Below the pieces are notes generated by a model. It worked only from the letters and a program-made list of their open reading frames with translations, ran no database searches and was not told the origin of the DNA. The position numbers and the translations under genes were made by a program. From positions 62,001-126,000 of IMG/VR virus record IMGVR_UViG_3300021057_000274: DNA of 64,000 bases. One strand, given 5' to 3'. How positions within the stretch are numbered: the first letter of the stretch is position 1; each line of letters begins with the position of its first letter. Of this stretch, positions 1 to 64,000 are shown piece after piece.

Positions 1-66
1 GTTTCTTTTGGATTTACTTTCGCGTAACTTCGTGATAAAATCTCTCAATAGTTCACGGAGGCGTGA

Positions 67-333
67 ATGTCTCGGCAGTTCCAGCTGCTCTCGTTTCGCA
101 CCGATCATGCCCAGTGTGCTTGCGGCTCGCGCCGCGAGACCTCGACGCTAGTCTGGTTCGGAAAGATCGTCCCTACCCTCGCCGAGGCGTGGGAGCACAT
201 GACGACAGACGCAGAGGGGCGGCGCTTCATCTTCGGTTACCGCGTCGAGTTTCGCGTCTCGCGCGACGGCGGCCAGACCTGGAGCGGCAACCTCTTCCAA
301 CAGCAAAACATCCCGGTCTACGACTCGCCGTGA
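67..333 (+). CDS. hypothetical protein
   Basis: ORF with GGAG RBS downstream of promoter-like motif at 14-40. Confidence 0.7.
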   Translation: MSRQFQLLSFRTDHAQCACGSRRETSTLVWFGKIVPTLAEAWEHMTTDAEGRRFIFGYRVEFRVSRDGGQTWSGNLFQQQNIPVYDSP

Positions 334-533
334 AAACTAGCACCCTCAAGGTCGAGACGACCTTCAAGAAGATCGGCTCGGATCAAACCGTCGTCGGCAA
401 GCCGGGCGATCAGGTGCAATACGAGCGCTCCCCGGTCGACATGTCGATCGTCATCTGGCTCGGAAAATTCTCACGGCGCGGCGCGTGGTACACGAAGGTA
501 GAGCCCACCAAGATCCATGAGGTGATCGCTTGA
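330..533 (+). CDS. hypothetical protein
   Basis: GTG start overlapping upstream TGA (GTGA coupling). Confidence 0.6.
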   Translation: MKTSTLKVETTFKKIGSDQTVVGKPGDQVQYERSPVDMSIVIWLGKFSRRGAWYTKVEPTKIHEVIA

Positions 534-630
534 AGCCACGTTACAAGCTGCTCTACAGCTATCGATGGGGCCGCGGTGAGTGGTGGACCCCGAGGCTGAA
601 GCTGGTGGTTCGGTGACTCCGACCGTCGCG

Positions 631-954
631 ATGTGGGTGGTCCTGGTGCCGACCGAGATCCGACGCCCGGTGGGCAAGCGTCAGCACTACTCCGTGCGGT
701 ATCATCGCACGTGGGACGCGAAGGTGCGTGAGATCACCGGGGGCTTGACGATCATGTCACCCGCGAGGGGGCAGTGGGTCGCTCCGAACGGTGAGCTCTT
801 CAAGGAGCGGATGATTCCGGTGCAGGTCATGGCGACGCGAGAGCAGATCGATCAGATCGTCGACCTCACCCTCAAGCACTACGACCAGCTCGCCGTTCTC
901 TGCTACAAGCTGAGCAGCGAGGTCATCATGCGCTACGCGTCGGAGGCCAAATGA
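631..954 (+). CDS. hypothetical protein
   Basis: ORF; ATG at 631 preferred to upstream GTG. Confidence 0.7.
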   Translation: MWVVLVPTEIRRPVGKRQHYSVRYHRTWDAKVREITGGLTIMSPARGQWVAPNGELFKERMIPVQVMATREQIDQIVDLTLKHYDQLAVLCYKLSSEVIMRYASEAK

Positions 955-1214
955 TCGTTTGGGTTGAAGACAGGAAATTTTCGGGGGTCTACAACGCGGA
1001 AAACCTTCCGCAGTGGAATCTTCACGGCCAACTCAAGATCAACTGGAACCTCTGGATCGAGACTCGCCCAGTCTATTGTGACCGTGGACGTTATCTCGCC
1101 AAGACAGACGCCCCGCTCGACGCGCAAGAGGGATTTCCGCGCTATTACTTCGACCTGGAGATCGCCAAGCGTGAGCTTCAAGCGTGGATTGACGCTCGAA
1201 AGGAGTTAAGGTGA
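951..1214 (+). CDS. hypothetical protein
   Basis: ATGA overlap with upstream gene. Confidence 0.7.
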   Translation: MIVWVEDRKFSGVYNAENLPQWNLHGQLKINWNLWIETRPVYCDRGRYLAKTDAPLDAQEGFPRYYFDLEIAKRELQAWIDARKELR

Positions 1215-1513
1215 GAGAGTGGCCCTGGAAGAAGAAAGGTTTTATCGGCTTCAAGTACATCCCTCATGACCGCGGAGACGTCTTCAACAAGCTTCACGAG
1301 ATCATGCTCAAGGGTTGCTATCAAGACTCGATGAATGGCTACTCTCAAGAGTTCGCGAGCTTGGCCGACCTGACGAACCAGTATCAACAGCTCAAGCTGC
1401 TCGGGATTCTGGACGAGGGCGACATGGAGGAGCGGGCGGCCTACGTTGTCTGGTACGCCAACGGGCCGGGACGGGTCTACGTGCGCGACTTCGACTGGGG
1501 AAAGCGCGGATGA
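1211..1513 (+). CDS. hypothetical protein
   Basis: GTGA overlap, GGAG RBS. Confidence 0.7.
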   Translation: MREWPWKKKGFIGFKYIPHDRGDVFNKLHEIMLKGCYQDSMNGYSQEFASLADLTNQYQQLKLLGILDEGDMEERAAYVVWYANGPGRVYVRDFDWGKRG

Positions 1514-1547
1514 GCTGGCCGATCGATGAGGGGCGCTCGGAGGAAGA

Positions 1548-2216
1548 TTGATCGACCACGACCTCGTCAAGCGAGTGCGCACGGCGTTCGGAGATGAGTG
1601 TACCGTCGCTCTGTTCGGGTCGCGCGTCTACGGCACCGACGATCGCTTCTCGGATCATGACTTCATGATCCTCTACAAGGGCTCTCGTAACTTCGGCAAG
1701 AGCTTGAACAAGCGAGCCGCGCAGCTCAACCAGCGCACGATCAACCTCCATGTCTACGCCGCGGCTCAGTTTCAAGCTGCTCTCTACTCGCATGAGCCGA
1801 TCGCGGTCGAGCTCTGGATGCTCCCGAGCGAGTTCGTTCTCCAGGGACCGCACCCGGACAAGATCTGCTGGTGGCAGATCGACCACGGAGGGGCAGGAAA
1901 TTTTCACAAGTTTCATCACGCGTTCACGAAGAACGTCCAGAGCACGTGGAAGAAGGCTGAGAAGCGATTCTGGATCGATCGCCGTAGCTCGTTGAAGTGC
2001 GTCTTTCACGCGCTACGCACTCTCGAGTTTGGGGTTCAGATCGCAAAGCAAGGACGGATCACCAACTGGCGGCGCATGAATCACGTGCTAGCCGCTGTTC
2101 ACCAACCCCCGTGCGTGGAGTGGAGTCAAGTCGGCGCACGCTTTCATGGCCAACTGCAAGAGCTCACTCAGGAGTTTAACCAATCATGCCGTTCTCTGTC
2201 CTCAAGCCGCCGTTAG
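1548..2216 (+). CDS. Pol-beta superfamily nucleotidyltransferase
   Basis: LFGSRVYG...SDHD = GS/DxD motif. Confidence 0.75.
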   Translation: MIDHDLVKRVRTAFGDECTVALFGSRVYGTDDRFSDHDFMILYKGSRNFGKSLNKRAAQLNQRTINLHVYAAAQFQAALYSHEPIAVELWMLPSEFVLQGPHPDKICWWQIDHGGAGNFHKFHHAFTKNVQSTWKKAEKRFWIDRRSSLKCVFHALRTLEFGVQIAKQGRITNWRRMNHVLAAVHQPPCVEWSQVGARFHGQLQELTQEFNQSCRSLSSSRR

Positions 2217-2410
2217 TCCTCTCGGAGGACGACAAGAACGCTCTCGCGCGCTCGACGAACCAGGAGCTCAGCGCGAAGTTTCAGAGGGATCTCAGCATCG
2301 ATCGCCAGATCAACGTGATCCTGCGCAAGCTCGTCGACAAGGTCGAAGCAAAGGTGCTAGAGCGCCAACGAGACAAAGAGAAGAGCCCCGAGACTCCAAA
2401 GGCTCCCTGA
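2186..2410 (+). CDS. hypothetical protein
   Basis: ORF in co-oriented run. Confidence 0.6.
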   Translation: MPFSVLKPPLVLSEDDKNALARSTNQELSAKFQRDLSIDRQINVILRKLVDKVEAKVLERQRDKEKSPETPKAP

Positions 2411-2437
2411 TTTACTTCACGACGATTAGATGATATA

Positions 2438-2713
2438 GTGCACGATATGAAGACTCTCGCCGAGGAAAAGATTCTCACCGTCTTCGACTGGAGAGATCCG
2501 TCGACTCTCCCAAGCGCGGCCGGGCTCTACGAGCGCCGAACGAAGCTGGGAGTCACCGTCGATTATTGGGACGGTGAGGCGTGGTATCGCGCTGGCAAGA
2601 CGAGCGAGCCCCTCATCAAGTGCGCCAACCAACACATCTTTCCTTGGCGCCGATATCTCGTAGCTAAGAACGCGCTGTATCGTCCGCTCGAGGGGATCAT
2701 CATCCGGCGGTGA
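2438..2713 (+). CDS. hypothetical protein
   Basis: ORF after promoter motif 2412-2440; start may be ATG 2447. Confidence 0.6.
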   Translation: MHDMKTLAEEKILTVFDWRDPSTLPSAAGLYERRTKLGVTVDYWDGEAWYRAGKTSEPLIKCANQHIFPWRRYLVAKNALYRPLEGIIIRR

Positions 2714-3339
2714 GATACGGGCGCGAGTACCTCGTCGGGTTTCTCCTGAGATGCGTCGTCTGGGTGTTGATGCACGTCGTCTATCGTCTTACCAAGGTTG
2801 GAGTTGAGAACATCCCGAAGCGTGGCCCGGGGGTCATCGTTTGCAACCACGTCTCGTTTCTCGATGCTCTCGTGATCACGGCCGCTTGTCCGCGTCCGAT
2901 CCGCTGGGTGATGGACCATCGCATCTACCGCACCCCAGTGATGAGCTGGCTCTTCAAGCTGTTGCGTGCGATCCCGATCGCGCCTGAGCGCGAGGACCGA
3001 GAGACCCTAGAGAGAGCTTACGACCGCATCGCTAGAGCCTTGGACAAGGGAGAGCTAGTCGGGATCTTCCCAGAGGGGCGCTTGACCAACACCGGTGACA
3101 TCCTCGAGTTTCGTGGCGGGGTGATGAGAATTCTCGAGCGCTACCCGGTCTACGTCGTGCCGATGGCGCTCTCGGGTCTGTGGCGCAGCCTGTTCGCGCG
3201 CAATCCCGAGAAGTACCGGTGGTGGACGCGAATCTGGCCGCGCGTGCGCGTAGTTGTCGGCGAGCCTGTCCCGCCTCTCGGAGTGACGCCTCAGATGTTA
3301 CACACGATCGTCGCTGGATTGAGAGGGGCTTGGAGATGA
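2710..3339 (+). CDS. plsC: 1-acyl-sn-glycerol-3-phosphate acyltransferase
   Basis: NHVSFLD (HxxxxD) and FPEG motifs. Confidence 0.9.
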   Translation: MRYGREYLVGFLLRCVVWVLMHVVYRLTKVGVENIPKRGPGVIVCNHVSFLDALVITAACPRPIRWVMDHRIYRTPVMSWLFKLLRAIPIAPEREDRETLERAYDRIARALDKGELVGIFPEGRLTNTGDILEFRGGVMRILERYPVYVVPMALSGLWRSLFARNPEKYRWWTRIWPRVRVVVGEPVPPLGVTPQMLHTIVAGLRGAWR

Positions 3340-3434
3340 GTGGTGAGAACGCTCTCCGTAGCGCGTTAGGAATTCCGAACTAGCTCTTCAAAAAGTAGTT
3401 TACCTTTGAAAAGAGCTGTGATATATTCTTCCTC

Positions 3435-3527
3435 GCGGTGGCTATTGGTCGGGTTACTCCCACACATGCCAGCGGCGACGCCCCTCGGGGCTAGCCGCTA
3501 CCAATCACTTGGTCAGATCTCCATCGC
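3435..3527 (+). ncRNA. Y-RNA-like structured RNA, copy 1
   Basis: Ends pair (gcggtgg/ccatcgc); inner stem ttggtcgggt/acttggtcag; 22/23-nt identity with copy 2. Confidence 0.55.
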
Positions 3528-3530
3528 TTT

Positions 3531-3572
3531 AGCGTCGCCCGGTGATCGAGGGTTCGACTCCCTCGCGGCGCT
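3531..3572 (+). ncRNA. tRNA-like minihelix (acceptor stem plus T arm)
   Basis: agcgtcgc/gcggcgct 8 bp; GAGGG-TTCGACT-CCCTC. Confidence 0.6.
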
Positions 3573-3574
3573 CC

Positions 3575-3640
3575 TGCAACGGCTATAGGTCGGGTTACTC
3601 CCATCCTTCATGCGAACACTTGGCCTAATCTTCCGTTGCA
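3575..3640 (+). ncRNA. Y-RNA-like structured RNA, copy 2
   Basis: tgcaacgg/ccgttgca outer stem; taggtcgggt/acttggccta inner stem. Confidence 0.55.
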
Positions 3641-3662
3641 AACAATTCTCCACGGAGGCACC

Positions 3663-5876
3663 GTGACACAGCTCTCGAAGAACATCGTCGCCCTGTCCAA
3701 GGGCCTGGTCGTGATCCCGCGGGGATCTGGCCTCAAGATGCAGTTGCGCGAGGACGTATACGCGGCCTCCCTCCAAGCGTCGCTGATGCAGCTCGGCTAC
3801 ATGCTGAGCCGCGAGGCGTACGCCCTCGCCCTCTCGGCGCCGGCCGAGTGGGTCAAGGAGTTCTACGACGAGGCGATCCCGTACCTCAAGGAGGCGGTCG
3901 GGGCGAAGCGCGACTACCGTGCGATGTATCGCAACTTCCCCCAGCAGGTCATGGACCTGTCACACGTCGATCTGTTCATCAACGCGATCACTCACTATTG
4001 GTCAAACGGCCAGTGGGAGCCGCCGCACGAGCTAGCTGAGCGCGGCGTCAAGTTCGAGAGCACCGAGTTCAAGCTGCTGAAGCCGATCGACGAGGCCGGT
4101 TTTCTCAACCTCTTCACCCAGATGGTGGCGATCGGCCAAGCGCTCACTCCTCAAGACCGCAAGATCGTCGAGTGGTTCATCGACTCGGGGCTGAAGCTCA
4201 CCCTGCCAGAGACGATCCCGTTCAAGGAGACCCTGTGCCTGCTCGCTGCGAAGGGTCTCAACGTTCCGGTGAAGACTCCGACCGACGTGCTCCGCATCGC
4301 GGTTCACCTGTCTGGCGGTGACATCTCGCTGCCGGGCATCCCGTCGGCGAAGGTGAAGGCGCCGACCGGTGGCCGCTACTCCTCCGCTCGCTATTGGGAG
4401 ACCTACTATCGAGAGAGCGCCGAGAGAGCCGCGGCCGCCGCGCGCGAAGCGTTCAAGTTCAGGAAGTTCAAGCGACCGCAGCGACGCCTGCTGCTCGAGA
4501 TGCTTGACCGCGTCGCCGACGTCGCCGAGATGCAACGCTACCTCGGCCGCTGGCTCCGTCTGGGTGAGATCCTCCACCCGGGCGAGTTTGCCGGAAAGTT
4601 CCCACGCGCCCACGCGGCGTTCAAGACCCTTCGTAACCAGGAGGGACCAGACACTCGAGTCCGCACGTTCGACGCGCAGGTCAACCTCGCTTTCGCCGCG
4701 AGCGCGAGGGCTGGTTTGAAGGTTTTGACGACCCGGCCGGGCGAGTTCGCTCGCCGCCTGGATTGGCTGCTCCGCACCCATGACGCCGAAGCGGTCATGG
4801 ACGTTTTCACCGAGATCGCGCCGCGAATCAGCTCGAAGGTGCTGTTCGAGCTGTGGACTCACCTGGTCAATCGTGAGACTCCGGGCGCGGCGCGGACGGT
4901 CATGCTCAAGGGTCGCGGCGCGAAGTTTAAGACCCTTCCGACCCTCCCGGCGCTCCCGACCGACGTCGTGCAGCTCGCGACGCGGACGATCGCTAAGGCC
5001 CTCAAGGGCAAGATCAAGGACGCGAAGCTGCCGAGCCTGGGTAACGTTTGGATCGACCCGCAGCTGGCGACCCTGCCGCTGCCAGCGTCGATGCGTGACA
5101 TGAACACCGGTCTCAAGACGTACGTTCGCGGCACCCGTCTGCCGTTCCGCGGGGACGCGAAGGTGGTTCGCGCGTTCGTGCACTGGTACGACGAGGACGG
5201 GACTCAAGACATCGACCTGAGCTTCTCGTTCCACGGCCACAGCCTGGAGGCGATGGGGCACGTCAGCTTCACGAACCTGCGCGAGGGGGCGTGGGCGGTG
5301 CACTCGGGCGACATCCGTCACCGGGTCGGCTCGTGCGCGGAGTACATCGATGTCAACATCGAGAAGGCTCGCCAGCGCGGCGTCCGCTACGTGATGGTGC
5401 ACTGCTACAACTTCAACGGTCGTCCGATGCACACGGTGCCAGAGTGCCGCTTCGGGATGATGGAGCGCGAGCACCAGCGCTCGAACGAGATCTTCGAGGC
5501 GCGCACCGTGACCAACGCGATGCCCCTGATCAACCAGGGCACCACGGTCCTGGCGTGCATTCTCGATCTCCAGGAGCGCTGCATGATCTGGGCGGACATG
5601 GAGGCGGATCGCTACCTGGCGGTCGTTGAGAACACCGCGAGCAAGGCCGCGGAGGCGATCCGCAAGCTGGTGGGTCGTCCTGCGATCTCGGTCGCCGACC
5701 TGCTGCGCATGCACGCCGAGGTGCGCGGCGAGGTGGTGCAAGACGAGGCTCGCGCAGACACGAAGTTCAAGGCCGAGGACCTGACGACGGATTACGTCAC
5801 GATCGCGGGGCTGATGTCCCTCGACGCGCCGGCCAAGAAGGCGCCGGCGTCTAAGCGAGTGAAGATCGCCGCGTAA
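3663..5876 (+). CDS. large protein with C-terminal TerD-like domain (resembles SCO0854/MXAN_6230-type proteins)
   Basis: GGAGG RBS plus GTG; RPGEFARRLDWLLR; C-terminal DIDLS..HSGDI..AEYIDV TerD-like motifs. Confidence 0.7.
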   Translation: MTQLSKNIVALSKGLVVIPRGSGLKMQLREDVYAASLQASLMQLGYMLSREAYALALSAPAEWVKEFYDEAIPYLKEAVGAKRDYRAMYRNFPQQVMDLSHVDLFINAITHYWSNGQWEPPHELAERGVKFESTEFKLLKPIDEAGFLNLFTQMVAIGQALTPQDRKIVEWFIDSGLKLTLPETIPFKETLCLLAAKGLNVPVKTPTDVLRIAVHLSGGDISLPGIPSAKVKAPTGGRYSSARYWETYYRESAERAAAAAREAFKFRKFKRPQRRLLLEMLDRVADVAEMQRYLGRWLRLGEILHPGEFAGKFPRAHAAFKTLRNQEGPDTRVRTFDAQVNLAFAASARAGLKVLTTRPGEFARRLDWLLRTHDAEAVMDVFTEIAPRISSKVLFELWTHLVNRETPGAARTVMLKGRGAKFKTLPTLPALPTDVVQLATRTIAKALKGKIKDAKLPSLGNVWIDPQLATLPLPASMRDMNTGLKTYVRGTRLPFRGDAKVVRAFVHWYDEDGTQDIDLSFSFHGHSLEAMGHVSFTNLREGAWAVHSGDIRHRVGSCAEYIDVNIEKARQRGVRYVMVHCYNFNGRPMHTVPECRFGMMEREHQRSNEIFEARTVTNAMPLINQGTTVLACILDLQERCMIWADMEADRYLAVVENTASKAAEAIRKLVGRPAISVADLLRMHAEVRGEVVQDEARADTKFKAEDLTTDYVTIAGLMSLDAPAKKAPASKRVKIAA

Positions 5877-5880
5877 GTAG

Positions 5881-5910
5881 TTTACTTTTCGCGCGATCTG
5901 TGATTAAATA
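5881..5910 (+). promoter_or_regulatory. sigma70-like early promoter (representative of recurring motif)
   Basis: TTTACT-N~17-TG.TAAAT; similar at 14, 2412, 3399, 9503, 12724, 17270, 29319, 38798. Confidence 0.6.
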
Positions 5911-5996
5911 TCTTCTACCGTAGTGCGAATCCTGGGGTCCCGGGTGGGATCGCCAGCCATCGAGACGATTTTTCAACGAACCAAGTGGAGAACGTT

Positions 5997-6335
5997 ATGA
6001 AGTCCTAGGTTTCCGAACAAAAGCACTGGACGTACTGCTTCCTCCGCGGTGATCTCCCGATCGCCCAGCAGGCGCTCCAAGCCGGACATGCTCTCCTCGA
6101 GCTCGGCATCAAGCACGGCCCGTCGCCCGACGGTCATCCCAGCATCATCTTCCTGGACACAAAGGACAAGCAAGAGCTCGAAGCTGCTCTCGACTTGACG
6201 CGCTCTCACGGGCTCAAGACGTACGAGTTCCACGAGCCGTACAAGAACTGGGGCCTCACGTCGTTCGCGACGCAACCGATTCCGGAAGATCAGCGTCACC
6301 TCTTCAAGCAGTTCAACCTCTGGAGGAAGTCATGA
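5997..6335 (+). CDS. Pth2-like peptidyl-tRNA hydrolase with in-frame TAG at codon 4
   Basis: GGAG RBS, ATG AAG TCC TAG then 108 sense codons; RGDL..QQALQAGHA and EP...LTSFATQP motifs; missed by ORF track. Confidence 0.7.
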
Positions 6336-6478
6336 ACCAGCAGCTCAAGGATAAGCTCGTCGAGTTTCTCGAGTACGCAGCTCAGCGAGAGGAGGACTCG
6401 GACCAAACCAGTGATCACTACGTCAAGTGGGCGCGAGAGCTCGCCGACGAGGTCAAGAGGGAGAAGCTCGATGCGTAA
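6332..6478 (+). CDS. small hypothetical protein
   Basis: ATGA overlap, GGAGG RBS, 48 aa. Confidence 0.6.
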   Translation: MNQQLKDKLVEFLEYAAQREEDSDQTSDHYVKWARELADEVKREKLDA

Positions 6479-6746
6479 GGAGATGACCGAGCTGGAGCTC
6501 AAGTTCGGCTTTGAGCTCGCATGCGAGCTCAAGGAGATCGTGAAGGCGTACGCGAGAGAGCACAAGCCGGCTGACGTCTGGCATCGCCCCTTCGAGGGCG
6601 AGCCCTCACAGGTCGACTTTGACGGAGGGCTAGTCAACGTTAAGTTCAGCCGCTACATCATGGGCTGCAACGAGTACGAGCACCAGGAGTGCTCGTACGG
6701 CGTCGATGACATCATCGAGTGGTACTTCTGGGGGAGCCATGGGTGA
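6471..6746 (+). CDS. hypothetical protein
   Basis: ORF overlapping upstream stop. Confidence 0.65.
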   Translation: MRKEMTELELKFGFELACELKEIVKAYAREHKPADVWHRPFEGEPSQVDFDGGLVNVKFSRYIMGCNEYEHQECSYGVDDIIEWYFWGSHG

Positions 6747-6855
6747 CTTCTCGCGTTGTCCTCACGACGACTTTCTAGGTTACTGCAAGCAGTGCAACCC
6801 TAACCTTTGCCAGGAGTGCTACATGCAACCGTGTGAGTGTGAAGTTCCGCCGTAG
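6739..6855 (+). CDS. Cys-rich 38-aa peptide, in frame with downstream HD gene across TAG
   Basis: GGAG RBS; 7 Cys; TAG at 6853-6855. Confidence 0.55.
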   Translation: MGDFSRCPHDDFLGYCKQCNPNLCQECYMQPCECEVPP

Positions 6856-6882
6856 GTTTCCCTCGATCAGCTGATCGAGCAG

Positions 6883-7482
6883 ATGAAGACGTGCGAGCAG
6901 GCCCGCGGCCTCTCGATCTACCAGCACGGCCTCGACGTGGCCAACCGCTATCGTGACCTCTACGAGTACCTCGAGACAGGAAAGACCGTCTACAAGTGGG
7001 ACATTCCCGAGGAGTCACTTCTCGAGACTCCCGTTCTCTACCGGGTGGCCCTCCCGCCCAAGGACGTGCGCACGTACCACATCTTCCATGATTGCGGCAA
7101 GCCCTACTGTCTAACGATCGACGCTGATGGGAAGAAGCACTTTCCGAACCACGCCGCCGAATCGGCTCGGGTGTTCCGAGAGCTGTTTATCGAGAATCGG
7201 GAGTTCGACGCGACTAAGGACTCTGGATTGCTGCTCATGACCGAGCAGCTCATCAAGCTCGACATGTGGGCGCACACTTGTCGCGGCGAGGAGATCACCG
7301 AGTTTTGCAAGCATCCGCTGGCGCCGACGCTCCTCCTGACGGCTTGGGCCGAGATCCACGCGAACGCCGAGATGTTCGGTGGCTTCGAGTCCACCTCGTT
7401 CAAGATCAAGAGGAAACACCTGGCCAAGGTCACCAGGCGATTGCACGCTTACCTGTGCGAGCAATTAGAGCTACCGAAATAG
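6883..7482 (+). CDS. HD-domain phosphohydrolase-like protein
   Basis: QHGLDV...FHDCGKP...HAAES. Confidence 0.7.
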   Translation: MKTCEQARGLSIYQHGLDVANRYRDLYEYLETGKTVYKWDIPEESLLETPVLYRVALPPKDVRTYHIFHDCGKPYCLTIDADGKKHFPNHAAESARVFRELFIENREFDATKDSGLLLMTEQLIKLDMWAHTCRGEEITEFCKHPLAPTLLLTAWAEIHANAEMFGGFESTSFKIKRKHLAKVTRRLHAYLCEQLELPK

Positions 7483-7495
7483 GTAACCACCTACC

Positions 7496-8278
7496 TCAGA
7501 ACGGAATGTCCTCAAGTTCAGGCTCCTCACGCCGAGGAGCCTGACGTTGCTTTCTCTTGTAGCTGGGACCAGAGGTAAACTCAGGAAAGTCATCAAGATC
7601 AAGCTCCGCGCGCATGAAGCGGTCATGTACTTGCTGCGGAGTTTCGCCGACCCAGACCGGGTCGATGATCACGATCGTGCCGTCATCTCGCATCATGAAG
7701 TTATCCTCCTTGATGTCAGGCGACCAATCGACGTGGAGGCTGATCTCCATGTACGCCTTGCAGAGCGACTTAAACCAAGGTACCCGGTCGAACAGCTCTC
7801 GCTGCTGGATCTTCATGACAGATCCGTCAGGCATGCGGTACTCGATCTTCGGAGCTTCACGATCTAGCTCATCTTTGCCGTGCTCCATGCGGTTGAGCAA
7901 GCTAGACGCGTTCTCGAGATAGTCCGCGATGAAGCGAGCGATCTCGGCGTGAAGCTCTTTGAGCTTCTCGACCTTGATTACCCATAGAAAGTCCTTGCCT
8001 GAGTCCTCGCGAGTGTGAAACTTGTGAAGCTTCAACGGCCGCTTGACAATTTTCGGGTAGTGCTTGCTAGGATGCTTGATGACGAAATCAATAAAGTCAA
8101 GATAGGCCGGATCGTTCTCGATGATCTTGATCACGTAAGGCCACCTGTCGTGAGTGAAGACCTGTCCATACTCTCCGCTCCCGACGAACTTGATCCCGAA
8201 GCGTCTCGCCATCTTGATGAGATCGCCCGTGCTCTTTCCGTGGAAGCGCTTGACGCCGATGAGCTCATTGAGAAGCAT
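7496..8278 (-). CDS. protein kinase-like fold protein
   Basis: GSGEYGQV Gly loop, VIK, DIKEDN catalytic loop, IIDP; TAAATA upstream. Confidence 0.75.
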   Translation of the reverse strand: MLLNELIGVKRFHGKSTGDLIKMARRFGIKFVGSGEYGQVFTHDRWPYVIKIIENDPAYLDFIDFVIKHPSKHYPKIVKRPLKLHKFHTREDSGKDFLWVIKVEKLKELHAEIARFIADYLENASSLLNRMEHGKDELDREAPKIEYRMPDGSVMKIQQRELFDRVPWFKSLCKAYMEISLHVDWSPDIKEDNFMMRDDGTIVIIDPVWVGETPQQVHDRFMRAELDLDDFPEFTSGPSYKRKQRQAPRREEPELEDIPF

Positions 8279-8320
8279 GACAATATTTAAGCGTGTCAGA
8301 TCTTGTGTTATGATCACGAG

Positions 8321-8911
8321 GTGAAACTTTTCATAGACACGGAGTTCTCAGATTTTCTAGATCCCCATCTCATCTCGCTCGGAGCGGTGACCGAGGACCT
8401 CATGAACGAGTACTACGTTGAGATCAGCGACTACGATCGCCGGCTCTCATCGAGCTTCGTCAGAGAGGTCGTCGAGCCCCTCCTCGATCTCCCAAAGCAC
8501 GGCAAGACGTACATGCAAGCCTCGCTCGAGTTCGGCCTCTGGCTGGGTGAGCTCGCTCAAGGATTGCCTGGGGACGAGAAGCTCTACGTCACGGTTGACT
8601 ATGCGACCGACTGGGAGCTGATGCTCGACCTGCTTCAAACTGACCTGAGCCTCCTGCCCAAGGTTAACAAGGCGTTCACTCTGATCAACAATGATCTGCT
8701 CCATCGCGTCGTGATCCGGTGCAGTCAGCTCGCGGTGCCGAACATGAATCAGAAGTGCGAGGGTGCGGCCGAGGCCTTCGGCCAGGGCCTAATGAGCTAC
8801 TTCGTCGAGAACAAGCTTCCGATCCACCACGCTCTCAACGATGCTAAGGCGAACGCTCACGGGTGGCGGAACGCGATGACGTGGATTGAGAAGAACGTGC
8901 ACCCGATCTAG
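8321..8911 (+). CDS. DEDDh 3'-5' exonuclease
   Basis: FIDTEF...D...HHALND. Confidence 0.85.
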   Translation: MKLFIDTEFSDFLDPHLISLGAVTEDLMNEYYVEISDYDRRLSSSFVREVVEPLLDLPKHGKTYMQASLEFGLWLGELAQGLPGDEKLYVTVDYATDWELMLDLLQTDLSLLPKVNKAFTLINNDLLHRVVIRCSQLAVPNMNQKCEGAAEAFGQGLMSYFVENKLPIHHALNDAKANAHGWRNAMTWIEKNVHPI

Positions 8912-9048
8912 CGTAGTACGTCGACATTCATAAGAAGGATAAGATCGACCTCGTCACTAACATGATCAAGCATTGCAAGGTGCCACACGAGCTAGCGATC
9001 AAGATGCTAGAATACATGAACGCCCGACTCGGCTAGGTAAATAGCCTC

Positions 9049-9471
9049 ATGAAGATTCTTGAAACCCTGCTTAGCGTCGTTGAAGCTAAGACCTCATCTG
9101 ACGACTCAGACCTCGCCAAGAAGGTCAAGGCCGCGCTAGTCGGGAAGACCGTCAAGGCCTTCGGTGGCAAGCCAGGTCTCTACGCCAAGCACGACGGGCC
9201 AGTTAAGTTTGTGATCACGAACACGCGAACGATCACGTACGACCACGACAGCCTGGCTCACTTCGCCTCGCTGAACGTCTACCTCGCGCTTGAGGCTAAG
9301 AATCACATCTACAGGCTAGATTTCATCGGTGACCTGTACACCGACGAAGGCCTCGAGAACGAGATCCGCAAGCTCCTCAAGCCGATCAAGCTGATCACCA
9401 AGATCAGCTACTCCGAGTCGGGCATGCAAGGTAAGGACTTCGTTAACTTCGACCTGCGGCTCGTCGACTAG
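9049..9471 (+). CDS. hypothetical, putative virion internal protein
   Basis: TAAATA at 9038; MKILE N-terminus. Confidence 0.7.
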   Translation: MKILETLLSVVEAKTSSDDSDLAKKVKAALVGKTVKAFGGKPGLYAKHDGPVKFVITNTRTITYDHDSLAHFASLNVYLALEAKNHIYRLDFIGDLYTDEGLENEIRKLLKPIKLITKISYSESGMQGKDFVNFDLRLVD

Positions 9472-9545
9472 TTCTTCTGGACTACACGTCCGCAAAAGGT
9501 GTTTACTTTCTGACTGGACCGTGTTATGATGCTTCCATTGCGGCT

Positions 9546-9553
9546 TATAAATA
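9546..9553 (+). promoter_or_regulatory. T4-type late promoter TATAAATA ahead of tRNA cluster 1
   Basis: Exact TATAAATA 13 nt before tRNA; an early-type promoter also lies at ~9503-9533. Confidence 0.6.
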
Positions 9554-9565
9554 GCCTCAAGCGAT

Positions 9566-9643
9566 AGCGGAGTGGAGCAGCCCGGTAGCTCGTTGGCCTC
9601 ATAAGCCAAAGGTCGTTGGTTCGAATCCAACCTCACGCAACCA
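9566..9643 (+). tRNA. tRNA-Met(CAU), initiator-like 1:72 mismatch
   Basis: Cloverleaf, loop CTCATAA, CCA; bulge in acceptor stem. Confidence 0.8.
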
Positions 9644-9762
9644 GCTCAGCACCTTCCCCGAGGTGCAAAGCTAACTAGCGGTGGATCGCTAGCACAATCT
9701 GAAAAATCAGTCGTTTCTCCACCTAAGCACAAACGACCGTCGGACGCTGTAACCGACATTTT

Positions 9763-9836
9763 GCGGGTGTGGTACAATGGTAGCATGCAACCTTGCCAAG
9801 GTTGAGACGAGGGTTCGATTCCCTTCACCCGCTCCA
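9763..9836 (+). tRNA. tRNA-Gly(GCC)
   Basis: Cloverleaf, loop TTGCCAA, U73, CCA. Confidence 0.95.
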
Positions 9837-9899
9837 GTAGGTAGTTGTAAAAGGTCGACCGCCCACATGGGGCGGCGGATTTGAAGGTACCTACGCAGT

Positions 9900-9970
9900 G
9901 CGGGTGTAGCTCAATGGTAGAGCAACTGCCTTCCAAGCAGAAGACGGGGGTCCGATTCCCCTCACCCGCT
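9900..9970 (+). tRNA. tRNA-Gly(UCC), no genomic CCA
   Basis: Cloverleaf, loop CTTCCAA. Confidence 0.9.
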
Positions 9971-9972
9971 CC

Positions 9973-10046
9973 GAGGTTGTCGTCTAAGTGAAGACGCTGG
10001 GGCCCCAAAATCTCCAGAAACGGTGGTTCAAACCCATCCGACCTCG
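9973..10046 (+). ncRNA. tRNA-like RNA with 11-nt anticodon loop
   Basis: gaggttg/cgacctc acceptor, D and T arms; loop GCCCCAAAATC. Confidence 0.6.
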
Positions 10047-10171
10047 CCGATGCTGGAGTTCAAACGCGAAGCCGGTTTCCGGAGCTAGCTCAACCTGAAC
10101 TCGCAGCAGAAGCATCACAGGGTTGGGGGTTTCGCGGACCTCTGTGTTTCAAGAGCTTTGCTGATGCGTCT

Positions 10172-10247
10172 GGGGAAGTAGCTCAGCTGGGAGAGCGCAA
10201 CGTTCGCAACGTTGAGGTCGAGGGTTCGATCCCCTTCTTCTCCACCA
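10172..10247 (+). tRNA. tRNA-Ala(CGC)
   Basis: Cloverleaf, G3-U70, CCA. Confidence 0.95.
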
Positions 10248-10302
10248 CGTTAGTCCCGTAACTAGTACTCGGGACAGTGATCGGTGAGACTCCGATCAAG
10301 TT

Positions 10303-10378
10303 GGGGCCTTAGCTCAGCTGGGAGAGCGTATGCATGGCATGCATAAGGTCAAGGGTTCGATCCCCTTAGGCTCCACCA
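10303..10378 (+). tRNA. tRNA-Ala(GGC)
   Basis: Cloverleaf, G3-U70, loop ATGGCAT. Confidence 0.95.
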
Positions 10379-10506
10379 ATCGCGCACTGAGCGGAGACGC
10401 TTGGGGCGAAAGAGGGTTCAAAGCTGGTGCTGAGAAGTCGGGGTAAGAGCTAACGCCCAACCCGAGAACCTCAGGATGATGCTCGCTTTGATTGCGTTAG
10501 CACCAA

Positions 10507-10581
10507 GCGGAATTAGTTCAGTGGCTAGAACGAGAGCTTCCCAAGCTCAAGACGCGGGTCCGATTCCCGCATTCCGCTCCA
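10507..10581 (+). tRNA. tRNA-Gly(CCC)
   Basis: Cloverleaf, loop TTCCCAA, CCA. Confidence 0.95.
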
Positions 10582-10683
10582 GCGGGGTCGAGAAGTGGAG
10601 AACTAGGAAGAAATTCTGAGGTTCGCATCTCACTGGCCTCATAAGCCAGACAAGGCAGCGTTCAAATCCTGCCCCCGCAACCA
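10582..10683 (+). tRNA. tRNA-Met(CAU)-like with enlarged D loop
   Basis: gcgggg/ccccgc acceptor, CTCATAA loop, CCA; D stem gaga/tctc encloses ~34 nt. Confidence 0.65.
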
Positions 10684-10759
10684 GTAGAAGCCCGCAACGG
10701 GTCTACGCCAACCGGCTTTAAGAAGAAAGGCTGTTAGCCGGTCAGCCTCAAGGAGCAGT

Positions 10760-11587
10760 ATGATGTACAACAACAAGCTCGCCGTGGCGATCCTCAATAA
10801 CGGCCAGGTGTTGCGCGAACGCGGCGACACCGTCTACCTCCCCTTTGGTTCAGAGTACGCCATCCGCGTCAAGAACCTCAACACGACCAAGGCATCGGTC
10901 AAGGTTGAGATCGACGGCAAGGAGGCGACCGAGGGAGTAGCGCTCATCATCGACCCTAACGAGAGCTTCGACCTCGAGCGCTTCATCAAGAACGGCAACC
11001 TCAACCAGGGAAACCGCTTCAAGTTCATCCAGCGCACCGCGGCAGTCGCGAGGCATCGCGGCGTCAGCATCGACGACGGGCTGATCCGCGTCACGTTCCA
11101 GTTCGAGCGTCCCTACGTGCGCCCGAGCACGTGGCCATGGGTTGAACGTCGACGCAGCAGCTGGACTCTCGGCGGCACTCCCTACGGCAGGCGCTCCACC
11201 GACAACGGGAGAAGCTCTTGGACCGCAGGAGGTCTCGGATCAAGCGGGAGCTCTTACAGCGCTAGCGCCTCTAACTCCGTGCTTCGGTCGAAGTCATCAA
11301 CTGTCTACGACGGTGACGCGCAGTGCTCGCTAGAACCAGATCCGGTCGGAGTCACAGCGGCTGGAAGCGTCTCTGACCAGCAGTTTCAAGTCGTCAGCTC
11401 TCTCAATCTCGATCCTCAAGAGCACGTCATGGTGCTCCGCTTGCTCGGAGAGTCCGCCGAGACGAAGATCAAGGTGACGAAGCCGCTGACGGTCAAGTCG
11501 AAGCCCAAGTGCTCCTCGTGCGGCTTGAAGTGCAAGTCGTCCTGGAGATCTTGTCCGCGATGCAGCACTAGCCTCGAGATCGTCTAG
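10760..11587 (+). CDS. hypothetical protein with C-terminal zinc ribbon
   Basis: GGAG RBS; CSSC..CPRC. Confidence 0.8.
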   Translation: MMYNNKLAVAILNNGQVLRERGDTVYLPFGSEYAIRVKNLNTTKASVKVEIDGKEATEGVALIIDPNESFDLERFIKNGNLNQGNRFKFIQRTAAVARHRGVSIDDGLIRVTFQFERPYVRPSTWPWVERRRSSWTLGGTPYGRRSTDNGRSSWTAGGLGSSGSSYSASASNSVLRSKSSTVYDGDAQCSLEPDPVGVTAAGSVSDQQFQVVSSLNLDPQEHVMVLRLLGESAETKIKVTKPLTVKSKPKCSSCGLKCKSSWRSCPRCSTSLEIV

Positions 11588-11985
11588 TGGGAAGCCGAAG
11601 CCAGCGGCGACGCGATCGCCTCGGAATCCGGGCGACCGGACACACTCCTGAGGGAAAGCAGGTCATGGGCGGGATGTTCAAGCTCGTCAACGAGCACGGC
11701 GTGCCGCTCTCGATCCTGCTCTTCAAGCTTGACGAGAGCGGTTGCGTTCTAGACTGGCAAGACTTCGTGCAAGACGCTCTAGAAGCAGGTTGGACGATCA
11801 AGGGTCTCACCTCACGGGTTGAGGAAGCTCTGATCGACAGCTCGTACAACAAGATCTCGCGTGACGAGATCTTGAGCAGGTTGAAGTTACTCGTCGTAAA
11901 GCTCTACGCCGAGACACAAGAAAGTGAAAAATTCCATGCCAAAGCGCATAAACATCAAGCCGGTCAAGAAGACCAAAACTCCTAA
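11587..11985 (+). CDS. hypothetical protein with AlaRS-helical-domain-like motif
   Basis: FKLVNEHGVPL..E..LD...F resembles AlaRS FRLYDTYGFP motif. Confidence 0.5.
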   Translation: MGSRSQRRRDRLGIRATGHTPEGKQVMGGMFKLVNEHGVPLSILLFKLDESGCVLDWQDFVQDALEAGWTIKGLTSRVEEALIDSSYNKISRDEILSRLKLLVVKLYAETQESEKFHAKAHKHQAGQEDQNS

Positions 11986-12679
11986 GCTCACTCGCATCCT
12001 CTTCGTTCTCGACGAGTCGACCTCGATGGGATCGGTTCGCAACGAGACGATCGCAGGTTTCAACACCTTCCTCGAGGAGCAAAAGAAGATCAAGGGGAAG
12101 GCGACGATGACCCTAGTCAAGTTCAGCTCGGCCCCAAAGATGGTCTTCTCGAACGTTCCGATCGAGCACGTCCAACCGCTCGATCACACGACGTTCACCC
12201 CAAACGGATGGACGGCGCTCTACGACGCGGTCGGCGATGCGATCACGAGCTGCGGTGACCTCAAGCCGAAGGGCGTCAAGACGATCCTCGCGATCCTGAC
12301 CGACGGCGAGGAGAACAAGAGCTATCGCTTCTCGTTCGAGCGCATCACGGCGATGCTCAAGGAGTGCCAGGGCAACCCGAGCGAGCCCTGCGCAGATGAC
12401 TGGGAGGTGCTCTACCTCGGGTCACAGATGGGTGCGCGCCAAACCGCGATCGACATGGGCATCAAGCTCCAGAACGTCGCCGCGTTCGACGTCGGCGCCA
12501 AGGGCATGTCCGACGCGATCAAGACGATGTCGGCGACGGCCTCGTCCTACCGCGGAATCGACCAGAACATCGGTGGAGTCTTCTACGCCGCCGGCGCGGT
12601 AGACACCCAAGCGATGTACGAGACGATCAAGAAGGAGATCACGACCACAACCGTAACGACGAAGAAGGCCGACAAGTAA
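11936..12679 (+). CDS. von Willebrand factor A domain protein
   Basis: LDESTSM MIDAS, TALYDA, TDGEEN. Confidence 0.9.
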   Translation: MPKRINIKPVKKTKTPKLTRILFVLDESTSMGSVRNETIAGFNTFLEEQKKIKGKATMTLVKFSSAPKMVFSNVPIEHVQPLDHTTFTPNGWTALYDAVGDAITSCGDLKPKGVKTILAILTDGEENKSYRFSFERITAMLKECQGNPSEPCADDWEVLYLGSQMGARQTAIDMGIKLQNVAAFDVGAKGMSDAIKTMSATASSYRGIDQNIGGVFYAAGAVDTQAMYETIKKEITTTTVTTKKADK

Positions 12680-12687
12680 CGAAAGCT

Positions 12688-12715
12688 TTCGGGGAGGCTC
12701 GCGAGCCTCCCCGAA
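12688..12715. terminator. GC-rich hairpin, probable terminator
   Basis: 13-bp perfect inverted repeat after vWA stop. Confidence 0.55.
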
Positions 12716-12757
12716 GCCCGCGGTTTACCTCTCGCGTCTCTCATGATATAATTTCTC

Positions 12758-13708
12758 ATGAGCAATTCCTACAACCTTCAATTTCAGAAGGATCGGACCT
12801 TTCTCAAGGCCTACATGTTGGGGAGAGGATACTCCCTCGGGCTCAAGGCTCTCGGCTTCTCAGAGCGACACCACACCGGACTCAGGAAGGACAAGCAGAC
12901 CCCGGAGTTTCATCACCAGGTTCAGATCGCTCTCTCGGTTCTCGATCTCAAGGGGCTCATCAACGAGGAGCTCGCGATCGTCATCGCTCTCCTCCATGAC
13001 GTTCAGGAGGATCACCGCGTTCCGACCGAGGCGATCCGCCGCGAGTTTGGCGACGATGTCGCCTCCGTCAACTGGAAGATGACCAAGAAGTTTGTCGAGA
13101 CCGACGGCACGCTCACGGTCAAGGACAGAGAAGCTTACATCATCGATCTCTCACTTGACGCGACTGGTTCGATCGTCAAGGGGCTTGACCGAGTCAACAA
13201 TCTTCAGACGATGATCGGCGTCTTCACCGTCGAGAAGATGCAGAGCTACGCCGACGAGGCGGAGACGATCTTCCTCCCGATGCTGAAGAAGGCGTCGAAG
13301 CACTTCCCCGAACAACATCACGCGTATCAGGCCGTGCAGCAAACGATGAAGCGCCAGCTCAAGTGGATTCGCGCTTACATCGACTTGCACCAGCGCCTCG
13401 AAGCTCACATCGATCATGTCGAGATGGAGCACGAGGCAACGATCGTAGAGCGAAACGCGGCGCTAAAGACGAACGCTGATTTGCGTCACTTCACAGAAAC
13501 TCTTCAAGAGAAAAATCGAGGACTCGCAGAGATTGCCGCCAAAGGGGTGACGGAAATAAACCGCGCGCTGATTCGTGCCGTTGCTAAAGCGCTTCTCGAG
13601 AACCGCGTGACAGGTGACAAGCATGACAGCGTCTTACAGCGTCTTGCATGGCGTCATGCGCGAGCTGGGCATCTCCGAGCTCGAGATGATCCAATTTCGC
13701 GACGATAA
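12758..13708 (+). CDS. HD-domain (p)ppGpp hydrolase-like (RelA/SpoT HD) protein with coiled-coil tail
   Basis: H.G.RK...P..H, LLHDVQED, K..DRVNN; possible indel near 13645. Confidence 0.8.
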   Translation: MSNSYNLQFQKDRTFLKAYMLGRGYSLGLKALGFSERHHTGLRKDKQTPEFHHQVQIALSVLDLKGLINEELAIVIALLHDVQEDHRVPTEAIRREFGDDVASVNWKMTKKFVETDGTLTVKDREAYIIDLSLDATGSIVKGLDRVNNLQTMIGVFTVEKMQSYADEAETIFLPMLKKASKHFPEQHHAYQAVQQTMKRQLKWIRAYIDLHQRLEAHIDHVEMEHEATIVERNAALKTNADLRHFTETLQEKNRGLAEIAAKGVTEINRALIRAVAKALLENRVTGDKHDSVLQRLAWRHARAGHLRARDDPISRR

Positions 13709-13800
13709 GGTGAGCGGAGACATCAACCAGACCTAACTTTCCTATCTCCCAGCGGCGGCCAGGTTAAATAAGAGGGCCAACTAAAGCTCGGAGATGTGAA

Positions 13801-14208
13801 TTGAAGCTAAACGAACTTAAGGCCGCGATGATCCAGCGGTTCTTTAAGAGCACCAACGGTCTAGGTGACGATCGTCTCGACGAGATCCTAGGGTCTCTAG
13901 GGACCGCGATCACAGAGGAGATCGACAGCTTCTTGACCGTTGGAAGCTCCGAGTCGCATGAGGCTAGCAAAGCCTTCAGTCGATTCATCTCGGGTGACCG
14001 GGCCTTCCTCACCGTCTGCGAGGAGGAGGGCCACAAGAACAAGATCTTCTTCGCGGCGCTCAGGTCAGGAAAGAAGATCTCCTACGTCGACCTGTCGGAC
14101 GGTGAGATCAAGGTTGAGCTAGGTACCTTCGCGCAGATCAAGGAAGCTCTCAAGCAAGCTCAAGCGCTCAACGACGACATCTTCTTTGAGATCGCGGTCG
14201 AGGGATGA
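13801..14208 (+). CDS. hypothetical, putative virion internal protein
   Basis: TAAATA 13765; MKLNEL. Confidence 0.7.
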   Translation: MKLNELKAAMIQRFFKSTNGLGDDRLDEILGSLGTAITEEIDSFLTVGSSESHEASKAFSRFISGDRAFLTVCEEEGHKNKIFFAALRSGKKISYVDLSDGEIKVELGTFAQIKEALKQAQALNDDIFFEIAVEG

Positions 14209-15635
14209 GGATCACCGAGGTTTACCGGCGCAAGACTACCCCCGAGGGGTGGATCGAGATCGGCGAGATCGGCCGGACGATCTTTGGTCAACAAAATCAG
14301 TACTTCGCTCGATACTTCGAGATGCCCGAGATCGTCAAGGACCTGCGGGTGAACGGCGACCCCGCCGACTATCACAGCTGGTCGATCCACCCCGACGACA
14401 AGGACAAGTTCGTTGAGCGCGTGAGAGAGCATTCAAAGAGCAAGGGACTAGCTGAAGCCGACACCCCACCTTCACCCAAGCCGGAAGATCCAGTCAAGCA
14501 GGAGATCAAAGCTGAGGTTACTAAGCGAACGGGGTCGGCGCGCACCAACTTTGCTCAAGAGTACCAGCGACGCTCCGCTCGCCAGGCAGAGATCAACGAG
14601 CTGAGCAAGCAAGGCACCTCCGAGCTCAACATCAAGGAGGCGATCATCAAGATCGCCGAGGACGATAACAAGGCCTACCCCCAGTTTCACGGCAAGTGGA
14701 AGGGCAAGGACTGGCGCGTGATGCGGTGCAACCACCGCGTCAAGACGAAGGGTTACCCAGCCGCCGAGAGGGGGGACCTCGTGCTAGCCAAGAAGGAGCC
14801 TGCGCAGGAGCACGAAAAGCACAAGGGCGACGAGCGTGTCACCTTCTACTCGATCCGGAACGCCGTTGACACGATCAGCATGAAGGCTAAGTCATTCGTG
14901 CCGCTCTCTACCGTGACAGAGAGTAAGACTGAGATCAAGAAGCTCTTTAAGAAGGGTGGCTTCTTAAAGTGGAACAACATCACGAACAAAGAAGCTCGCG
15001 AAGCAGGAATCGCACCTAACGACCTAGTACCTGCGACTTTGAATCAAACTTACGACAAGAAGATCTTGGGGCTTCGCATCGACGGACGGCCTTATCTTCT
15101 CAACGAGGGTCATCCCGGCTTCGACAGCTACTACACGGTGCGACGTGCAGGAGGCTATGAGGAGTACGAGGTCGCGAAGTTCTCGGACCGCAAGGAGCCT
15201 GAGTACGTCGAGTGGGTCAAGAAGAAGGACGACAAGAACTTTGAGTCATCCTCTCACAGCTTCCGCAAGATGGGGCAGCTTGACAAGTCGATCGTCATCG
15301 TCAAGCAGTTCATCGCGGACGGTGAGCCTGACCTCGTCTACTACACCGTCGAGGAGAAGCCAAAGCGTCACGCGGTGAAGCACAAGATGGGCGGCGAGGG
15401 CCCGCAGCCAGACATGTTCTCAGAGGGAAGGTTGGGAGATCTTCAGGCAGAGCTCACTAGACTGAAGGTACCTAGCTTTCACATGAACGCCGTCATGAAC
15501 GCGGCGACGCAAGCCTCCTCCTACACCGATTTCGTCAGCATGCTCAGAAAACGCGAGCTTCTCCTGAAGCACGGCAACGAGGGGATGGAGGAGATCTACC
15601 GCACCGTACGCTCGATGATGAAGAGGACCTCATGA
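14205..15635 (+). CDS. hypothetical, putative virion internal protein
   Basis: 476-aa ORF, MRITE start, coupled. Confidence 0.8.
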   Translation: MRITEVYRRKTTPEGWIEIGEIGRTIFGQQNQYFARYFEMPEIVKDLRVNGDPADYHSWSIHPDDKDKFVERVREHSKSKGLAEADTPPSPKPEDPVKQEIKAEVTKRTGSARTNFAQEYQRRSARQAEINELSKQGTSELNIKEAIIKIAEDDNKAYPQFHGKWKGKDWRVMRCNHRVKTKGYPAAERGDLVLAKKEPAQEHEKHKGDERVTFYSIRNAVDTISMKAKSFVPLSTVTESKTEIKKLFKKGGFLKWNNITNKEAREAGIAPNDLVPATLNQTYDKKILGLRIDGRPYLLNEGHPGFDSYYTVRRAGGYEEYEVAKFSDRKEPEYVEWVKKKDDKNFESSSHSFRKMGQLDKSIVIVKQFIADGEPDLVYYTVEEKPKRHAVKHKMGGEGPQPDMFSEGRLGDLQAELTRLKVPSFHMNAVMNAATQASSYTDFVSMLRKRELLLKHGNEGMEEIYRTVRSMMKRTS

Positions 15636-16138
15636 AGCTTAAGACTGTCTTGACCGAAGCCCCGAAGTGGACAAAGCACCCGACTCGCAAGGGGGTACTG
15701 ACTCGCACGATCTCACCTGAAGAGCGGAAGCGTGAGGAGGAAAAGGAATCTGCTCCCAAGAAGAGCGCGAGCAACGAGCAGAAGTGGCTCCAACCGATTC
15801 CTGAGCTGGACGTCTCGGAGATCAAGAAGGCGTGCAAGAACGGAGGTAATGACATCGGCGCCGAGATCGAGGAGGCCACGCGAGGGCAATCCTTCGTCAA
15901 GGAGGTCACGTACGATCCTGAGCACATCGGGGTCCCTGAAGCGAAGCGGAAGTATAAGTTCAAGAGTGACAGCGACATGCCGAAGCGCAAGGTCGCAGCC
16001 GTCAAGTATGACCTCTTCGTCTACTACGACGCGAAGGAAGCTGGGATCGAGACCGACGCCGATCACGTCGAAGAGATGGTGAAGATCATCATCTATCGTG
16101 ATCCGATTAACCCGAAGCGCTTGATCGGAACGTACTAA
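15632..16138 (+). CDS. hypothetical, putative virion internal protein
   Basis: MKLKTVLTE start. Confidence 0.75.
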   Translation: MKLKTVLTEAPKWTKHPTRKGVLTRTISPEERKREEEKESAPKKSASNEQKWLQPIPELDVSEIKKACKNGGNDIGAEIEEATRGQSFVKEVTYDPEHIGVPEAKRKYKFKSDSDMPKRKVAAVKYDLFVYYDAKEAGIETDADHVEEMVKIIIYRDPINPKRLIGTY

Positions 16139-16139
16139 G

Positions 16140-16697
16140 TTGAAGTTCAAAGCTTTTCTCGCTGAGTCGGTCACCTTCGGCGCGACGATCCATCGCGTAG
16201 AGAAGGACGGGCAGCGCTCGCATGACTTCACTCCGTTCGAGAAGGAGAAGGAGATCGACTGTCGTGAGTGCCACTACCACGGCAAGTCCGAGCACTGCTG
16301 GATGTGCAAGGGAACGGGAAAGGAGAAGGTTTGGGTGACCGACTACGACAAGATTCAGCTCTCAAACTCGGGCGCGCTCGCCTTCTTGAGCGCGATCGGT
16401 GAGAAGGTCAACGGCGACGAGAGCTTAGTCGGCGGGTGGGATAACTCGGAGCTCCCTGAGCTCCGACGGAGGCTCATTCGGATGAAGAACGGCGACCTAA
16501 AGCACCATGAGACGCCACCGAGCGATGAGCAGCGCGTCCGCGGGGTCAAGCATGACGGAAACGTAGCGACGATCGAGCGCGGCCCTCGCATGATCAGTTA
16601 CGGACGAACCGCCGCACAGTACGGCGAGCTGATCGACGACTTGCTCAAGCTCATCGACTTCGCTCAGAAGCACGACGCAGGAGTGAGCTGGGCATGA
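16140..16697 (+). CDS. hypothetical with CxxC..CxxCxGxG zinc finger
   Basis: MKFKAFLAE start; CREC..CWMCKGTG. Confidence 0.75.
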   Translation: MKFKAFLAESVTFGATIHRVEKDGQRSHDFTPFEKEKEIDCRECHYHGKSEHCWMCKGTGKEKVWVTDYDKIQLSNSGALAFLSAIGEKVNGDESLVGGWDNSELPELRRRLIRMKNGDLKHHETPPSDEQRVRGVKHDGNVATIERGPRMISYGRTAAQYGELIDDLLKLIDFAQKHDAGVSWA

Positions 16698-17263
16698 AGA
16701 TCATCGAGCTCGTCGAGGGCGAGGTCATCAACATCGAGGACAAGCTTACCAAGAAGGTCAGGTCAGAATTTCGTGACAAGCTCAGCAAGATTGCCGACGA
16801 CTTGCCTCGCGCTTTCAAGCAGCAAAAGGACCAGGAGAACTGGCTCTCAGACGAGCTCAAGCGAATCAAGGAGATTCCGAACAAGGAGTTCGGAAAGGCC
16901 GAGCTCATGAAGGTGCGTCCGCTCTTCAAAGATCGCGTCGGTGGCTTCCAGATCACCGACGCGATCGTCAGCAACATGCATCGCCTCGAGTGGATCAGAG
17001 ACGGCGAGGAGTACGATAACTCGGCGACCGGCGAGACCAAGGAAGAGTTTGAGCTCGCCAAGAGGTACTTCAGTGAGAACCACGAGAAGCTCATTCAAGT
17101 TCTTCAGAAGCAGATCGACGAGCTGCGAAAGCTCGCCGAGGAAGCTCGCAAGCTGAAGTGGTACGCGCCGTGGGAGCGCTACTCGATGTACGGGTACGAC
17201 CTTCATCAGTACAAGCGTGACCTGGAGTCCCTCAAGCAGTTCAAGAAAGCGTTAAAGCTCTAA
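16694..17263 (+). CDS. hypothetical, putative virion internal protein
   Basis: MKIIELVE start. Confidence 0.75.
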   Translation: MKIIELVEGEVINIEDKLTKKVRSEFRDKLSKIADDLPRAFKQQKDQENWLSDELKRIKEIPNKEFGKAELMKVRPLFKDRVGGFQITDAIVSNMHRLEWIRDGEEYDNSATGETKEEFELAKRYFSENHEKLIQVLQKQIDELRKLAEEARKLKWYAPWERYSMYGYDLHQYKRDLESLKQFKKALKL

Positions 17264-17325
17264 ATTTCATTTACTTTTGAGTGATTTTGAGTTAAAATGC
17301 CTCTATTGCTACTTCGGAGGCGAAC

Positions 17326-17805
17326 GTGGCGCAAGTCTTTGACCTGAATGAGCTTCTTCACGAGGACGCGCTGCCTTGTAGCTTCGCGTATCTCGACATC
17401 GACGAGCTTCAGATGACGGTCGGGGACTTCTTCTCACGCAACTACGCTCGCGACCTGGTCAACTTCACCCCGATCGACTACCCGGGCTCGCAGCACAAGC
17501 GCGTGCTTCAAGCGTTTCTCCTGCGTCAGCCGATTCCCCGTTTCATCCTCGCCAACAATGACTCTAGCGGCGCCCTGAAGATTCTCAAGGGCCACGCGAT
17601 CATCGAGGCGATGGAGTACGTCTATCGCAATTACAAGAGCACCGACAGAGCGCTCGCCCGCCGTGTCCTGACCTCGATGATCACCTTCACGATCGTTCGT
17701 CGACACAGCGAAGCTCACAAACCCTTCGGTCGATTCGGTATCGACAACGAGACGCTCTACCTGAACTTCCTCAAGTTTCTCGACGCGTGCAACGAGTCGC
17801 GCTGA
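17326..17805 (+). CDS. hypothetical, weak DUF262/ParB-like
   Basis: LL..PIP.F.L segment; GGAGG RBS; early promoter upstream. Confidence 0.5.
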   Translation: MAQVFDLNELLHEDALPCSFAYLDIDELQMTVGDFFSRNYARDLVNFTPIDYPGSQHKRVLQAFLLRQPIPRFILANNDSSGALKILKGHAIIEAMEYVYRNYKSTDRALARRVLTSMITFTIVRRHSEAHKPFGRFGIDNETLYLNFLKFLDACNESR

Positions 17806-17987
17806 GTCTCGTCGCTCTCTGCCTCACAGGATGCGCCTCGGTCTGCCCTGAAGACACCCAGCGCCACGTCATCGCGAAGACGGTCGGCGGGCTCACCCAG
17901 TACTCGGTACCTTATGTCAGCCGAATGCCGGTACCGGTCTACGCGGAAATTCCAGTCACCGTCAGCGTCTGCCGCCCGGTCGAGTAG
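17787..17987 (+). CDS. small putative lipoprotein
   Basis: Hydrophobic N-terminus with LTGC lipobox. Confidence 0.55.
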   Translation: MQRVALSLVALCLTGCASVCPEDTQRHVIAKTVGGLTQYSVPYVSRMPVPVYAEIPVTVSVCRPVE

Positions 17988-18049
17988 TTCACAAGAACTA
18001 ACGGCAGTGTTTACAAGCTACTAGATTCCGATTACAATTACTCCAAGTT

Positions 18050-18422
18050 GCACGGAGGTCCGCAAGGCTCAAGTCGGACTAGGCAGGCCCCACAAGGGTC
18101 GAACAGCAGTTCGAGCCTCCCACGCAACCCAGTTACGAAGGTTCTCCGGGTGGACTCCGGGGAAGAGATCGCAGTATAACGCCAGACCCTGTCGGTTAAG
18201 AGCCAGGGACCAACCGGTGAGACCGTGGACGCCGAGAGGCAGAGGTCAAGTCCGGGAACCCCGCAGGGCGGACTGGGTATAGCGGCCGATCGTAACGCTC
18301 TGTGGAATTCGTTTTGGATCCGCGGCTGGTGCAGTACGCAGTTCGCCACTACGCGCTGAGGTACCGAGGTGAAGAGGCTCCAGATAGACGGCCGTCTAGC
18401 TGGAGCGGATAGGGTCCAAAAC
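18050..18422 (+). ncRNA. unassigned ~370-nt structured RNA
   Basis: TTTACA-N17-TACAAT promoter; multiple nested stems, GNRA loops; no credible ORF. Confidence 0.55.
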
Positions 18423-18532
18423 AAATTGCACAAAGTTGTTTACAAGCGAGGGAGACTGTGATACCATCGCTCTTCGAGTTGCACATGATTAACCTTTTCG
18501 GAAAATTGAGCACCGGTATAAATACCAGCACA

Positions 18533-18655
18533 ATGAGAACCTCCTTTACAAAACCAGCGCAAATTAGGACCGCCGCCGGCGAGCATCGAGAGACGATGCA
18601 GCCGTGCGTCAATCCTGATACGCGCTCCTCGATCGGAGGCGGAAGCTCAAACTAA
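18533..18655 (+). CDS. 40-aa putative leader peptide
   Basis: Follows TATAAATA 18517; overlaps antiterminator arm. Confidence 0.5.
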   Translation: MRTSFTKPAQIRTAAGEHRETMQPCVNPDTRSSIGGGSSN

Positions 18656-18718
18656 CGAGATCTTCCGCTAAGGCAGCACCCGGTCGAGGGGTCCAGAGAT
18701 GGACCCCTCATTCGTTTT
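18625..18718 (+). promoter_or_regulatory. attenuator (antiterminator/terminator pair) upstream of main tRNA array
   Basis: 18625-36 pairs 12 bp with 18680-91, which overlaps terminator stem 18686-94/18701-09 plus U-rich tail. Confidence 0.65.
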
Positions 18719-18748
18719 GGAGTCAAGCGGTTGAAGTTGTAGCACGAT

Positions 18749-18824
18749 GCGCCTGTAGCTCAGTGGAGAGAGTGCCGCGCTACGAACGCGGAGGTCGGGG
18801 GTTCGATCCCCTCCAGGCGTGCCA
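18749..18824 (+). tRNA. tRNA-Arg(ACG)
   Basis: Cloverleaf, CCA. Confidence 0.95.
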
Positions 18825-19028
18825 GAGGTTAAGTCGATGACCTCGATGTAACACCTAGAAGTCGACAACGCCGGTGAATCAGGGCGTGGGGAACCAAGTA
18901 CTGGTTGGATGCTGAAATGAAGCCGCGGTTTTACCCTTAAGCGCGGTGGATGACTGAGAAAGGGCGCTGTAGCCGGTCTAGCATGGGTGTCGAAGTCGAC
19001 TCCCCCTCGATCGGAGCGGTGACAAGAT

Positions 19029-19100
19029 ACGCCCGCCGATGGATTTTCGGCGCCAGGTCTTCTAAACCAGGATAGGAGGGTTCGATTCCTTCCGGGCGTG
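19029..19100 (+). tRNA. tRNA-Arg(UCU), no genomic CCA
   Basis: Loop CTTCTAA; A-A mismatch in anticodon stem. Confidence 0.75.
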
Positions 19101-19103
19101 CCT

Positions 19104-19177
19104 TCCCACATAGCTCAATGGTAGAGCCGCTGGTTGTGAACCAGATTGCCCGGGTCCGATTCCCGGTGTGGGACCCA
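19104..19177 (+). tRNA. tRNA-His(GUG)
   Basis: Loop TTGTGAA, C73, CCA. Confidence 0.9.
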
Positions 19178-19193
19178 GTAGTTGCAGTTCAAT

Positions 19194-19286
19194 TCCTCGG
19201 TACTCTAACGGTAAGAGACCTGGCTGTTAACCAGACGTATCCCGCCACCGAGCGGTATGGAGGTTCGAGTCCTCCCTGAGGAGCCA
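19194..19286 (+). tRNA. tRNA-Asn(GUU) with long variable region
   Basis: Loop CTGTTAA, G73, ~23-nt variable region. Confidence 0.85.
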
Positions 19287-19289
19287 AAT

Positions 19290-19364
19290 GGGTGCGTAGC
19301 TCAGTGGTAGAGCGGGAACCTGTTAAGTTCCGGGTCGAAGGTTTGATTCCTTCCGTGCCCTCCA
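19290..19364 (+). tRNA. tRNA-Asn(GUU)
   Basis: Loop CTGTTAA, CCA. Confidence 0.85.
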
Positions 19365-19375
19365 CAATTCAGTAA

Positions 19376-19441
19376 CCGGGAAGTCCTAGTGACGTATTGC
19401 CGCGGCTGCCATCGTTGGCACGTAGGCTAGGACTTCCCGGT
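19376..19441. repeat. 15-bp perfect inverted repeat hairpin
   Basis: accgggaagtcctag/ctaggacttcccggt. Confidence 0.8.
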
Positions 19442-19455
19442 AGAAGTACAACATT

Positions 19456-19530
19456 GGCTCATTGATGAATGGGTTATCATACTACCCTGTCACGGTAGGT
19501 TAGCGGGTTCGAGTCCCGCATGGGTCGCCA
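19456..19530 (+). tRNA. tRNA-Asp(GUC)
   Basis: Loop CTGTCAC, G73, CCA. Confidence 0.95.
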
Positions 19531-19534
19531 AAAT

Positions 19535-19615
19535 GCGCTTCGGGAGGTTGAATCTCAACAGGTCGGGTCGCTCCCGTCTGTAAAACATGGGTTAAATTCC
19601 TGTGGAAGCGCGCCA
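19535..19615 (+). ncRNA. tRNA-like RNA with non-canonical core
   Basis: gcgcttc/gaagcgc-G-CCA, degenerate T arm, no normal anticodon arm. Confidence 0.55.
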
Positions 19616-19660
19616 AAATTAGAGGCTGACGATTCTGGGCGGCAATCTAGAGTCGGCGGT

Positions 19661-19767
19661 TTGTCGTTGAGGGTGGCTCCTCAGGACCCCGAGTAGGACG
19701 GTGAGATCTTGCCGGATCGAGCCGTTTGAAACGGGTCCTGTCGGTGGTTCGATTCCACCACGACTTC
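19661..19767 (+). ncRNA. tRNA-like RNA with expanded anticodon arm
   Basis: gtcgt/acgac, D-like hairpin, ggaccc/gggtcc enclosing ~45 nt, canonical T arm. Confidence 0.5.
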
Positions 19768-19954
19768 ACTCTAACCCTCTTCATGAAGCTGTGGGTAGAT
19801 CACCCTGCCACAAATCGGGTGATGAGGTCCGATCGCCTTCGTCCGTGGCATGCATGGCGCCAGGGCGATACCCCAGCAGTAACTGCGGCCGTCACCGAAC
19901 TTTATGCGAGAAAGTTCAGCGGTGACGAGGAGGAGGCGAACTGCTCGTTCAGTT

Positions 19955-20029
19955 GTCCCATTCGTCTAGTGGCTAGGACACAACCCTTTCAAGGTTGAGA
20001 ACGGGGATCGAAACCCCGATGGGACACCA
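19955..20029 (+). tRNA. tRNA-Glu(UUC)
   Basis: Loop CTTTCAA, CCA. Confidence 0.95.
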
Positions 20030-20033
20030 CTAT

Positions 20034-20109
20034 CTGGGTGTAGGTCAGCGGCGAGACTGCCTGGTCCGGAGCCAGGAGGCCGTGGGTTCGAGTCCCACCA
20101 CCCAGACCA
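20034..20109 (+). tRNA. tRNA-Pro(CGG), C33
   Basis: C1-G72, A73; loop TCCGGAG. Confidence 0.9.
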
Positions 20110-20149
20110 AAGCGGCCCCCAGCGCCGCTCTAAGCCGAGGCTGGGGCAT

Positions 20150-20225
20150 CGGAGAGTCGCCTAGCGGCTATGGCGCCTGCTTTGGGAGCAGGATACCGTG
20201 GGTTCGAGTCCCACCTTTCCGACCA
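20150..20225 (+). tRNA. tRNA-Pro(UGG)
   Basis: Loop TTTGGGA, CCA. Confidence 0.95.
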
Positions 20226-20235
20226 ACACATCAAT

Positions 20236-20310
20236 CGCTTCTTGGCGGCAAGCTGCCGTGCTCCCACTAGAAGGGAGAGCGAGGAGGTTCACGCCCTCCA
20301 GGAGCGACCA
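20236..20310 (+). tRNA. atypical tRNA, UAG anticodon (Leu-like) without long arm
   Basis: Full cloverleaf plus CCA; loop ACTAGAA; D loop lacks GG; T loop TTCACGC. Confidence 0.55.
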
Positions 20311-20311
20311 C

Positions 20312-20385
20312 GGGTCCGTAGTTCAATGGTAGAATGTTACCTCGACACGGTAGAGACGAAGGTTCGATTCCTTCTGGACCCACCA
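20312..20385 (+). tRNA. tRNA-Val(GAC), C33
   Basis: Loop TCGACAC, CCA. Confidence 0.9.
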
Positions 20386-20391
20386 AAATTT

Positions 20392-20465
20392 GGGCTACAA
20401 GCTTTAAGGTGAAGCATCTGGCTCTTACCCAGAAGAACGGGGATCATTACCCCGGTAGCCCACCA
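20392..20465 (+). tRNA. tRNA-Lys(CUU)
   Basis: Loop CTCTTAC, CCA. Confidence 0.9.
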
Positions 20466-20468
20466 GCA

Positions 20469-20617
20469 TTCGGTAGTGACCTAACGTTCAGGACGAAAGG
20501 AATCGTGCGGTCGCCCTAGTACCAGCTCTGGGTGACTAAACGGAGTCGAGTAGGCCTGCTCGCAAAAGGGATCGGTCAGGGACTGGTACTCCAGAGGTTC
20601 GACTCCTCCTACCGGAC
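20469..20617 (+). ncRNA. 149-nt tRNA-like RNA with expanded D and anticodon arms
   Basis: ttcggtag/ctaccgga, agtaccag/ctggtact, GG-TTCGACT-CC T arm. Confidence 0.55.
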
Positions 20618-20625
20618 TAAACTAG

Positions 20626-20702
20626 GGTTCTTTAGCTCAGATGCGTAGAGCGCCGAGCTTACACCTCGGATGTCGGGGGTTCAAGTCCCTCAGGAACCAC
20701 CA
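20626..20702 (+). tRNA. tRNA-Val(UAC)
   Basis: Loop CTTACAC, CCA. Confidence 0.95.
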
Positions 20703-20704
20703 AT

Positions 20705-20780
20705 GGCGATGTGGTGAACTGGCTATCACGCGGCTCTCATAAGGCTGAGTAGACGGGATCGAAACCCTCCATCGCTACCA
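20705..20780 (+). tRNA. tRNA-Met or Ile2 (CAU)
   Basis: Loop CTCATAA, CCA; identity not resolvable by eye. Confidence 0.9.
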
Positions 20781-20881
20781 TTCTAGGAAGTTGGGACTGC
20801 TCAAGCGGACGGAGTCCGGTAGCCCTCGCGGGGAGACCAATGAGTTGTGGTTCGATTCAACGCCTAGCTTTTATTGCGCTT

Positions 20882-20956
20882 CCCTCATTCGTCTAATGGT
20901 CAGGGCCCGTGCTTGATAGGCGCGTGACGGTGGTTCGATTCCATCATGAGGGACCA
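20882..20956 (+). tRNA. tRNA-Ile(GAU)
   Basis: Loop TTGATAG, CCA. Confidence 0.9.
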
Positions 20957-21046
20957 ACAGCAGCCGAGAAGCAGGCCCGTCGGTCGGTTAGAGAGCCTTC
21001 CGCACGTGCGCTCCGTGAAGCCACGGCAAACGGACTGCTGCATTAT

Positions 21047-21121
21047 CAGGGTGTAGCTCAGTGGGAGAGTGCTACGTCGGGAACGTAGAGGCCGCAGGTT
21101 CAATCCCTGCCACCCTGACCA
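21047..21121 (+). tRNA. tRNA-Pro(GGG), C33
   Basis: C1-G72, A73; loop TCGGGAA. Confidence 0.9.
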
Positions 21122-21224
21122 ATAGCTGGCTTGCAAGTGACGAGAGGTCATCATGCTTCGGAGCGCACGCTGGGGATAAGCTCCCAGCGCAGCGACCTAG
21201 ACGGCAAGCTGGCGGGCCTTATTT

Positions 21225-21295
21225 CAGAGCGTAGCGTAGTGGTAGCGTACCTGGCCTGGAACCAGGAGGTGTTGGTTCGATTCCAGCCGCTCTGA
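21225..21295 (+). tRNA. tRNA-Pro(UGG), C33, no genomic CCA
   Basis: C1-G72, A73; loop CCTGGAA. Confidence 0.85.
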
Positions 21296-21297
21296 CC

Positions 21298-21385
21298 GGG
21301 GGAAGATGTAGGTTCGAATCCTATCCAATGGCCATAAGCCCGTGAGGGTGGCTGGCAGGTAGCTCAACCGGCAGAGCAGCTCCCC
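21298..21385 (+). ncRNA. circularly permuted tRNA-like RNA (T arm before D arm; YrlA-like topology)
   Basis: GTAGG-TTCGAAT-CCTAT precedes TAGCTC-AACCGGCA-GAGC; ends gggga/tcccc pair. Confidence 0.6.
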
Positions 21386-21391
21386 TTTCTG

Positions 21392-21467
21392 GTACATTAG
21401 CTCATGGGGTTAGAGCGCGCGCCCGATAAGCGCGGGGTGGAAGGTTCGAGTCCTTCATGTACCACCA
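21392..21467 (+). tRNA. tRNA-Ile(GAU), C33
   Basis: Loop CCGATAA, CCA. Confidence 0.9.
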
Positions 21468-21600
21468 GACAACACCGTTGCTTCTCACCGAGAGAAGCCA
21501 GCTAGCAAGCGAAGCAGACATTCGTCTAGATCACTGCGACTGGACCCGGAATCCCTCGCGTGGTGGCCGATTGTCGGCTAGGACGGATTCGTTGTCTACT

Positions 21601-21673
21601 GGGGGATGTAGCCGGGGCACAGGAACGCCTTGCAAGCGATCCGCGATGGGTTCAACTCCCATATCCTCCACCA
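21601..21673 (+). tRNA. tRNA-Ala(UGC), atypical D and anticodon stems
   Basis: G3-U70, loop CTTGCAA, CCA. Confidence 0.75.
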
Positions 21674-21774
21674 GATCTTTAGCTCAAACGGGTAAGAGCG
21701 GCGGGACAGATAACCCGCGTCAAGGTGAGCTACGGCGAGCCGAGTGCGGCGACCCCATGCCGTAAGATCTACCA
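21673..21774 (+). ncRNA. tRNA-like RNA with 8-nt anticodon loop and replaced T arm
   Basis: agatctt/aagatct-A-CCA, canonical D arm, gcggg-ACAGATAA-cccgc, tacggc/gccgta arm. Confidence 0.6.
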
Positions 21775-21778
21775 AACT

Positions 21779-21849
21779 GGGCTGTTAGTTTAGCGGGAAA
21801 ACACTGCGCTTGCACCGCGGAATCCGGGGTTCGACTCCCCGACGGTCCA
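21779..21849 (+). tRNA. tRNA-Ala(UGC), no genomic CCA
   Basis: G3-U70, loop CTTGCAC. Confidence 0.9.
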
Positions 21850-21863
21850 CCCACAGATAGGAG

Positions 21864-22052
21864 ATGATCATGTTACCGATCGACGAAGCTGTCAAGCTCA
21901 CCGACATGGATGAGCTGGGTCGTGAGGAGTGGGAGCGTCTCTTCATCTCGACGAACCCGATGTGGAACGTCAGCCCGACCGAGGTCATGAGCGAGGTCAG
22001 AAGGTTGGGTGAACGTCGTAAGGAGCTCCTCAAGGGAGTTCGCTGGTTCTAA
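21864..22052 (+). CDS. small hypothetical protein inside tRNA array
   Basis: AGGAG RBS, 62 aa. Confidence 0.65.
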   Translation: MIMLPIDEAVKLTDMDELGREEWERLFISTNPMWNVSPTEVMSEVRRLGERRKELLKGVRWF

Positions 22053-22057
22053 GCTGT

Positions 22058-22131
22058 TGGGGATTGGTGAAATGGTATCATGTGAGATTCTGACTCTCAA
22101 GTCGTAGGTTCGATTCCTACATCCCCTGCCA
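22058..22131 (+). tRNA. tRNA-Gln(CUG)
   Basis: Loop TTCTGAC, G73, CCA. Confidence 0.95.
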
Positions 22132-22180
22132 CACAACGTCCCTCCACGCCTCTCAACGATGCGCACCCAGGAGGGCCTCT

Positions 22181-22253
22181 GTGCCTCAGACCAATCTGGT
22201 GATGGACCGAGCCTGAAAGCCTCGGAAGCTCGGTTCGATTCCGAGGGGGCACA
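22181..22253 (+). tRNA. tRNA-Phe(GAA), no genomic CCA
   Basis: Loop CTGAAAG; C31-C39 mismatch. Confidence 0.8.
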
Positions 22254-22255
22254 CC

Positions 22256-22348
22256 GGTAGGTGGCGCTGGCGCGCGGCTGGGCCTTATAGACCCGGGAGA
22301 CTGGCCGGACTGGCTGGAACGGCGAGGGTTCGAATCCCCGACCTACCA
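22256..22348 (+). tRNA. tRNA with UAU anticodon (Ile-type) and long variable arm
   Basis: ggtaggt/acctacc-A; loop CTTATAG; ~25-nt variable region. Confidence 0.65.
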
Positions 22349-22453
22349 CCTGTAAGAATCTCCCGAGGTTTGACCCGAGGAGTCGTTAGAGAAGATGATA
22401 TCTCGCTGGCGACGGCCAGAGAACCCCGGGGATGACAGACTCCCGGGACGATT

Positions 22454-22529
22454 GGCCCTTAAGCTAATCAGGTGAAAGCGCCGGTCTGAAAAGCCGGAGA
22501 GTCTGGTTCGATACCAGAAGGGGCCACCA
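22454..22529 (+). tRNA. tRNA-Phe(GAA)
   Basis: Loop CTGAAAA, CCA. Confidence 0.95.
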
Positions 22530-22547
22530 ATACAGGAGGATCGCCAA

Positions 22548-22634
22548 ATGTTCAAAGCTTGGTGGGACAATGGGGCAACGAGAGGCTTTGGGATGCGCTT
22601 ATTCCGGAGCTGGCTTTGTGGTGATTGCTGCTAG
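22548..22634 (+). CDS. 28-aa Trp/Cys-rich peptide
   Basis: AGGAGG RBS; MFKAWWDNGATRGFGMRLFRSWLCGDCC. Confidence 0.45.
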   Translation: MFKAWWDNGATRGFGMRLFRSWLCGDCC

Positions 22635-22653
22635 AGCGATTCCGGACAGACAG

Positions 22654-22731
22654 ATGACATGGAGCTGGTACTTCTTTCTCGGATTTCGCGTACGTGGAAA
22701 GCACTTAATTGATTTTCGCTGGACGAAGTAG
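22654..22731 (+). CDS. 25-aa aromatic-rich peptide
   Basis: MTWSWYFFLGFRVRGKHLIDFRWTK; weak RBS. Confidence 0.35.
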   Translation: MTWSWYFFLGFRVRGKHLIDFRWTK

Positions 22732-22737
22732 ATCTGT

Positions 22738-22810
22738 TGGGGTGAGGATTGGCATCTACGGATGGCTTTGAACCATCTCGGACACGGTTCGATTCCGTGC
22801 GCCCCTGCCA
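22738..22810 (+). tRNA. tRNA-Gln(UUG)
   Basis: Loop CTTTGAA, G73, CCA. Confidence 0.85.
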
Positions 22811-22966
22811 AGGTTGATGGAATGATCATCGACGCCTAGAAGAGCGTGCACGCTTCCTCCAGAGCGGCTAGACGTGAGGAGGATTTTGGATGAAGGGCTA
22901 TCCTCGTTCGATTCGAGGCGTCCTGAACGAAACGGCGCCGAGTCGGTGGAAGCCCGGCGCCTGCAT

Positions 22967-23038
22967 GTCCCGTTGGATTTCCGGGTAGATCGCTGGGACT
23001 TCACCCCAGAGAGACGGGTTCAACTCCCGTACGGGACG
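22967..23038 (+). tRNA. tRNA-Glu(UUC), C33, no genomic CCA
   Basis: Loop ACTTCAC, G73. Confidence 0.85.
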
Positions 23039-23045
23039 CCCCCAC

Positions 23046-23134
23046 GGGGCGCGACGCTGAAGACACCGCCGCGGGCTCAACGCTAGGCCACCGCGGTAAG
23101 ACTTCGGGGCGGACGGTTTCCGCGCGCTCCACCA
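23046..23134 (+). ncRNA. Ala-acceptor tRNA-like RNA resembling a tmRNA TLD with no mRNA domain
   Basis: ggggcgc/gcgctcc with G3-U70, A73, CCA; stemless D region; accgc/gcggt arm. Confidence 0.55.
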
Positions 23135-23151
23135 AATGATACAATAGCTAG

Positions 23152-23907
23152 ATGCTCTACGTAGGAACCAGCGGCTTCCAGTACAAGCACTGGAACGACG
23201 GCGTGTTCTACCCGTCTGGCGTCAAGGATCGCTTGGCGTTTCTCAGCCAACGGATGAACGCTCTCGAGATCAACGCGTCGTTCTACAGCATTCCAAAACC
23301 GGGGAGCGTGCGGCGCTGGAGCGAGAAGCTTCCGCAGAACTTCAAGCTAACGCTCAAGGCTCCTCGGTCGGTCACGCACCGACGTCGCCTCAAGCTGCGG
23401 AGCGACCCGACGATCAAGCAAGGCTGGGACCTCCTCCGCTACTTCTCGGAGGGCGTTCTTCAGATCGCTCCGCAGCAGCGAGGACCTGTTCTCGTGCAGT
23501 TGGAGCACAGATTTAAGATCGATCTCGACCGCTTAGAGGCCGTGCTGGAGTTCTTCAGAGTTCTCCAGCTGACCGTTGCGCTCGAGGTAAGGTGTACCTC
23601 CTGGCTTCGGATGGAGACGCTCAGGCTGCTTCGAGAGTATCGAGGCGCGTTGGTCTCCGCGGATTGGAGGGAGTGCACGGTGCCGATCTACGACACGGGA
23701 AGCTTCGTGTACGTGCGCCGCCACGGGTCGCTCGGACGATACTTCGGGTCATACTCGAGGGCCAAGCTCCAGGCTGATCTCGACGCGGTAGCGCCGTACC
23801 TAGAGCAAGGGCGCGACGTCTACGTCTTCTTCAACAATGACGGCGGCGGCGCGGCCCCGAGGAACGCAGTAAGCATGCTTAAGTTAGCAGATGTCCGATT
23901 CGTCTAG
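23152..23907 (+). CDS. DUF72 (YecE-like) family protein
   Basis: YVGTSGFQY.HW..FYP, EINASFY, KAP..TH, FFNN. Confidence 0.9.
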   Translation: MLYVGTSGFQYKHWNDGVFYPSGVKDRLAFLSQRMNALEINASFYSIPKPGSVRRWSEKLPQNFKLTLKAPRSVTHRRRLKLRSDPTIKQGWDLLRYFSEGVLQIAPQQRGPVLVQLEHRFKIDLDRLEAVLEFFRVLQLTVALEVRCTSWLRMETLRLLREYRGALVSADWRECTVPIYDTGSFVYVRRHGSLGRYFGSYSRAKLQADLDAVAPYLEQGRDVYVFFNNDGGGAAPRNAVSMLKLADVRFV

Positions 23908-23967
23908 TGGTAAGGACGCTAGCCCCTCAAGCTGGAAACCCGGGTTCGATTCCCGGCTCGGACGCCA
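23893..23967 (+). tRNA. tRNA-Glu(CUC), C33
   Basis: Loop CCCTCAA, CCA; overlaps DUF72 stop. Confidence 0.9.
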
Positions 23968-23968
23968 C

Positions 23969-24042
23969 GCGGATTTGGTCTAATGGTATGACGTGAGATC
24001 GCCAGTCTCAAAGCGCGGGTTCGATTCCCGCAATCCGCTCCA
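23969..24042 (+). tRNA. tRNA-Gly(GCC), C33
   Basis: Loop TCGCCAG, U73, CCA. Confidence 0.9.
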
Positions 24043-24117
24043 ACGTTGGTCGCGCGCTTGACCGTTCCGCGAGATAAGAGAGGAGGTCTCTAAAATGAGA
24101 TCCGCCAACGTTTCAAT

Positions 24118-24192
24118 GGTACCCATGGTGTAATGGAAGCACTTCTCCCTGTGAAGGAGGTAGCACCGGATCGATACCGGTTGGGTACCCCA
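24118..24192 (+). tRNA. tRNA-His(GUG) with G-1
   Basis: G-1:C73, loop CTGTGAA, CCA. Confidence 0.95.
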
Positions 24193-24195
24193 TAA

Positions 24196-24270
24196 CTCGC
24201 TGTGGTGAAACGGACATCACGATCCTCTCCTAAAGGGTAAGTCCAGGTTCAATTCCTGGCAGCGAGGCCA
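24196..24270 (+). tRNA. tRNA-Arg(CCU)
   Basis: Loop CTCCTAA, CCA. Confidence 0.95.
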
Positions 24271-24271
24271 T

Positions 24272-24346
24272 CTCCGGTCCAGTGGCATTCTGGCACAGCG
24301 GCTACGAACCGCAGTTGCGGGAGTTCGATTCTCTCACCGGGGTCCA
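24272..24346 (+). tRNA. tRNA-Arg(ACG)
   Basis: Loop CTACGAA, CCA. Confidence 0.8.
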
Positions 24347-24353
24347 AACACAT

Positions 24354-24427
24354 GTCGGTGTGGTCCAATGGCAGGGCGATTGGCTGCAACCCAATAGACG
24401 GGGGTTCGATTCCCTTCACCGACTCCA
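24354..24427 (+). tRNA. tRNA-Cys(GCA)
   Basis: Loop CTGCAAC, U73, CCA. Confidence 0.95.
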
Positions 24428-24630
24428 AAGAAAAAGCGGCGCCCGATGAGTTGGGCGCCGCTGGAGGACCGGCCCTTCGCAGGGAGGGGAGGAGGGGCCG
24501 GTTGGACGAATTTCAATGTATCACTCTCTCCCGAGAAAGTAAACAGATTCTTGCAAGAAGAAAGCACTTCGACCTCAGCCTGGCCGGGCGGTCGAAAAGT
24601 TGGGGTAAGAGCCCTCATGGCTAGGCGCAG

Positions 24631-24704
24631 GCCCGGTTCGTACAGTGGTAGTACGCCTGTTTCGTAAACAGGATGCGGGGGTCCGATTCCCTCACTGGGC
24701 ACCA
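24631..24704 (+). tRNA. tRNA-Thr(CGU)
   Basis: Loop TTCGTAA, CCA. Confidence 0.95.
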
Positions 24705-24705
24705 T

Positions 24706-24780
24706 CTCGCTGTAGTGAAGTGGACATCACGGTCTCCTCCGAAGGGACAAGCCCAGGTTCGATTCCTGGCAGCGGGGCCA
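24706..24780 (+). tRNA. tRNA-Arg(CCG)
   Basis: Loop CTCCGAA, CCA; body nearly identical to Arg(CCU). Confidence 0.95.
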
Positions 24781-24798
24781 AGCTACATAAATAGCCTC

Positions 24799-25125
24799 AT
24801 GAAGCTCTCAGACCTCTTCGAGACCAAGTCCAACTTTTACGTGAAGCTGTGGGGGAAGGTGAACGACGTCCAGATCGACGGCGTCTCCGACCTCGAGGAC
24901 CTCCACGAGAAGATCGGCACAGGCGCTTCGAATCCGATCAAGAAGAAGATTGAGGCGGCGTTCGCCGAGCTGGTCAACGCTAAAGGCGACCACTACGCCG
25001 CCGAGATTCAAGAGGTGATCTGGGAGCACAATGACGAGTTCTTCGGCGTTGACCTCTACGTCAGCACTCCAGACCTTGACGGTGAAGCTCCCCGCACGGT
25101 GCGCGGCGAAGTTCACCAGTCGTGA
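24799..25125 (+). CDS. hypothetical, putative virion internal protein
   Basis: TAAATA 24788; MKLSDLFE. Confidence 0.75.
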   Translation: MKLSDLFETKSNFYVKLWGKVNDVQIDGVSDLEDLHEKIGTGASNPIKKKIEAAFAELVNAKGDHYAAEIQEVIWEHNDEFFGVDLYVSTPDLDGEAPRTVRGEVHQS

Positions 25126-25454
25126 GACTCAACGAGATCTTCTCCTACGAGGACGACGAGGAGCGTCGCATTCAAGCTCGTCGCAAGCGCGACACGTACG
25201 GTGCTCCACTACATCCCAGCAAGGCCAACACCTTCGTCGCCAAGTTGCTCGACAAGCATGACGGCAACCCGAAGGCGGCACTCGCTGAGCTCGTCGACGA
25301 GATCGACGACTACCAGCGGAGCCGCGGCAAGAACGGCCCGATGATGACGCTCTACACCGCGATGCACCAGATGCTCTTGGACTACGTCAAGAACCCAAGC
25401 GCCTTTCAGCGGTTCATGCAAAAGGTTGTCAAGACTCCGCCCGATAAACTTTGA
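25122..25454 (+). CDS. hypothetical, putative virion internal protein
   Basis: GTGA coupling; MRLNEIF. Confidence 0.7.
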   Translation: MRLNEIFSYEDDEERRIQARRKRDTYGAPLHPSKANTFVAKLLDKHDGNPKAALAELVDEIDDYQRSRGKNGPMMTLYTAMHQMLLDYVKNPSAFQRFMQKVVKTPPDKL

Positions 25455-25513
25455 CGGTGAAGCCTTCTCTTGTAAAGAAGCGGAAGTCGGTTCGAATCCG
25501 GCATCGGGCACCA
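25439..25513 (+). tRNA. tRNA-Thr(UGU)
   Basis: Loop CTTGTAA, CCA; overlaps upstream CDS end. Confidence 0.9.
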
Positions 25514-25524
25514 AACTCAACAAC

Positions 25525-25598
25525 GCTCTTGTAGTCCATTGGTAAGATGCATCCTTGGTAAGGATGAGAACAGGGTTCGATTCCCTGCTGGAGCACCA
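25525..25598 (+). tRNA. tRNA-Thr(GGU)
   Basis: Loop TTGGTAA, CCA. Confidence 0.9.
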
Positions 25599-25614
25599 CG
25601 TAGAAAGTCATCAA

Positions 25615-25854
25615 ATGAATCTCAAGGACATGGTCTCAGGCAACAAGCTCGTGCGGTTCTCCTTTTACCGTGAGGGCCAGCTCTGGTACAAGACGGAGTG
25701 CGGCTTCGAGTTTCCCGTGCCCACCGATCCCAACGAGATCGGCACCGCCGTCTTCCTCGCGGAGGACAAGGCGCTGCTCTTCATGCGGTACATCAGGAAG
25801 CACCTCGACTATCTCAACAAGGCCAAGCAAGAACAAGCTGGAGATGCCGGTTAA
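25615..25854 (+). CDS. hypothetical protein
   Basis: 79-aa ORF with phage-like codon use. Confidence 0.7.
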   Translation: MNLKDMVSGNKLVRFSFYREGQLWYKTECGFEFPVPTDPNEIGTAVFLAEDKALLFMRYIRKHLDYLNKAKQEQAGDAG

Positions 25855-25969
25855 GACCCGGCCGGGCGCGCGTGAGTTACCGCGGCACGTAGTTTAAACC
25901 TAGAACGCCAGCTACTCACTTAGGAGTCAAACATGACGCACCTCCGAAAACATCCCGCTACACCTCGAC

Positions 25970-26675
25970 GGGAGAGTGGTGTTAACGGTTGAGCACAGCG
26001 GACTTATTCATGAGCTTGATGCGCTATGTAAAATAGACGTCATGCTCATGTGTCAGCACTGCAATAGATCCACATCGCAACGTCAAGCGCTCATCATGCA
26101 TGAGCGGTCGTGTAAGCAGAATCCTAATAGAGTGCCCGGGAAGAATTCCTGGTCCAATCCAACCTACAAAATGTCGGAAGAGACTAGGCAGAAGCTTCGT
26201 GAGAGCACGATCCGAAGAAATCGAAGCATGTCTCTAGAGTGCGCAGGAAGATCTCTGAGGGGCGGATCAGGTATCTGCGTGACCATCCTGAGATGGTGCC
26301 ATACAAACTCAATCATAAATCTAAGGGTAGATCTTTCCCGGAGAGATACTGGGGAGAGCTCCTGAAGAAATACGGTCTAGAGTTCGTCGAGCAGTTTCAG
26401 GAATCTACCTACACGCTTGACTTCGCATTCCTTGATCGCAAGATCGACCTCGAGATTGACGGAGAACAACACTACGTCGATCCTAGGATTGTTTCCTCTG
26501 ATCAGCGCCGAAATGCTTTTCTTGAGGGACGAGGATGGAAGATTGTTCGAGTGCGCTGGTCTAAGTACCAGCAGCTTTCTGGAGATGATCGCGAAAAGTT
26601 CGTCACGAATCTCGTTGAAAGCCTGACGACAGGTTAATCCGACAGGTCTCGGTTCGAATCCGAGTTCTCCTACCA
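25970..26675 (+). tRNA. tRNA-Lys(UUU) split by 628-nt insert (exons 25970-26005, 26634-26675)
   Basis: Joined exons give gggagag/ttctcct-A-CCA and cgga-CTT|TTAA-tccg. Confidence 0.8.
26042..26637 (+). CDS. EDxHD/DUF559 homing endonuclease with Zn finger and NUMOD3-like repeats; one -1 frameshift near 26239
   Basis: CQHC..HERSC; SEETRQKL; ER..LDF..LEIDGEQH..DQRRN..GWK.VR. Confidence 0.8.
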
Positions 26676-26749
26676 CGTAATTGTGTGTGTTCTTTTGAGT
26701 GATTTTGAGATATAATGTCTCATATTCAACGGTCCTGGAGGCGGGAAAC

Positions 26750-27148
26750 GTGGAAAAGATCACCAAGTTCGACAAACACAATCTTCAACTCCTTCGCCAA
26801 GAGATGAACGCCGCGCTAGCCACAGTCGGGGCGAAGTACGGCATCAAGGCAAACATCGGTAACATCAAGTACAGCGAGTCGGCATTCTCTTGCCCGCTAG
26901 CGGTGATCGTTGAATCCGCGGTCGCAGATCCCCGGCTCGAGAGCGTGGCGCCAGAATCGATCATCCACCTCAAAAAGAAGTGCGGTGACAAGGCCCTCCT
27001 CAAGCAGATCACCTACAACGGCCGCAAGATGGTGGTCGTCGGACTACGCGGCAGCAATTTTCTGGTGCGTGTTGACGGTGTCGACGGCGTCCGGAAGTTC
27101 AAGGGCCGTTGCTTCAGCGAAATATACGACGCGATCCTGAACCAATAG
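26750..27148 (+). CDS. hypothetical protein
   Basis: GGAGG RBS, TATAAT promoter upstream. Confidence 0.75.
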   Translation: MEKITKFDKHNLQLLRQEMNAALATVGAKYGIKANIGNIKYSESAFSCPLAVIVESAVADPRLESVAPESIIHLKKKCGDKALLKQITYNGRKMVVVGLRGSNFLVRVDGVDGVRKFKGRCFSEIYDAILNQ

Positions 27149-27359
27149 AATCGCATAAATCGAATGATGCCTCCCGGGTAACCGGGAGCGCAAGCGGAGC
27201 TAGATGACCTGATCTAGCTTCGGCCGTCTCTGGAATTAGCGTCGAGCGTCACGTTGACGCGCGCAAGCTAAGGAGTTACTCCTGAAGCCTCGCGTGATGC
27301 CGCACGCCGGACCCAGTTGGGGCGTATCAGGTAGCTTGCATTTTTCTAGGGAGCAGATC

Positions 27360-28025
27360 GTGCTGTACACGTTTGTCGGAGATGTCCACGGAAAGTGGGA
27401 GGCCGTCGAAGCGGCCCTGGCCAACGACGGCCAGGTGATCTTCGTGGGTGACATCGTCGACTCGTACGGAGATCGAGGAGTAGAAGATTATCGCCGCTGT
27501 TACGATCTCATCCTCGCCGCGATCGAGAAGGGTAAGGCTCGCGCGATCTTCGGTAACCACGAGCTCTCGTACTACATGCCGTATACACATGCGGCGTCAG
27601 GGAAGACAGACGCGTCGATCGACATGATGAAGGAGTACGAGGCCAAGCTCATGCAGAAGTTCGAGCCGTTTATTCTGCTTAACTCGCGATTTCTGGTGTC
27701 ACACGCCGGGCTCAGCAATGAGATCTGGGAAGCTGGATATCTCGATCAAGCCGATGACTTGCAAGCTCGCCTCACGATGTGGTGGCATGATCTTAAGTCA
27801 CCTATGCACTGGATCGGTGTCGTGCGTGGCGGAAAACAATTCGTCGGCGGGATGTTCTGGTGCGACTTTCGCCGGGAATTTCAACCAGTATCTGGGTTGA
27901 CTCAAGTGTTCGGTCACACCCGCGGGCGTGACATCCGCTTCGCGGAAGATCCAGTCAAGGGTGGGTCTTATTGCATCGACTGTCTAGACTTCACGGAGAA
28001 CAAGTTCCTCCAGCTAGACGTCTAA
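27360..28025 (+). CDS. calcineurin-like metallophosphoesterase
   Basis: GDVHG, GDIVD, GNHE, HAG, GHT. Confidence 0.92.
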   Translation: MLYTFVGDVHGKWEAVEAALANDGQVIFVGDIVDSYGDRGVEDYRRCYDLILAAIEKGKARAIFGNHELSYYMPYTHAASGKTDASIDMMKEYEAKLMQKFEPFILLNSRFLVSHAGLSNEIWEAGYLDQADDLQARLTMWWHDLKSPMHWIGVVRGGKQFVGGMFWCDFRREFQPVSGLTQVFGHTRGRDIRFAEDPVKGGSYCIDCLDFTENKFLQLDV

Positions 28026-28034
28026 GAAGTAACC

Positions 28035-28108
28035 GCCTCTGTACGTCAATGGCAGACCACCGCTCCCACACAGCGGGAACTCTGGTTCGATTCCAGACAG
28101 AGGCACCA
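28035..28108 (+). tRNA. tRNA-Val(CAC), C33
   Basis: Loop CCCACAC, CCA. Confidence 0.9.
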
Positions 28109-28140
28109 GTCTCACCTGCCACGTGTAGGAGGAGCATCGG

Positions 28141-28174
28141 AGGGCCTTAGGCAGAGATGCCTAGGGCCCTTTGT
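28141..28174 (+). terminator. intrinsic terminator-like hairpin
   Basis: agggccttaggca/tgcctagggccct plus TTGT. Confidence 0.55.
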
Positions 28175-28217
28175 CATTTCTGGAGTCTCGTTCTGAGAGT
28201 CCAAAGTAAATACTCGC

Positions 28218-28862
28218 ATGAAACTCACCGAAATTCTCCTTGAGCGTCGCGGCTACTACGCACCGCACTACAATGACGAGGACAAGCGCCAGGTCGGTTA
28301 CACGAAGGACTGGCTTGACCAGCTCGGCGTGACCCAAGCTGACATCGATCAAGCGATCGTAAAGGCCAAGCAGACCAAGGCCTTCAAGGATCTCATAGAA
28401 GCTGGCTTCAAGTATGACGGCACCAAGCGCACCGAAAAGAACGGCACGCTTCGCTTCGCGCTTCCAATTTTCCTCGACGTGCCTGCTGGGCACCGCAAGC
28501 GTACTGGAGAACGTTGGTATCAGATCATGGCGAACGGCCTGATCAGGCAAGAGGATGAGACCAAGGGCGTTCTCAAGGGTCGCGGCCCGATGAAGTCGCC
28601 GAAGACTCGCGTCGTGCCGGGCAACGCGGTTAAGTCGCTCGTGCGCACGTACGAGACCGCGATGGAGGAGCTAGCGAAGAAGAAGGTGCGCAACAAGGCG
28701 GTGAGAGAAGCGCTGAATCCGCGCGGCAACCTCAAGGAAGATGACACTTGTCCGAGCTGCAAGAAGGGCGTTCTAGAGGCAGGTCGAGTACGAGACTCGA
28801 GCATGCCAGACGCCGATTGGCTCCAGTGCTCTGATTGCGACTTTCAAACGGATCCAGAGTGA
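28218..28862 (+). CDS. hypothetical, putative virion internal protein with C-terminal Zn ribbon
   Basis: TAAATA 28207; MKLTEILLE; CPSC..CSDC. Confidence 0.8.
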   Translation: MKLTEILLERRGYYAPHYNDEDKRQVGYTKDWLDQLGVTQADIDQAIVKAKQTKAFKDLIEAGFKYDGTKRTEKNGTLRFALPIFLDVPAGHRKRTGERWYQIMANGLIRQEDETKGVLKGRGPMKSPKTRVVPGNAVKSLVRTYETAMEELAKKKVRNKAVREALNPRGNLKEDDTCPSCKKGVLEAGRVRDSSMPDADWLQCSDCDFQTDPE

Positions 28863-29056
28863 AACCCTCCCTCAAGAGCTATCTCAACGAGACCCCGAGC
28901 GTGGCGACCGATAGCCAGATCCAGCACGGCTTTGACAAGCTAGACGGAAAGATCGAAGCGCTCGCGAGGGAGCTCGCGAAGCTCACCAAGGACAACGGCG
29001 GCGATCCAGCCGAGGTGGCGAAGTACTTCGTCAAGAAGTACATGCTCTTCGTATGA
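28859..29056 (+). CDS. small hypothetical protein
   Basis: GTGA coupling; LKSYLNE. Confidence 0.6.
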   Translation: MKPSLKSYLNETPSVATDSQIQHGFDKLDGKIEALARELAKLTKDNGGDPAEVAKYFVKKYMLFV

Positions 29057-29256
29057 GGTTCAAGGCCATGCTCACAGAAGCTGCTACAAAGTACGTGACG
29101 GTAACCGTAAACGTTGAGACACACAAGATCTTGAGCGTCGACGGGGTCTTTAGCAGCGTGGCGGAGGCGCAAGCCCACGTTGACAAGATGAACGAGTTTC
29201 ACGGCAGGGACGTCAAATACAAGACCACCGTAGAACCAGTCACCAAGCCGCGATAA
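29053..29256 (+). CDS. small hypothetical, putative virion internal protein
   Basis: MRFKAMLTE. Confidence 0.65.
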   Translation: MRFKAMLTEAATKYVTVTVNVETHKILSVDGVFSSVAEAQAHVDKMNEFHGRDVKYKTTVEPVTKPR

Positions 29257-29270
29257 TCGCTAAATTTACG

Positions 29271-29304
29271 AGAAGGCTCTCTTTATTGAGAGCCTTCTTC
29301 ATTT
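29271..29304 (+). terminator. intrinsic terminator
   Basis: gaaggctctc/gagagccttc plus TTCATTT. Confidence 0.7.
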
Positions 29305-29381
29305 ATGCAACATGCTTGTTTACTTTTTGTCAGCATTTTGATACAATTCTCCTATCATAAACGTTCCGGAGCTCTAGGAAT

Positions 29382-30887
29382 ATGACGGTAGCCCAGGCGG
29401 TTCAGCAAGCTTTCGAAGATTCCGAACAACAAGCTGCGTTCTTCGCCTGGGTCAGAGACGGCTTCGGCTCCTGCATCCTCGAAGCGGTCGCCGGCGCCGG
29501 CAAGACCTCCACCCTCCTCAAGGCGCTCGCGATGATGGTCGGTACCATCTTCTTCGGCGCTTACAACAAGGGCATCGCGGTCGAGATCAAGGCCAAGGCC
29601 GCCTCGATCATGCGCCCTGGCCTCTTCATCAGCACCATGCACGCCGCCGGCCTGAAGGGCTGCCGCAGCAAGTGGAATAAGACCGAGGTCGACAACTCCA
29701 AGTGCACCAAGATCTTCCGCCGCATCCCCGAGGGCGACCCGCGACGCCAGTTCGAGGGTCAAGTTCTCTCCCTCGTGTCCTACGCCAAGCAAGCCGCCTT
29801 CGGTGTCACCGGGCAGCCAGCGATCGAGAACACCTCCGCGTGGGTTCGTCTCGCCGAGCACTTCGACGTCGAGTGCGGCGAGAGCAACGAGCACCTCGAC
29901 ACGATCATCAAGCTCGCTCAGCGCCTCCTGGTCGCCTCGAACGCCGCCTGCGCCGAGTCGCTCGACTACGACGACATGGTGTACGCGCCGCTGGTGCACC
30001 GCGTCAAGATGTGGAAGCACGACTGGGTGCTCATCGACGAGGCGCAAGACACCAACGCGGCTCGTCGTCTCCTCGCGCTCGCCATGCTCAAGCCGAACGG
30101 CCGCCTCGTCGCCGTCGGTGATCGTCACCAGGCGATCTACGGCTTCACCGGCGCTGACCACGACGCGCTCGACCTGATCGGCGCCGCCGTCAACGCCCAG
30201 CGCATGCCCCTCACCGTGACCTTCCGCTGCCCGCAAGAGGTCGTCAAGGTTGCCCAGCGGTACGTGTCGCACATCCAAGCCGCTCCGACCGCTCCGATGG
30301 GTGTGGTTCGTGAGCTCAAGACCGACCTCATCACCGAGGCCAAACCGGGCGACGTCGTCCTCTGCCGCTTCAACAAGCCGCTCATCGAGAACGTCTACGC
30401 CTTCATCGCCGCCGGCGTCCCGGCCAAGGTGGAGGGCCGTGAGATCGGCAACGGCCTCAAGCAACTGGCCGGGCGCTGGAAGGTCAAGTCGTACGACGCG
30501 CTCCTCTCCCGCCTCGACGCCTTCGTCGAGCGCGAGACCAAGAAGCTGACCGAGCGCGACCAGCTGACCAAGCTCGAGGGTGTCCTCGACCGCGTCGAGT
30601 GCCTGAAGGTGATCATCGGTCGGGCCATGGCCAAGAAGCCGAGCACGTCCACCCCGGTCGAGGACGTCAACGCCGAGATCGACGCGATCTTCGCCGATAA
30701 CGTCCACGGCGGGAAGGTCGTGACGTTCTCGACGATCCACAAGGCCAAGGGCCGTGAGTGGAACAAGGTGTGCTGGCTCCAGATGCCGCCCTCCCCGTTC
30801 GCCAAGCAGGACTGGGAGATGCAGCAAGAGACCAACCTGATGTACGTCGCAGCGACCCGCGCTAAAAAGGAGCTCGTTCTGTGCTAG
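29382..30887 (+). CDS. UvrD/Rep-family SF1 helicase
   Basis: AGAGKT, DEAQD, GD.HQAIYGF.GA, TIHKAKG.EW, YVAATRA. Confidence 0.95.
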   Translation: MTVAQAVQQAFEDSEQQAAFFAWVRDGFGSCILEAVAGAGKTSTLLKALAMMVGTIFFGAYNKGIAVEIKAKAASIMRPGLFISTMHAAGLKGCRSKWNKTEVDNSKCTKIFRRIPEGDPRRQFEGQVLSLVSYAKQAAFGVTGQPAIENTSAWVRLAEHFDVECGESNEHLDTIIKLAQRLLVASNAACAESLDYDDMVYAPLVHRVKMWKHDWVLIDEAQDTNAARRLLALAMLKPNGRLVAVGDRHQAIYGFTGADHDALDLIGAAVNAQRMPLTVTFRCPQEVVKVAQRYVSHIQAAPTAPMGVVRELKTDLITEAKPGDVVLCRFNKPLIENVYAFIAAGVPAKVEGREIGNGLKQLAGRWKVKSYDALLSRLDAFVERETKKLTERDQLTKLEGVLDRVECLKVIIGRAMAKKPSTSTPVEDVNAEIDAIFADNVHGGKVVTFSTIHKAKGREWNKVCWLQMPPSPFAKQDWEMQQETNLMYVAATRAKKELVLC

Positions 30888-31099
30888 ACTACGAAAGACT
30901 TGAAATCATGCGAAAGTTCAACCGCGAGGCGATGGGAACGAACGCTGTGCTGCTCGCCCTGGGATCGATGACTTTAGTGTTCACAGGCCAAATGGACGGG
31001 TTTCTGGCGGCTCTCGCGATCGCCTTTCTGTCCGCCTCGTGGGTCGCTTACAACGCCGACGTCGCCGTGGTTTTAGGGATGACCGACAATGAGACCTAA
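30881..31099 (+). CDS. small membrane protein
   Basis: Two hydrophobic segments. Confidence 0.6.
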   Translation: MLDYERLEIMRKFNREAMGTNAVLLALGSMTLVFTGQMDGFLAALAIAFLSASWVAYNADVAVVLGMTDNET

Positions 31100-31346
31100 C
31101 TTCAAGCGCTTCATGCGCACCGGCAACCCACTGGATCTCTACCGCGAGGACCCGAAGCCAGCCCTCGTCGTCAAGGAGGGGGTCGAGGGCTACTACCGCT
31201 ATCACCTCGCGGAGCAGAGCAAGTACCTCTCGCTCTGTGGCAAGCGCGTGATGAACACCAGCGTGCCAGTTCGTGCGTGGGGCACCCGTACTCACCTCGG
31301 TGAGAAGTGGTGCGACCGATGCAAGCAGCTAGAGAACCAGCGATGA
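31089..31346 (+). CDS. hypothetical protein
   Basis: Coupled ORF; H..C..C..C. Confidence 0.7.
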   Translation: MRPNFKRFMRTGNPLDLYREDPKPALVVKEGVEGYYRYHLAEQSKYLSLCGKRVMNTSVPVRAWGTRTHLGEKWCDRCKQLENQR

Positions 31347-31687
31347 GATTCTGGGCAAGCTGGTGGTCTGGTAATTACGCTGACGAGGGATGCACGAAGC
31401 CACCCTTCGAGACCTGGGTCACCGGGCAGCGCTTCCGCCAGGGCGACGGGCTTAACAAGGCTCAGCTCGAGGAAGCGAGCAAGATCACGAATCAGCGTAA
31501 GTACGACGCGTACCTGAACAAGCACTCGCGAGACGACTGCTCGATGTGCGCGGTGATCGACGCCGAGAGCGAGGATGATGTCGAAAAGCTCGTGCGCCAG
31601 CACTTTCCAGACGCCGAGATGCGATTTTGCGAGGTCCGCCCAGCAGATTACGATCCTCGCAAAACTTCAGGTGGGAGGTTCAAGTGA
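31343..31687 (+). CDS. hypothetical protein
   Basis: ATGA coupling. Confidence 0.7.
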   Translation: MRFWASWWSGNYADEGCTKPPFETWVTGQRFRQGDGLNKAQLEEASKITNQRKYDAYLNKHSRDDCSMCAVIDAESEDDVEKLVRQHFPDAEMRFCEVRPADYDPRKTSGGRFK

Positions 31688-31842
31688 GAGAGGTTTATCT
31701 CGAGCACCACCTCTGGACCGAATCACTCGGCTGGATAAAGGTGGGTGAGTACGCGCTCACCGAGGACCAGGCTGAAGCGAAGAAGCTCGAGATCAAGAAG
31801 CGCAACCCCGAGGATGACGTCAAGTTCGTGGAGCGCAAGTGA
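31684..31842 (+). CDS. small hypothetical protein
   Basis: GTGA coupling, GGAGG RBS. Confidence 0.55.
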   Translation: MREVYLEHHLWTESLGWIKVGEYALTEDQAEAKKLEIKKRNPEDDVKFVERK

Positions 31843-32327
31843 GCCACAGAGGCGACACCAAGATCTTCAACCGTCCGATCTGTGTTGATGATTACGGTAC
31901 AGAGGTCTACGTGTGTCACTGGACCAAAAAGCTCGTTTGGGCGGATGAGGCGATCCTCTTGGGATCGTTTTACCCAGGAATTCACGGGGTCTATGTCTCG
32001 GCCCCAGATTCGCATGAAGCTCGGCGCAACTCTCACCGGGCCTTCAACGAGATGGACCGGAACTGCAACACTTGCAAGCATCTCAAGCGAATCAAGTTTG
32101 ATCCTGTCGGAATCGTGCGCGTTCCGCTGGTGAAGGACGGCAAGCCAGCAGGTTTCAGGGATGTCAGGGTCACCTCTGGATTCATCCCAGCGCTGTGCAC
32201 GAGCACGCCGCTTGCTCACCCTTACCCGGTGACCTTTGACGGGCAGGGGCCCTTCAGCATTAAGTTTCACCCGGATGACGCGATGAACATGCCTTGCTAC
32301 GAGCCGAGGGACCCGTGGAGACCCTGA
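31839..32327 (+). CDS. hypothetical protein
   Basis: GTGA coupling; CNTC. Confidence 0.7.
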   Translation: MSHRGDTKIFNRPICVDDYGTEVYVCHWTKKLVWADEAILLGSFYPGIHGVYVSAPDSHEARRNSHRAFNEMDRNCNTCKHLKRIKFDPVGIVRVPLVKDGKPAGFRDVRVTSGFIPALCTSTPLAHPYPVTFDGQGPFSIKFHPDDAMNMPCYEPRDPWRP

Positions 32328-32488
32328 GCGAAAAGTCGATGGTCACTTGGGAGTTCTTCCAGCAGCTGAAAGGCCAGACCGTGCAGGACGTCACGCTCAG
32401 GCGCGAAGGCGATACCATTACCGACGTGACGCTGAAGTTCACTAACAAGCGTGCCGTCACCTTTAACATCTCCCAACGAAAAACTTGA
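32315..32488 (+). CDS. small hypothetical protein
   Basis: ORF in run. Confidence 0.5.
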   Translation: METLSEKSMVTWEFFQQLKGQTVQDVTLRREGDTITDVTLKFTNKRAVTFNISQRKT

Positions 32489-32572
32489 TGAATTCGCGAG
32501 AATTCACACAAAAAGAAGAAATTTTGAGAGAATTTGTGATATAATTCTCTTGTACCACTCACGGAGGCGTGG

Positions 32573-32767
32573 ATGGCCAAGGCGATTCAAGCAGGAGAGC
32601 TGAAGTGCGGCGACGTCATGCTAGTCGGCGACCCCGAGCTTCAAGCCGACGCGACACGCACCGTCCTCACCGCGGAGCAAGTCGAGATGGACGTCACTCA
32701 CGTCGTCTTCACAGACGGCACAGACCAGTGGCTCCCCCGCACCACCGTCGTCGCGATCGAAGCATGA
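32573..32767 (+). CDS. small hypothetical protein
   Basis: GGAGG RBS after TGATATAAT promoter. Confidence 0.7.
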   Translation: MAKAIQAGELKCGDVMLVGDPELQADATRTVLTAEQVEMDVTHVVFTDGTDQWLPRTTVVAIEA

Positions 32768-33312
32768 CCGATACCGCCAACTGGGATCCATACGAGGGCA
32801 GGAGCAACCCCGCCGCAGGCGCCCGCTTCGTTCCGCTCGTTTTCGCCGAGGTGCGCAAGCTTCTCGAGGACGAGATGGGGTTCGAGCGCGTCCAGGTCGC
32901 TAAGACTCGCGAGCTCGTCTGGCAACGCCGCGTCACCGTCAAGGACGTACCGACTCACTACGCCGTTCGTGTCTACTCTACCTTGGAGCCGGACGGAATT
33001 TGCCGCAACAACGGAGCAGACGCTATCCGCGTTTGCCTCGTTGACCTCGAGCAGGGAGAGTGGATCCTCTCCGTCGAGAAGAAGGTTCTCCGCACCAAGA
33101 GCGCGCTCGAGAACCTTCGGCAACGAGCTCGTGACGTGTACGGCTACGTCCTCAACAAGAACCACCGCTGCCCGAAGTGCAACAGGTTGATGGTGGTCAA
33201 GAAGGCGAAGAAGGCCGGCACCACCGCGAGCTACTTCTTCGGTTGTCTCGGTTACTTCCGCGACCCGAAGTGCACCCACTCAACCAGCCTCATCCCGGAG
33301 ACCGCCAAGTGA
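32764..33312 (+). CDS. hypothetical with topoisomerase-type C4 zinc finger
   Basis: CPKC..MVVK....FFGC..Y...C. Confidence 0.75.
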   Translation: MTDTANWDPYEGRSNPAAGARFVPLVFAEVRKLLEDEMGFERVQVAKTRELVWQRRVTVKDVPTHYAVRVYSTLEPDGICRNNGADAIRVCLVDLEQGEWILSVEKKVLRTKSALENLRQRARDVYGYVLNKNHRCPKCNRLMVVKKAKKAGTTASYFFGCLGYFRDPKCTHSTSLIPETAK

Positions 33313-33560
33313 AAGCCGCTATCCATGTTCCGCTGAACACCCAACACGGGCGCTATCCGCGCCTCCAGGTCAACAAGCACGGCGAGGTCGTTCTGGTTAT
33401 CGAAAACCGTGGCTTGCTGTCGACTGAAATTTTGGTCGGCAAGCTGCCCGGATCGAAGTCGACAGTGCCGCTCGGGAAGCGCTTCGACGACTGGGAAGTC
33501 GCTGGTGAGCTAACCGATTACGATGGCGAGGTTACCATCTCGCTCAAGAACGAGCAATGA
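33309..33560 (+). CDS. hypothetical protein
   Basis: GTGA coupling. Confidence 0.6.
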   Translation: MKAAIHVPLNTQHGRYPRLQVNKHGEVVLVIENRGLLSTEILVGKLPGSKSTVPLGKRFDDWEVAGELTDYDGEVTISLKNEQ

Positions 33561-33880
33561 TTTCGATCCTCAAGTTGCTCTTCGTGCTCAGTTGTCTCTA
33601 CCTCGCGTTCAAGTGGGTGCTAAACCGGGGCATTCGAGCGATCATGCGCGAGACACAGCTCTTCATGCTCGTCAATGAGAACGGCGAGATCGACGATCCC
33701 CAAAGCCGGTACATCCAGCGCAAGTACGTCAACGACTACGGCTGGCATGGCAAGTTCTACATCACCGAGTGGGCTCGCGTAGTGCTTCTCCGCGACGGCA
33801 CGTTCAAGATGGCGAGCGACTGGTTTCGCGCTGGCCCAGAGTTCAAGGGATTCAAGTTTCAACCGATCGCTCGCAACTAA
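33557..33880 (+). CDS. hypothetical with N-terminal TM
   Basis: ATGA coupling; hydrophobic N-terminus. Confidence 0.7.
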   Translation: MISILKLLFVLSCLYLAFKWVLNRGIRAIMRETQLFMLVNENGEIDDPQSRYIQRKYVNDYGWHGKFYITEWARVVLLRDGTFKMASDWFRAGPEFKGFKFQPIARN

Positions 33881-33918
33881 ATTTTCTCTAGAGCCGTTGA
33901 AGTGATAAGATAGTCACG

Positions 33919-34368
33919 ATGGCTAGAGAGCAAGTTGAAAATCCCGTAACCTGTGCGCTCGCGGTGATCGTTCCCGGGCGCCGGGTTCTCCTCGCTCACC
34001 CGACAGGCGCCAACTACGTCAACGGCTGGACCCTTCCGAAGGGAATCAAGGAGCCGAGCGAGACCGAAGCTGAGGCCGCCGCTCGAGAGTGCTTCGAAGA
34101 AACTGGTCTAGACTTAAGAGAGCGTGCAGGCAAGCTGCGAGATCACGGTCGCTTCAAGTACCAGCCCCACAAGGACTATCATCTCTTTTCGGTTCACCTC
34201 GCTGACGAGGTCCCTCTCGCGCGCTTGAAGTGTGAGTCGATGTTCATCTCGAACATGATCTTCTACCCCGAGGTAGATGCCTTCACCTACATTCGCCTCG
34301 ATCAAGCTCACATGCTCTTGTCGAGGAGACAGGGAAAGATCTGGGAAGCGGTTTGGAACCAGCTCTAG
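33919..34368 (+). CDS. NUDIX hydrolase
   Basis: PKG..E..E....AARECFEETG Nudix box. Confidence 0.92.
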   Translation: MAREQVENPVTCALAVIVPGRRVLLAHPTGANYVNGWTLPKGIKEPSETEAEAAARECFEETGLDLRERAGKLRDHGRFKYQPHKDYHLFSVHLADEVPLARLKCESMFISNMIFYPEVDAFTYIRLDQAHMLLSRRQGKIWEAVWNQL

Positions 34369-34403
34369 GTATACAAGTACACCTTCTCATGTTACAATGC
34401 ACT

Positions 34404-34668
34404 AGCTTCGGTCTCGATCCGTCGCGCCCGCAAGGGTGAGGAAAGTCGGGACTGCACAGAGTGGGTGTCCAAGCTCTAGGGCAGGCGAAAGCCGTAAACC
34501 GGCCTCACGGTCGGCAACCGTAACTTGGCCCGCAGCAACCTAAACAGGAGATGATGACTCTACTCGACGAGTCTCCGGGTTGGGGCACGATCGCGAGAGC
34601 GTCGGGCGGCCGTAACCGCCAGTCGAATGACGGAATAAAACAGAATCCCGCTTACGGGGACCGAAGCT
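34404..34668 (+). ncRNA. rnpB: RNase P RNA, compact (reduced S domain)
   Basis: P1 agcttcggtctc/gggaccgaagct; GAGGAAAGTC and ACAGAATCCCGCTTA form P4. Confidence 0.9.
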
Positions 34669-34684
34669 GTTTTGTGGGGGAACG

Positions 34685-35773
34685 ATGACCGAAGAAAAAG
34701 TTAGCATCAAGATCTTAGGGGCTGGACGAGTTGGAATCGCAGTCTCGCTGATGCTCGAGGAGCTTAACGCGCGGCGAGATCTAGGATGGCGGATCTCACT
34801 CGTTGACAACAACCCCGACTTAGGTCTCGTGCGTGATCTAAGAGACGTCAAAGTCATCACTGACGAGATCAAGAGCGCAACAACCGTCATCTGTTGTCTC
34901 CCGGTGTCAGTGATGAGGGCGGTGAAGCCTGGCATGATCTGTGCGAACCACGGAGTCAATTACATCGACATCACCGAGGATGTCGATCTGAGCTTGATGC
35001 ATCGGACGTACGGCGCGGTCGCCGAGAGCAACGGCTCCGTTCTCATGCCCCAGTGCGGATTAGCGCCAGGGATCATCAACATCGCGGCTGGCTCGATCTA
35101 TCGTCGCTTCGCCGACGGTGAGGAAAACGGGTGTCTTGACCTCTTTCTCAGGGTAGGTGCCCTGCCTCTCTTTCCGACCAATTCGCTCAAGTACGGGCTC
35201 ACTTGGAGCTTGGAGGGACTGATCAACGAGTACATCAATCCCTGTGACGCGATCGAGGGGTGGAAGCGAGTACGCGTTCCAGCGCTCGAGGATCTAGAAG
35301 AGCTGATGATCGCTGGAGTTCACCTCGAGGCGTTCTCAACCTCAGGTGGACTGGGATCACTCGCCCAATCTCTGAAGGGTAAGGTTCGCAACCTCAATTA
35401 CAAGTCGGTCAGGTATCCCGGTCATCACCACTTGATCAAGTTCATGCTCCAAGAGCTCGCTCTATCTAGAAAGAAGATCGAGGGCCTGCTGAGGAACACC
35501 CTCCCTCAGGTGAGCGATGACGTCGTTTACATCTCCGTCATCGGGAAGGGCGTCGTCAACGGCCAAGCTAAGCACGAGGTGTGGAGCACCGCCGTGACTG
35601 GAAAGCGGGGGTTGACGGCTCTCCAGTTGACCACGGCGCTCGGCGCCTCGGCGATGGTCGAAAACATTCACGTTAACGGCTTCTCTAGGAAGGGGTTGGT
35701 TCTCCAAGAGGACCTTGACTTGACCGCTGTCATCTTCGGATCAGACATCAACAACCAATGGAACGTCTTTTAA
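34685..35773 (+). CDS. saccharopine dehydrogenase-family oxidoreductase
   Basis: LGAGRVG Rossmann motif, NYIDITE, QCGLAPG, YKSVRYPGH. Confidence 0.88.
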   Translation: MTEEKVSIKILGAGRVGIAVSLMLEELNARRDLGWRISLVDNNPDLGLVRDLRDVKVITDEIKSATTVICCLPVSVMRAVKPGMICANHGVNYIDITEDVDLSLMHRTYGAVAESNGSVLMPQCGLAPGIINIAAGSIYRRFADGEENGCLDLFLRVGALPLFPTNSLKYGLTWSLEGLINEYINPCDAIEGWKRVRVPALEDLEELMIAGVHLEAFSTSGGLGSLAQSLKGKVRNLNYKSVRYPGHHHLIKFMLQELALSRKKIEGLLRNTLPQVSDDVVYISVIGKGVVNGQAKHEVWSTAVTGKRGLTALQLTTALGASAMVENIHVNGFSRKGLVLQEDLDLTAVIFGSDINNQWNVF

Positions 35774-36168
35774 CTCGTGAAGAGTTCAAGGTGCTCGTCT
35801 TCAAGCGAGACAAGCACACCTGCGTCGTGCCTAAGTGCGGGCGTCCTGCGGTTGACGCTCACCACATCCTCGACCGCAAGCTCTTTAAGGACGGCGGATA
35901 CTACCTTGCTAACGGAGCCTCGCTCTGTGGAGCGTGCCACTGGGACGCTGAGACGGGAGTGATCACTGTCGAGCAAGTTCGTGAGTACTCGAAGATCGAG
36001 ATCGTCATCCTTCCGCCCGGCTTCAATCCTAGATTCACCTACGATAAGTGGGGCAACAGCTACCACGCGGTCGACCACGGCACGAAAGCCATGAAGGGGC
36101 CGCTCTTTCATGACGCTGGAGTTCAAAAGATCTTGAAGCAAACGGGACGAATTCGGTACTTCTTTTAG
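35758..36168 (+). CDS. HNH endonuclease-like protein
   Basis: RDKHTC..C....AHHI....LC..CH. Confidence 0.75.
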   Translation: MERLLTREEFKVLVFKRDKHTCVVPKCGRPAVDAHHILDRKLFKDGGYYLANGASLCGACHWDAETGVITVEQVREYSKIEIVILPPGFNPRFTYDKWGNSYHAVDHGTKAMKGPLFHDAGVQKILKQTGRIRYFF

Positions 36169-36233
36169 TGTACATCGCTAAATTTACATGATATGATCGG
36201 CACCGTGAGTCAACAACGTCAGAGGGAGATCTC

Positions 36234-36887
36234 ATGAGCTTCGCGACAGCTGCAAACGTTTTCGCTCAAAACCGCGTCTTACGCAACACGTTCTTTCTGC
36301 TCGCTCTCAGCTTCATCACCACGATCGCTGGGACGATCGGCGGCATCATGGCAGGGTTGCCAGCCTGGGGTAGCGAGAACCCCGTCACCTTCGCGGTGAT
36401 CAGCCTGGTCGGCGCCATCGGCTTGATCTTCCTGACCCACGCGTTTCGAGACGACGCGTTGGGAGTTCCTCTCTTCCTCGCCTTCTCTCTCTTTGAGGGT
36501 GGCGCGATCTGCGGGTTGATCAATCAGGTCTGGACCAACCCAGGCGGCCCGATGATCATCGCGAACGCGTTCGCTGGCACCGCGCTCGTCACCGTCGGCT
36601 GTTCGATCTACGCGATGGTCACCAAGCGCGACTTCAGCGTCTTCGGCGGCTTTCTCTTCGGAAGCTTGTTAGCGCTTCTCGGCCTGATGGTCCTCGCGCT
36701 AGTCTTTGGCTTCTATGGCACGTGGATCTCTTACCTCGCGATTCCGCTCTTCTCGTTCTACCTGATCTGGGACGTGCAACGAGTCGTCGACGGTGGCGAA
36801 GACAACTACATCTCAGCCGCGATCGGCATCTACCTAGACGTCCTGAACATCTTCTTGCACATGCTCAACATCGGCAAGGATGATTGA
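36234..36887 (+). CDS. Bax inhibitor-1/YccA family membrane protein
   Basis: 7 TM, NYISAAIGIYLDVLNIF. Confidence 0.9.
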   Translation: MSFATAANVFAQNRVLRNTFFLLALSFITTIAGTIGGIMAGLPAWGSENPVTFAVISLVGAIGLIFLTHAFRDDALGVPLFLAFSLFEGGAICGLINQVWTNPGGPMIIANAFAGTALVTVGCSIYAMVTKRDFSVFGGFLFGSLLALLGLMVLALVFGFYGTWISYLAIPLFSFYLIWDVQRVVDGGEDNYISAAIGIYLDVLNIFLHMLNIGKDD

Positions 36888-37022
36888 CACCTCTCCTAAG
36901 ATCGGTGAGCTCGCCTTCGGTTGCTTTTCAATCGGAGTCGGGCTCGGCTTCGGCACGCCGTTGGGGTGGTGGCGATTCCGATCGCGATCGGGCTCTTTTT
37001 CATCCTTCCTGCGAGGTAACCA

Positions 37023-37526
37023 ATAGACAAGAGACACCGCATCAATCGAGAGATCACCGCACCGCAAGTTAGAGTCGTCTCCGCCTCTGGCGACCAGATG
37101 GGCGTCATGACGGTCTTCGAAGCTCTCACTCTAGCTGAAGAGAAAAATCTTGACCTAGTCGAGTTCGCCCCCACCGCGGTGCCGCCCGTTTGCAAGATGA
37201 TCGACTACGGGAAGTTCCTTTACCAGCTCCAAAAGAGCACCCAACGTCAGAAGACGCCTGAGCTGAAGGAGATTCAGCTACGTCCGTCGGTCGACGAGGG
37301 AGATTACAAGATCAAGGTGCGAAAGATCATCGAGTTTCTCACTGACGGTCACAAGGTAAAGGTCGCTCTCAGGTTCAAGGGGCGCGAGATCACTCATCGA
37401 GAGATCGGCGACGCTTTGCTCACGCGGCTTCAAGATGACACCAAGGCCCACGGCAACGTCGAGAGCTATCCCAAGCTCGAGGGCAAGCAGATGATCATGG
37501 TCCTCTCACCCCAGAAAAAACACTGA
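37023..37526 (+). CDS. infC: translation initiation factor IF-3, non-canonical ATA start
   Basis: INREI..VRV, DLVE..P..PPVCK..DYGKF, KVKV..RFKGRE; GAGGT RBS before ATA. Confidence 0.92.
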   Translation: MDKRHRINREITAPQVRVVSASGDQMGVMTVFEALTLAEEKNLDLVEFAPTAVPPVCKMIDYGKFLYQLQKSTQRQKTPELKEIQLRPSVDEGDYKIKVRKIIEFLTDGHKVKVALRFKGREITHREIGDALLTRLQDDTKAHGNVESYPKLEGKQMIMVLSPQKKH

Positions 37527-37714
37527 TGTACTGGCTCGTCACGTACGAGCACCAGGGACAGCTCGGGGAGGAAGTGTGGAGAGGGTCTCTAGGAAAGTGG
37601 CGTCTTGATGCTCTCAGACTCGAGGAACGTGCGCAGTCAGGGCCGTACTTCCTCGTGAACGCCGTCACGATCTCCGAGGATGAGTATTACCAGCTGGAGC
37701 ACAAGATCGGATAA
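37526..37714 (+). CDS. small hypothetical protein
   Basis: TGATG coupling. Confidence 0.6.
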   Translation: MYWLVTYEHQGQLGEEVWRGSLGKWRLDALRLEERAQSGPYFLVNAVTISEDEYYQLEHKIG

Positions 37715-37742
37715 ATAGCAGTCTACCTCTACGGAGACTGCT

Positions 37743-38630
37743 ATGACCGGGCTTTCGGACTACTTCTCGTCGTTCACGATGACGCCTGACTACAAGGCGC
37801 CGTCGCTCTCGTTCTCAAAGGTCTGGGATCAGGCCGACACCTACTACTTCACGTATCCGACCGCTGGCGTTTGGGCCGCGGACGTGATCACGTTCACCGC
37901 TAAAAACCACAACCTGATTTCAACCGACTCGGTCATCGTCGAGAGCAACGTCGACGCGTGGAACATCGGTGCCGTCACCGCAACTGTCACGAACGCGAAC
38001 ACCTTCACCGTCCCCCGCGTCGGTGATCCGGTGATCGCCTTCCCAAACCGCGCGTCGGTGACTCCGAACGGGTCGGTCAGTCCAACCCCGCCGTGGACGC
38101 GACAGACTGGACCCACCGGTGGCACCGCGAACGGCACGCTGACGAAGGTAGTTGCGAATCGCGCGAGCGCGATCGCTGAAACATGGACGCTAACCTCTAC
38201 CAACGCCACTACGTTCACCGTGGTTGGCTCGCTGTCGGGCTCAAAGGCAAACGCCACCGTCGGTGTCGACTATGACAATGGGATCATCGCCTTCCTCTTG
38301 ACCGCTGGAACGACCGCGTTCCACACAGGTGGAGCTACGGTCTTCACGATCACCGTGATGGGCGGCAATCTGCTCTGGACTAGGGTGTCTTGCAAGAAGT
38401 ACTCGCGCTTGATGTTCAAGCCGACGGCCATCCAGATCGCCGCTGCTACTGGCGGCGGAACGTTGAAGGTGATGGGAAAGTTGCATCCTGACGCGGGGTG
38501 GCACGAGATCGTTGCGGCCTCTGGGGCGGCAGCGCTTCACACCTATCCGACATTTCAGTACAACCTGGTGCGACTTGAGCGAGTAGGCGGAAGCGATTCC
38601 GACATGCCGATCTGCTACACCCAGAGCTAA
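37743..38630 (+). CDS. putative structural protein
   Basis: TAAATA 37712; Thr/Gly-rich beta composition. Confidence 0.7.
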   Translation: MTGLSDYFSSFTMTPDYKAPSLSFSKVWDQADTYYFTYPTAGVWAADVITFTAKNHNLISTDSVIVESNVDAWNIGAVTATVTNANTFTVPRVGDPVIAFPNRASVTPNGSVSPTPPWTRQTGPTGGTANGTLTKVVANRASAIAETWTLTSTNATTFTVVGSLSGSKANATVGVDYDNGIIAFLLTAGTTAFHTGGATVFTITVMGGNLLWTRVSCKKYSRLMFKPTAIQIAAATGGGTLKVMGKLHPDAGWHEIVAASGAAALHTYPTFQYNLVRLERVGGSDSDMPICYTQS

Positions 38631-38631
38631 G

Positions 38632-38808
38632 ATGCGCGCGGTTGTGTTCGTAGGGCTCTGGCTGCTCGGATTCATCACCGTCGTCACGGCCATCGAACCT
38701 CCGCCGCCGCCCTTCGAAATGTGTGTCGGAAAGCACGTCTATCTCGTGAAAAACAACGAGATGACAAGATCCGCAAAGGCTTGCACCGGCAAGACGTGGT
38801 TTACTTAA
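38632..38808 (+). CDS. small protein with N-terminal TM
   Basis: 58 aa, hydrophobic N-terminus. Confidence 0.5.
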   Translation: MRAVVFVGLWLLGFITVVTAIEPPPPPFEMCVGKHVYLVKNNEMTRSAKACTGKTWFT

Positions 38809-38834
38809 GAGATTGGCGGTGATACAATCTCCGG

Positions 38835-39236
38835 GTGAGGCGCGATTGGGAATTCGATCCGAGTGAGCTTCCAGCTGACCTAGCTCTCCCAGAGGGGGCA
38901 TCCTGGAAGCCTGAGGTCTTCAAGCGAAAGGTCAGCCGACGCACGATCGTTCCGAAGATCTCGTGCTACGAGCTCAACGGGGTGCGTCTCAAGGATCTCC
39001 ACGCCTTCTTATCGAAGCTCATCCGTGACAACAATCCCAAGGCGGATTCTCCTCTCTTCATCGACGACGTCATCATGGGTCACGACTCCGACTATGATGA
39101 GTCTTGGCTGACGATCTGCGTCGACACCCCCGAGACCGACGAGGAGTACTTGACTCGACTCCGTCAGCATCGAAAGCGGCTGATCAGCTCGCTCAAGGGG
39201 CGTCAAGCTGCCGCGGCCAAGCGAGCTCAAAGGTGA
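38835..39236 (+). CDS. hypothetical protein
   Basis: Early promoter upstream. Confidence 0.7.
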   Translation: MRRDWEFDPSELPADLALPEGASWKPEVFKRKVSRRTIVPKISCYELNGVRLKDLHAFLSKLIRDNNPKADSPLFIDDVIMGHDSDYDESWLTICVDTPETDEEYLTRLRQHRKRLISSLKGRQAAAAKRAQR

Positions 39237-39991
39237 GCTTCATCCCGAAGGTCCACGCCTCTCTCGCTCGCGGCGCGACACGCACGGTGCTTCGTGAGGG
39301 GCGGAGGGACATGGAGGAGCGGATCAGCAAGATCCCTGAGTGGGTGCCTGTCCGCGACGAGCGAACCGCTCGCCGAAGCTATCCGGTGCTCCGACGGTTC
39401 TTCGACAAGACAACGATCATCGGGAGGGTCGAGTACGCCAAGAAGCACTCCTCGATCAAGATCGTCTCTCTCGAGCCGCGGCGCAGAGGTGAGTTCGACG
39501 AGCTCTACGCGAGCTCGACGGTCGCAGGTAACGGGATCTTTCAAAGCAAGTGGATGAAGTTCAGAATTACTCACCACGCGATCGATCGATTTCAACAACG
39601 TCACTCCGGGGTCCTTCAAGATCTCGAGACGCTGATCGACGAGTTTGCTCCCACGGTCATCGCCGGTACTACCGTCGAGGAAGAGAAACCTCAGAACGTC
39701 TTGCTTCCAGCGGTACACGGAGCATGCATCATGAGCTTCGAGGAGGGGTCAGGCGAGCGCTACGTCTCGACCTACCTCTCAGACAATGAGCTTCGCCCCG
39801 AGCAGCTCGCGGAGCGAGAGAGACTGATGGAGAGGGTGATCAGCCTCGCGTGCGGAAGCGCGCTTCCGCTAGCTCGCCGAGGTACCTTCGCAGGACGAAA
39901 CGACACCGTCGAGTGCTACCTGCGCTCGTCGTTGCAGCCACGCGTCGCGGCGCGAGCTCTATCTCACCAGAAGGCCAAGAACAAATCTTGA
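39233..39991 (+). CDS. hypothetical protein
   Basis: GTGA coupling; start uncertain. Confidence 0.65.
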   Translation: MSFIPKVHASLARGATRTVLREGRRDMEERISKIPEWVPVRDERTARRSYPVLRRFFDKTTIIGRVEYAKKHSSIKIVSLEPRRRGEFDELYASSTVAGNGIFQSKWMKFRITHHAIDRFQQRHSGVLQDLETLIDEFAPTVIAGTTVEEEKPQNVLLPAVHGACIMSFEEGSGERYVSTYLSDNELRPEQLAERERLMERVISLACGSALPLARRGTFAGRNDTVECYLRSSLQPRVAARALSHQKAKNKS

Positions 39992-40290
39992 AGTTGATGT
40001 GCATCGACGGAATTCCGTCGAGGGGTCTCTTCAGCGGAAGCGTATACGAGCAGCTAGCCTACCACGCGTGCTGCGGGATCAGTCCCTTTCCGCTGATCAG
40101 CGTCGATCGCTCGACGGGGCGGACCTTGCCCTGCGTTTGCAAGAGATGCCAGACTAGGGCTCCAGATGCCCCCAACGGGTGGTACAACGCGCGCCGCTTC
40201 ATTCCCTTCAATCCAGACGTAGAGAAGCTGGGCGATCTCGTCGATGAGATCATCCCGGAGCCTCTAGTCGAGGAAATTCTGAGTAAATAA
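39988..40290 (+). CDS. hypothetical Cys-containing protein
   Basis: TTGA coupling. Confidence 0.55.
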   Translation: MKLMCIDGIPSRGLFSGSVYEQLAYHACCGISPFPLISVDRSTGRTLPCVCKRCQTRAPDAPNGWYNARRFIPFNPDVEKLGDLVDEIIPEPLVEEILSK

Positions 40291-40361
40291 TCGCACCCAG
40301 CTGTGGCGTGGCCTCTCTCGGCTGCTCCGATAACTAACTTAGAAAAGAGGATCTGCTTGAG

Positions 40362-40748
40362 ATGCAAGAAATTTCTGGAGGTGTCGGGCTTCACCTGCTG
40401 TTAGACCTACACGGCGTCAAGCCTGAGCTTCTGATCGACCTCGAGTCGATCAAGAAGATCTTGGTAGAAGCTTCGAGAGCTACTGGAGCTACAGTTCTGA
40501 GCTGCGAGGGAAGATCCTTCGGCGAGGGACTGGGAGTCACGGCGATGACGATTCTCTCAGAGAGCCATTGCTCGATTCACACGTGGCCAGAGCTAGGTAA
40601 GGCTATGCTCGACATGTTCACGTGCGGAGCATGCAATCCTCGACGCAGCATTCCTGTCTTTGATCGTTACTTCAAGCCAGAGTACATGAACGTCGATCTC
40701 CTTCACCGCGGCTCAACCATAGGCCTCGTTCCAAATTATGACTTCTAA
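40362..40748 (+). CDS. speD: S-adenosylmethionine decarboxylase proenzyme
   Basis: GLHLLLDL; LSESH.SIHTWPE; DMFTCG. Confidence 0.95.
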   Translation: MQEISGGVGLHLLLDLHGVKPELLIDLESIKKILVEASRATGATVLSCEGRSFGEGLGVTAMTILSESHCSIHTWPELGKAMLDMFTCGACNPRRSIPVFDRYFKPEYMNVDLLHRGSTIGLVPNYDF

Positions 40749-41106
40749 TCCTCGTCTAGCGTTCACCTCCGCCACGCTCGAGCGCATCAAACAGCTCGAA
40801 GAACGCTTGCATCAGCTTGGAGTGAGGAGCGTGAGCATGACCGTCAACTCTCTCATGGGGGCCGGCTCTTGCACCTCTGATGAGCTAGCAAACAGTTTTC
40901 TAGATCTCATCGAGGCAGGGTTAGACGGGAAGACGAAATCGATGAAGATCGAAGATACGATGAGGATCGAAGATCCACCAGAGGTCCAGCTAAATGTACC
41001 AAGGCCCATAGGTAGGTTACCATTTACCTCTCAACAGGTGTTCCAGCCTGTCATTGCACCAACGCCTACCTTAAGGGAGAACGATGAAGTTGGAAAAAGG
41101 TTTTAA
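40738..41106 (+). CDS. hypothetical protein
   Basis: Coupled ORF. Confidence 0.65.
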   Translation: MTSNPRLAFTSATLERIKQLEERLHQLGVRSVSMTVNSLMGAGSCTSDELANSFLDLIEAGLDGKTKSMKIEDTMRIEDPPEVQLNVPRPIGRLPFTSQQVFQPVIAPTPTLRENDEVGKRF

Positions 41107-41317
41107 GTGCCCGGGCGCGCTGAAGACGATGATCATCACGATGAACATGAGCCCCGCGGCCAAGAAGACGATGATGCTCGCCGAGCAGACGCGCGCCAAC
41201 AAGCACCGCGAGATGCTCAAGCGCAAGTGGGTTGACGTCGTGAGCGACTCAACGACGCCGAAGCAGCGCCGCAGCACGACGAACGTCGCAAACGTCGTGA
41301 TCGGTGATCCCGAGTGA
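41084..41317 (+). CDS. small basic hypothetical protein
   Basis: ORF; start uncertain. Confidence 0.5.
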   Translation: MKLEKGFKCPGALKTMIITMNMSPAAKKTMMLAEQTRANKHREMLKRKWVDVVSDSTTPKQRRSTTNVANVVIGDPE

Positions 41318-41523
41318 AGAGGTCCCCAAAGCCTGGCGACATCCAGGTCGGTGACACCGTCAAGTGGAACTTCGGCAGAGTCGAGGTGATCGACGAGGCG
41401 ACCGACCTCGCCGCGATCGGGCCTGGGCGGTGGTTCATGATCAACGAGGACGGTGGAGTTTGGGTGAGTGAGGAAGCTGTTCTACGACGGTATGCTTCTG
41501 CTCACCGCAAGAAGAACTGGTGA
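41314..41523 (+). CDS. small hypothetical protein
   Basis: GTGA coupling. Confidence 0.6.
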   Translation: MKRSPKPGDIQVGDTVKWNFGRVEVIDEATDLAAIGPGRWFMINEDGGVWVSEEAVLRRYASAHRKKNW

Positions 41524-42014
41524 TGGGAGCTCGAACCTTTTCAACTAGCCCCAGAATTTACTCGGACATGGACGGGGTCGTCGCTGACTATGAGAGGTCG
41601 GCGGATGAGAAGGGCTTGAGCTATCGCGAGGCTCGCTTCGTGCCTGGCTTTTACCTTGAGCTTCCAGTGATGCTTGGCGCTCAAGACGCGATCACAGCTC
41701 TTGACCAGGCGGGGTTTGAGATCTTCTTTCTCACGAAGCCGCCCTCGAAGAATCCCTACGCAGCCTCGGAAAAGCTCATGTGGATGATGCGGCACTTTCC
41801 CAAGTACTACGACCGCGTCATCATCACCCCTGACAAGGGATGCGTCGGTTACTCGACCGACTTCCTGGTCGATGATCATCCAGAGTGGGCGAACGCTCAC
41901 ACGTTTCGCGGGAAGGTGATTCACTTCGGCCAGCAACCCCACGAGAACTGGGACGCGATCGTCACCTGGTTTCTCGAGATGAACTACATCGAGCAACTCG
42001 TAAAAGCGCTGTGA
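41520..42014 (+). CDS. HAD-family 5'(3')-deoxyribonucleotidase
   Basis: DMDGVVADY, K..W...HFP, LVDD. Confidence 0.88.
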   Translation: MMGARTFSTSPRIYSDMDGVVADYERSADEKGLSYREARFVPGFYLELPVMLGAQDAITALDQAGFEIFFLTKPPSKNPYAASEKLMWMMRHFPKYYDRVIITPDKGCVGYSTDFLVDDHPEWANAHTFRGKVIHFGQQPHENWDAIVTWFLEMNYIEQLVKAL

Positions 42015-42226
42015 AGTTCATCGTTTGGCTCTTGATCTCGTTTCCGCTAGCTAACCCTAACGCGATTGACTATGTCGGTTATGCTGATGAGACAAGTTGC
42101 AAGATCTGGGCCGCGATCACTAACATGATCAAAAATCCACGGTATTACTCGTACTGCCAGCCACTTACGGTTCACGAGACACCTATCAAGGATATCGAAG
42201 ATATCTTAAAGGATGATCTGAAGTAG
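42011..42226 (+). CDS. small hypothetical protein
   Basis: GTGA coupling. Confidence 0.5.
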   Translation: MKFIVWLLISFPLANPNAIDYVGYADETSCKIWAAITNMIKNPRYYSYCQPLTVHETPIKDIEDILKDDLK

Positions 42227-42229
42227 GCG

Positions 42230-42260
42230 TGAAAAAGGCCGCATAATGCGGCCTTTTTCA
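42230..42260. terminator. bidirectional terminator between convergent units
   Basis: tgaaaaaggccgc-ataat-gcggcctttttca. Confidence 0.85.
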
Positions 42261-42276
42261 ATCTGCACCTCAACTA

Positions 42277-42861
42277 TCAGTCGAGGAAGTCCTTGATCGC
42301 CTGAAGGATCGCGCCCTTAGCAGCGGTCGCTTCGGCCGTGTTGGTCAGCTTACGCACGTCACGCCCATTGATCGTCAGGACGTCAATGACGCCGTGCTCA
42401 CCGTCGACCGAGGTCGCGATCGCGTGGGTCTTGCCTGCCGCGGTCAGAGCTGCAAGCAAGCCGCCGCCCGTGCCCGTCGTTCCGTCCGAGATCGAGATCG
42501 TCGAGTCCAAACCTGTGGTCTTGGCCACGGTGCCGCTAGTGATCTTGAGGTCGCCGCTGACGACCGCGCAGGTCGTGCCGCCGACAGCTGCATTCAAATC
42601 AGTTTGGAGCTCGGACGCGAGAGCGGTGAACGTCTGAACATCGGATCCAGTCACCGTGCAGACAGTATCGGCAGCTCCGTCGATCGATACCTTGAGCGTG
42701 TAAGTGGTCGCGTCGTTCGCGAGACCCGTCGCACCGCCGCCGGTGATGTTCGGGGTGAAGTTGATCGTTTGGTGACCGCTTGCGTTAGCAGCGCCGCCGT
42801 CAGAGGCAACGTTGAAGAGACGTGCGCTGATCAGAACTTCTTGCGTCTTAGTCTTAGCCAT
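42277..42861 (-). CDS. putative structural protein
   Basis: TAAATA 42924-42919; Thr/Gly-rich. Confidence 0.75.
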   Translation of the reverse strand: MAKTKTQEVLISARLFNVASDGGAANASGHQTINFTPNITGGGATGLANDATTYTLKVSIDGAADTVCTVTGSDVQTFTALASELQTDLNAAVGGTTCAVVSGDLKITSGTVAKTTGLDSTISISDGTTGTGGGLLAALTAAGKTHAIATSVDGEHGVIDVLTINGRDVRKLTNTAEATAAKGAILQAIKDFLD

Positions 42862-42971
42862 TCAAATTCTCCTGGGGTAAAGGTAAACTCCTCTGCTCAG
42901 CGCAGAAGTTTGTCGGTCTATTTATGAGGAAGCTATCCTGCTTCACTCAAGACCTGATATAATGAACTATT

Positions 42972-43487
42972 ATGAACATTAGAATCGAAGACGACGGCGT
43001 CACTCACGTCAACGTTTACTCTCGAGGTCGAACCGAGCTCGGGAGGCTTCTCAGTAACTTTTCTAACCTTCCGTTCATCTTCGAGGAGCAGATCTACGCT
43101 AGCGTCGAGGCGTGGTGGTACGTCAACAGCCTCGTGCTCTGGGGTTGCGTCTTTGACGAGGAGACGCGAGAGGCCGTCAGCTCTCTCAAGTTTATGCACG
43201 GAGCCTCGGCAAAGACCCTAGGCAGAGGATTGCACTCCCTCTTGCTAGGAACAGAGCGTACACAGCCTCCCTCTCGCGAGGTTCTCAAGGCGGTATACCA
43301 CGCCAAGATCGACGCTTATCCGCGACTGAAGAGTGACCTTCTGGGATGCAAGCTTCCGTTTGACCACTACTATGTCATGAGTGAGAGAATCGTCCACACC
43401 CCGAAGCATCGGTGGACGGGACAGCTGTGGAACGAGGTGCGAGCAGACCTGCTCGCTGAGAGCGGGATCTTTACTTCTTCCGCTTAA
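42972..43487 (+). CDS. NADAR-like protein
   Basis: LSNFS..PF....YASVEAWW resembles NADAR motif; own TATAAT promoter. Confidence 0.55.
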   Translation: MNIRIEDDGVTHVNVYSRGRTELGRLLSNFSNLPFIFEEQIYASVEAWWYVNSLVLWGCVFDEETREAVSSLKFMHGASAKTLGRGLHSLLLGTERTQPPSREVLKAVYHAKIDAYPRLKSDLLGCKLPFDHYYVMSERIVHTPKHRWTGQLWNEVRADLLAESGIFTSSA

Positions 43488-43995
43488 TCAGCTCATCGAA
43501 CATGGCGTGAGCCTCGGTACGCTTCTTAGGCTCAGGCTTAGGCTCTGGCTTCTTTGGCTCAAGCGTTGACTCTGTTCTAATCGGCTCTGGGGTCGGAGGA
43601 GGAGGCGCCGAGGGTGCTGTCTGGATCGGAGGAGGTGTCGGCGCGCCCATCGTTACCTTGAACGCGGGAGCTTGCGAACCCGAGGGCTTCACGGAGATTC
43701 CAGAGACCGTCGGCTTAGGTGCGAGCTTAAGCTCGCACGTGTCGCTCGCCGGGACATAATAGTGGTCACCGATGACGACGCTGATGTTGCAGGAGTAACT
43801 GCCAGGAGCTAGGAACTTGTCAAGCACCGGCACCTTCACCTCGTAGACTCCAGAGCTCTTCTCCACCGCCGGGAAGGACAAGGTCATGTCACCGGCGTTG
43901 ATGTTGAAGCAGGTCTGGAGGGATCCCTGGAGATCTCCAGTGATCAGCATCTCAAACTCGAAGGTAGCAGCTTCGCCGCACTTGAACTCGATCAT
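43471..43995 (-). CDS. hypothetical late protein, paralog of 51378-52256
   Basis: TFEFEM.ITG shared N-terminus; TAAATA upstream. Confidence 0.75.
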   Translation of the reverse strand: MIEFKCGEAATFEFEMLITGDLQGSLQTCFNINAGDMTLSFPAVEKSSGVYEVKVPVLDKFLAPGSYSCNISVVIGDHYYVPASDTCELKLAPKPTVSGISVKPSGSQAPAFKVTMGAPTPPPIQTAPSAPPPPTPEPIRTESTLEPKKPEPKPEPKKRTEAHAMFDELIKRKK

Positions 43996-44004
43996 AGCAG
44001 CTAT

Positions 44005-44343
44005 TTATCTCCAGAAGAGCTTGATGAAGTTCCTGACTGGAGTTACGACAAATTTATCAACCGCGATCGACACTCTCTCGTTAGCCGACTTGAGAGAGGT
44101 AAGCTTCATCTGAACGACGTGAGCTGTCTTAGGGGTGACCTCAAAGGTATTTCTGAACGACTTTTTACCTACCCTCATGTGAAAGTGAAGATAAGCGGTC
44201 TGGCGTTCTTCTTCAGGTCTTCGATGCGGAAACCCGCCAGGACTGACTGGGGGTTGTTCAATTACTACCTCTACCTCAACTCCGAAGATCAGCTTCATGC
44301 GAAACATCTTGGAGTTGAAGAGCTTAGCTCCGAACAGCTTCAT
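44005..44343 (-). CDS. hypothetical protein
   Basis: C-half resembles C-terminus of 52253-54862. Confidence 0.65.
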   Translation of the reverse strand: MKLFGAKLFNSKMFRMKLIFGVEVEVVIEQPPVSPGGFPHRRPEEERQTAYLHFHMRVGKKSFRNTFEVTPKTAHVVQMKLTSLKSANERVSIAVDKFVVTPVRNFIKLFWR

Positions 44344-45038
44344 GAGTCATCAAACGTCGGGTTAACCCTGTTTCCGTTGACGTCGTACTGCATCTGGATC
44401 CGGTCCTTGGTGCCGTCCATCGACTTGAAGGTCTCGGTAGACGTACCGACCCCAGACGTCCGGCCGAACAGCGCGGCGACCATGCGCTTGACGTAGGTGA
44501 TGACAGGGAGTCCCTCAGAGACGTAGTTCCAGACTTGAGCGACGAGAGATGGGGTGGCAGACGGAGTAGAAACCGTACCGTCGATTCCGAGCCGGTGACG
44601 AATCTGAGCGCGCTCATCTGACGACCAGTCCGTTGATCCCTCAGCGGCGTTAGTGATCGTCGAGTTGACTGAGCCTAGCGTGAAAACATTGACGTAGCTA
44701 GTCGGAAGCACGGCGTCCATAGTTTCGTTGGACGCGTTGACGGCGACAAGATTTCCACCCTTGATCTTGGCGGTAACGAAGGTTGGGCCTGGCCTAGCTT
44801 GAAAGGATAGCTTGGCGTTGAGGAGAGTCGCCGTGATCCCGAGAGTGACCCCGTCGCCCAGGTCGTCCTTTCCAGACGCGCTGACGATGTGGGGGTACTG
44901 AATGTTGCTCAGCTTTTCCTCGTTGAACCGGCAAGTATCAACGAGGTCTTGGATCAAGATGTCAAGCGAGGGTGAGAGAACGGTGATGATCCGCGGGCTC
45001 ACGTTCCAGTCGATGACGACATCATTTCTTACCGACAT
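44340..45038 (-). CDS. putative structural protein
   Basis: ORF in late operon. Confidence 0.75.
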   Translation of the reverse strand: MSVRNDVVIDWNVSPRIITVLSPSLDILIQDLVDTCRFNEEKLSNIQYPHIVSASGKDDLGDGVTLGITATLLNAKLSFQARPGPTFVTAKIKGGNLVAVNASNETMDAVLPTSYVNVFTLGSVNSTITNAAEGSTDWSSDERAQIRHRLGIDGTVSTPSATPSLVAQVWNYVSEGLPVITYVKRMVAALFGRTSGVGTSTETFKSMDGTKDRIQMQYDVNGNRVNPTFDDS

Positions 45039-45201
45039 CTCGGATGGCCTCTAGCTCGTATAATATGCGCGTCTCTCGCTCGATCGCGACCCTCTCGTCG
45101 ATGATCGCGGACTCAAAGACGCCTATGTTCTGCTTGCGGCGATCAATCTGCCGCTTGAGCGCCTCGATGTCGTATCCTAGCTCCTCCTTGGTCAGAGCCA
45201 T
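45022..45201 (-). CDS. small coiled-coil protein
   Basis: MALTKEELGYDIEALKRQI..., 59 aa, not in ORF track. Confidence 0.6.
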   Translation of the reverse strand: MALTKEELGYDIEALKRQIDRRKQNIGVFESAIIDERVAIERETRILYELEAIRDVGKK

Positions 45202-45206
45202 GGGAG

Positions 45207-47675
45207 TTAGGTTACGATGGTGTCGGGCGTGCGGATGATGTTGTTCGACAGACCTGTGTTTACCACCGTAGCCTCGGTCGAGTACGGGAGCATGCTGCCC
45301 TTTTGGCGTGCGCGCACCAGGACAGGGATGTCAGCCAGATAAGTCAAGCCCGCCGACTCGGTGCCAGGCGTTCCGTCTGACCCAGTAGTCTCGTAAGAGT
45401 TGAGGAGCGGAACGTAATAAGTGTCGGACGTCGTGGTAGCCACGGGGAGAGTGTTGATCGTGTAAGAATCACCTGTAGTTTGCCCTGCGATCGCCGGAAA
45501 GATCTCGACCTGGTTGTCGCTGACGACGGTGGTGATGTAAGAGATCGCGGAACGAGTAGAGTTTCTGATCAGGTCACCGACCTTGGCGCCAGCAAAAGCT
45601 CCGGCATCCACGATCGTGTCAGTGTCGGTGCCAGCGTCGGCGGTCAGCGCGCCAGAGGATGCGAGAACGAACGTGGTGGTCGCCCACGACGAAAATCGCA
45701 GGCGGTACTCGACGTTCGCCGACACGTCGACCAAGATGATCGTGCCACCGGTAGAGCGACCGACGGTGTCAGCCGGGATAGTTCCGCCGGTGACGACCGA
45801 CGTCGCACCCAGCGACTGAGCGGTTCCGGTAAACATGTCCTTCTTGATCGAACCGCCGGCGCCGGTCAGCTTGAAGACCGACACCTTGTCGCCCGCGCGG
45901 GTGTTAGTTACCGAGACGGTGATCTTGGTCGGAGCCGAAACGACGGTACCCAAGTCATCTAGAGCCTGGAAGTTGTTAGCGTCGGCTGCCAGGTAGTTCT
46001 TCAAGATGACGCCAGGTGCTAGGAACCACTTGCCACCGGCGAAGGTGCCGAAGGGAGCGGCCTTGATCGGAGTGATCGAGGTGCAGACGGGGGTTGAGAC
46101 GTAGTTCGAGCCGTCAACCCTGATGTCGTCGGTGTTGTTGAAGGTGCCGCGCGTGTTGCGTAGCACGAGGATCTTGTCAGGCAGAGTGCCGCCGGCGAGG
46201 TGATGAGCGACGACCACACCGGTCGCGTTTGAGTTAAGCTGAGTGACCGTAGCCCCCTCAGCGATCGTGCCGGTGAGCGTACCGTAGGTGATGCGATACT
46301 CGGTGCCGATGTACCGTTCGCCCTGAATGCCGTCGGTGTCAGTCGTGTCGGTGTTGCCACGGCGGAAGAGGTACTTCGTCCGCTCATAACCCTGCTTCAC
46401 CGTGTAAGTGCTCGCCAGGTCGATCGCGATCGAGTAGTTCTCGTTGGTTCCGTCCTCGTTCAGGTCGACCGATTCGTCTTGAGCGTGGGTGATCGTGACC
46501 GTCGAGTAAGTGGCGGGACCCGCGTTGGCCGGCGTTCCTGCGGTGCAGGTCGCGTCGCCGTCTGCGATGCCTGTGTACTCCTTGATCGCGTCACCGTTCG
46601 AAAAGTCAGTGATGACTCCCCCGGTGCCGCCGATCAGGTAATACGTGATCGTCGGGGTGGCGCCTGTCGTCGCCGCGGTGATGCGGGCTCGCTTACCGCT
46701 CGTGGTCGCCGCTGCCCAGTTCGCTCCGACGTAGAGGTAATTACCGACCGTGAAGGTGCCCGTGCCCGCGGATCCGGTGAAGGTGCGATAGCCGGTGTCA
46801 TTGTTTAGATCCCCTCCGGTCGACAGCGGGATCGGGTTGCGGCCACCCGCAGATAGATCGACGATGTAGTTGTCTTGCGTGTTGCCGTACTCGCGGGCAA
46901 ACACCGTGACGTAACCCTGGTCGACCAGCGTGCCGGTCTCCTTGACGTTGACCAAGATGTCGATGTGGCCATCGCTCCACCAATCTTCGGTCGTGCTCTT
47001 GTACTTCCTGAGAACCGCCGCGGGCGACCCCTGGTAGACGTAGAGGTGAGTGAAGTCGACCAGCGAGCCGATCGAGTAGATGTTCGCCCAGAGCGACTCG
47101 CCTGAGACAGCGGCCGACGCTTGGGTGACGCTTCCAGTGCCGCCCGTGACCGAGACGGTACCAGAGGTCGAGTCCCAGTCGTTTGCGGCCGCGTTAGACG
47201 CCGGGCGGATCCACGCGTACTTCGTGGCGCCGACGTTGTTGAAGTCGAGGAGAGTGCCAGAGTCACCGCCGGTCGCGTTCGTGACGGTCTTGCCGATGTC
47301 AGACGCGACGAAGTCGGTGCCCGTCGTGTAGGTGATGCGAACGATGCCGGTGTTCGTGCCAGTGGAGCGAGCCCACGAAGCGGTCTTGAGCGAGCCACCC
47401 TTGAGGTACTCGACCGAGGTGCGGTCGATGAACCACGGATCCTTGTCGCCTGACTCGATGATGCCGATCGTGTACTCGGTCGGCGTTTGAGCCGACATCG
47501 GAATGCCGTCGTCCATCTGAGTGAGCTCGTCGAACAGGTCTTGAAGAGCCGAGTAAACCTGGTTGGCGGTGTCGATCGTCGTCGGAGAGACAGAAGTATC
47601 CCGAACGAGCCGCTTCTGACGATTCTCAGCTTCGTAGTAAACTATCCAACGGCCACCTAGGATCGTGTCGCTCAT
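45207..47675 (-). CDS. putative tail/surface structural protein
   Basis: 822 aa, Thr/Gly-rich; TAAATA upstream. Confidence 0.8.
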   Translation of the reverse strand: MSDTILGGRWIVYYEAENRQKRLVRDTSVSPTTIDTANQVYSALQDLFDELTQMDDGIPMSAQTPTEYTIGIIESGDKDPWFIDRTSVEYLKGGSLKTASWARSTGTNTGIVRITYTTGTDFVASDIGKTVTNATGGDSGTLLDFNNVGATKYAWIRPASNAAANDWDSTSGTVSVTGGTGSVTQASAAVSGESLWANIYSIGSLVDFTHLYVYQGSPAAVLRKYKSTTEDWWSDGHIDILVNVKETGTLVDQGYVTVFAREYGNTQDNYIVDLSAGGRNPIPLSTGGDLNNDTGYRTFTGSAGTGTFTVGNYLYVGANWAAATTSGKRARITAATTGATPTITYYLIGGTGGVITDFSNGDAIKEYTGIADGDATCTAGTPANAGPATYSTVTITHAQDESVDLNEDGTNENYSIAIDLASTYTVKQGYERTKYLFRRGNTDTTDTDGIQGERYIGTEYRITYGTLTGTIAEGATVTQLNSNATGVVVAHHLAGGTLPDKILVLRNTRGTFNNTDDIRVDGSNYVSTPVCTSITPIKAAPFGTFAGGKWFLAPGVILKNYLAADANNFQALDDLGTVVSAPTKITVSVTNTRAGDKVSVFKLTGAGGSIKKDMFTGTAQSLGATSVVTGGTIPADTVGRSTGGTIILVDVSANVEYRLRFSSWATTTFVLASSGALTADAGTDTDTIVDAGAFAGAKVGDLIRNSTRSAISYITTVVSDNQVEIFPAIAGQTTGDSYTINTLPVATTTSDTYYVPLLNSYETTGSDGTPGTESAGLTYLADIPVLVRARQKGSMLPYSTEATVVNTGLSNNIIRTPDTIVT

Positions 47676-47725
47676 TCAATGATCTCCAAAGATGGTCTAT
47701 TTACTCCTACGCGGTAAGCGGGCTC

Positions 47726-48148
47726 TTAAGCGATCGAATCTGGGATCTGGACAACGAATACCGAAGTTCCTGGAGAGATCTGGATGAATCCAGTTGGCGT
47801 CACCGACGCCACCGTCGTGAACGGTTGATATTTTTGTGACGAGCTACCCTTGCGCAGCTTGACCAAAACGGTGTTGTCACCGATCGGGCCAAACCATGAT
47901 ACTTGAATAGTTTGAGGGTCGGACGATATGGTACCGCTAGCAAGCACCTCGTTGTTAGACTGCCGCAGTATCGCGTATCTGGATCCGATCTGCGCATTTT
48001 GCAATACAAAGCCCACCGTAAGCCAAGCTGCGGCTGGATCTCTTGGTCTAGAAATTACCGCGTTATTATGTGGATACGCCCCCTTGAATCCCGAATCTAC
48101 GGTGTTAGTGGCCGGTAAGAACGGAGAGTGACTTATCAGTGAAGCCAT
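47726..48148 (-). CDS. hypothetical structural protein
   Basis: ORF in fibre module. Confidence 0.65.
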   Translation of the reverse strand: MASLISHSPFLPATNTVDSGFKGAYPHNNAVISRPRDPAAAWLTVGFVLQNAQIGSRYAILRQSNNEVLASGTISSDPQTIQVSWFGPIGDNTVLVKLRKGSSSQKYQPFTTVASVTPTGFIQISPGTSVFVVQIPDSIA

Positions 48149-50382
48149 TATGTCAGATCTAATTCCGGATTGATGAAGATATACTTACCGTTGGTCGAAG
48201 CTGGACAGACGCCGTGATAACTCAAAGTGGCTGTTATCTCCGTATTCTGTTTGATAGCAAATTCAGTTGTCAACGTCAATTTTTTCGAGAAATAGTTATT
48301 GTAAGGTGACGACTGCGTCCAAGCGGGGCCAGCTGCATACTGCGTGGTGGACCCATACTTGGTCTGTTGCTTTCTGATGTTACCAGAGCTGTCGATATAG
48401 CAGATCGACAGCCGAAGATTGCAGGGATTGATATCTGCTTGGGCGATGTCGTCAGAGCATAGGATGTAGACGTTCACCGTTTTTGTAGCTGCGGTCGCGG
48501 TGTAAAACATGTTTAGTCTAGCTGCGGTATATGTGCAGTGAAGACCTAGATATTGACCGAACCACAATGACCTCAAGGACCATAGAGTTCCGTCATCTAG
48601 CATCGCGTTGTAGTATGGCCACGGGGACTCGGCGCCGATCCACTCGGTATACCCGACCGGATTTTCATATCGATATATCTTCCGATCTTTAGTGGTTAAC
48701 AACCCGTAGCTGAGCAACTCAGGACTTGGATTAGTACCGGTGTACTTGCCTAGGATACCGAAAGAGATATCAGCTGGAGCTGTCTTTAGTGAGCCACCGC
48801 AGTTCTCGAACACAATTTGATTCAGAGCGGTCGCCGCCTGGGTGCCTTGAAAGCCTCCGTCAAATAATTTGAATGTCTTAGTAGCATCGTCTTCATCGTA
48901 GAAGACGCAATCTTTTATTCTCAATATAGTTCCATTAGGCGTAGTATTGCCATTAGGCTTTACTATGCCAGCGGTGGGCTGTGACAACAACCCCTTCCAT
49001 GTAAACTCGCAGCCTTCCAGAACATCTCCCATTCTCGGGGATGCATGCTGCCCGTAGGGTTGGATAGTATTTCCAACAAAGTTATTAGACTTTAGGTTTC
49101 TAAGCTTGCAATAACGGTATTGATGGAAAGTAGTGGAAGAGCTATGAGCGGGAAGTTGAATACACGCAAACGCTCCTGAAGTTGAGCTATTGTTAATACG
49201 TAGTTCTAAACCTTCCATTATATTGTACCAAGTGTTACCACCAGTACCATGACTTCCTAACGAAAACATCTTTGTACTAGTGCTTTGTACATTAACATCA
49301 ATAACGAATCTACCATTGCCGACAAACTTTAGATTCCTACCAGCAAAGTGGGTTCCGTGAGCGAAAGAGGAGTTCGTTATGTAGATGGTAAATGTCCCAG
49401 CTTCTGACCACTTTAAACCATCATCGATGATGATAGTGACTTCTCGATTTGAAGTTGGGCCTAGCGTAGACGATGAATAAGTGTGAGAGAAGCACTTTGA
49501 ACCTACCGCGGTGTGAGTGCCTGACTGAGAACCTGAAGTGTTTACCGCTGATCCACCCACCGTCGTTGAAATCTGAAAAGCATCCGCGGTGAGACCTGAA
49601 GAGATGACAAAATAGGTCGTACCAGCGGTTATCCCAGTGGGTAAAGCACCTGTTGTGCTGAATACAACTGGGGCTCCTGAGGTTAATCTATGGTTAGTCC
49701 AAGAAATAACCCCAGGAGAAGCAATTGTTATCGTTACAGTGGATGACGTAGCAGATCTGACGTGAATCTTATCACCCGCCCCCGTTCCGTTCCCCCACAC
49801 CGTCGAAATCCATGCTCCATAAGTAGCGACCGTCACCGCGCCGCCGTTGATGGTTTGAGGCAAGGAGGCTTCATTGTAAAAATAGCGCCATGGGCCAGAG
49901 ACCCCGCCTGTAAATTGGTTCGTCGTGATAGTTCCAGAGTGCCCAGCGAAGTTTGGGATGATGCTTGTATTGGCTCCTGAATCATTTAACTTCGTGGTGG
50001 CTACCCTGGCCATGATCTCGCACACGGCGCCTGTCGCTCTCGCCCATACCGTGGTGTTGACCCGCGGCGCGCTATAAGTGCCGTCAAACCAAGCCGAGGT
50101 GATCACGGCCGTGGACGAGTTGATGGCGCTAGCCATGTTGGTTGCCATGGTCGCAGGAGTAGCATTGTACGTGGGCGTGATCACAGTTGATCCAAAGATC
50201 GAAACTCCGCCGCTAGTCGGAGCAGAACCCTGAGACGCAAAGTCGACAGAGGCCGTAGCTACGGTGCCGCCCGTGGCGGCCTTGCCGTCTCCGTCCTCCG
50301 GGGTGTTCCACGTTGGGGACGAGGCAGGGTATCCACCAGAGTGGTACTGAGCCGCGTTATGATCACAGTAAAAGTCAGGCAT
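48148..50382 (-). CDS. putative tail fibre / receptor-binding protein
   Basis: 744 aa; ASPGVISW.NH.L..G..V.F.TTG.LP.G..AGT.YFV module typical of tail proteins. Confidence 0.7.
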   Translation of the reverse strand: MPDFYCDHNAAQYHSGGYPASSPTWNTPEDGDGKAATGGTVATASVDFASQGSAPTSGGVSIFGSTVITPTYNATPATMATNMASAINSSTAVITSAWFDGTYSAPRVNTTVWARATGAVCEIMARVATTKLNDSGANTSIIPNFAGHSGTITTNQFTGGVSGPWRYFYNEASLPQTINGGAVTVATYGAWISTVWGNGTGAGDKIHVRSATSSTVTITIASPGVISWTNHRLTSGAPVVFSTTGALPTGITAGTTYFVISSGLTADAFQISTTVGGSAVNTSGSQSGTHTAVGSKCFSHTYSSSTLGPTSNREVTIIIDDGLKWSEAGTFTIYITNSSFAHGTHFAGRNLKFVGNGRFVIDVNVQSTSTKMFSLGSHGTGGNTWYNIMEGLELRINNSSTSGAFACIQLPAHSSSTTFHQYRYCKLRNLKSNNFVGNTIQPYGQHASPRMGDVLEGCEFTWKGLLSQPTAGIVKPNGNTTPNGTILRIKDCVFYDEDDATKTFKLFDGGFQGTQAATALNQIVFENCGGSLKTAPADISFGILGKYTGTNPSPELLSYGLLTTKDRKIYRYENPVGYTEWIGAESPWPYYNAMLDDGTLWSLRSLWFGQYLGLHCTYTAARLNMFYTATAATKTVNVYILCSDDIAQADINPCNLRLSICYIDSSGNIRKQQTKYGSTTQYAAGPAWTQSSPYNNYFSKKLTLTTEFAIKQNTEITATLSYHGVCPASTNGKYIFINPELDLT

Positions 50383-50388
50383 GCGCTA

Positions 50389-50910
50389 TTAACCGTCTAC
50401 GATTAGGTGGCTTGGAACAAGATGCTTAGCAGAGGGAGGAATTGAAGACGCAGGAATGACGCTTTCTTGGCCAACAGCGTTGCTCAAGCAGCAAGCCACC
50501 GACTTGTCTTCGAGAGCGTAAATTTCATGCTCGGTCTCCTTGGCGATGTATAAGATCTTTGGAGCCTTGAAGATATTTTCCTTGCCGTCTACCTTGACCA
50601 TAAATGAACCAGCAACCAGCATCAAGGCGTGTTCATACGGGTGCCTGTGCTCAGGATAGAACGTTCCCTTCTTGGGGAAGTGCATCAAGAACACTCCAAC
50701 CTCTCCTATGACCGCCGTAGAGAGCGATATCACGTTGGCCGGAATTCCATCATCCAAATTGGGGTCTGGCTCATAAACGTGGTCATGGTCATGAAAATCA
50801 AAACCTATCCATTCTGTCTTTTCGCCGTTGTACATGTGAATGAGGCGATTTTCATCCCGAACATGATGTGTTAAGTTACGACACGTGTCCTTGCAATAGA
50901 CCTTATACAT
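50389..50910 (-). CDS. cupin-domain protein
   Basis: HRHPYEH..L..G, HEI. Confidence 0.75.
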   Translation of the reverse strand: MYKVYCKDTCRNLTHHVRDENRLIHMYNGEKTEWIGFDFHDHDHVYEPDPNLDDGIPANVISLSTAVIGEVGVFLMHFPKKGTFYPEHRHPYEHALMLVAGSFMVKVDGKENIFKAPKILYIAKETEHEIYALEDKSVACCLSNAVGQESVIPASSIPPSAKHLVPSHLIVDG

Positions 50911-51331
50911 AGAGAATTTGATTTGCTCTTTCTTGCGTTAGGATCCCAACAGAAACTAGATGGGCCATGCTCTGGAGAGTCTCACTGCTAGTGTTTGTCA
51001 CCTTCCTCCCAGAGGCGGCTGCGATATCCAGAAGGTGGATGATGTCCTCCGCGACGGGATCAGTTTTTGCCCTCGTTCTGATGGTTACTCGCTCTTGGAC
51101 GGTAAACCTATTCAAGAAGACGAAAGGATCCCATTCTCGATATTCTTGCGCTACAACTACTTCCGGTTCAATAACTTCAGTGTGTCCATGAGTATCAAAT
51201 TCTTGGCTTTGCCACTCTACTGGAGCATCAGTGTCTGAGTTATAGACGTGCAAAATTCGATTAGCTAGCCGCACCGACTCATGTGCAGGGTCGGTACAAT
51301 TTGCTAGACATCTAACCTCGAATGTTTTCAT
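50903..51331 (-). CDS. putative tail-fibre assembly/chaperone protein
   Basis: F..RFT..ER..I...GILT.ER..QIL C-terminus. Confidence 0.55.
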   Translation of the reverse strand: MKTFEVRCLANCTDPAHESVRLANRILHVYNSDTDAPVEWQSQEFDTHGHTEVIEPEVVVAQEYREWDPFVFLNRFTVQERVTIRTRAKTDPVAEDIIHLLDIAAASGRKVTNTSSETLQSMAHLVSVGILTQERANQILYV

Positions 51332-51377
51332 TTACGATCGATTATTTGAATACAAGCTCATTGTTTCAAACATTTTT

Positions 51378-52256
51378 CTAGTGAAATTTCTTCAACATTT
51401 GCCCTAGAAGAGCATCTACCTCTTGCTTCTTCTTCTCTTCAACCGGACGTACAGCTCTCTTAGCACCTACATAAGCAGCGAAAGACCCAGGCTTTTTCTC
51501 CTCAAGTCGCTTCTCTTCTAGCTTCTTCCTCTCAGCTAACTTAGCTTCTAACTTTCTCTTTTCCTCGAGCAACTTAGCTTCTAGCTTTCGCTTTTCCTCA
51601 AGCTTACGTGTTTCGTGCTGCTTTTCTTCTGGTAAACCAAAGATTCTTCTAAGCTTCTCTTCGGGTGTCTCTCGAGGTGGCTCCTCAGTCTTCAAGGGAG
51701 CTTCTGGAATGGATTTTTCTTCTGACTTCGCCCCCACGGACGTCTCAATTAACGGTTCAAACTTCACTGGCTCTGGTTGCACCTCGATGACCTTAGGCTT
51801 CTCCTCAGGGAGGTTGATCGGGGCTTTAATTGTGGGAGCCTTTTCTTCGGCCCTCATCTCGTCCTTCTTCTCCTGAGGCTTCTCGGTTCCAGGCTCCATC
51901 ACCTGAACGGTCACCGACGGAGCCGCGAGATCGTCGAAGTCAGAGGTAATCTTAGCCCCTGAAACGACTGGTTTGTCGTTCTCTCGCACCTCACACGTGT
52001 TGACGATCGGAACGAAGTGATGACCGCCGATGACGATCGCGATCTCACAAGGGTAAGTACCGACGTCGAGGTAACGATCTAGCGGAGGAACCGTGACCTC
52101 CCAGACCCCTGCGCTCTTCTGGTTCGCAGGGATCGAGATCGCGACGCTCTCCGGGTTTTTGATCGTGAAGTGCCCCACGGGAACCCCGCTCACGGTTCCC
52201 GTGACCTGCATCTCAAATTCAAACGTGGTTGGCTCGCCGAGTTTGAAGATCATCAC
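51378..52256 (-). CDS. hypothetical late protein with Glu/Lys-rich tail, paralog of 43471-43995
   Basis: TFEFEM.VTG; KLEAKL/KLEEK repeats. Confidence 0.75.
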   Translation of the reverse strand: MMIFKLGEPTTFEFEMQVTGTVSGVPVGHFTIKNPESVAISIPANQKSAGVWEVTVPPLDRYLDVGTYPCEIAIVIGGHHFVPIVNTCEVRENDKPVVSGAKITSDFDDLAAPSVTVQVMEPGTEKPQEKKDEMRAEEKAPTIKAPINLPEEKPKVIEVQPEPVKFEPLIETSVGAKSEEKSIPEAPLKTEEPPRETPEEKLRRIFGLPEEKQHETRKLEEKRKLEAKLLEEKRKLEAKLAERKKLEEKRLEEKKPGSFAAYVGAKRAVRPVEEKKKQEVDALLGQMLKKFH

Positions 52257-54862
52257 TGACTATTTAGCCTTAACTTAATAGCCACATTAATCTCTTCGTC
52301 TGGCGTCTTGCTCGCAGATCTCCGCTTGACGTAGACCCTTGGATTGCCTGGCTCGATCTCGATCCTCTTGAGGTAGGTCTCTCCGTCAAAGAGGATCTCG
52401 AAGGTGAGATAGTCCCTTTCGGTTGTCCTGTCATCATCACCTCTAAAGCTAGCTGGTGACGCGCGGGTGTTAGAGTCAACCCGCGCGACGGCTACGAGGC
52501 TAGCTGATCCGAGGAGCGTCGACTTGCCGCTGACGATCTTGGACGCGGAGGCTGAGACGGCGCTCTCGCCAGCCAACTCGCCTTGGGCTCTGTTCTCCGT
52601 CGTCGCTGAGGGAGTGACGGCGCTAGAGCTTGAGAGAGTCGTGCTCCCTCGGCTCTCGTTTGAAGCTTCTGGCGTGACCGTGCTGTTGCTCGAGAGCGAC
52701 GCGGTCGCCCTGATCTCCTTTACCGCAGCTGCTGATAGCGCGCCGATGCCTGGCAGAGCCGCGGCCGCGCGCTTCTCGAGCTTACCTGCCCCCGACAGCG
52801 CGCTTGAGCTCTCGAGCGTCGAGACAGCTCGACTCTCGTTGCTAGCGACCCCAGACAGAGCGCCGATGCCTGGCAGAGTGACGGCGGCTCGAGCTTCGTT
52901 CTGAGCCGTCGCGATGATCGCCGCGGACCCAGAGAGAGAAGCCGCGCCGCGGCTATCGATCGTCGCCGCTGGGGTGAGCGCGCTGTTGCTAGACAGCGCC
53001 GCCGCACCCCGGCTCTCGCTTGCAGCGGCGCTTTCTAGGGAGCTCTGACCAGCTAGCAGCGCCGCAACGTTTCTGATTCGCGAAGCTGTAGCGGTTAACG
53101 CGCCGGTGCCAGAGAGGGACGCGCCGGCGCGGCTCTCGCTCGAAGCTGTCGGCGTAACCGTACCGTCACCGGTCAGGGACGCGCTCGCCCGATTTTCATT
53201 GGTGGCGGTCCCCGACAGAGCGCCAGCCCCCTCAAGCCCAGCAGCTGCCCGGCTTTCACTTTGAGCAGTTGCGGCCAGGATGGCCGCCCCGTTAAGCGAT
53301 GAAGCTCCGCGATTTTCATTTCTGGCGGAGGCGATGATCGAGCTGCTGCTCGCAAGCTGAGCGGTCGCGTTAGCTTCGCTTCGCGCCGCGGCCTCTAGCG
53401 TGCTTGCAGCCGCGAGAGCAGCAGCCGCACGCTTTTCAATCTTGCCTGTCGCAGCTAGAGCGCTCGCGCCCTCGAGAGTAGAAGCTCCTCGATTTTCGTT
53501 GCTAGCGTGGGCGTTGATCGAGCTAGCTCCTGCTAGCGACGACGCTGACCTAGCTTCGTTCTGAGCCGCGCCCACGACGGCGCTCGCAGACTCGAGAACC
53601 GCCGCAGCTTGATTTTCGTTCTGAGCCGCGGCTGCCAGAGCGCTTGATCCTGCTAACGTCGCCTCGCCGCGAGTCTCGATCTTGCCTGTCGCAGATAGGG
53701 TGCTTGCTCCGTCAAGAGCTGCAGCTCCCCGAGCCTCGCTTCGCGCGACAGGCACGACCGCTCCCTCGCCCGTTAACGAAGCCGCGGCTCTAACCTCCTT
53801 CCGGGCTGAAGCTGCTAACGTCGAGCTAGAAGCTAACGTCGCGGCGGCGCGGCTCTCGCTCTGGGCGACCGCGACGAGCGCGCCGACACCGTTTAGAGAA
53901 GCCGCTGCGCGGCTCTCGTTGGTCGCCGAGCTGCTTAGAGAGCCCTGCCCGCTTAGCGACGCGGCGGAGGCTAGAACCAGAACGGAAGCCGCGGACAGGG
54001 TTCCTGCGCCAGCGAGCGTAGTAGAGCCGCGGCTCTCGTTCGTCGCTGCGGCCGAGAGAGCGCTTGCTCCGCTCAGAGTCGCAGCTGCTCGGCTCTCGCT
54101 CCGAGCTGCGGCGGTGACGGTGCTTGCCCCTGCTAACGTAGCTTCGGCGCGGGTCTCGATGCTTCCTGACGCGCTAAGAGCGCTAGAACTTGATAGCGAA
54201 GCCGCAGCTCGACTCTCGACTGTGCCTGCTAGAGCGATCGAGCCTGCTCCAGCTAACGTCGTAGCGGCTCGATTTTCGTTTTGAGCTGATGGAGATAGCG
54301 TTGAGCTGCCGGCGAGAGAGGTTGACCCGCGGCTCTCGTTTGTAGCGACAGCCGCAACGGTGCCGGTACCTGTCAGCGTCGCCGAGGATCGAGCTTCACT
54401 CTGCGCCGAAGCTGAGAGAGTTCCAGCTCCAGCTAGCGCGCTAGCTGCGTCGTGTGTCCGAACGACGGAAGCGACCGCCGAGACGCTGCCTGCGCCGGCT
54501 AGACTTGAAGTTGCTCGGTTTTCGTTCTTAGCCGCGGCGGCGACGGTGCTAGATCCGCTGAGAGCGGTCGCTGCGCGGTTTTCATTGACAGCCGTCGGTG
54601 TGACCGTCCCTGCGCCAGCCAACGTGGCGACAGCTCGGCTCTCGTTGCTAGCTGCTGGAGCGACCGTTCCTGCGCCAGCTAACGTGGCAGCGGCGCGGCT
54701 CTCGTTTCTTGCGACAGCCGAAACGGTACCTGCGCCAGCAAGAACTGCGGCTGACCGGTTTTCGTTGTTAGCTACCGCGGAGAGAGAACCGGAGCTGCTT
54801 AGGGTAGCAGCTCCGTCATGTACAACTCCACCCCCACCCTGGTTCGCAAGGAGCAGGGACAT
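52253..54862 (-). CDS. Ala/Ser/Gly-rich protein with ~40 tandem 20-aa repeats
   Basis: NE(S/N)RAAATLAGAGTVSAxAx unit repeated. Confidence 0.85.
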   Translation of the reverse strand: MSLLLANQGGGGVVHDGAATLSSSGSLSAVANNENRSAAVLAGAGTVSAVARNESRAAATLAGAGTVAPAASNESRAVATLAGAGTVTPTAVNENRAATALSGSSTVAAAAKNENRATSSLAGAGSVSAVASVVRTHDAASALAGAGTLSASAQSEARSSATLTGTGTVAAVATNESRGSTSLAGSSTLSPSAQNENRAATTLAGAGSIALAGTVESRAAASLSSSSALSASGSIETRAEATLAGASTVTAAARSESRAAATLSGASALSAAATNESRGSTTLAGAGTLSAASVLVLASAASLSGQGSLSSSATNESRAAASLNGVGALVAVAQSESRAAATLASSSTLAASARKEVRAAASLTGEGAVVPVARSEARGAAALDGASTLSATGKIETRGEATLAGSSALAAAAQNENQAAAVLESASAVVGAAQNEARSASSLAGASSINAHASNENRGASTLEGASALAATGKIEKRAAAALAAASTLEAAARSEANATAQLASSSSIIASARNENRGASSLNGAAILAATAQSESRAAAGLEGAGALSGTATNENRASASLTGDGTVTPTASSESRAGASLSGTGALTATASRIRNVAALLAGQSSLESAAASESRGAAALSSNSALTPAATIDSRGAASLSGSAAIIATAQNEARAAVTLPGIGALSGVASNESRAVSTLESSSALSGAGKLEKRAAAALPGIGALSAAAVKEIRATASLSSNSTVTPEASNESRGSTTLSSSSAVTPSATTENRAQGELAGESAVSASASKIVSGKSTLLGSASLVAVARVDSNTRASPASFRGDDDRTTERDYLTFEILFDGETYLKRIEIEPGNPRVYVKRRSASKTPDEEINVAIKLRLNSQ
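52480..54830 (-). repeat. degenerate 60-bp tandem repeat array (coding)
   Basis: Recurring cggctctcgtt/gattttcgtt at 60-nt spacing. Confidence 0.85.
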
Positions 54863-54891
54863 GGATTAATCCTCTATAGTGTCGCTACCTG

Positions 54892-55302
54892 TTATGCTAC
54901 GGTGATGTCTAGGTCACCAGCCAAGAAGCGGAAAGTGTCACCGGTGTTGACCGTCTTCGCTTGGGTGAGCGCGCCGTACATCAAGACGTTGACGTTCGTG
55001 CCCCAGGTCGTGTTCGTTAGGTGGTCGACCACCGCGACGTGAGTTACCGTGCCCCAGTCACCTGTAGCGGTGGTCCAGTCAACGTTGCTTGAGTTTTGAG
55101 TCGCTCCGCCAGACGCCGCGTCTAGGGTAACCGCCATTCTGGCGTAAGAGCCGCCGCTGACCTCGGCCGACGGGTTGTTCGCCTCGAGGCCGGTGACAGC
55201 CGTAAAGAGCGCCAGATAGACCGTCGACGGCGGAGTGAACGCCTGGTTCCGCAGCATGTGGTTGATGATCTGATTTTCAAAGTAATCACTAAATGCGGAC
55301 AT
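54892..55302 (-). CDS. small phage tail-fibre-associated protein
   Basis: SDYFEN..L...AFT.PSTVYLALFT..EVSGGSYAR; TATAAATA upstream. Confidence 0.75.
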   Translation of the reverse strand: MSAFSDYFENQIINHMLRNQAFTPPSTVYLALFTAVTGLEANNPSAEVSGGSYARMAVTLDAASGGATQNSSNVDWTTATGDWGTVTHVAVVDHLTNTTWGTNVNVLMYGALTQAKTVNTGDTFRFLAGDLDITVA

Positions 55303-55384
55303 TTGATTTCCCTAAGAGGATCGTGAAACTATTTATAGCTCGGTGAGAGTGTACTTTTCCATCTCGATAGTTTAAGATAAACCG

Positions 55385-56374
55385 GTGAGCGGAAATCTTC
55401 GAGTCGGGTTAGTCGGACGAAAGCCAGCCAAGGTCACAGATGACATCACCGACCTCGAGCGCTTGATGCGCGAGGTCGCGAGGGTGATCGCTCACCATGG
55501 AAAGCTCATCGTTGAGGAGAGCACGTACAACTACCTCTTCACTCGCGACAACATCACGAAGATCGGCCTGATCGGTGAGTGGTCATCGCTCAGGGGAGCA
55601 AATCTCGATCTAGCGGTTGTGGTCGGAGGTGACGGCACGATGCTAGAGGCGGCGCGAAATCTCTACAACATTCCGTTGATCGGCGTCAACATGGGGCGAC
55701 TAGGCTTCATCACCGACCTCCCCAGAGTCGGAGCCGCGCAGGTCATTGATCTCATCCTACGCGATTGGGCCGCGTGGGATCGAGAGCGATCGAGCGACGG
55801 TCCTGTTCCAGCATACCCGAAGAACGTCACCCTCGAGAGACGCGCGCTCATCCACGCCGAGAGAGACAACGTCTCTTGGGGAGACGCCCTCAACGACATC
55901 GTCATCTCAAAGACGGGCGGACGCATCCTCGAGTTCAAGGTCTTCGTGGATGAGAAGTTCGCTTACAAGGTTCGAGCCGACGGGTTGATCATCTCCACCC
56001 CGACCGGCTCTACGGCTTACGCCTACTCCGCGGGTGGGTCAATCTTGAGCCCCGGGTCACACACCCTACAACTCATTCCGATGATGCCCCAAACACGATC
56101 CTACAGTCCGCTGATCATCAGCGACAGGGAGTGCGTCAGGGTTGAGATGGTGGCTGGTGAGGCTCGGATCTGGGCCGACGGCATCGATTCGGGAACGATC
56201 GTGCAACCAGATCTGGTCAAGCCAGCGATCTCCCGCAACAGCTCCTGGGTGAACGTGTGTCGCTCTTTTCATGACGCGGTTTTTGTTCACCCCCACTTCT
56301 CGGATCTGGATTACGAGTACTTCCAGACCCTCCGAGAAAAACTCAACTGGCATCTCGAGCCAGGAACACGATGA
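55385..56374 (+). CDS. nadK: NAD+ kinase
   Basis: GGDGT, LNDIV, TPTGSTAY..SAGG. Confidence 0.95.
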   Translation: MSGNLRVGLVGRKPAKVTDDITDLERLMREVARVIAHHGKLIVEESTYNYLFTRDNITKIGLIGEWSSLRGANLDLAVVVGGDGTMLEAARNLYNIPLIGVNMGRLGFITDLPRVGAAQVIDLILRDWAAWDRERSSDGPVPAYPKNVTLERRALIHAERDNVSWGDALNDIVISKTGGRILEFKVFVDEKFAYKVRADGLIISTPTGSTAYAYSAGGSILSPGSHTLQLIPMMPQTRSYSPLIISDRECVRVEMVAGEARIWADGIDSGTIVQPDLVKPAISRNSSWVNVCRSFHDAVFVHPHFSDLDYEYFQTLREKLNWHLEPGTR

Positions 56375-56604
56375 ACAACCAAAAAGAGCAACAGAGTCAG
56401 GTAGCAAACGTCGTCGGTGACGTGATCACCACGGCAGCAGAAGTCGCGATAATCGTCGGATCAAACGCCGCTCAGGCTGGAGAGAAGGCTGCTGAGCTAG
56501 CGGCTGAGCTCGCGAGCGGCGTAGTTGAGGTCGCAAGTGACGTGGCTGGAAATGTCGGTGAAGCTGTGGGCGAAGTGCTCGGCGGCTTGACCGACATCCT
56601 CTAG
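56371..56604 (+). CDS. small acidic Ala/Val-rich protein
   Basis: ATGA coupling. Confidence 0.6.
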   Translation: MNNQKEQQSQVANVVGDVITTAAEVAIIVGSNAAQAGEKAAELAAELASGVVEVASDVAGNVGEAVGEVLGGLTDIL

Positions 56605-56879
56605 TGCCTGTCAACCTGAAGGTCGCAGCAGCCAAAACTCGCGACCTTCTCAAGCAAGCTCAGTACCAGCTCGGTCCGATCTATTCTGGCGACCCCTCCC
56701 TCTCTCTGGAGCACTTGATCGAGATGCTTGACAAGCTCGAGTCTGGAGAAATTGACGGCGAGAAGGGACACCGCTGGCTTGGTTGGGCACAATGCCTCAT
56801 GTGTGCGCGCGACGTCGCCTCTCTAGAAGACTTGAAGATCATCAACAAATCTTCAAAGATCTCGCAAGAAGCCGGATAA
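56604..56879 (+). CDS. hypothetical protein
   Basis: K.HRWLGWAQ motif. Confidence 0.65.
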
Positions 56880-56928
56880 TCTAGCAGTACTGGTATACTT
56901 TTCCACAGGATGTGGTTATAATTCTCCT

Positions 56929-58035
56929 GTGGACCCCAAGATCTATCTGGTAGGCGGCGCTGTACGAGACCACGTGCTGGGAGTTCTCAGCAAGGATCGT
57001 GACTACGTCGTCGTCGGGGCCACTCCCGAGTGGATGATTGAGCGCGGCTTCAAGCGGGTGGGAGCCGACTTCCCGGTTTTCTTGCACCCTGAGACCAGGT
57101 ACGAGTACGCCCTGGCGCGGCAAGAGCGCAAGACCGGCCCAGGCTATCACGGCTTCGACACTCGGTTCGACCCCAGCATCACGCTGGAGGACGATCTGCG
57201 TCGTCGTGACTTGACGATCAACGCGATGGCGATGACCGACGAGGGTGAGATCATCGACCCGTTCGGCGGCTTGACCGACCTGAAAGCTGGCGTGTTGCGT
57301 CACACCAGCGAGGCCTTCGCCGAGGATCCGTTGCGCGTCTTGCGCGTCGCTCGCTTCGCCGCTCGCTATGATTTCACGATCGACCAGACCACCGTCGAGC
57401 TGGCGCGGAAGATCGTCGCTTCAGGCGAGCTGAACTCCCTGCCGCGCGAGCGCTTCTGGACCGAGCTGTGGAAGGGTTTCAACGAGAAGCATCCCTCCAA
57501 GATGATCTCCGCTCTGGAGAACATGAACGCGATTGCGACGGCACCGCTGAACCAGTACTTCGGCAGAAATTTCTCTCTGGACGTCACCGTCGAGAAGATG
57601 AAAGCCGCCGAAAAGAAGTCACTCCCGGCGATCGCCGTTGCAGCTCTGACCCTGGGGCCGATAGACGCCGACAAAGCGAACGAGCTGCGGGTGCCCTCAG
57701 ACGTGTACCGCGTTCATGTCTGGGCCAATAAGCTGGCGATGCTGCACACCCATGACACGGCTGAGAAGATGATCAAGTTCATGGGAAGCATCAAGTATGA
57801 CATCACCAACCCCGACTACTATGCGGCGCTGAGAACTAGCGAGCTGATCGCGTCGCTGATGCTGGACGATCGCAACTTTTCTCGGTGGCACGAGATGAGC
57901 GGCCGAATGGTCATGGTCGACGCCGAGCTGAAGAAGACCAACTTCAAGGAGGTCGCCGAGAACGGGCCGAAGGCGACCATCAGGGAGCGGATTAACGCCG
58001 CTCGCTTAGCCGCGGCCCGGAGAGCTTTCAGCTAA
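56929..58035 (+). CDS. cca: tRNA nucleotidyltransferase (CCA-adding enzyme, class II, no HD domain)
   Basis: [36 protein letters not shown]. Confidence 0.95.
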
Positions 58036-58047
58036 CGGAGACGCCAC

Positions 58048-58251
58048 ATGGATGAGGAGATGTACAAAGAGGTGAGGCAGATGTTTTGGCTCAAGACCTT
58101 CGACTCGGCGGTGCGCTCGGCGGATTGCGCGAACGCGCCCCACGCGACTGCGAGGCTCGCTGGCGAGATCGCTGATGCCGCGTGCAACGAGCTGGACAAG
58201 CGGATGAAGCCGAAGCCGAAGACCGAGCCGCGCGGCACGAAGGCAACCTGA
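58048..58251 (+). CDS. small hypothetical protein
   Basis: GGAG RBS. Confidence 0.6.
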   Translation: MDEEMYKEVRQMFWLKTFDSAVRSADCANAPHATARLAGEIADAACNELDKRMKPKPKTEPRGTKAT

Positions 58252-58529
58252 TGCGCCGCCTCGAGCGAGTCATTCCGGACGCGCCGCGTCCCTTCCGCAT
58301 CTACAACTCAAAGGCGCGTCGCTTCTTCCGCTGGTACCTCTTCAAGTACAAGGACCGCGCGATGAAGCAAGCCTTCTGGATCGCGCACTGGGTACCTGGC
58401 GTCGCGGTCGAGCTGATCGATATTCGCAACGGCAATTGCCACGGCGTCTACGTCGGGCGACGCGTCGGCGAGAAGATCGTCGTTGAGGCGGTCCGTGAAA
58501 CCATCAAAACGCACAAGGAGTTCAAATGA
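58251..58529 (+). CDS. hypothetical protein
   Basis: TGATG coupling. Confidence 0.65.
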   Translation: MRRLERVIPDAPRPFRIYNSKARRFFRWYLFKYKDRAMKQAFWIAHWVPGVAVELIDIRNGNCHGVYVGRRVGEKIVVEAVRETIKTHKEFK

Positions 58530-58909
58530 AAGGTGACCGCAAGCGGCTAGCCGCTCTCAAGAAGGCCCAGCAAGCCGCACAAACTCCCTCCGCTCAGGCC
58601 AAGCGCACTGCCGGCATCCGCGCCTACCACGCTCGGCGCCGAGCTCAGCAAGCTGCCCAGCAACAGCAGGGCGAGCGCCTCGGTAGGGCGCAAGACAAGC
58701 GCCTCGCCGCGGCGCAAGCCGAGCAAGTTCGCTACCCCGTCGCCGAGTTCATTCCCGGCGGCAGGCAGCCCAACCTCGAGCTCGAGGGCGACCGTCCGCG
58801 TCCGGCGACCTCGTCCAAGCTGATCCAGAGCGCCGAGCAGCGCTTGGACCTGGCGAGGGCCCTAGTCGCGACGGTGCACGAGCTCATCAACCCCAAGAAG
58901 CGATCATGA
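58526..58909 (+). CDS. basic hypothetical protein
   Basis: GGAG RBS; Ala/Gln/Arg-rich. Confidence 0.7.
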   Translation: MKGDRKRLAALKKAQQAAQTPSAQAKRTAGIRAYHARRRAQQAAQQQQGERLGRAQDKRLAAAQAEQVRYPVAEFIPGGRQPNLELEGDRPRPATSSKLIQSAEQRLDLARALVATVHELINPKKRS

Positions 58910-59199
58910 AGTCGAAGAAGTCATCCCTCTCGCGAGCGAAGCAGCTCGCGCTAGCCCGCAAGAGCGCCGCGAAGAAGAGCTCTCGCTCTCGTAAAGCTAC
59001 GAGAGCTCTTCGAGGCAAGCCTGCGGCGTCCGTCAGGACGGTGAAGATGACGGACGTCTTCAAGGACCTTCGTCCGAAGATCAACGACCTCCCGGAGACC
59101 GTGCCGGTGCGCATCAACCCGGACGAGATTTACACCGGCTTCTGGCAGACCAACCTCATCCGGCTGACCCGGATGGAGGGAGGAGGCAACCTACCGTGA
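58906..59199 (+). CDS. basic hypothetical protein
   Basis: Lys/Arg/Ser-rich N-terminus. Confidence 0.65.
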   Translation: MKSKKSSLSRAKQLALARKSAAKKSSRSRKATRALRGKPAASVRTVKMTDVFKDLRPKINDLPETVPVRINPDEIYTGFWQTNLIRLTRMEGGGNLP

Positions 59200-59459
59200 G
59201 GATGCGCTGGGCGGTTCCTGTTAGACACGAGTACAACCACCCCCGCAAGCACGAAGAGCTTCTGTGCTACTGGGTACGGTACCCAGATCACAAGAAGCTC
59301 GAGGTGACGAGCGGGAAGTCGCCCTCAAGGTGGACCGAGGTGCCGCTCGTCAACGTCTTTGAGCCCTTGACTCAAGCCTGCGGCTGCTGCCTCCTGAAGA
59401 AGGGTGAAGTGCCAGCAGATCTCCCCGAGAACAAAATCTTAACTCGGACCAAGTTTTAG
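59196..59459 (+). CDS. hypothetical protein
   Basis: GTGA coupling, GGAGG RBS. Confidence 0.65.
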   Translation: MRMRWAVPVRHEYNHPRKHEELLCYWVRYPDHKKLEVTSGKSPSRWTEVPLVNVFEPLTQACGCCLLKKGEVPADLPENKILTRTKF

Positions 59460-59509
59460 TTGCTCAAGCTAGCAACTGTAAATAGAGGAACCACTTACCG
59501 AGGTTCCCT

Positions 59510-60289
59510 ATGAAGGCTTTTGAGATCGGACTTACCGAAGAGCGCCAGAGCGGGCACAGCTTCGTCTACACCTTCATCTCTCCGATGGGATTCTGCATCG
59601 ACGAGGGCATCGCGGAGCAAATCCTCGGAAATCTCGACTCCGACACGATCACTGACTCCGAGTGGAAGAAGGCTCGCGACGCGATCTGTGACTGGAACAC
59701 CTTCTTCTCCTTCGACGCGCACGAGGTCCGCGGCATCATCGAGGAAGCGCTCTCAAACAGCAAGCATCAAATGAATGACAAGGATGAGGACGATCCCGAG
59801 ACCGAGGTCGAGGAGAATCGTCCCAGCCGACATGATCGCTTCAAGCAAGATCCGGTCGAGGACGCGATCGCTGACGCGGAGGCTTTCGAGAAGGACATCA
59901 ATGATGCGGTCGAGGACGCGATCGTCGAGCTAGCCAAGGACGGCAACGAGGCTGAGCTTCATCAGTACGTCCACCATGAGACCCTCAAGGAAGCTGTCAA
60001 GCTCATCCGCTTCCGCGTCCGCAAGAACGCGACGATGGGCTCTCACTACGCGCTCTTCTCTGACGTAGTTTGCTCACGACGCCTCGAGAAGGAGGAGGTC
60101 AAGGAGCTGAAGGAGGAGCTCTCGGGCCAGTTCTCCGACGGCTGGGGTGAGGGAGTCGAGCAACGCTCCTTCGGCGATCGTCACGGCACCGGGCGCGGCG
60201 GACCAGGACTCTTCTACATCAAGCTCTGGTGGTCTAGCCACGGCGAGCACGAGAGAAACTTGCCGAAGTGGAGCATCCAAGAGATCTAA
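59510..60289 (+). CDS. acidic hypothetical late protein
   Basis: TAAATA 59479. Confidence 0.75.
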   Translation: MKAFEIGLTEERQSGHSFVYTFISPMGFCIDEGIAEQILGNLDSDTITDSEWKKARDAICDWNTFFSFDAHEVRGIIEEALSNSKHQMNDKDEDDPETEVEENRPSRHDRFKQDPVEDAIADAEAFEKDINDAVEDAIVELAKDGNEAELHQYVHHETLKEAVKLIRFRVRKNATMGSHYALFSDVVCSRRLEKEEVKELKEELSGQFSDGWGEGVEQRSFGDRHGTGRGGPGLFYIKLWWSSHGEHERNLPKWSIQEI

Positions 60290-60344
60290 TTTTCCATCTC
60301 TTGATTCGGTGATAAAATTGACTCTCTCATCACACGGAGAGTCG

Positions 60345-60995
60345 ATGACGAAGCCACTCAGGGTTGTGAACTTTTTTGCAGGGCCTGGCACCGGAAAGAG
60401 CACCACCGCGACCGCGCTCTTCGCTGAGCTCAAGTACCAGGGCTACAACACCGAATACGTCTCAGAGTACGCGAAGGACGCGACCTGGGAGCGCCGCGGC
60501 GAGAAGGTCTTCAAGTCTCAAGAGTACATCTTCGGCAAGCAACACTTTCGCCTCTCGCGCGTCGCGGAGGAGGTCGACTTCGTCATCACCGACAGCCCGG
60601 TCCTCCTCGCGATCGCGTACACTCCCTCAGACTACTACATGCCCTCTCTCATCAAGACGATCAAGGAGGCGCACGACAACTACGAGAGCATCAACATCCT
60701 GCTCGAGCGCTCAGATCAAAAGGCCTACAATCCTGCCGGTCGCAACCAGACCGAGGCCGAGGCCAGGGAGAAGGACGTCGTGATGAGGGGTGTCGTCGAG
60801 AAGAACTGTCCCTTCTACTACACGATGCCGTTCGGGCGCGTCAACCCGTGGCAAGTGATCGACCTGATGTTCGATCACGGTTGGATCGAGGACGTCAGCA
60901 AGGCGCTCCAAGCTACACAGAGCGCGATCTCAGCCGCGCAAGAAGCCGCCAAATTTTACGAGAGAAGACTCGCCAGGCTCGCCGAGTGCTCCTGA
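60345..60995 (+). CDS. NadR-type (AAA_28) P-loop kinase/ATPase
   Basis: AGPGTGKST, EYVSEYAK, ITDSP. Confidence 0.8.
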   Translation: MTKPLRVVNFFAGPGTGKSTTATALFAELKYQGYNTEYVSEYAKDATWERRGEKVFKSQEYIFGKQHFRLSRVAEEVDFVITDSPVLLAIAYTPSDYYMPSLIKTIKEAHDNYESINILLERSDQKAYNPAGRNQTEAEAREKDVVMRGVVEKNCPFYYTMPFGRVNPWQVIDLMFDHGWIEDVSKALQATQSAISAAQEAAKFYERRLARLAECS

Positions 60996-61180
60996 GGCTA
61001 CGTTGGAATTGTGTCACTTCGTTTTTCAGTGCTTTCAAGACATCGATGTAGAGGCGATCCTTTACTTAGTGTTAGCTGGGATATTTGGAAGCGTGCTTAC
61101 TATGACTTTAAACCGAGAGAAAAGATGAGAATTGAGTAGAAAAGCGGCGAGATCTGTGATATAATCTCTCTACTTTAACT

Positions 61181-61255
61181 GCTCCCTTAGCTCAGCGGCA
61201 GAGTACGGGACTCTAAATCCTAGGGTCGTGGGTTCGAATCCCACAGGGAGCACCA
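61181..61255 (+). tRNA. amber-suppressor tRNA (anticodon CUA)
   Basis: Cloverleaf, loop CTCTAAA, A73, CCA; own TGATATAAT promoter. Confidence 0.88.
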
Positions 61256-61269
61256 CTTAGGAGACCAGG

Positions 61270-61986
61270 TTGACCTGGCTCAAGACGACCGGTAAGCTGT
61301 CGTACGTTGACGAGCGGGCGCTCACGGACGGCAAGGCCTTCAAGAAGACCTGGAAGTCGCGGACCCTCATCGCGAACCTTCCGCGCCACTGTCACCTCGA
61401 CCAGTACTACATCTGGCTGCTCACTCGCCGCTTCGGTCCGTGGGCTGAGCTGACGCGCCCCCTCTTCGGTCTCCACGTCACGATCATTCGCGGTGACGAG
61501 CGCTTCGACCAGAGGTACGAGGAGCTCTGGGGCCGCTGGGCTGGCACGAAGATCGACATCGAGTACAACCCGATCCCGCAGCTCAACTGGCGATTCTGGT
61601 CGCTAGAGGCGCGCTCGAACGAGTTCGGTGAGCTGCGCGAGCGCTTCGGTCTCAACCCGGTCATCAACTTCCACATCACGGTCGCGCGCGCCAACACGAG
61701 CATCATGATGAGCAAGAACGCGCGAAAGCGTGACCCGGAGATGGTGATCCGTGAGTTGCTCAAGCAAATTCCCGGCGGTCGGGGCGGTCGTTACGACTTT
61801 CGCAAGGACCTCGAGCGCACCGCTAGCGAGATCAAGCTCGGATTTCTTCGCGGCACCCAAGCGTGGGATCGCATCATCGAGATCGTGTTCGCGCACCTTC
61901 CCAAGCCCCAGGCGGATTGGGAGGCTCAAGTCGTCGCGTACATTAACATGGTACCTGTCCACCAAGTCATGGAGAAGGCCGCATGA
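61270..61986 (+). CDS. 2H-phosphoesterase-like protein
   Basis: Two HxT motifs: LHVTII and FHITVA. Confidence 0.6.
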   Translation: MTWLKTTGKLSYVDERALTDGKAFKKTWKSRTLIANLPRHCHLDQYYIWLLTRRFGPWAELTRPLFGLHVTIIRGDERFDQRYEELWGRWAGTKIDIEYNPIPQLNWRFWSLEARSNEFGELRERFGLNPVINFHITVARANTSIMMSKNARKRDPEMVIRELLKQIPGGRGGRYDFRKDLERTASEIKLGFLRGTQAWDRIIEIVFAHLPKPQADWEAQVVAYINMVPVHQVMEKAA

Positions 61987-62207
61987 GAGAACGCTACAAG
62001 CTAGTTCGCAGCTCGCTCTCCGCTCACTGCTGCTTCGTCGGGACGGTCATCGACACCGATCGCCCGCACTTTCAAGATAACGCGAAGACGGTGCAGATGG
62101 TCGTGAACGGCGAGCTGCTCTACGAGAGCATCTGCGAGGTTTTCGACGAGAGGGACGGCGAGAAGATCGTCCAAGCTCTCAACCTCCTCGAGAAGCTCAG
62201 GTCGTGA
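61983..62207 (+). CDS. small hypothetical protein
   Basis: ATGA coupling. Confidence 0.65.
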   Translation: MRERYKLVRSSLSAHCCFVGTVIDTDRPHFQDNAKTVQMVVNGELLYESICEVFDERDGEKIVQALNLLEKLRS

Positions 62208-62518
62208 GCGACGTCCTGATCCTCGCCGGGATGTGCTTTCTCGCGATGGTAGCCTACGGCTACTACCGCAAGGTCAAGTATGGTCCGGTGATCTTAAAGG
62301 TTAGAGTGCTCGACTACGTCGACGCCCTCGAGATCCCCTCTCGAGAGGCTCGCAAGCCTGGAAAGCCCCACTACGCCTCTAAGTCCGAGATAAAGCGTTG
62401 GTGCGACTCGAGCGTCGTCATGATCAACGGGCGGCCTCGCGGGTGGCGAGAGCAGGTGAAATTTCCTGTCAACAGCCTGGTCTTCTTCCCGAAGGGGAAG
62501 CGGATCACGATCTTCTAA
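62204..62518 (+). CDS. hypothetical, N-terminal TM, S4-like motif
   Basis: SKSEIKRW....V.ING. Confidence 0.55.
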   Translation: MSDVLILAGMCFLAMVAYGYYRKVKYGPVILKVRVLDYVDALEIPSREARKPGKPHYASKSEIKRWCDSSVVMINGRPRGWREQVKFPVNSLVFFPKGKRITIF

Positions 62519-62715
62519 TGCGCCCCGAGCCCAAGTTTGGCTTCGATTGGCTTGTCGAGGACACGACAGGCAAGCGCTACGTTGTGGTTGATCGCAACTG
62601 GAGCGAGCAAGACGAGACCTGGTGGTACAGGCTCGTCCCGCAATGGTCTCTGCCGCCGGGGAGGTTTCACCGGCTGTACGGGCTCCCCGAAGATTCACTA
62701 AAGGAGGTAACATGA
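62518..62715 (+). CDS. small hypothetical protein
   Basis: TAATG coupling. Confidence 0.55.
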   Translation: MRPEPKFGFDWLVEDTTGKRYVVVDRNWSEQDETWWYRLVPQWSLPPGRFHRLYGLPEDSLKEVT

Positions 62716-63263
62716 TCGAGCAACGAAACGGCGACGTCCTCAACGTCCCCGAGGGCATCATCGTTCACGGATGCAATTGCCTCGGGGTGATGGGCGCCGG
62801 CGTCGCTCTCCAGGTAAAGAGCCGCTTTCCTGAGGCCTTCAAAGCTTACCGCAAGCAATTCGAGTCCTCCTACGTGTTCGGCGTCGACCCGTTCATGAAG
62901 AAGTACCACGAGTACAACGGTCTCAACCTCGGCGACATCATCGCGGTTCAAGTAGGCGAGAAAAAGTGGATCATCAACGCGATGACGCAGGAGAAGTTCG
63001 GCACGGACAAGCGGCACGTCAACTACGAAGCCGTAGCTACCTGCTTCGAGAAGGTCAGTGAGTTCGCGCGATCGGTGCTCGCTGAATTTTATGGACGCGG
63101 AGATGGAACGCTCGACCTCCAGAGAGCGATCGATCACCCTCTCCAGATCTGCTTTCCAGCGATCGGAGCAGGTCTCGCTGGAGGAAACTGGAAGATCATC
63201 GCAAACATCATCGACAACACCGTTCCAGACACCTTCAAGAAGGTCCTCTATGTCTACACGTGA
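62712..63263 (+). CDS. macro domain (ADP-ribose binding/hydrolase) protein
   Basis: GD....IIVHGCNC.G.MGAGVA; FPAIGAGLAGG.W. Confidence 0.92.
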   Translation: MIEQRNGDVLNVPEGIIVHGCNCLGVMGAGVALQVKSRFPEAFKAYRKQFESSYVFGVDPFMKKYHEYNGLNLGDIIAVQVGEKKWIINAMTQEKFGTDKRHVNYEAVATCFEKVSEFARSVLAEFYGRGDGTLDLQRAIDHPLQICFPAIGAGLAGGNWKIIANIIDNTVPDTFKKVLYVYT

Positions 63264-63462
63264 ACGTTGCGCTGGTTGTCCGTACTTCGTCGTGCACTAC
63301 CCGGAGTACCGCGGGCACGGTGATCGCCCAGCAAAGCTGAAGCAGCCGCCTCGATAGAAGGCGGCTATTTAGGCGGGCGACTCTGGAAAACACCGCCTCT
63401 TGAGCGTGATAAATACCTGCAACGTCGGTGAGACGTTGCCAATCACCTCAGAGGAATACCAG

Positions 63463-63678
63463 ATGACGCCAGAAGAAGTCAGAGCCAAGCTTCGCGACAC
63501 GATCAACGCGCTCATTAAAGATGAGCCGGAGCAAGCCACCAAGTCCCTCCACGACGTGCTCGCCGCAAAGATGCGCGATCGCGTTAACCCACCCGAGCCG
63601 GTTGATCCCGCGGCTACCCCCGAGCCGGTTGATACAGACACGACTCCAGAGCCCAAGCCAGAGGCTGAGGTCGAGTAA
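63463..63678 (+). CDS. small late protein
   Basis: TAAATA 63410; GAGG RBS. Confidence 0.65.
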   Translation: MTPEEVRAKLRDTINALIKDEPEQATKSLHDVLAAKMRDRVNPPEPVDPAATPEPVDTDTTPEPKPEAEVE

Positions 63679-64000
63679 TGCTGGTAGTGCCCGTTCCCGG
63701 AGACAAGGTGAGGACGGTTGACGACAGCTCACCGCGCGTCGTCAGCTCCTTCACCAGTCTCAAGGATCAGCCTGCGGTTTACCTTGACCAGGAGACCTCC
63801 AAGGAGCGGTTCATCTACTTCTCTGACATCGTCGAGATCAACGGGGTCACCGTCGAGTACCAGTCTGACAGCAAGGTGTTCAGCGCGCTCGGGCCCCTCA
63901 AGCGCAAGTACAACATCCCGCAGCCGAAGGATGTCATCGTTGTACGGCTGCTCGAGAAGCCACACAACGACGAGAAGGAAGAAGTTGAGGTCACCAAGAT
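63678..64000 (+). CDS. hypothetical protein (runs off window end)
   Basis: TAATG coupling; open to 64000. Confidence 0.65.
   Translation, partial: MLVVPVPGDKVRTVDDSSPRVVSSFTSLKDQPAVYLDQETSKERFIYFSDIVEINGVTVEYQSDSKVFSALGPLKRKYNIPQPKDVIVVRLLEKPHNDEKEEVEVTK

What the first reader, a model, noticed from the sequence alone, without database searches (positions are those of the whole stretch)
3421..5876. Tandem Y-RNA-like ncRNAs directly upstream of a large TerD-domain protein: possible Ro60-analogous RNP
Seen: two end-paired RNAs (3435-3527, 3575-3640) share GGCTAT(T/A)GGTCGGGTTACTCCCA and CACTTGGYC..ATCT. Both form the same inner stem with compensatory differences and have different outer stems. 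They lie between a promoter and the gene's RBS. Known: Ro60/Rsr genes are flanked by paired Y RNAs with a conserved protein-binding stem and tRNA-like modules. The protein's TDVLRIAV loosely recalls TROVE DLLRL. Inference: an undescribed protein-ncRNA system for RNA repair or stress, or autoregulatory binding sites.
Basis: partly seen in the sequence, partly recalled or inferred. Interest (0 to 1): 0.85.

Follow-up and report, generated by a model that had tools for sequence, protein, structure and literature searches.

The report
New small RNAs paired with TerD-like protein
The two small folded RNAs in front of this phage gene belong to a large RNA family, absent from Rfam 15, that sits beside one uncharacterised 700-residue protein in hundreds of phages and bacteria, which points to a new RNA-protein particle that resembles Ro60/Y RNA in layout but not in ancestry.

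Summary
Window 3435-3527 and 3575-3640 are two copies of a structured RNA: outer stem P1, GGCUAU, 9-bp stem P2, UUACUYCYA, a variable tip, then NUUUCC.

A covariance model built only from distant AT-rich phage relatives hits exactly these two sites in the 64-kb window. It gave 196 hits in 66 phage loci and 128 hits in 80 bacterial loci. All 324 are on the strand of a homologue of the 737-aa gene at 3663-5876.

Both stems covary strongly: 94-97% of cells are paired, against 32-59% for slid controls. A scan with an RNA-only pattern recovers the protein gene in 60 of 78 stretches, always on the same strand.

The protein has a helical N-terminal part and a TerD-like beta-sandwich. Pfam, hhalign and Foldseek find no relation to Ro60/TROVE. 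Rfam 15 has no family for the RNA.

Some relatives carry YrlA-like tRNA modules in the tip. The window has a tRNA-like minihelix between its two copies.

Best reading: these RNAs are the protein's specific ligands, forming a Ro60/Y-RNA-like particle built from unrelated parts, and the gene-proximal copy may also act as an operator. Binding and function are inferred, not shown.

The parts
3399..3427 (+). Sigma-70-like promoter, TTTACC-17 nt-TG-TATATT. The predicted start lies just before P1 of RNA copy 1.
   Evidence: The element GTAGTTTACNTTT recurs at 5877, after the gene.
3435..3527 (+). RNA copy 1. P1 3435-3441/3521-3527, GGCUAU 3440-3445, P2 3445-3453/3508-3516, UUACUCCCA 3454-3462, extension hairpin about 3471-3499, 3' loop AUCU 3517-3520.
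   Evidence: Model R1 hit at 3438-3524, 19.9 bits, E 0.0069. Sequence, fold.
3532..3574 (+). tRNA-like minihelix. 7-bp acceptor-like stem 3532-3538/3565-3571, 9-nt linker, T-arm 3548-3552/3560-3564 with loop UUCGACU, then U and CC. Likely a processing signal separating the two RNAs (inferred).
   Evidence: Read from the sequence. Weak Rfam matches to mascRNA and tRNA-Sec cover this stretch. Fold -20.8 kcal/mol, z -1.95.
3575..3640 (+). RNA copy 2. P1 3575-3582/3633-3640, GGCUAU 3581-3586, P2 3586-3594/3619-3627, UUACUCCCA 3595-3603, 3' loop AUCUU 3628-3632.
   Evidence: Model R1 hit at 3579-3636, 22.7 bits, E 0.0012. The minimum-free-energy fold equals the family structure, z -4.59.
3654..3665 (+). 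Shine-Dalgarno GGAGG (3654-3658) and GTG start codon (3663).
   Evidence: Sequence. The 737-aa product equals the called protein P0001.
3663..5876 (+). Gene for the 737-aa protein. The part up to about residue 480 is mainly helical. Invariant residues include NFP 91-93, D208-V-L-R211 and many Arg/Lys. No internal stop codon.
   Evidence: Alignment A1, AlphaFold model with pLDDT 81.6, NCBIfam NF041916 E 4.6e-86 but below its cut-off, phrog_33734.
5136..5606 (+). TerD-like beta-sandwich domain (about residues 492-648), keeping the DxD, SGD and E..D motifs.
   Evidence: Foldseek hits to TerD structures 2qz7, 2kxt, 2qng and 3ibz. Strands in the model. Invariant columns.

Best explanation
The two RNAs are members of a widespread family of small (about 55-135 nt) structured RNAs. 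I propose they are the specific RNA ligands of the adjacent helical-plus-TerD-like protein.

Shown:
- The family exists and both of its stems covary.
- Its invariant unpaired nucleotides (GGCUAU, UUMCUUCUA, NUUUCC) flank stem P2.
- It is almost always found within about 1-2 kb of the protein gene, on the same strand, either upstream or downstream, in 1 to 6 copies.
- The link holds from AT-rich phages to GC-rich phages and to cultured Bacillales and Planctomycetes.

Inferred:
- The protein recognises the invariant module, and the variable tip is presented as cargo. The tip can be a plain hairpin, a hairpin with an anticodon-like loop, or a full YrlA-like tRNA mimic.
- The particle would therefore work like Ro60 with Y RNA: a protein platform plus an adaptor RNA that engages tRNA-handling or RNA-turnover factors, or that decoys them.
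- In this window the RNAs are made from the promoter at 3399-3427 as the 5' part of the gene's transcript, and are released by cleavage at the tRNA-like minihelix at 3532-3574 (RNase P/Z type).
- In Paenibacillus, the ribosome-binding site lies inside P1 of the proximal copy, so that copy probably also serves as an autoregulatory operator.
For: - Model R1 was built from 29 phage sequences without the window. It hits only 3579-3636 and 3438-3524 in the window.
- It gives 196 hits at E<=0.01 in 66 viral loci, all on the gene's strand, with 65 of 66 loci positive. Of the best 150, 73 lie upstream and 76 downstream.
- Covariation in the viral set: 94.5% of cells paired against 32-50% for slid partners; 752 cells with changes on both sides against 231 in shuffles; 0 of 500 shuffles reach the score.
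- An independent bacterial set, not used for the model: 128 hits in 74 of 80 loci, all on the gene's strand, with 96.7% paired against 35-59% slid.
- Alignment-free test: the spacer finds a perfect 8/8 partner in its own downstream sequence in 51% of 239 units, against 7% when paired with another unit's downstream sequence.
- Reverse test: an RNA-only pattern scanned over viral contigs gave 78 stretches. 60 of them hold the protein gene, all 60 on the same strand and usually 20-400 nt away. Most of the others are cut short.
- Copies that cannot be leaders exist. Downstream copies are common in phages. Brevibacillus has a third copy with its own promoter-like site and U-tract, separated from the gene by two opposite-strand genes.
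- tRNA-like tips: L048 2756-2859 and L051 5133-5198 score 42.3 bits on Rfam YrlA. The true YrlA at the Bxz1 Ro60 locus scores 32.5 bits.
- Bacterial neighbours are unrelated housekeeping genes, so RNA plus gene is a self-contained unit.
- The family has 14 invariant Arg/Lys.
Against: - No binding, expression or processing data exist. The protein-RNA contact is inferred from linkage only.
- The protein has no recognised RNA-binding domain, and TerD domains are known for Ca2+ binding, not RNA binding.
- In bacteria the copies are almost always directly upstream, often ending in a U-tract or overlapping the ribosome-binding site. That fits a purely cis-acting leader.
- Only a minority of members carry tRNA-like tips. 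The two window copies do not.
- Conserved neighbours that would name a pathway (RtcB, CCA-adding enzyme, phosphoesterase, SmpB) appear only in some phage lineages.
- The window hits have modest E-values on their own.
Confidence: 0.55

Rival explanations
1. The RNAs are purely cis-acting leaders. They would be a protein-binding operator or a riboswitch-like or attenuator element controlling the downstream gene, with no stable trans-acting particle.
For: - In bacteria, one or two copies lie directly upstream on the same strand.
- In Paenibacillus, the GGAG ribosome-binding site lies in the 3' strand of P1, 7-12 nt before the start codon.
- Many copies end in P1 plus a U-tract, like an intrinsic terminator.
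- In the window both copies lie between the promoter and the ribosome-binding site.
Against: - About half of the phage copies lie downstream of the gene, and up to 6 copies occur per locus.
- Brevibacillus has an orphan copy behind two opposite-strand genes, with its own promoter-like site.
- Some copies carry whole tRNA-like modules, or are embedded in tRNA-like genes.
- The variable tip leaves no conserved ligand pocket typical of a riboswitch.
Confidence: 0.2
2. The RNAs are independent small RNAs or tRNA-derived decoys that do not bind the neighbouring protein. They would be co-located only because both belong to a tRNA or translation island, or are co-regulated.
For: - In phages the module sits in tRNA arrays next to the CCA-adding enzyme, RtcB, SmpB/tmRNA and GOLLD RNA.
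- Ten tips have 7-nt anticodon-like loops, against 0.4 expected.
Against: - In bacterial chromosomes there is no tRNA island, and the neighbours are unrelated, yet the RNA-gene pairing and strand are kept.
- The RNA-only scan recovers the protein gene in 60 of 78 stretches.
- Such strict pairing over this range of divergence is hard to explain without a direct functional link.
Confidence: 0.12
3. The system is a highly divergent true Ro60/Y RNA system, with a TROVE ring in which the vWA domain has been replaced by TerD.
For: - The gene order matches known phage and bacterial Ro60 loci, with two small RNAs upstream on the same strand (PMC12135203, PMC4201824).
- The N-terminal part is helical.
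- Some partner RNAs have YrlA-like tRNA modules.
Against: - No Pfam TROVE or vWA_Ro60 hit in 32 members, while the Bxz1 gp220 control scores 1e-50.
- hhalign probability is 0.1%.
- No Ro60 chain is among the 50 best Foldseek PDB matches (E up to 0.7), nor any Ro60 among the 50 best BFVD matches.
- The conserved RNA module is different, and model R1 finds nothing at the Bxz1 locus.
Confidence: 0.05
4. The elements are a repeat or small mobile element, or a chance similarity with no RNA-level function.
For: The copies are tandem and vary in number between loci.
Against: - Compensatory changes occur at 11 of 13 pairs, while loop nucleotides stay invariant.
- All 324 hits share the gene's strand.
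- Only two copies occur in the 64-kb window.
Confidence: 0.02

Closest known systems
Ro60 (Rsr, TROVE + vWA) with Y RNAs, especially bacterial and phage YrlA/YrlB (Rfam RF02553; PMC4201824; Thermus phage phiLo, PMC12135203)
   Same: - One large protein gene has one to several small end-paired RNAs beside it on the same strand.
- A conserved stem module lies near the RNA ends and the tip is variable.
- In some members the tip is a tRNA mimic (T-arm, closed acceptor-like stem, D-arm).
- The system occurs in both bacteria and large phages.
   Different: - The protein is not detectably related to Ro60 and carries a TerD-like beta-sandwich instead of a vWA domain.
- The conserved RNA module is GGCUAU / UUMCUUCUA / UUUCC around a 9-bp stem, not GGUCCGA or GNCGAA.
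- Most members are short hairpins without a tRNA module.
- No binding has been shown.
TerD family (Pfam PF02342; structures 2qz7, 2kxt, 2qng)
   Same: The C-terminal domain has the same beta-sandwich fold and keeps DxD and SGD...E..D motifs at the positions of the Ca2+ sites.
   Different: - No Pfam TerD hit.
- The domain is fused to a 480-residue helical domain.
- It is not in a ter operon.
- It is linked to RNA genes.
NCBIfam NF041916, the MXAN_6230/SCO0854 family RING domain-containing protein
   Same: Clear sequence homology over residues 147-693 (E 4.6e-86). Cultured-phage and bacterial homologues also match. The ESM Atlas structural match to the N-terminal part has TM 0.72.
   Different: - The score is far below the equivalog cut-off (290 against 600 bits).
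- No RING domain was found in the five longest relatives scanned against Pfam.
- That family is itself uncharacterised, and I found no paper on it.
- Whether RING-bearing relatives have the RNA was not tested.
Autoregulatory protein-binding mRNA leaders (ribosomal-protein leaders, the ThrRS operator)
   Same: The proximal copy lies in the 5' leader. In Paenibacillus it overlaps the ribosome-binding site.
   Different: Copies also occur downstream, as orphans, in multiples and fused to tRNA-like modules.
tRNA-like processing elements (the mascRNA type; tRNA-punctuated transcripts)
   Same: The window minihelix at 3532-3574 has a 7-bp acceptor stem, a T-arm with a UUCGACU loop and a 3' UCC. In relatives the RNAs are interleaved with tRNA genes.
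   Different: It lacks D and anticodon arms, and cleavage has not been shown.

Membership tests
Ro60 / TROVE protein family | TROVE (HEAT-repeat ring) domain, Pfam PF05731 | tested here: not met
   - No hit at E<=10 in any of 32 members.
- The control Bxz1 gp220 scores 9.4e-50.
- hhalign of A1 against the Ro60 profile A6 gives probability 0.1%.
- No Ro60 chain is among the 50 best Foldseek PDB matches, which run to E 0.7.
Ro60 / TROVE protein family | C-terminal vWA domain with a MIDAS site (Pfam PF25045) | tested here: not met
   The C-terminal domain is a TerD-like beta-sandwich. There is no vWA hit.
Ro60 / TROVE protein family | Closed ring with a central cavity that binds RNA ends | not testable with these tools
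   Only a summary of the model is returned. Coordinates could not be inspected.
Y RNA / YrlA (Rfam RF00019, RF02553) | Ro-binding helix motif near the 5' end (GGUCCGA, or GNCGAA in bacteria) | tested here: not met
   - The family consensus is GGCUAU...UUMCUUCUA...UUUCC.
- No Y RNA or YrlA match at E<=10 in window 3300-3720.
- Model R1 finds nothing at the Bxz1 Ro60 locus.
Y RNA / YrlA (Rfam RF00019, RF02553) | tRNA-like module (T-arm, closed acceptor-like stem, D-arm) in the tip | tested here: inconclusive
   - Present in some relatives: L048, L051, L040 and L045, at 42.3 bits against a gathering score of 69.
- Absent from both window copies.
- The window instead has a separate minihelix at 3532-3574.
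Y RNA / YrlA (Rfam RF00019, RF02553) | Encoded next to the partner protein gene, on the same strand | tested here: met
   This meets the layout only; the partner is a different protein.
TerD family | TerD beta-sandwich fold | tested here: met
   Foldseek hits to 2qz7, 2kxt, 2qng and 3ibz, E 5e-4 to 2e-3, target TM 0.64-0.70.
TerD family | Pfam PF02342 sequence signature | tested here: not met
   No hit at E<=10 in 32 members.
NCBIfam NF041916 (RING_SCO0854) | Score above the equivalog cut-off, and a RING domain | tested here: not met
   290 bits against a cut-off of 600. No RING hit in five long relatives. The protein is a homologue but not a member.
Known Rfam families (release 15) | Any match to the new RNA module | tested here: not met
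   None in the window, in 6 viral loci or in 8 bacterial loci.

The most novel reading that the evidence does not exclude
This is a second class of Y-RNA-like ribonucleoprotein, independent of Ro60 and widespread in bacteria (Paenibacillus, Brevibacillus, Priestia, Planctomycetes, Acidobacteria) and in large phages. A helical-plus-TerD protein would hold a conserved RNA module and present interchangeable tips: tRNA mimics, anticodon-loop mimics or plain hairpins. Those tips would recruit or decoy tRNA-processing, repair or anticodon-nuclease factors. The tRNA-mimic adaptor design would then have arisen, or been grafted, on two unrelated protein platforms.
Probability: 0.4. Interest if true: 0.9.

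Novelty: new variant of a known kind. Interest (0 to 1): 0.82.

Why it matters
Ro60 with Y RNA is so far the only described bacterial and phage system in which a dedicated protein carries adaptor RNAs with tRNA-like modules.

This is a family of comparable reach:
- About 2,700 protein clusters match at E<=1e-10 among 1.84 billion representatives.
- More than 300 RNA copies were seen here.
- It has the same layout as Ro60/Y RNA but unrelated parts.
- The RNA is absent from Rfam 15 and the protein from Pfam. I found no paper on either.

It gives a testable function to an orphan protein family and to unannotated intergenic space in tRNA islands of large phages. It also occurs in tractable hosts and cultured phages (Priestia megaterium, Brevibacillus, Paenibacillus; phages XacN1, Weasels2 and LpeD), so the hypothesis can be tested directly.

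If the particle is real, it bears on how phages and bacteria manage or protect tRNA pools, and on the unknown biochemical role of TerD-like domains.

Tried and rejected
- DNA similarity to deposited phages: none.
- PDB sequence search with the protein and with its profile: nothing.
- PADLOC defence models: none.
- Ro60/TROVE homology: rejected.
- Literal search for the window motif in relatives: failed. A degenerate pattern was needed.
- The first MAFFT alignments put the 3' strands out of register. A seed limited to ungapped P2 was used instead. That selection inflates pairing in the seed, so the conclusions rest on the model-wide sets, the independent bacterial set and the alignment-free test.
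- Conserved neighbours: only lineage-specific ones were found, namely calcineurin-like phosphoesterase, SmpB and an RNaseH-like protein. None is conserved in bacteria.
- Idea that UUCCUUCUA mimics the 16S 3' tail (anti-Shine-Dalgarno): CCUUC can pair with GGAGG, and Paenibacillus has GGAGGCAUC between its copies. However, the motif is equally conserved in copies that lie downstream of the gene, where it could not occlude the gene's ribosome-binding site, so I left this as speculation.
- Anticodon-like 7-nt loops: enriched (10 against 0.4 expected) but found in only about 5% of tips.
- Ruegeria phage RpAliso has the protein but no hit to the model at E<=1.
- The 455-nt gap after the gene: no Rfam hit and no unusual folding.
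- RING-bearing relatives could not be reached.
Full report
**What is in the window**

A promoter-like site, TTTACC-17-TG-TATATT, lies at 3399-3427.

Both RNAs have the same plan: an outer stem P1, then GGCUAU, a 9-bp inner stem P2, UUACUCCCA, a variable tip, the 3' strand of P2, a 4-5 nt U-rich loop, and CC closing P1. The outer stems are unrelated in sequence. P2 differs by one flipped pair and two one-sided changes. Copy 2's minimum-free-energy fold is exactly this structure (z -4.6). Copy 1 keeps P1, but an alternative pairing competes with P2.

The window comes from a roughly 390-kb phage contig with 41 tRNA genes.

**The RNAs belong to a large family**

The protein has more than 1,700 relatives in the word-indexed search. 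In the exhaustive search, 2,731 clusters at 50% identity match at E<=1e-10.

I fetched 80 viral loci encoding relatives that are 29-46% identical to the window protein. The window motif is not present literally. Reading the flanks showed the same architecture in very AT-rich sequence, and a degenerate pattern found 1-6 same-strand copies beside the gene in almost every locus.

I built covariance model R1 from 29 such phage sequences, with none from the window. Its results:
- In the 64-kb window it hits only 3579-3636 (E 0.0012) and 3438-3524 (E 0.0069).
- Over 66 viral loci it gives 196 hits at E<=0.01, all on the gene's strand, with 65 loci positive.
- Of the best 150 hits, 73 are upstream and 76 downstream. 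The nearest copy lies 11-567 nt upstream or 11-1,975 nt downstream of the gene, in most loci within about 350 nt, and one further hit overlaps the gene start.

**Structure support**

On the 150-sequence model alignment, 94.5% of cells pair, against 32-50% when partners are slid. Eleven of 13 pairs change on both sides, most with four to six pair types, and no shuffle out of 500 reaches the observed score.

That alignment is fitted to the structure, so I added two checks:
- An independent set from bacterial genomes, never used for the model, gives 96.7% paired against 35-59% slid.
- An alignment-free test on 239 units, defined only by the 5' motif, finds a perfect 8/8 partner for the spacer in its own downstream sequence in 51% of units, against 7% in another unit's.

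The invariant nucleotides are unpaired: GGCUA(U), UU(A/C)CUUCU(A), an A two to four nt before the 3' strand of P2, and UUUCC.

**Linkage in both directions, and in bacteria**

A scan of one genome per species found 241 loci, of which 80 were kept. They come from Paenibacillus, Brevibacillus, Priestia megaterium, Cohnella, Singulisphaera, Paludisphaera and various metagenome-assembled genomes. Model R1 gives 128 hits in 74 of these loci, all on the gene's strand, usually as one or two copies directly upstream.

The neighbouring genes there are unrelated housekeeping genes, so RNA plus gene is a self-contained unit.

In the reverse direction, an RNA-only pattern scanned across 2.9 million viral contigs returned 78 stretches. 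Sixty of them contain the protein gene, always on the same strand. Most of the rest are stretches cut short on one side.

Cultured phages XacN1, Weasels2 and LpeD also carry copies next to their homologue. The Priestia megaterium protein is 33% identical over its full length.

**The protein**

The AlphaFold model has mean pLDDT 81.6. It shows a mainly helical part up to about residue 480, a beta-sandwich at about residues 492-648, and C-terminal helices. Foldseek matches the sandwich to TerD structures. Full-length structural relatives are uncharacterised phage proteins.

Pfam finds nothing in 32 members, and PHROGs gives a family of unknown function. NCBIfam shows homology to the uncharacterised MXAN_6230/SCO0854 RING family, below its cut-off. 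PADLOC finds nothing.

I tested kinship with Ro60 directly. The control, Bxz1 gp220, scores 1e-50 on TROVE and on vWA_Ro60. A Ro60 profile compared with the family profile gives hhalign probability 0.1%. No Ro60 structure is among the 50 best Foldseek matches listed for either library. The protein is therefore not a Ro60 homologue by any test available here.

**Relation to Y RNAs**

Rfam 15 has no family for the conserved module, whether in the window, in viral loci or in bacterial loci.

Some family members do carry a full tRNA mimic in the tip, with a T-arm, a closed acceptor-like stem and a D-arm. L048 2756-2859 and L051 5133-5198 score 42.3 bits on YrlA. That is more than the genuine YrlA at the Bxz1 Ro60 locus, which scores 32.5 bits. 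Model R1 finds nothing at that locus.

A second topology also exists. These are tRNA-like genes with normal acceptor, D and T arms whose anticodon arm is replaced by a 63-nt insert carrying the motif, for example L014 5699-5821.

The tRNA-mimic cargo is therefore shared with YrlA, while the protein-proximal module and the protein are different.

**How it probably works**

Shown: a conserved structured RNA family, and strict co-location with one protein family on the same strand.

Inferred: the protein binds the invariant module, and the RNAs are stable partners. Several observations favour discrete RNAs:
- The predicted transcription start lies at P1 in the window.
- A conserved upstream element with a -10-like box appears before individual copies in freshwater phages (read by eye; not scanned).
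- P1 followed by a U-tract is seen at many 3' ends.
- Downstream and orphan copies cannot be leaders.

In the window there is no U-tract. The minihelix at 3532-3574 has a 7-bp acceptor stem, a UUCGACU T-loop and a 3' UCC, and is the likely RNase P/Z-type release signal. This is an inference.

In Paenibacillus, the ribosome-binding site lies within the 3' strand of P1, 7-12 nt before the start codon. The proximal copy probably doubles as an operator there.

The downstream function is open: tRNA or RNA quality control, repair, or decoying of anticodon nucleases. Context is suggestive only in phages, where the module sits among tRNA arrays, the CCA-adding enzyme, RtcB, a phosphoesterase and SmpB/tmRNA.

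**Rivals**

- A purely cis-acting leader fits the bacterial layout but not the phage copies (0.2).
- Independent small RNAs that do not bind the protein fit the tRNA islands but not the bacterial loci (0.12).
- A very divergent true Ro60 system (0.05).
- A repeat or chance similarity (0.02).

**Novelty and limits**

I found no description in Rfam 15, Pfam or the searchable literature. Subscription papers and recent motif catalogues not yet in Rfam could not be checked.

I rate this a new variant of a known kind. The layout and the tRNA-mimic cargo parallel Ro60/Y RNA, but both components are new families. If binding is confirmed, it would be a new class of ribonucleoprotein.

It fits the neighbouring frame at 5997-6335, which has an in-frame TAG.

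Noticed in passing
window 5997-6335 (+): An open frame that begins ATG AAG TCC TAG and continues for 108 codons, with a ribosome-binding site before the ATG and no other usable start. It is a candidate amber read-through gene, consistent with the tRNA(CUA) in the window. The gene caller left it empty. The piece after the stop has no Pfam hit.
   Followed up: partly
window 61181-61255 (+); also L014 2828-2902, L017 2813-2885, L051 6235-6311, L011 696-768: A suppressor-type tRNA with anticodon CUA occurs in the window and near the gene in several related phage loci. This suggests reassignment or suppression of TAG in this group of phages.
   Followed up: no
window 9570-10581 and 18749-28108: There are 41 tRNA genes in two arrays. 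tRNA-Asn at 19194-19286 is 93 nt long, so it may carry an insert or a long arm.
   Followed up: no
window 22140-22176 (+): A Rfam abiF RNA motif above its gathering score (48 against 37 bits), wedged between tRNA-Gln and tRNA-Phe inside the tRNA array.
   Followed up: no
window 3395-3407, 5877-5889 (+), 42879-42891 (-): A repeated element, GTAGTTTACNTTT, that includes the -35-like hexamer. There are 3 copies against 0.06 expected, so it is probably a phage promoter class.
   Followed up: partly
L004 2082-2488: A GOLLD RNA (156 bits) sits immediately upstream of the tRNA, the RNA copies and the gene in a related phage.
   Followed up: no
L014 5699-5821; L008 5758-5883: tRNA-like genes with canonical acceptor, D and T arms whose anticodon arm is replaced by an insert of about 63 nt carrying GGCUAU...UUACUUCUA. 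This is a second way of fusing the motif to a tRNA body.
   Followed up: partly
L082 / L089 (1,043,719-bp contig labelled as a Tepidisphaeraceae MAG): An array of 20 tRNA genes lies directly upstream of the RNA copy and the gene. EF-Tu, RNA polymerase beta and beta' subunits and topoisomerase I are nearby. It is unclear whether this is a bacterial chromosome or a very large phage.
   Followed up: no
L014 1227-1667 and 7874-8064: A phage-encoded SmpB, and a partial tmRNA match, occur in the same island as the RNA copies.
   Followed up: no
L112 1013-1070 (also L108, L109, L113, L114, L121, L122): Brevibacillus has a third, orphan copy with its own promoter-like site and a U-tract. It is separated from the gene by two opposite-strand genes (AhpC and one unknown).
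   Followed up: partly
L130 2880-2965 and other Paenibacillus loci: The GGAG ribosome-binding site lies in the 3' strand of P1 of the proximal copy, with the start codon 7-12 nt later. A conserved GGAGGCAUC lies between the two copies.
   Followed up: partly
tips of family members (for example L078 2724-2796, L011 5472-5536): Ten tip hairpins have 7-nt loops of the anticodon-loop form CU-NNN-A-N, such as CUGCAAA and CUUUUAC, against 0.4 expected from shuffles.
   Followed up: partly

Follow-up and report, generated by a model that had tools for sequence, protein, structure and literature searches.

The analyzed stretch of DNA, hereafter the window, spans 64 kb of the 389-kb viral contig IMGVR_UViG_3300021057_000274, for which a megablast search of the region recovered no match among GenBank phages. 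Near its start lie two conserved genes, one encoding a protein with a predicted Pth2 fold and one encoding an HD-like phosphohydrolase, each of which has a ribosome-binding site, an ATG, a few sense codons, and an in-frame TAG ahead of its conserved body, and the window also encodes a tRNA with the anticodon CUA 55 kb from the first of these early stops (Table 1). The initial annotation had described the first gene as a Pth2-like reading frame interrupted by an amber codon at codon 4, with a GGAG Shine-Dalgarno (SD) sequence, 108 sense codons after the stop, no alternative start before the conserved region, and a CUA tRNA in the same genome, and every one of these elements is present in the sequence. 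The first in-frame ATG, GTG, or TTG after the stop is TTG 6195, which lies 63 codons downstream and past the conserved N-terminal motifs, and a codon-usage model trained on the long ORFs of the window scored the stretch after the TAG as strongly coding. The initial annotation did not note that a second gene of the same operon carries the same type of early stop, that the arrangement is widespread, or that the catalytic Lys of Pth2 is replaced by an invariant Gln.

Table 1. Features of the putative operon and of the suppressor tRNA region, in window coordinates.
Feature	Coordinates	Strand	Remarks
Promoter-like motif GATCTGTGATTAAAT	5895-5909	+	Extended -10 type; function inferred
Shine-Dalgarno GGAG	5987-5990	+	6 nt before ATG 5997
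Leader ATG AAG TCC (Met-Lys-Ser)	5997-6005	+	Three codons
First gate codon TAG	6006-6008	+	Followed by GTT TCC
Body of the predicted Pth2-fold protein	6009-6335	+	108 codons plus TGA stop (6333-6335)
Small ORF between the gated genes	6332-6478		Only self-hits
Small ORF between the gated genes	6471-6746		Only self-hits
Cys-rich ORF	6706-6855		49 codons; coding status doubtful; only self-hits
Shine-Dalgarno AGGAG	6812-6816	+	6 nt before ATG 6823
Leader of the second gene (ATG CAA to CCG CCG)	6823-6852	+	Ten codons, in frame within the Cys-rich ORF
Second gate codon TAG	6853-6855	+	Followed by GTT TCC
Body of the HD-like phosphohydrolase (phrog_14850)	6856-7482	+	Ends in TAG (7480-7482)
Terminator-like hairpin	7518-7544	+	11-bp stem with 7 GC pairs; consensus match only
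CCA-adding-enzyme head domain	56929-58035		Without an HD domain
Promoter-like motif GATCTGTGATATAAT	61151-61165	+	Ahead of the suppressor tRNA
Suppressor tRNA, anticodon CUA	61181-61255	+	75 nt; CCA encoded; anticodon loop CU-CUA-AA

The resemblance of the first gene to Pth2 is weak at the level of sequence and strong at the level of predicted structure. The 108-residue body alone had no Pfam hit at E up to 1, no useful PDB sequence match, and only weak PHROG matches. When an alignment of 39 family members was used instead, 30 of the 39 hit PF01981 (PTH2; best E 1.2e-6), and the five best PDB hits of the family profile were archaeal Pth2 (E 0.015-0.1). The AlphaFold2 (AF2) model is confident (pLDDT 92.3, pTM 0.85), and the top 12 Foldseek PDB hits, and 13 of the top 14, are Pth2 family structures, including 1wn2, 1q7s, 2zv3, 1rlk, 1xty, and 3erj, with TM of 0.66-0.77 and a probability of 1.0 among the 12 with E at or below 0.001. 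The residues D15, P17, Q20, Q24, H27, L57, E76, and P77 are invariant. The active site differs from that of Pth2, however, as in the HMMER alignments to 24bt and 2zv3 the Lys of the G-K motif, which is probably the catalytic residue (Lys18 in the Sulfolobus enzyme), aligns after a 2-residue insert with Q20, which is invariant in all 39 relatives, and the Asp of the D-A-G-x-T motif of 2zv3 aligns with E76, which is followed by P77 and a mostly conserved D78, with a nearly invariant T84. Hydrolase activity is therefore plausible but unproven.

The early stop is conserved. A tblastn search with the body found 25 GenBank phage records, all from large phages of Acinetobacter, Ralstonia, Yersinia, Serratia, Erwinia, Pectobacterium, Cronobacter, Xanthomonas, Salmonella, and Stenotrophomonas, in most of which the gene is unannotated or truncated. 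The six records that were read, which are of 35-42% identity, all begin with an ATG, one or two further codons, and TAG: ME3 (ATG ACT TAG), RsoM2USA (ATG TTG TAG), fHe-Yen9-03 (ATG TCT CAC TAG), BF (ATG ACG CAC TAG), Arash (ATG CTG TAG), and CBB (ATG GCA CAA TAG). Of 49 IMG/VR loci (individual loci, from this and other sets, are designated below by L-numbers), 43 have a start codon, 0-4 further sense codons, and a TAG placed 7-15 codons before an R-x-D-[LI]-P motif, three have TGA at that place, one (L018) has the TAG plus a 1-nt frameshift just after it, and two, the most distant members (L049 and L053), have ordinary starts. A start codon followed by 0-8 further sense codons and a stop precedes the domain in 46 of 49 IMG/VR loci, in all 79 analyzable metagenome loci (77 TAG, 2 TAA), and in 7 isolated phages, as well as in three of four MAG contigs. 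These four contigs were the only ones returned by a scan of bacterial and archaeal genomes, so the family is essentially viral. The IMG/VR, JGI, and GenBank sets overlap and the counts are not independent, yet the codons flanking the stop vary freely, with 20 different codons preceding it, and the conservation of the stop in almost every relative examined is far beyond chance. The possibility that the TAG marks a pseudogene or an assembly error, which a single window from a single assembly and the frameshift in L018 might have suggested, is effectively refuted by the recurrence of the same feature in well over a hundred loci from independent samples and in isolated phages with finished genomes, and by the clear purifying selection on the body, which retains eight invariant residues at 26-67% identity.

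The identity of the stop covaries with the anticodon of the neighboring suppressor tRNA. Thirty-five TAG-gated IMG/VR loci have a tRNA(CUA) gene within 10 kb on the same strand, in places only 50-120 nt upstream of the gate, and none has another suppressor type as its only one, whereas the three TGA-gated loci (L026, L040, and L044) have tRNA(UCA) and no CUA. On a maximum-likelihood tree of the proteins the TGA tips lie inside TAG clades, and well-supported branches force at least two independent switches. One TAG-gated locus (L193) has a tRNA(UUA), which by wobble can also read UAG. Nine TAG-gated IMG/VR loci show no CUA tRNA within 10 kb, although for most of these the rest of the contig could not be read. 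Thirty-four of 48 suppressor anticodon loops are CU-CUA-AA, as in the window. An attempt to name the amino acid carried by the suppressor by finding a parent isoacceptor among co-resident tRNAs allowed no call, as the best identities (0.65-0.79) went to different isotypes, and the window tRNA has no close isoacceptor among the other 40 tRNAs that ARAGORN found in the window. The 'Pyl' label given by ARAGORN reflects only the anticodon: the tRNA has a D-loop with GG, the T-loop GGTTCGAATCC, and a 5-nt variable loop, which is not the tRNA-Pyl architecture, and although pyl genes were not searched for, no structured element follows the TAG, as Rfam and RNA folding around the gate gave no family hit and z = -1.57, with no SECIS- or PYLIS-like element.

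These patterns bear directly on the two mechanisms put forward in the initial annotation, which had inferred readthrough-controlled expression either through the phage suppressor tRNA or by sensing a shortage of RF1. The first is strongly supported. The second, a release-factor sensor in which readthrough by near-cognate host tRNAs rises when RF1 or RF2 is scarce, could draw on the constant competition between termination and decoding, on the tendency of very short ORFs such as minigenes to terminate poorly, and on the nine gated loci without a suppressor within 10 kb. It is nonetheless disfavored as the main mechanism and we regard it as unlikely, as the stop tracks the anticodon of the adjacent phage tRNA, gates of TAG, TGA (read by RF2), and TAA (read by both factors) all exist, such that no single release factor is being sensed, and the two ungated members lack a nearby suppressor. 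Competition with release factors must still set the efficiency.

The second gene has homologues in the same phages and lies directly downstream of the Pth2-like gene in 32 of 49 IMG/VR loci; in the window the two are separated by two small ORFs that, like the Cys-rich ORF, gave only self-hits when tested for conservation. Homology begins at the first residue after TAG 6853, upstream of the first ATG at 6883, and the codon-usage score upstream of this TAG is negative. The 9-mer TAGGTTTCC is found at both gates and nowhere else in the window on either strand. In 13 other IMG/VR loci the second gene starts with ATG, 1-3 codons, and TAG, in L026, whose tRNAs are UCA, it starts with ATG ACA TGG TCG TGA, and in locus L230 both genes are gated by TAA; no genome was seen in which the two gates use different stops. 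In the Rak2-like clade (BF, CBB, GAP32, Yen9-03, and relatives) the second gene has an ordinary start but carries an in-frame TAG near codon 42, in a predicted loop. In Tenacibaculum phage pT24 the Pth2-like and HD domains are fused in one ORF behind a single ATG AAA TAG, and that phage has a CUA-type tRNA elsewhere.

The protein encoded by the second gene matches phrog_14850 (E 1.9e-53) and has invariant H24, H78-D79, K82, H99, D136, and H140 in 21 relatives, which include the H...HD...D metal-binding residues of HD-domain phosphohydrolases. The Pfam HD model (PF01966) scored below its cut-off (E 0.025; 15.3 bits against 22), and although the AF2 model is confident (pLDDT 94.4), Foldseek returned no significant PDB match, its best hits being HD proteins with E above 0.1 and TM of about 0.45. 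The family profile hit the 285-385 region of a class II A-adding enzyme at E 0.0017.

A further alternative is that the stop ends a regulatory leader peptide and the protein begins downstream, either by non-canonical initiation or by reinitiation. Some relatives have ATT or ATC, which are weak start codons, right after the stop, L046 has ATG directly after its TAG, and the second gene has a conserved Met 9-12 codons after the gate (6883 in the window) that could give an N-terminally shortened product without readthrough. Against this, the codon after the stop is usually AAC, AAT, GTT, or ACC, which cannot initiate, the SD of the first gene is spaced for the upstream ATG (6 nt, compared with 18 nt from GTT 6009), the stop type would not need to covary with a tRNA anticodon, and the residues between the gate and the downstream Met of the second gene are conserved as protein. 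We consider this explanation improbable. Ribosome hopping between the two TCC codons that flank TAG GTT at the first gate was also rejected, as matching take-off and landing codons are absent at the second gate and in relatives.

To evaluate how specific the architecture is, we scanned 952 kb (48 loci plus the window, both strands) for an SD, an ATG, at most 10 codons, a stop, and then at least 80 codons with no start in the first 8. The scan found 48 TAG cases, of which 31 are Pth2-like, 13 are HD, and 4 are singletons, 15 TGA cases that formed no recurrent family and include both L026 genes, and 8 TAA cases that were unrelated singletons. A gated 157-codon ORF in L033 was tested as a divergent HD protein using hhalign, with a negative result. 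The base following 46 gate stops is A in 32, G in 12, C in 2, and T in 0, which agrees with nonsense suppression probably working best before a purine, whereas 8 of the 14 terminal TAGs of the window are followed by T. Genome-wide reassignment of TAG to a sense codon (code 15), as in crAss-like and Lak phages, might be suggested by the CUA tRNA and the 41 tRNAs of the window, but is very unlikely: the 68 putative genes of the window end in TGA (34), TAA (20), or TAG (14), only three TAGs have coding signal on both sides, treating TAG as sense does not lengthen the longest ORFs, and the scan found only singletons outside the two families.

The operon and the suppressor tRNA may share a promoter class. 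The near-identical promoter-like 15-mers that precede them are the only two exact matches in the window to the pattern GATCTGTGATWWAAT, and four matches with up to 2 mismatches were found against 0.19 expected. Around the suppressor tRNA lie the CCA-adding-enzyme head domain, a P-loop AAA_28 protein, a weak 2H-phosphoesterase match directly downstream of the tRNA, and a macro-domain protein, which together look like an RNA-repair neighborhood.

Taken together, the early in-frame stop is conserved and selected, is specific to two linked genes, and changes together with the anticodon of the adjacent suppressor tRNA and together between the two genes. The gate sits where any amino acid should be tolerated, in the N-terminal tail before strand 1 or in a loop. 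The simplest mechanism, which we favor with high confidence although it rests on comparison and not on proteomic, Ribo-seq, or reporter evidence of readthrough, is a translational AND gate: ribosomes that start at ATG 5997 or ATG 6823 make only a tiny peptide unless the UAG is decoded by the phage's own tRNA(CUA), and the full-length proteins therefore appear only when that tRNA has been transcribed, processed, and charged. We infer that both products act on tRNA 3' ends, through ester hydrolysis and end healing, and three purposes would fit: a coherent feed-forward delay in which the same promoter class drives both tRNA and mRNA, damage control for the consequences of suppression (phage tmRNA genes lie 1.5-4 kb upstream in seven related loci), or feedback on the suppressor's own charging and 3' end. 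Five Gln-type Pth2-like genes sit next to CUA tRNAs yet have ordinary starts; the gate is therefore not obligatory for the association, which argues against a pure timer and points to a functional tie between enzyme and tRNA beyond expression control. A more speculative and doubtful possibility is that the suppressor tRNA serves as a sentinel whose charged state sets the synthesis of enzymes that act on tRNA 3' ends including its own (deacylation or de-peptidylation by the Gln-type Pth2 fold, end healing by the HD protein), resulting in a self-adjusting controller of tRNA-end chemistry during infection, comparable in logic to prfB but built from a tRNA-gene pair, or alternatively that the gate is a licensing checkpoint that lets the phage deploy tRNA-directed enzymes only once its own tRNA set works. 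The linkage of this Pth2 branch to suppressor tRNAs even where the gate is absent, the fusion in pT24, and the RNA-repair genes around the window's suppressor tRNA are compatible with this idea.

Suppressor tRNAs are common in large phages that otherwise use the standard genetic code, and their targets have been an open question. The authors of the Xanthomonas phage XacN1 genome reported that no target genes could be identified for its two CUA tRNAs (PMC5852040), and other work leaves the role open (PMC8386662). The module described here, inferred to process tRNA ends, supplies a conserved, testable target whose start is blocked by the very stop codon that the neighboring tRNA reads. It also explains why these genes are missing or truncated in the annotations of many jumbo phages, and reading through the stops of annotated genes, as was done for XacN1, cannot find them; the HD homologue of XacN1, ORF364, is preceded by AGGA, 8 nt, and ATG AAG TAG. 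In practice, the module offers a natural, compact, and orthogonal translational switch, a simple rule for phage annotation pipelines, and an entry point to what phage Pth2-like and HD proteins do to tRNAs during infection.

Full-text literature searches, which did not cover subscription-only papers, found no description of this arrangement, although suppressor-tRNA-dependent decoding of in-frame stops in phages is itself known. In the code 15 and code 4 crAss-like, Lak, and jumbo phages (bioRxiv 10.1101/2021.08.26.457843, PMC7886860, PMC13037316), a phage-encoded suppressor tRNA likewise reads in-frame stops in phage genes, which has been proposed as a way to delay or control expression, but there the stop is reassigned across many, mostly late, genes, whereas here the genome uses the standard code and the stop sits once, right after the start, in two specific small genes linked to the tRNA gene, with all three stop codons occurring as gates and matching anticodons seen for TAG and TGA. 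The comparative survey of jumbo phages that notes PTH2 genes (Iyer et al. 2021, PMC7824862) does not mention stop codons or suppressor tRNAs, and the present family is a separate branch in which Gln replaces the catalytic Lys; CBB carries both a Pth annotated elsewhere (CBB_392, PMC5259590) and the gated gene (CBB_406 region). In prfB (RF2) autoregulation, an early in-frame UGA also makes the synthesis of a translation-related factor depend on what happens at that stop, but prfB is bypassed by a +1 frameshift at a slippery site with an internal SD, whereas here the body is in the same frame as the ATG in all loci and no slippery motif is conserved. The lambda bar minigenes, which cause peptidyl-tRNA drop-off rescued by Pth and to which the initial annotation had drawn a parallel, share the shape of SD, ATG, 1-2 codons, and stop, with leaders here being mostly 2-3 codons including the ATG, and the downstream product has a predicted peptidyl-tRNA-hydrolase fold; bar, however, acts through a particular last codon and is toxic only when Pth is limiting, whereas here the last sense codon is not conserved and the stop is followed in frame by a conserved protein. 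Finally, in classical viral readthrough, such as that of the Qbeta A1 protein and retroviral gag-pol, an in-frame stop is likewise decoded at a set efficiency to make a longer protein, but host near-cognate tRNAs are used at the end of a functional protein to add an extension, whereas in our reading of this system nothing functional is made without readthrough and the decoder is encoded by the virus.

A third TAG within the window also has coding signal on both sides, separating a 39-codon ORF upstream from a 144-codon ORF downstream in the context TAG GTA; however, an ATG lies 5 codons after this TAG, so the two ORFs may simply be adjacent genes, and no homologues were found among the loci examined. 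The HD-like gene of the gated operon itself ends in a TAG that is followed by G, and readthrough of this codon by the same suppressor would add 31 residues before a TGA is reached. The positions of these and the other features are collected in the table below.

Coordinates of additional features in the window and in related loci
Sequence	Position	Strand	Feature
window	3413-3427, 5895-5909, 32531-32545, 61151-61165	+	Recurring promoter-like motif
window	7480-7482	+	Terminal TAG of the HD-like gene
window	7496-8317	-	Gene with a weak match to phrog_15752
window	9034-9036	+	Third TAG with coding signal on both sides
window	9570-28108	+	tRNA gene arrays
window	19194-19286		tRNA-Asn call
window	48001-52000		Low-GC island
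window	48148-50385, 50389-50937	-	Long ORFs of the low-GC island
window	56929-63263	+	RNA-repair-like neighbourhood around the suppressor tRNA
L026, L030-L033, L039, L050	1.5-4 kb upstream of the Pth2-like gene		tmRNA genes
L033	11972-12448	+	Candidate third gated family
L038	15138-15216		tRNA(UUA)
L061	2120-3073		Fused Pth2-like and HD-like ORF
L061	2255		Internal ATG at which the GenBank CDS BPT24_235 starts
L179	about 5983-6003		TAA at the gate

Forty tRNA genes in the window are organized in arrays that cover most amino acids, although none for Leu, Trp, or Tyr lies in the window, and Ser is represented only by a 73-nt Ser(UGA) call that is too short for a class II tRNA. The tRNA-Asn call is 93 nt long, which suggests an insertion or intron or a miscall. 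The suppressor tRNA is surrounded by genes resembling an RNA-repair neighbourhood, comprising a class II nucleotidyltransferase head (PolyA_pol plus RNA-binding domain, 368 aa, no HD domain), an AAA_28 P-loop protein, a weak 2H phosphoesterase match immediately after the tRNA, and a macro-domain protein. The promoter-like motif TGTGAT(A/T)(A/T)A(A/T)T recurs at four sites in the window, and the sites before the 746-aa gene and before the gated operon additionally share an upstream GTAGTTTAC(T/C)TTT element. The low-GC island (0.47-0.50 against about 0.57 elsewhere), which contains long minus-strand ORFs, may be a recent acquisition.

In the related loci, phage-encoded tmRNA genes were found just upstream of the gated module in seven cases. 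One of these loci, L033, also contains an AGGAG followed after 7 nt by ATG ACA TAG and then a 157-codon ORF with no start before codon 76; this ORF lies directly upstream of three tandem CUA tRNAs and is not an HD relative, and thus may represent a third gated family. The closest relative of the window protein (67% identity), in locus L179, uses TAA at the gate, and locus L230 uses TAA at both gates, although the predicted tRNA(UUA) is not on these short contigs. A tRNA(UUA) was detected in addition to the tRNA(CUA) on L038, an Arash-like phage contig. In five further loci (L076, L084, L097, L111, and L136), Gln-type Pth2-like genes have ordinary starts but nevertheless sit on stretches that were retrieved for a CUA-tRNA-like pattern; ARAGORN confirmed the CUA tRNA in four of them (not L111), and in L076 it starts 14 nt after the gene.

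Directly after the operon's terminator-like hairpin in the window lies a convergent gene with a weak match to the phage protein kinase family (phrog_15752, T7-like host-shutoff kinase). In Tenacibaculum phage pT24 (locus L061), the Pth2-like and HD-like domains are fused in one ORF behind ATG AAA TAG, whereas the CDS recorded in GenBank for this phage starts at an ATG inside the Pth2-like domain.

What the first reader, a model, noticed from the sequence alone, without database searches (positions are those of the whole stretch)
6739..7482. Second TAG-GTT-TCC junction fuses a Cys-rich peptide to the HD protein
Seen: the 38-aa, 7-Cys ORF ends in TAG (6853-55) followed by GTT TCC, the same 9-nt context as in the Pth2 gene 850 nt upstream. 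The frame continues (VSLDQLIEQ) into the HD ORF, whose ATG has no clear RBS. Inference: a shared readthrough signal co-regulates two genes of one operon.
Basis: partly seen in the sequence, partly recalled or inferred. Interest (0 to 1): 0.75.

Follow-up and report, generated by a model that had tools for sequence, protein, structure and literature searches.

The report
Amber-gated tRNA-enzyme genes in jumbo phage
Two neighbouring genes for tRNA-handling enzymes in this giant soil phage each start behind an in-frame TAG stop codon that the phage's own amber-suppressor tRNA most likely reads through. The same arrangement recurs in about 75 other large phages, which would give these puzzling suppressor tRNAs their first identified targets.

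Summary
TAGGTTTCC occurs at 6006-6014 and 6853-6861, both times as an in-frame stop in front of a coding body. These are its only two copies in the 389-kb genome.

The 9-nt motif is not the signal. Two copies is what chance predicts, and relatives do not conserve the motif. Only a purine after TAG is constant.

The window belongs to a soil jumbo phage with 48 tRNA genes. One is an amber suppressor, tRNA-CUA, at 61181-61255. TAG still ends about 19% of genes, so the code is not reassigned.

What is conserved is a gate: SD, ATG, 0-7 codons (usually 1-2), TAG, then the body. It fronts a Pth2-fold gene in 74 of 103 distinct homologous loci, including Serratia BF, GAP32, CBB, ME3, RsoM2USA and Arash. 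A suppressor tRNA usually lies within 3 kb.

The HD gene resembles the HD part of CCA/A-adding enzymes. Homology and a confident predicted helix extend upstream of Met 6883 to the TAG. Relatives carry TAG at three different places in this gene.

Best explanation: translation of both enzymes depends on the phage suppressor tRNA. A Cys-peptide-HD fusion is possible but is not the conserved feature. The purpose of the gate is inferred only. I found no prior description.

The parts
5881..5909 (+). Promoter-like site of the operon: TTTACT, 17 nt, then TG-n-TTAAAT (extended -10)
   Evidence: Read. One search shows a near-identical GATCTGTGAT(A/T)(T/A)AAT box in front of the tRNA-CUA gene and at several other places in the genome. 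The strict consensus scan did not call it.
5987..6008 (+). Gate 1: SD GGAG (5987-5990), ATG 5997, AAG, TCC, TAG 6006-6008 (leader M-K-S-stop)
   Evidence: The same SD-ATG-(0-7 codons, usually 1-2)-TAG architecture occurs in 74 of 103 distinct homologous loci.
6009..6335 (+). Pth2-fold (peptidyl-tRNA hydrolase 2-like) body, 108 codons plus TGA. No ATG/GTG/TTG before codon 63.
   Evidence: AF2 model pLDDT 93. The Foldseek top 14 hits are all Pth2 structures, TM 0.65-0.75. Pfam PTH2 matches 8 of 10 relatives, best E 2.8e-6. PDB profile hit 2zv3, E 1.4e-3.
6332..6746 (+). Two small ORFs of the operon (48 aa at 6332-6478; 91 aa at 6471-6746). Good coding signal, no homologues found.
6739..6855 (+). 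Cys-rich 38-aa ORF ending in the gate TAG. Weak coding signal. Its last 10 codons start at an in-frame ATG 6823 preceded by AGGAG 6812-6816.
   Evidence: No homologue in the fetched loci. RsoM2USA also has a Cys-rich ORF ending at the HD gate TAG, but there an SD-ATG-AAA-TCG leader lies just before the TAG.
6853..6855 (+). Gate 2: in-frame TAG, 10 codons upstream of the conserved Met of the HD protein
   Evidence: TAG sits at exactly this alignment column in RsoM2USA, L037, L042 and L059.
6856..7482 (+). HD-domain protein, 208 codons from the TAG (199 from ATG 6883). Its own stop is TAG 7480-7482.
   Evidence: Alignment A3 shows conserved H...HD...H...D residues and homology from the first codon after TAG. 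AF2 pLDDT 92, with residues 3-12 forming a confident helix. The best fold matches are class II tRNA nucleotidyltransferases 3wfo-3wfs (sequence profile hit).
7518..7544 (+). Terminator-like hairpin closing the operon, shared with the convergent gene on the - strand
61151..61165 (+). Extended -10 promoter box (GATCTGTGATATAAT) of the suppressor tRNA gene
61181..61255 (+). Amber-suppressor tRNA: anticodon CUA, class I, A73, encoded CCA. The only suppressor among the genome's 48 tRNA genes.
   Evidence: ARAGORN. Rfam tRNA model 65.4 bits, E 2e-13. Its nearest relatives among 274 compared tRNAs are other phage tRNA-CUA genes.

Best explanation
The window comes from a standard-code jumbo phage of a soil metagenome. 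The phage encodes its own amber-suppressor tRNA (anticodon CUA, 61181-61255). Two genes of one operon (about 5881-7544) are 'amber-gated'. Ribosomes start at a short leader: SD-ATG-AAG-TCC for the Pth2-like gene, and for the HD gene either the Cys-rich ORF or its last 10 codons from ATG 6823. They meet UAG almost at once. They make the enzyme only if the suppressor tRNA decodes that UAG in competition with release factor 1. Otherwise only a tiny peptide is released. Both gated products act on tRNA 3' ends by inference from their folds. One is a Pth2-fold esterase. The other is an HD phosphohydrolase that resembles the HD part of CCA/A-adding enzymes. Shown here: the anatomy, its conservation, the genomic linkage to suppressor tRNAs, and the folds. 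Inferred: that suppression occurs, which amino acid is inserted, and the purpose of the gate. My preferred purpose is that the gate ties the dose and timing of two potentially dangerous tRNA-end enzymes to the amount of functional, charged phage tRNA. A negative-feedback loop on the suppressor itself is an alternative.
For: (1) A suppressor tRNA is present. It is a well-formed tRNA-CUA with its own promoter-like box.
(2) The Pth2-like body cannot be made in any other way. It has no start codon for 62 codons after the TAG, and its first beta-strand begins at residue 6.
(3) The gate is conserved. All 10 homologues in isolated or uncultured phage records have it: BF, fHe-Yen9-03, RsoM2USA, ME3, Arash, XbC2, CBB, CM1, LR756511 and the window. 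Across phage records, IMG/VR and metagenome contigs, 74 of 103 distinct 5' regions are TAG-gated, and 3 more are HD-Pth2 fusions gated at their start. Of 46 distinct gated 5' regions in the phage-record and IMG/VR set, 44 have an ATG no more than 11 codons upstream, and 37 of those 44 have an SD-like site.
(4) Linkage. 40 of 61 IMG/VR loci have a suppressor tRNA within 3 kb on the same strand. All eight phage genomes checked carry a tRNA-CUA: the window's own, ME3, Arash, RsoM2USA, XbC2, GAP32, CBB and BF.
(5) One case of covariation. L022 has M-E-S-TGA at the gate and a tRNA-UCA 266 nt upstream.
(6) HD gene. Homologues align from the first codon after the TAG, and those residues form a helix with pLDDT above 90. 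TAG sits at the same column in four other lineages. It sits at two further internal positions in other lineages, and ME3, Arash and L017 have none. This pattern is what repeated selection for amber dependence would produce.
(7) In this genome only these two sites combine an SD-ATG short leader, TAG followed by a purine, and a strongly coding body.
(8) TAG remains a normal terminator for 119 of 624 crude gene calls, and in-frame TAGs with coding flanks are not enriched. The recoding is therefore gene-specific.
Against: There is no direct evidence of readthrough: no proteomics, Ribo-seq or reporter data exist for this uncultured phage. The suppressor's amino-acid identity is unknown. The tRNA-CUA lies 54 kb from the gated genes in this genome. 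The closest relative of the Pth2-like gene (L105, 67% identity) has TAA at the gate, L141 also has TAA, and L183 has TGA. Their contigs are too short or not held, so I could not check for matching suppressors. A CUA anticodon would not read UAA. Only one gate-anticodon covariation case could be verified, and in it GTG/TTG codons follow the TGA. For HD, ATG 6883 could still serve as an independent, weaker start. The catalytic Lys/Asp pair that I recall for Pth2 aligns with Gln/Glu here, so the biochemical activity may differ from peptidyl-tRNA hydrolysis.
Confidence: 0.8

Rival explanations
1. For the HD gene only: TAG 6853 simply terminates the Cys-rich ORF, and HD is translated independently from ATG 6883. 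The in-frame continuity is incidental.
For: ATG 6883 exists and corresponds to a Met conserved in most homologues. All HD metal-binding residues lie downstream of it. Some relatives (ME3, Arash, L017) have ungated HD genes with their own ATG.
Against: There is no SD before ATG 6883, and a hairpin covers that stretch. The 9 codons between TAG and ATG have normal coding statistics. They align with N-terminal residues of homologues that start further upstream, and they form a confident helix. TAG lies exactly 10 codons before that Met in four other lineages, each with an SD-ATG-(1-2 codons) leader.
Confidence: 0.12
2. One reading: a specific 9-nt context (TAG-GTT-TCC) makes host tRNAs read through the stop, with no dedicated suppressor.
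For: The identical hexamer follows both TAGs. Within-genome near-identity of the two post-TAG hexamers also appears in RsoM2USA and L059, at 5 of 6 bases.
Against: The motif's count equals chance. It is not conserved in relatives, where the codon after TAG is ATT, GTT, AAT, AAC, GAA and others. No downstream structure is present. A cognate suppressor tRNA is encoded in the genome and is linked to the module in relatives.
Confidence: 0.04
3. Termination-reinitiation: the leader is a mini-ORF, and ribosomes that terminate at TAG restart at a non-canonical codon just downstream.
For: The leader is formally a minigene. ATT, the most common codon after TAG, is a known weak start codon in E. coli (my own knowledge). 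Gates with TAA and TGA also exist.
Against: In the window no ATG, GTG, TTG, ATT, ATC, ATA or CTG occurs between TAG and the first beta-strand. The codons after TAG include AAT, AAC, GAA and ACC, which cannot pair with initiator tRNA. This model does not explain the linkage to suppressor tRNAs.
Confidence: 0.03
4. The TAGs are sequencing errors or mark decaying pseudogenes.
For: None beyond the presence of a stop codon.
Against: Contigs of two DNA runs are identical, though they may be the source samples. The gate is kept in 74 distinct lineages at 27-67% protein identity, with intact, well-folding bodies.
Confidence: 0.01

Closest known systems
Stop-codon recoding in phages with phage-encoded suppressor tRNAs (Lak megaphages, crAss-like phages; TAG to Gln, TGA to Trp; Borges et al. 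preprint 10.1101/2021.08.26.457843)
   Same: A phage-encoded suppressor tRNA decodes in-frame stop codons, and gene expression is conditional on that tRNA.
   Different: There, dozens to hundreds of in-frame stops occur, mainly in late and lytic genes, and the codon is largely abandoned as a terminator, mostly in low-GC genomes. Here, a 58% GC standard-code genome ends about 19% of its genes with TAG. Only two genes are gated, at codons 2-11, and both encode tRNA-handling enzymes.
Suppressor tRNAs of standard-code jumbo phages with no known target (XacN1, PMC5852040; phiKp24, PMC8386662)
   Same: The same kind of phage, and XacN1 has an HD homologue. A tRNA-CUA sits among a large tRNA set.
   Different: Those papers state that no target gene or purpose could be found. 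In the XacN1 study, the in-silico read-through extended annotated ORFs past their terminal amber codons. That approach cannot detect a 3-codon leader that was never annotated.
E. coli prfB (RF2) autoregulation through an early in-frame UGA
   Same: A gene of the translation apparatus carries an early in-frame stop codon. The competition between termination and recoding at that stop sets the gene's own expression.
   Different: prfB uses +1 frameshifting at CUU-UGA with an internal SD, and the codon senses RF2 itself. Here there is no frameshift site. The body continues in the same frame, and the sensed quantity would be suppressor tRNA versus RF1. The comparison rests on my own knowledge.
Lambda bar-type minigenes and early peptidyl-tRNA drop-off (PMC2490762, PMC10192219)
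   Same: SD-AUG-(1-3 codons)-stop is the minigene architecture. Its abortive products are short peptidyl-tRNAs, which are the substrates of peptidyl-tRNA hydrolases.
   Different: Minigenes are stand-alone and toxic when Pth is limiting. Here the minigene is fused in frame to a Pth2-fold gene. Any autoregulatory meaning is speculation.
Archaeal/eukaryotic Pth2 (PF01981; PDB 2zv3, 1q7s, 1xty)
   Same: The same fold (TM 0.65-0.75) and the conserved R-x-D-L ... Q-x-x-H-A core.
   Different: Identity is 14-20%. The window protein gets no Pfam hit. The loop that carries the catalytic Lys is shortened, and Gln/Glu stand at the positions I recall as Lys/Asp.
HD domain of class II tRNA nucleotidyltransferases (CCA/A-adding enzymes; PDB 3wfo-3wfs)
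   Same: These are the best sequence-profile and fold matches. The H...HD...H...D metal-ligand pattern is shared.
   Different: This is a stand-alone 208-aa protein without the nucleotidyltransferase head. The scores are modest (E 1.5e-3, TMq 0.58), and no Pfam HD hit was obtained.

Membership tests
Phage stop-codon recoding by an encoded suppressor tRNA | In-frame stop codon inside a conserved coding sequence | tested here: met
   TAG at 6006 and 6853. Homology and fold extend across or up to the TAG.
Phage stop-codon recoding by an encoded suppressor tRNA | Cognate suppressor tRNA encoded by the same genome | tested here: met
   tRNA-CUA at 61181-61255. All eight phage genomes checked, this one included, carry one.
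Phage stop-codon recoding by an encoded suppressor tRNA | Genome-wide or block-wide reassignment, with the codon largely abandoned as a terminator | tested here: not met
   TAG ends 119 of 624 crude gene calls. In-frame TAGs with coding flanks are not enriched over TGA or TAA.
Phage stop-codon recoding by an encoded suppressor tRNA | Demonstrated insertion of an amino acid at the stop | not testable with these tools
   The phage is uncultured and has no proteome or Ribo-seq data. The only hint is that an internal HD TAG in L010 and L012-14 aligns with a conserved Trp.
   In 34 distinct contexts only the +4 purine is constant. The motif's genome count equals chance.
   z-scores range from -1.4 to +0.4, and the two sites share no structure.
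PTH2 peptidyl-tRNA hydrolase (PF01981) | Pth2 alpha/beta fold | tested here: met
   Foldseek top 14 hits are all Pth2, probability 1.0, TM 0.65-0.75.
PTH2 peptidyl-tRNA hydrolase (PF01981) | Significant match to the family HMM | tested here: inconclusive
   The window protein has no hit at E<=10. Eight of 10 relatives hit, best E 2.8e-6. PDB profile hit at E 1.4e-3.
PTH2 peptidyl-tRNA hydrolase (PF01981) | Catalytic Lys and Asp (recalled from S. solfataricus Pth2 studies) | tested here: inconclusive
   In the profile alignment to 2zv3, Gln20 and Glu76 occupy those columns and the GKGK loop is shorter. The residue roles are recalled from memory and were not tested.
HD-domain metal-dependent phosphohydrolases | H...HD...H...D metal-ligand motif | tested here: met
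   H24, H78-D79, H99 and D136 are invariant, and H95 is nearly invariant, in alignment A3.
HD-domain metal-dependent phosphohydrolases | Match to the Pfam HD model / HD fold | tested here: inconclusive
   No Pfam hit. Fold matches to the HD-containing 3wfo-3wfs have probability 1.0 and TMq 0.58. Generic HD hydrolases match at lower TM.
bar-type minigene | SD, AUG, 1-3 sense codons, stop | tested here: met
   GGAG-N6-ATG-AAG-TCC-TAG. Leader lengths are 1-3 codons including ATG in 26 of 34 distinct contexts.
bar-type minigene | Peptidyl-tRNA drop-off and toxicity when Pth is limiting | not testable with these tools
   Needs experiments.

The most novel reading that the evidence does not exclude
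Jumbo phages carry a self-contained 'suppressor-licensed tRNA-maintenance module'. An amber-suppressor tRNA has as its dedicated, conserved targets the genes for two enzymes that act on tRNA 3' ends: a Pth2-fold esterase and a CCA-enzyme-like HD hydrolase. The gate sits at codons 2-4, so failed suppression costs only a di- or tripeptide. The tRNA then acts as a molecular reporter of tRNA integrity, charging or RF1 competition. It feeds forward, or back, onto the enzymes that service the phage's large tRNA pool or that counter host toxins attacking tRNA ends. This would explain why standard-code phages keep suppressor tRNAs at all.
Probability: 0.3. Interest if true: 0.9.

Novelty: new variant of a known kind. 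Interest (0 to 1): 0.8.

Why it matters
Many large phages that use the standard code carry suppressor tRNAs, and their purpose has been stated to be unknown (PMC5852040, PMC8386662). This finding offers concrete, conserved and testable targets. It also shows that two gene families are systematically mis-annotated. In GenBank records the Pth2-like gene is missing or truncated and the HD gene is split in two. PHROGs holds only fragments of them. A gate at the second to fourth codon is a compact natural design for making a protein strictly dependent on one tRNA, which is of interest for translational control and synthetic biology. The pairing of a suppressor tRNA with enzymes for tRNA 3' ends points to undescribed phage control of the tRNA pool. 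It may also be a counter-measure against host systems that attack tRNA ends.

Tried and rejected
- Genome-wide TAG reassignment was rejected. ORF-length statistics and a codon-usage model show TAG ending about 19% of genes, with no excess of in-frame TAGs.
- Further amber-gated genes in this genome were not found. The scan for SD-ATG-short leader-stop-coding body gave 5 TAG, 5 TGA and 5 TAA hits, which is background apart from the two sites in question.
- Two other TAG candidates were followed and dropped. At genome 148990 (a DnaJ-domain ORF, then a 509-aa ORF), homologues of the downstream ORF align only from residue 25, and a GTG is available. At genome 376612 on the minus strand (a ferredoxin), a GTG lies before the Fer4 domain.
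- Amino-acid identity of the suppressor could not be settled. Nearest-neighbour comparison with 209 labelled phage tRNAs gave no isotype. Other tRNA-CUA genes are the closest at 0.72-0.78, followed by Val, Thr, Arg and Lys at no more than 0.74.
- Homologues of the Cys-rich ORF and the two small ORFs: none found in the fetched loci.
- Pfam scans of single proteins gave nothing. Hits came only with relatives or profiles.
- The predicted Pth2-like/HD complex gave no answer, with a score of 0.00. It is not evidence either way.
- Fetching the rest of the metagenome contigs with TAA or TGA gates failed because the records are not held.
I rebuilt the alignment from IMG/VR loci as A2.
A1 was used instead.
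- A stimulatory RNA structure after the TAGs was not supported.
Full report
OBSERVATION. A 38-codon, 7-Cys ORF starts at ATG 6739 and ends in TAG 6853-6855, followed by GTT TCC. The frame stays open through nine codons (VSLDQLIEQ) to ATG 6883 and on to the stop at 7480-7482. The same nine bases lie at 6006-6014, 847 nt upstream on the same strand. There the layout is GGAG (5987-5990), 6 nt, ATG 5997, AAG, TCC, TAG, and then a 108-codon body whose next in-frame ATG/GTG/TTG is 62 codons further on (6195). TAGGTTTCC occurs only at these two places in the window and in the whole 389,331-bp genome, on either strand. One to 2.3 copies are expected by chance. The count is therefore ordinary; the placement is not.

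The window is part of a single-contig virus record of 389 kb that was assembled from soil metagenomes. It carries 48 tRNA genes, 41 of them in the window. One has the anticodon CUA (61181-61255). It is a regular class I tRNA: Rfam 65 bits, A73, encoded CCA, and a TG-n-TATAAT box 16 nt upstream. This is an amber suppressor. The genome has not reassigned TAG. A codon-usage gene model gives 624 genes ending in TGA (345), TAA (160) or TAG (119). In-frame TAGs flanked by coding sequence are no more common than in-frame TGA or TAA. A scan for 'SD, ATG, short leader, stop, coding body' returns five hits for each stop codon. Among the TAG hits only the two sites in question combine a purine after TAG with a strongly coding body. 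The Pth2-like gene is the only case of a long, start-less coding body behind a TAG.

THE GATE IS CONSERVED. tblastn against phage records finds the two genes side by side in about 25 large phages. In several records the Pth2-like gene is not annotated at all, and the HD gene is annotated as two pieces.

All ten records read in frame show the same thing: a Shine-Dalgarno site, ATG, one or two further codons, TAG, and then the body with no start codon. The leaders are M-T-H-TAG (Serratia BF), M-S-H-TAG (Yersinia fHe-Yen9-03), M-L-TAG (Ralstonia RsoM2USA, Salmonella Arash), M-T-TAG (Acinetobacter ME3), M-A-H/Q-TAG (XbC2, CBB), M-T-H-TAG (an uncultured 595-kb phage) and M-K-S-TAG here. In Stenotrophomonas CM1 the HD and Pth2-like parts are fused, and M-K-TAG heads the fusion.

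IMG/VR gave 61 loci and metagenome contigs gave 80 more. After removing duplicates there are 103 distinct 5' regions, which fall as follows:
- 74 are TAG-gated: no ATG/GTG/TTG between TAG and the conserved Y-x-F-V-R-x-D strand, and an ATG no more than 11 codons upstream.
- 3 are gated HD-Pth2 fusions.
- 2 are gated with TAA.
- 1 is gated with TGA.
- 22 have an ordinary start codon available.
- 1 is unclassified: a TAG with no nearby upstream ATG.

Of 46 distinct gated regions in the first set, 44 have the leader ATG, and 37 of those 44 have an SD-like site. Two are simply ATG-TAG.

THE HD GENE. They do. The nine residues after the TAG align with the N-terminal helix of homologues that start further upstream at their own ATG, for example MIYPNTFEELLQVM, MEILTFDKVLKDM and MYATNFDDLQTRM. 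In the AlphaFold model, residues 3-12 form a helix with pLDDT above 90.

TAG lies exactly ten codons before the conserved Met in RsoM2USA, L037, L042 and L059 as well, each with an SD-ATG-(1-2 codons) leader. Other lineages carry the TAG inside the gene: after ELDTG in the BF/CBB/GAP32/Yersinia group, and after DLPP in L010 and L012-14. ME3, Arash and L017 have none. Three different positions in one family argue for repeated selection of amber dependence rather than a single frozen accident.

In the window the nearest in-frame ATG before the TAG is at 6823, preceded by AGGAG at the right distance. The leader may therefore be ten codons long or the whole 38-codon Cys-rich ORF. That ORF has the weakest coding signal of the operon and no detectable homologue.

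LINKAGE TO SUPPRESSOR tRNAs. In ME3 a tRNA-CUA lies about 0.4 kb upstream of the gate. In Arash one lies 0.5 kb downstream of the HD gene, where it is annotated as tRNA-Phe. Forty of the 61 IMG/VR loci have a suppressor tRNA within 3 kb, always on the same strand and often in two or three copies. RsoM2USA, XbC2, GAP32, CBB and BF each carry one 3-13 kb away.

In L022 the gate is M-E-S-TGA and the neighbouring tRNA has the anticodon UCA. That is one case of covariation, weakened by GTG/TTG codons after the TGA. Ungated family members also sit beside suppressor tRNAs, so the tie between the enzyme and suppressor tRNAs is wider than the gate.

A caveat: the closest relative of the window's gene (L105, 67% identity) has TAA at the gate. 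Its contig is short and is not held, so whether an ochre suppressor accompanies it remains open.

THE CONTEXT. In 34 distinct leader-context combinations the base after TAG is A (21) or G (13), never C or T. Ordinary terminal TAGs of this genome are followed by A 47, T 30, G 21 and C 21. The codon after TAG is ATT, GTT, AAT, AAC and a few others. GTT TCC encodes the N-terminal Val-Ser, and L042 has the same hexamer. A purine 3' of an amber codon favours suppression in E. coli (my recollection of the classic context studies). Amino-acid conservation could give the same pattern. Neither TAG is followed by a significant RNA structure.

One oddity remains. Within a genome, the hexamers after the two gates agree at 6 of 6 bases here and at 5 of 6 in RsoM2USA and L059, but not in L037, L042 or L044.

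WHAT THE PROTEINS ARE. The first body is a Pth2-fold protein. The model has pLDDT 93, and the 14 best PDB matches are all archaeal or human Pth2. Pfam PTH2 matches 8 of 10 relatives, and a profile hits 2zv3. It is divergent, however. The window protein itself gets no Pfam hit, and the columns I recall as the catalytic Lys and Asp hold Gln and Glu.

The second is an HD-type hydrolase with the H...HD...H...D ligands conserved. Its best sequence and fold matches are the HD-containing part of class II tRNA nucleotidyltransferases 3wfo-3wfs. Both therefore point to tRNA 3' ends. Three lineages fuse the two proteins, which suggests a joint function. A complex prediction gave no answer.

OPERON. A TTTACT-17-TGnTTAAAT promoter-like site lies at 5881-5909. 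It closely resembles the box in front of the tRNA-CUA gene. A terminator-like hairpin lies at 7518-7544. Contigs of two DNA runs are identical over 5800-7600, and a 154-nt metatranscriptome contig matches 7206-7359. The latter shows presence in an RNA library, not proven transcription.

MECHANISM AND RIVALS. The best-supported reading is gene-specific programmed amber suppression. Ribosomes load on the leader, and the body is made only when the phage tRNA-CUA beats RF1 at the UAG. Placing the gate at codons 2-4 means that a failed attempt costs only a tiny peptide.

The leader is also formally a minigene, whose abortive product is a short peptidyl-tRNA. That is the substrate class of peptidyl-tRNA hydrolases (PMC2490762, PMC10192219). 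Any autoregulatory meaning of this is speculation.

The purpose is inferred. The likeliest is that the gate couples the amount or timing of two tRNA-end enzymes to the level of functional phage tRNA. Alternatives are feedback on the suppressor itself, or a link to counter-defence against host enzymes that attack tRNA ends.

The rivals are an independent start of HD at Met 6883, context-only readthrough by host tRNAs, termination-reinitiation, and pseudogenes. Each is weighed in its own section of this report. None explains the conserved leader, the start-less body and the tRNA linkage together.

COMPARISON AND NOVELTY. Phage suppressor tRNAs and stop-codon recoding are known (preprint 10.1101/2021.08.26.457843). 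They are described as genome-wide or block-wide reassignment of late genes in low-GC phages. For standard-code jumbo phages the literature I could search says the targets are unknown. The XacN1 authors read through 18 terminal amber codons and found nothing (PMC5852040). The phiKp24 authors leave the role open (PMC8386662). Six searches of the held library found no description of an amber-gated Pth2-like or HD gene. Subscription journals are not covered, so prior description cannot be excluded. I rate this a new variant of a known kind.

Noticed in passing
window 7480-7578: The HD gene's own terminator is also TAG followed by G (TAG GTA ACC). A 31-codon open extension runs to TAA 7576-7578 across the terminator hairpin. 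With an amber suppressor present, some HD protein would be C-terminally extended.
   Followed up: no
window 60147-63263: The suppressor tRNA sits among RNA-repair-like genes: an AAA_28 P-loop protein (60147-60995), a weak 2H-phosphoesterase match (61270-61986, E 1.2e-3, below the Pfam cutoff) and a Macro-domain protein (62622-63263).
   Followed up: partly
window 3413, 5895, 32531, 61151 (and genome 34318, 36480, 45923, 326541): A recurring sigma-70-like promoter with an extended -10 box (TGTGATATAAT-like, often with TTTAC at -35) precedes the 746-aa ORF, the Pth2-like operon, the tRNA-CUA and other genes. It may mark one temporal class.
   Followed up: partly
L105:2975-3330 (metagenome contig Ga0315287_10001793): The closest relative of the Pth2-like gene (67% identity) has the same leader architecture but with TAA (M-Q-P-F-S-TAA-V-A-E-Q-H-W). 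It has no HD gene next to it, and a Gly/Met/Ala tRNA array downstream as in the window. L141 also has a TAA gate and L183 a TGA gate.
   Followed up: partly
L022:2725-3030 (IMG/VR): The gate is M-E-S-TGA, and a tRNA with anticodon UCA lies 266 nt upstream. Gate codon and suppressor anticodon have changed together.
   Followed up: partly
L001, L003, L002, L006, L007, L005 (GenBank records KY630187, LT960552, MG752970, OP292654, KU574722, OQ632216): Annotation errors caused by the gate. The Pth2-like gene is unannotated (BF, fHe-Yen9-03, RsoM2USA) or truncated (CBB, XbC2, Arash, where a 50-aa piece is called 'peptidyl-tRNA hydrolase'). The HD gene is split into two CDS in the BF/CBB/XbC2 group. 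Arash's tRNA-CUA is annotated as tRNA-Phe. PHROGs holds the fragments as phrog_34073 (77 positions) and phrog_26054 (46 positions).
   Followed up: yes
L008 (Stenotrophomonas CM1), L065, L069: The HD and Pth2-like proteins are fused into one ORF (HD first), with the TAG gate at codon 3-5 of the fusion.
   Followed up: partly
L010, L012-L014 (IMG/VR), HD gene: An internal TAG of the HD gene (after DLPP) aligns with a Trp that is conserved in about ten other lineages (Tyr in one). This hints that the suppressor there inserts Trp or another tolerated residue.
   Followed up: partly
window 6856-6861 vs 6009-6014; L002; L059: Within a genome, the six bases after the Pth2-like gate and the HD gate agree at 6 of 6 (window) or 5 of 6 (RsoM2USA, L059). 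They differ between genomes and do not agree in L037, L042 or L044. Unexplained.
   Followed up: partly
window 9570-28108: A dense array of 40 tRNA genes on the + strand. It includes a 93-nt 'tRNA-Asn' (19194-19286) that may be a mis-call or may carry an insertion, and a 73-nt 'tRNA-Ser(tga)' without the long variable arm expected of Ser.
   Followed up: no
window 3636-5876, 7496-8317 (-), 8303-8911: Neighbours of the operon: a 746-aa protein of an unknown phage family (phrog_33734), a protein-kinase-like gene on the opposite strand (phrog_15752, T7 gp0.7-type annotation) and an RNase H/exonuclease-like gene (phrog_2259).
   Followed up: no
genome 376612 (- strand; L104) and genome 148990 (L103): Two further in-frame TAG-purine sites: M-T-T-S-T-S-G-G-TAG in front of a 2x[4Fe-4S] ferredoxin, and a DnaJ-domain ORF ending in TAG in frame with a 509-aa ORF that contains a K-L-D-G motif. 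In both a GTG start is available, and homology gave no support for readthrough.
   Followed up: partly
window 7206-7359: A 154-nt contig from a soil metatranscriptome library is identical to part of the HD gene. DNA carry-over cannot be excluded.
   Followed up: no
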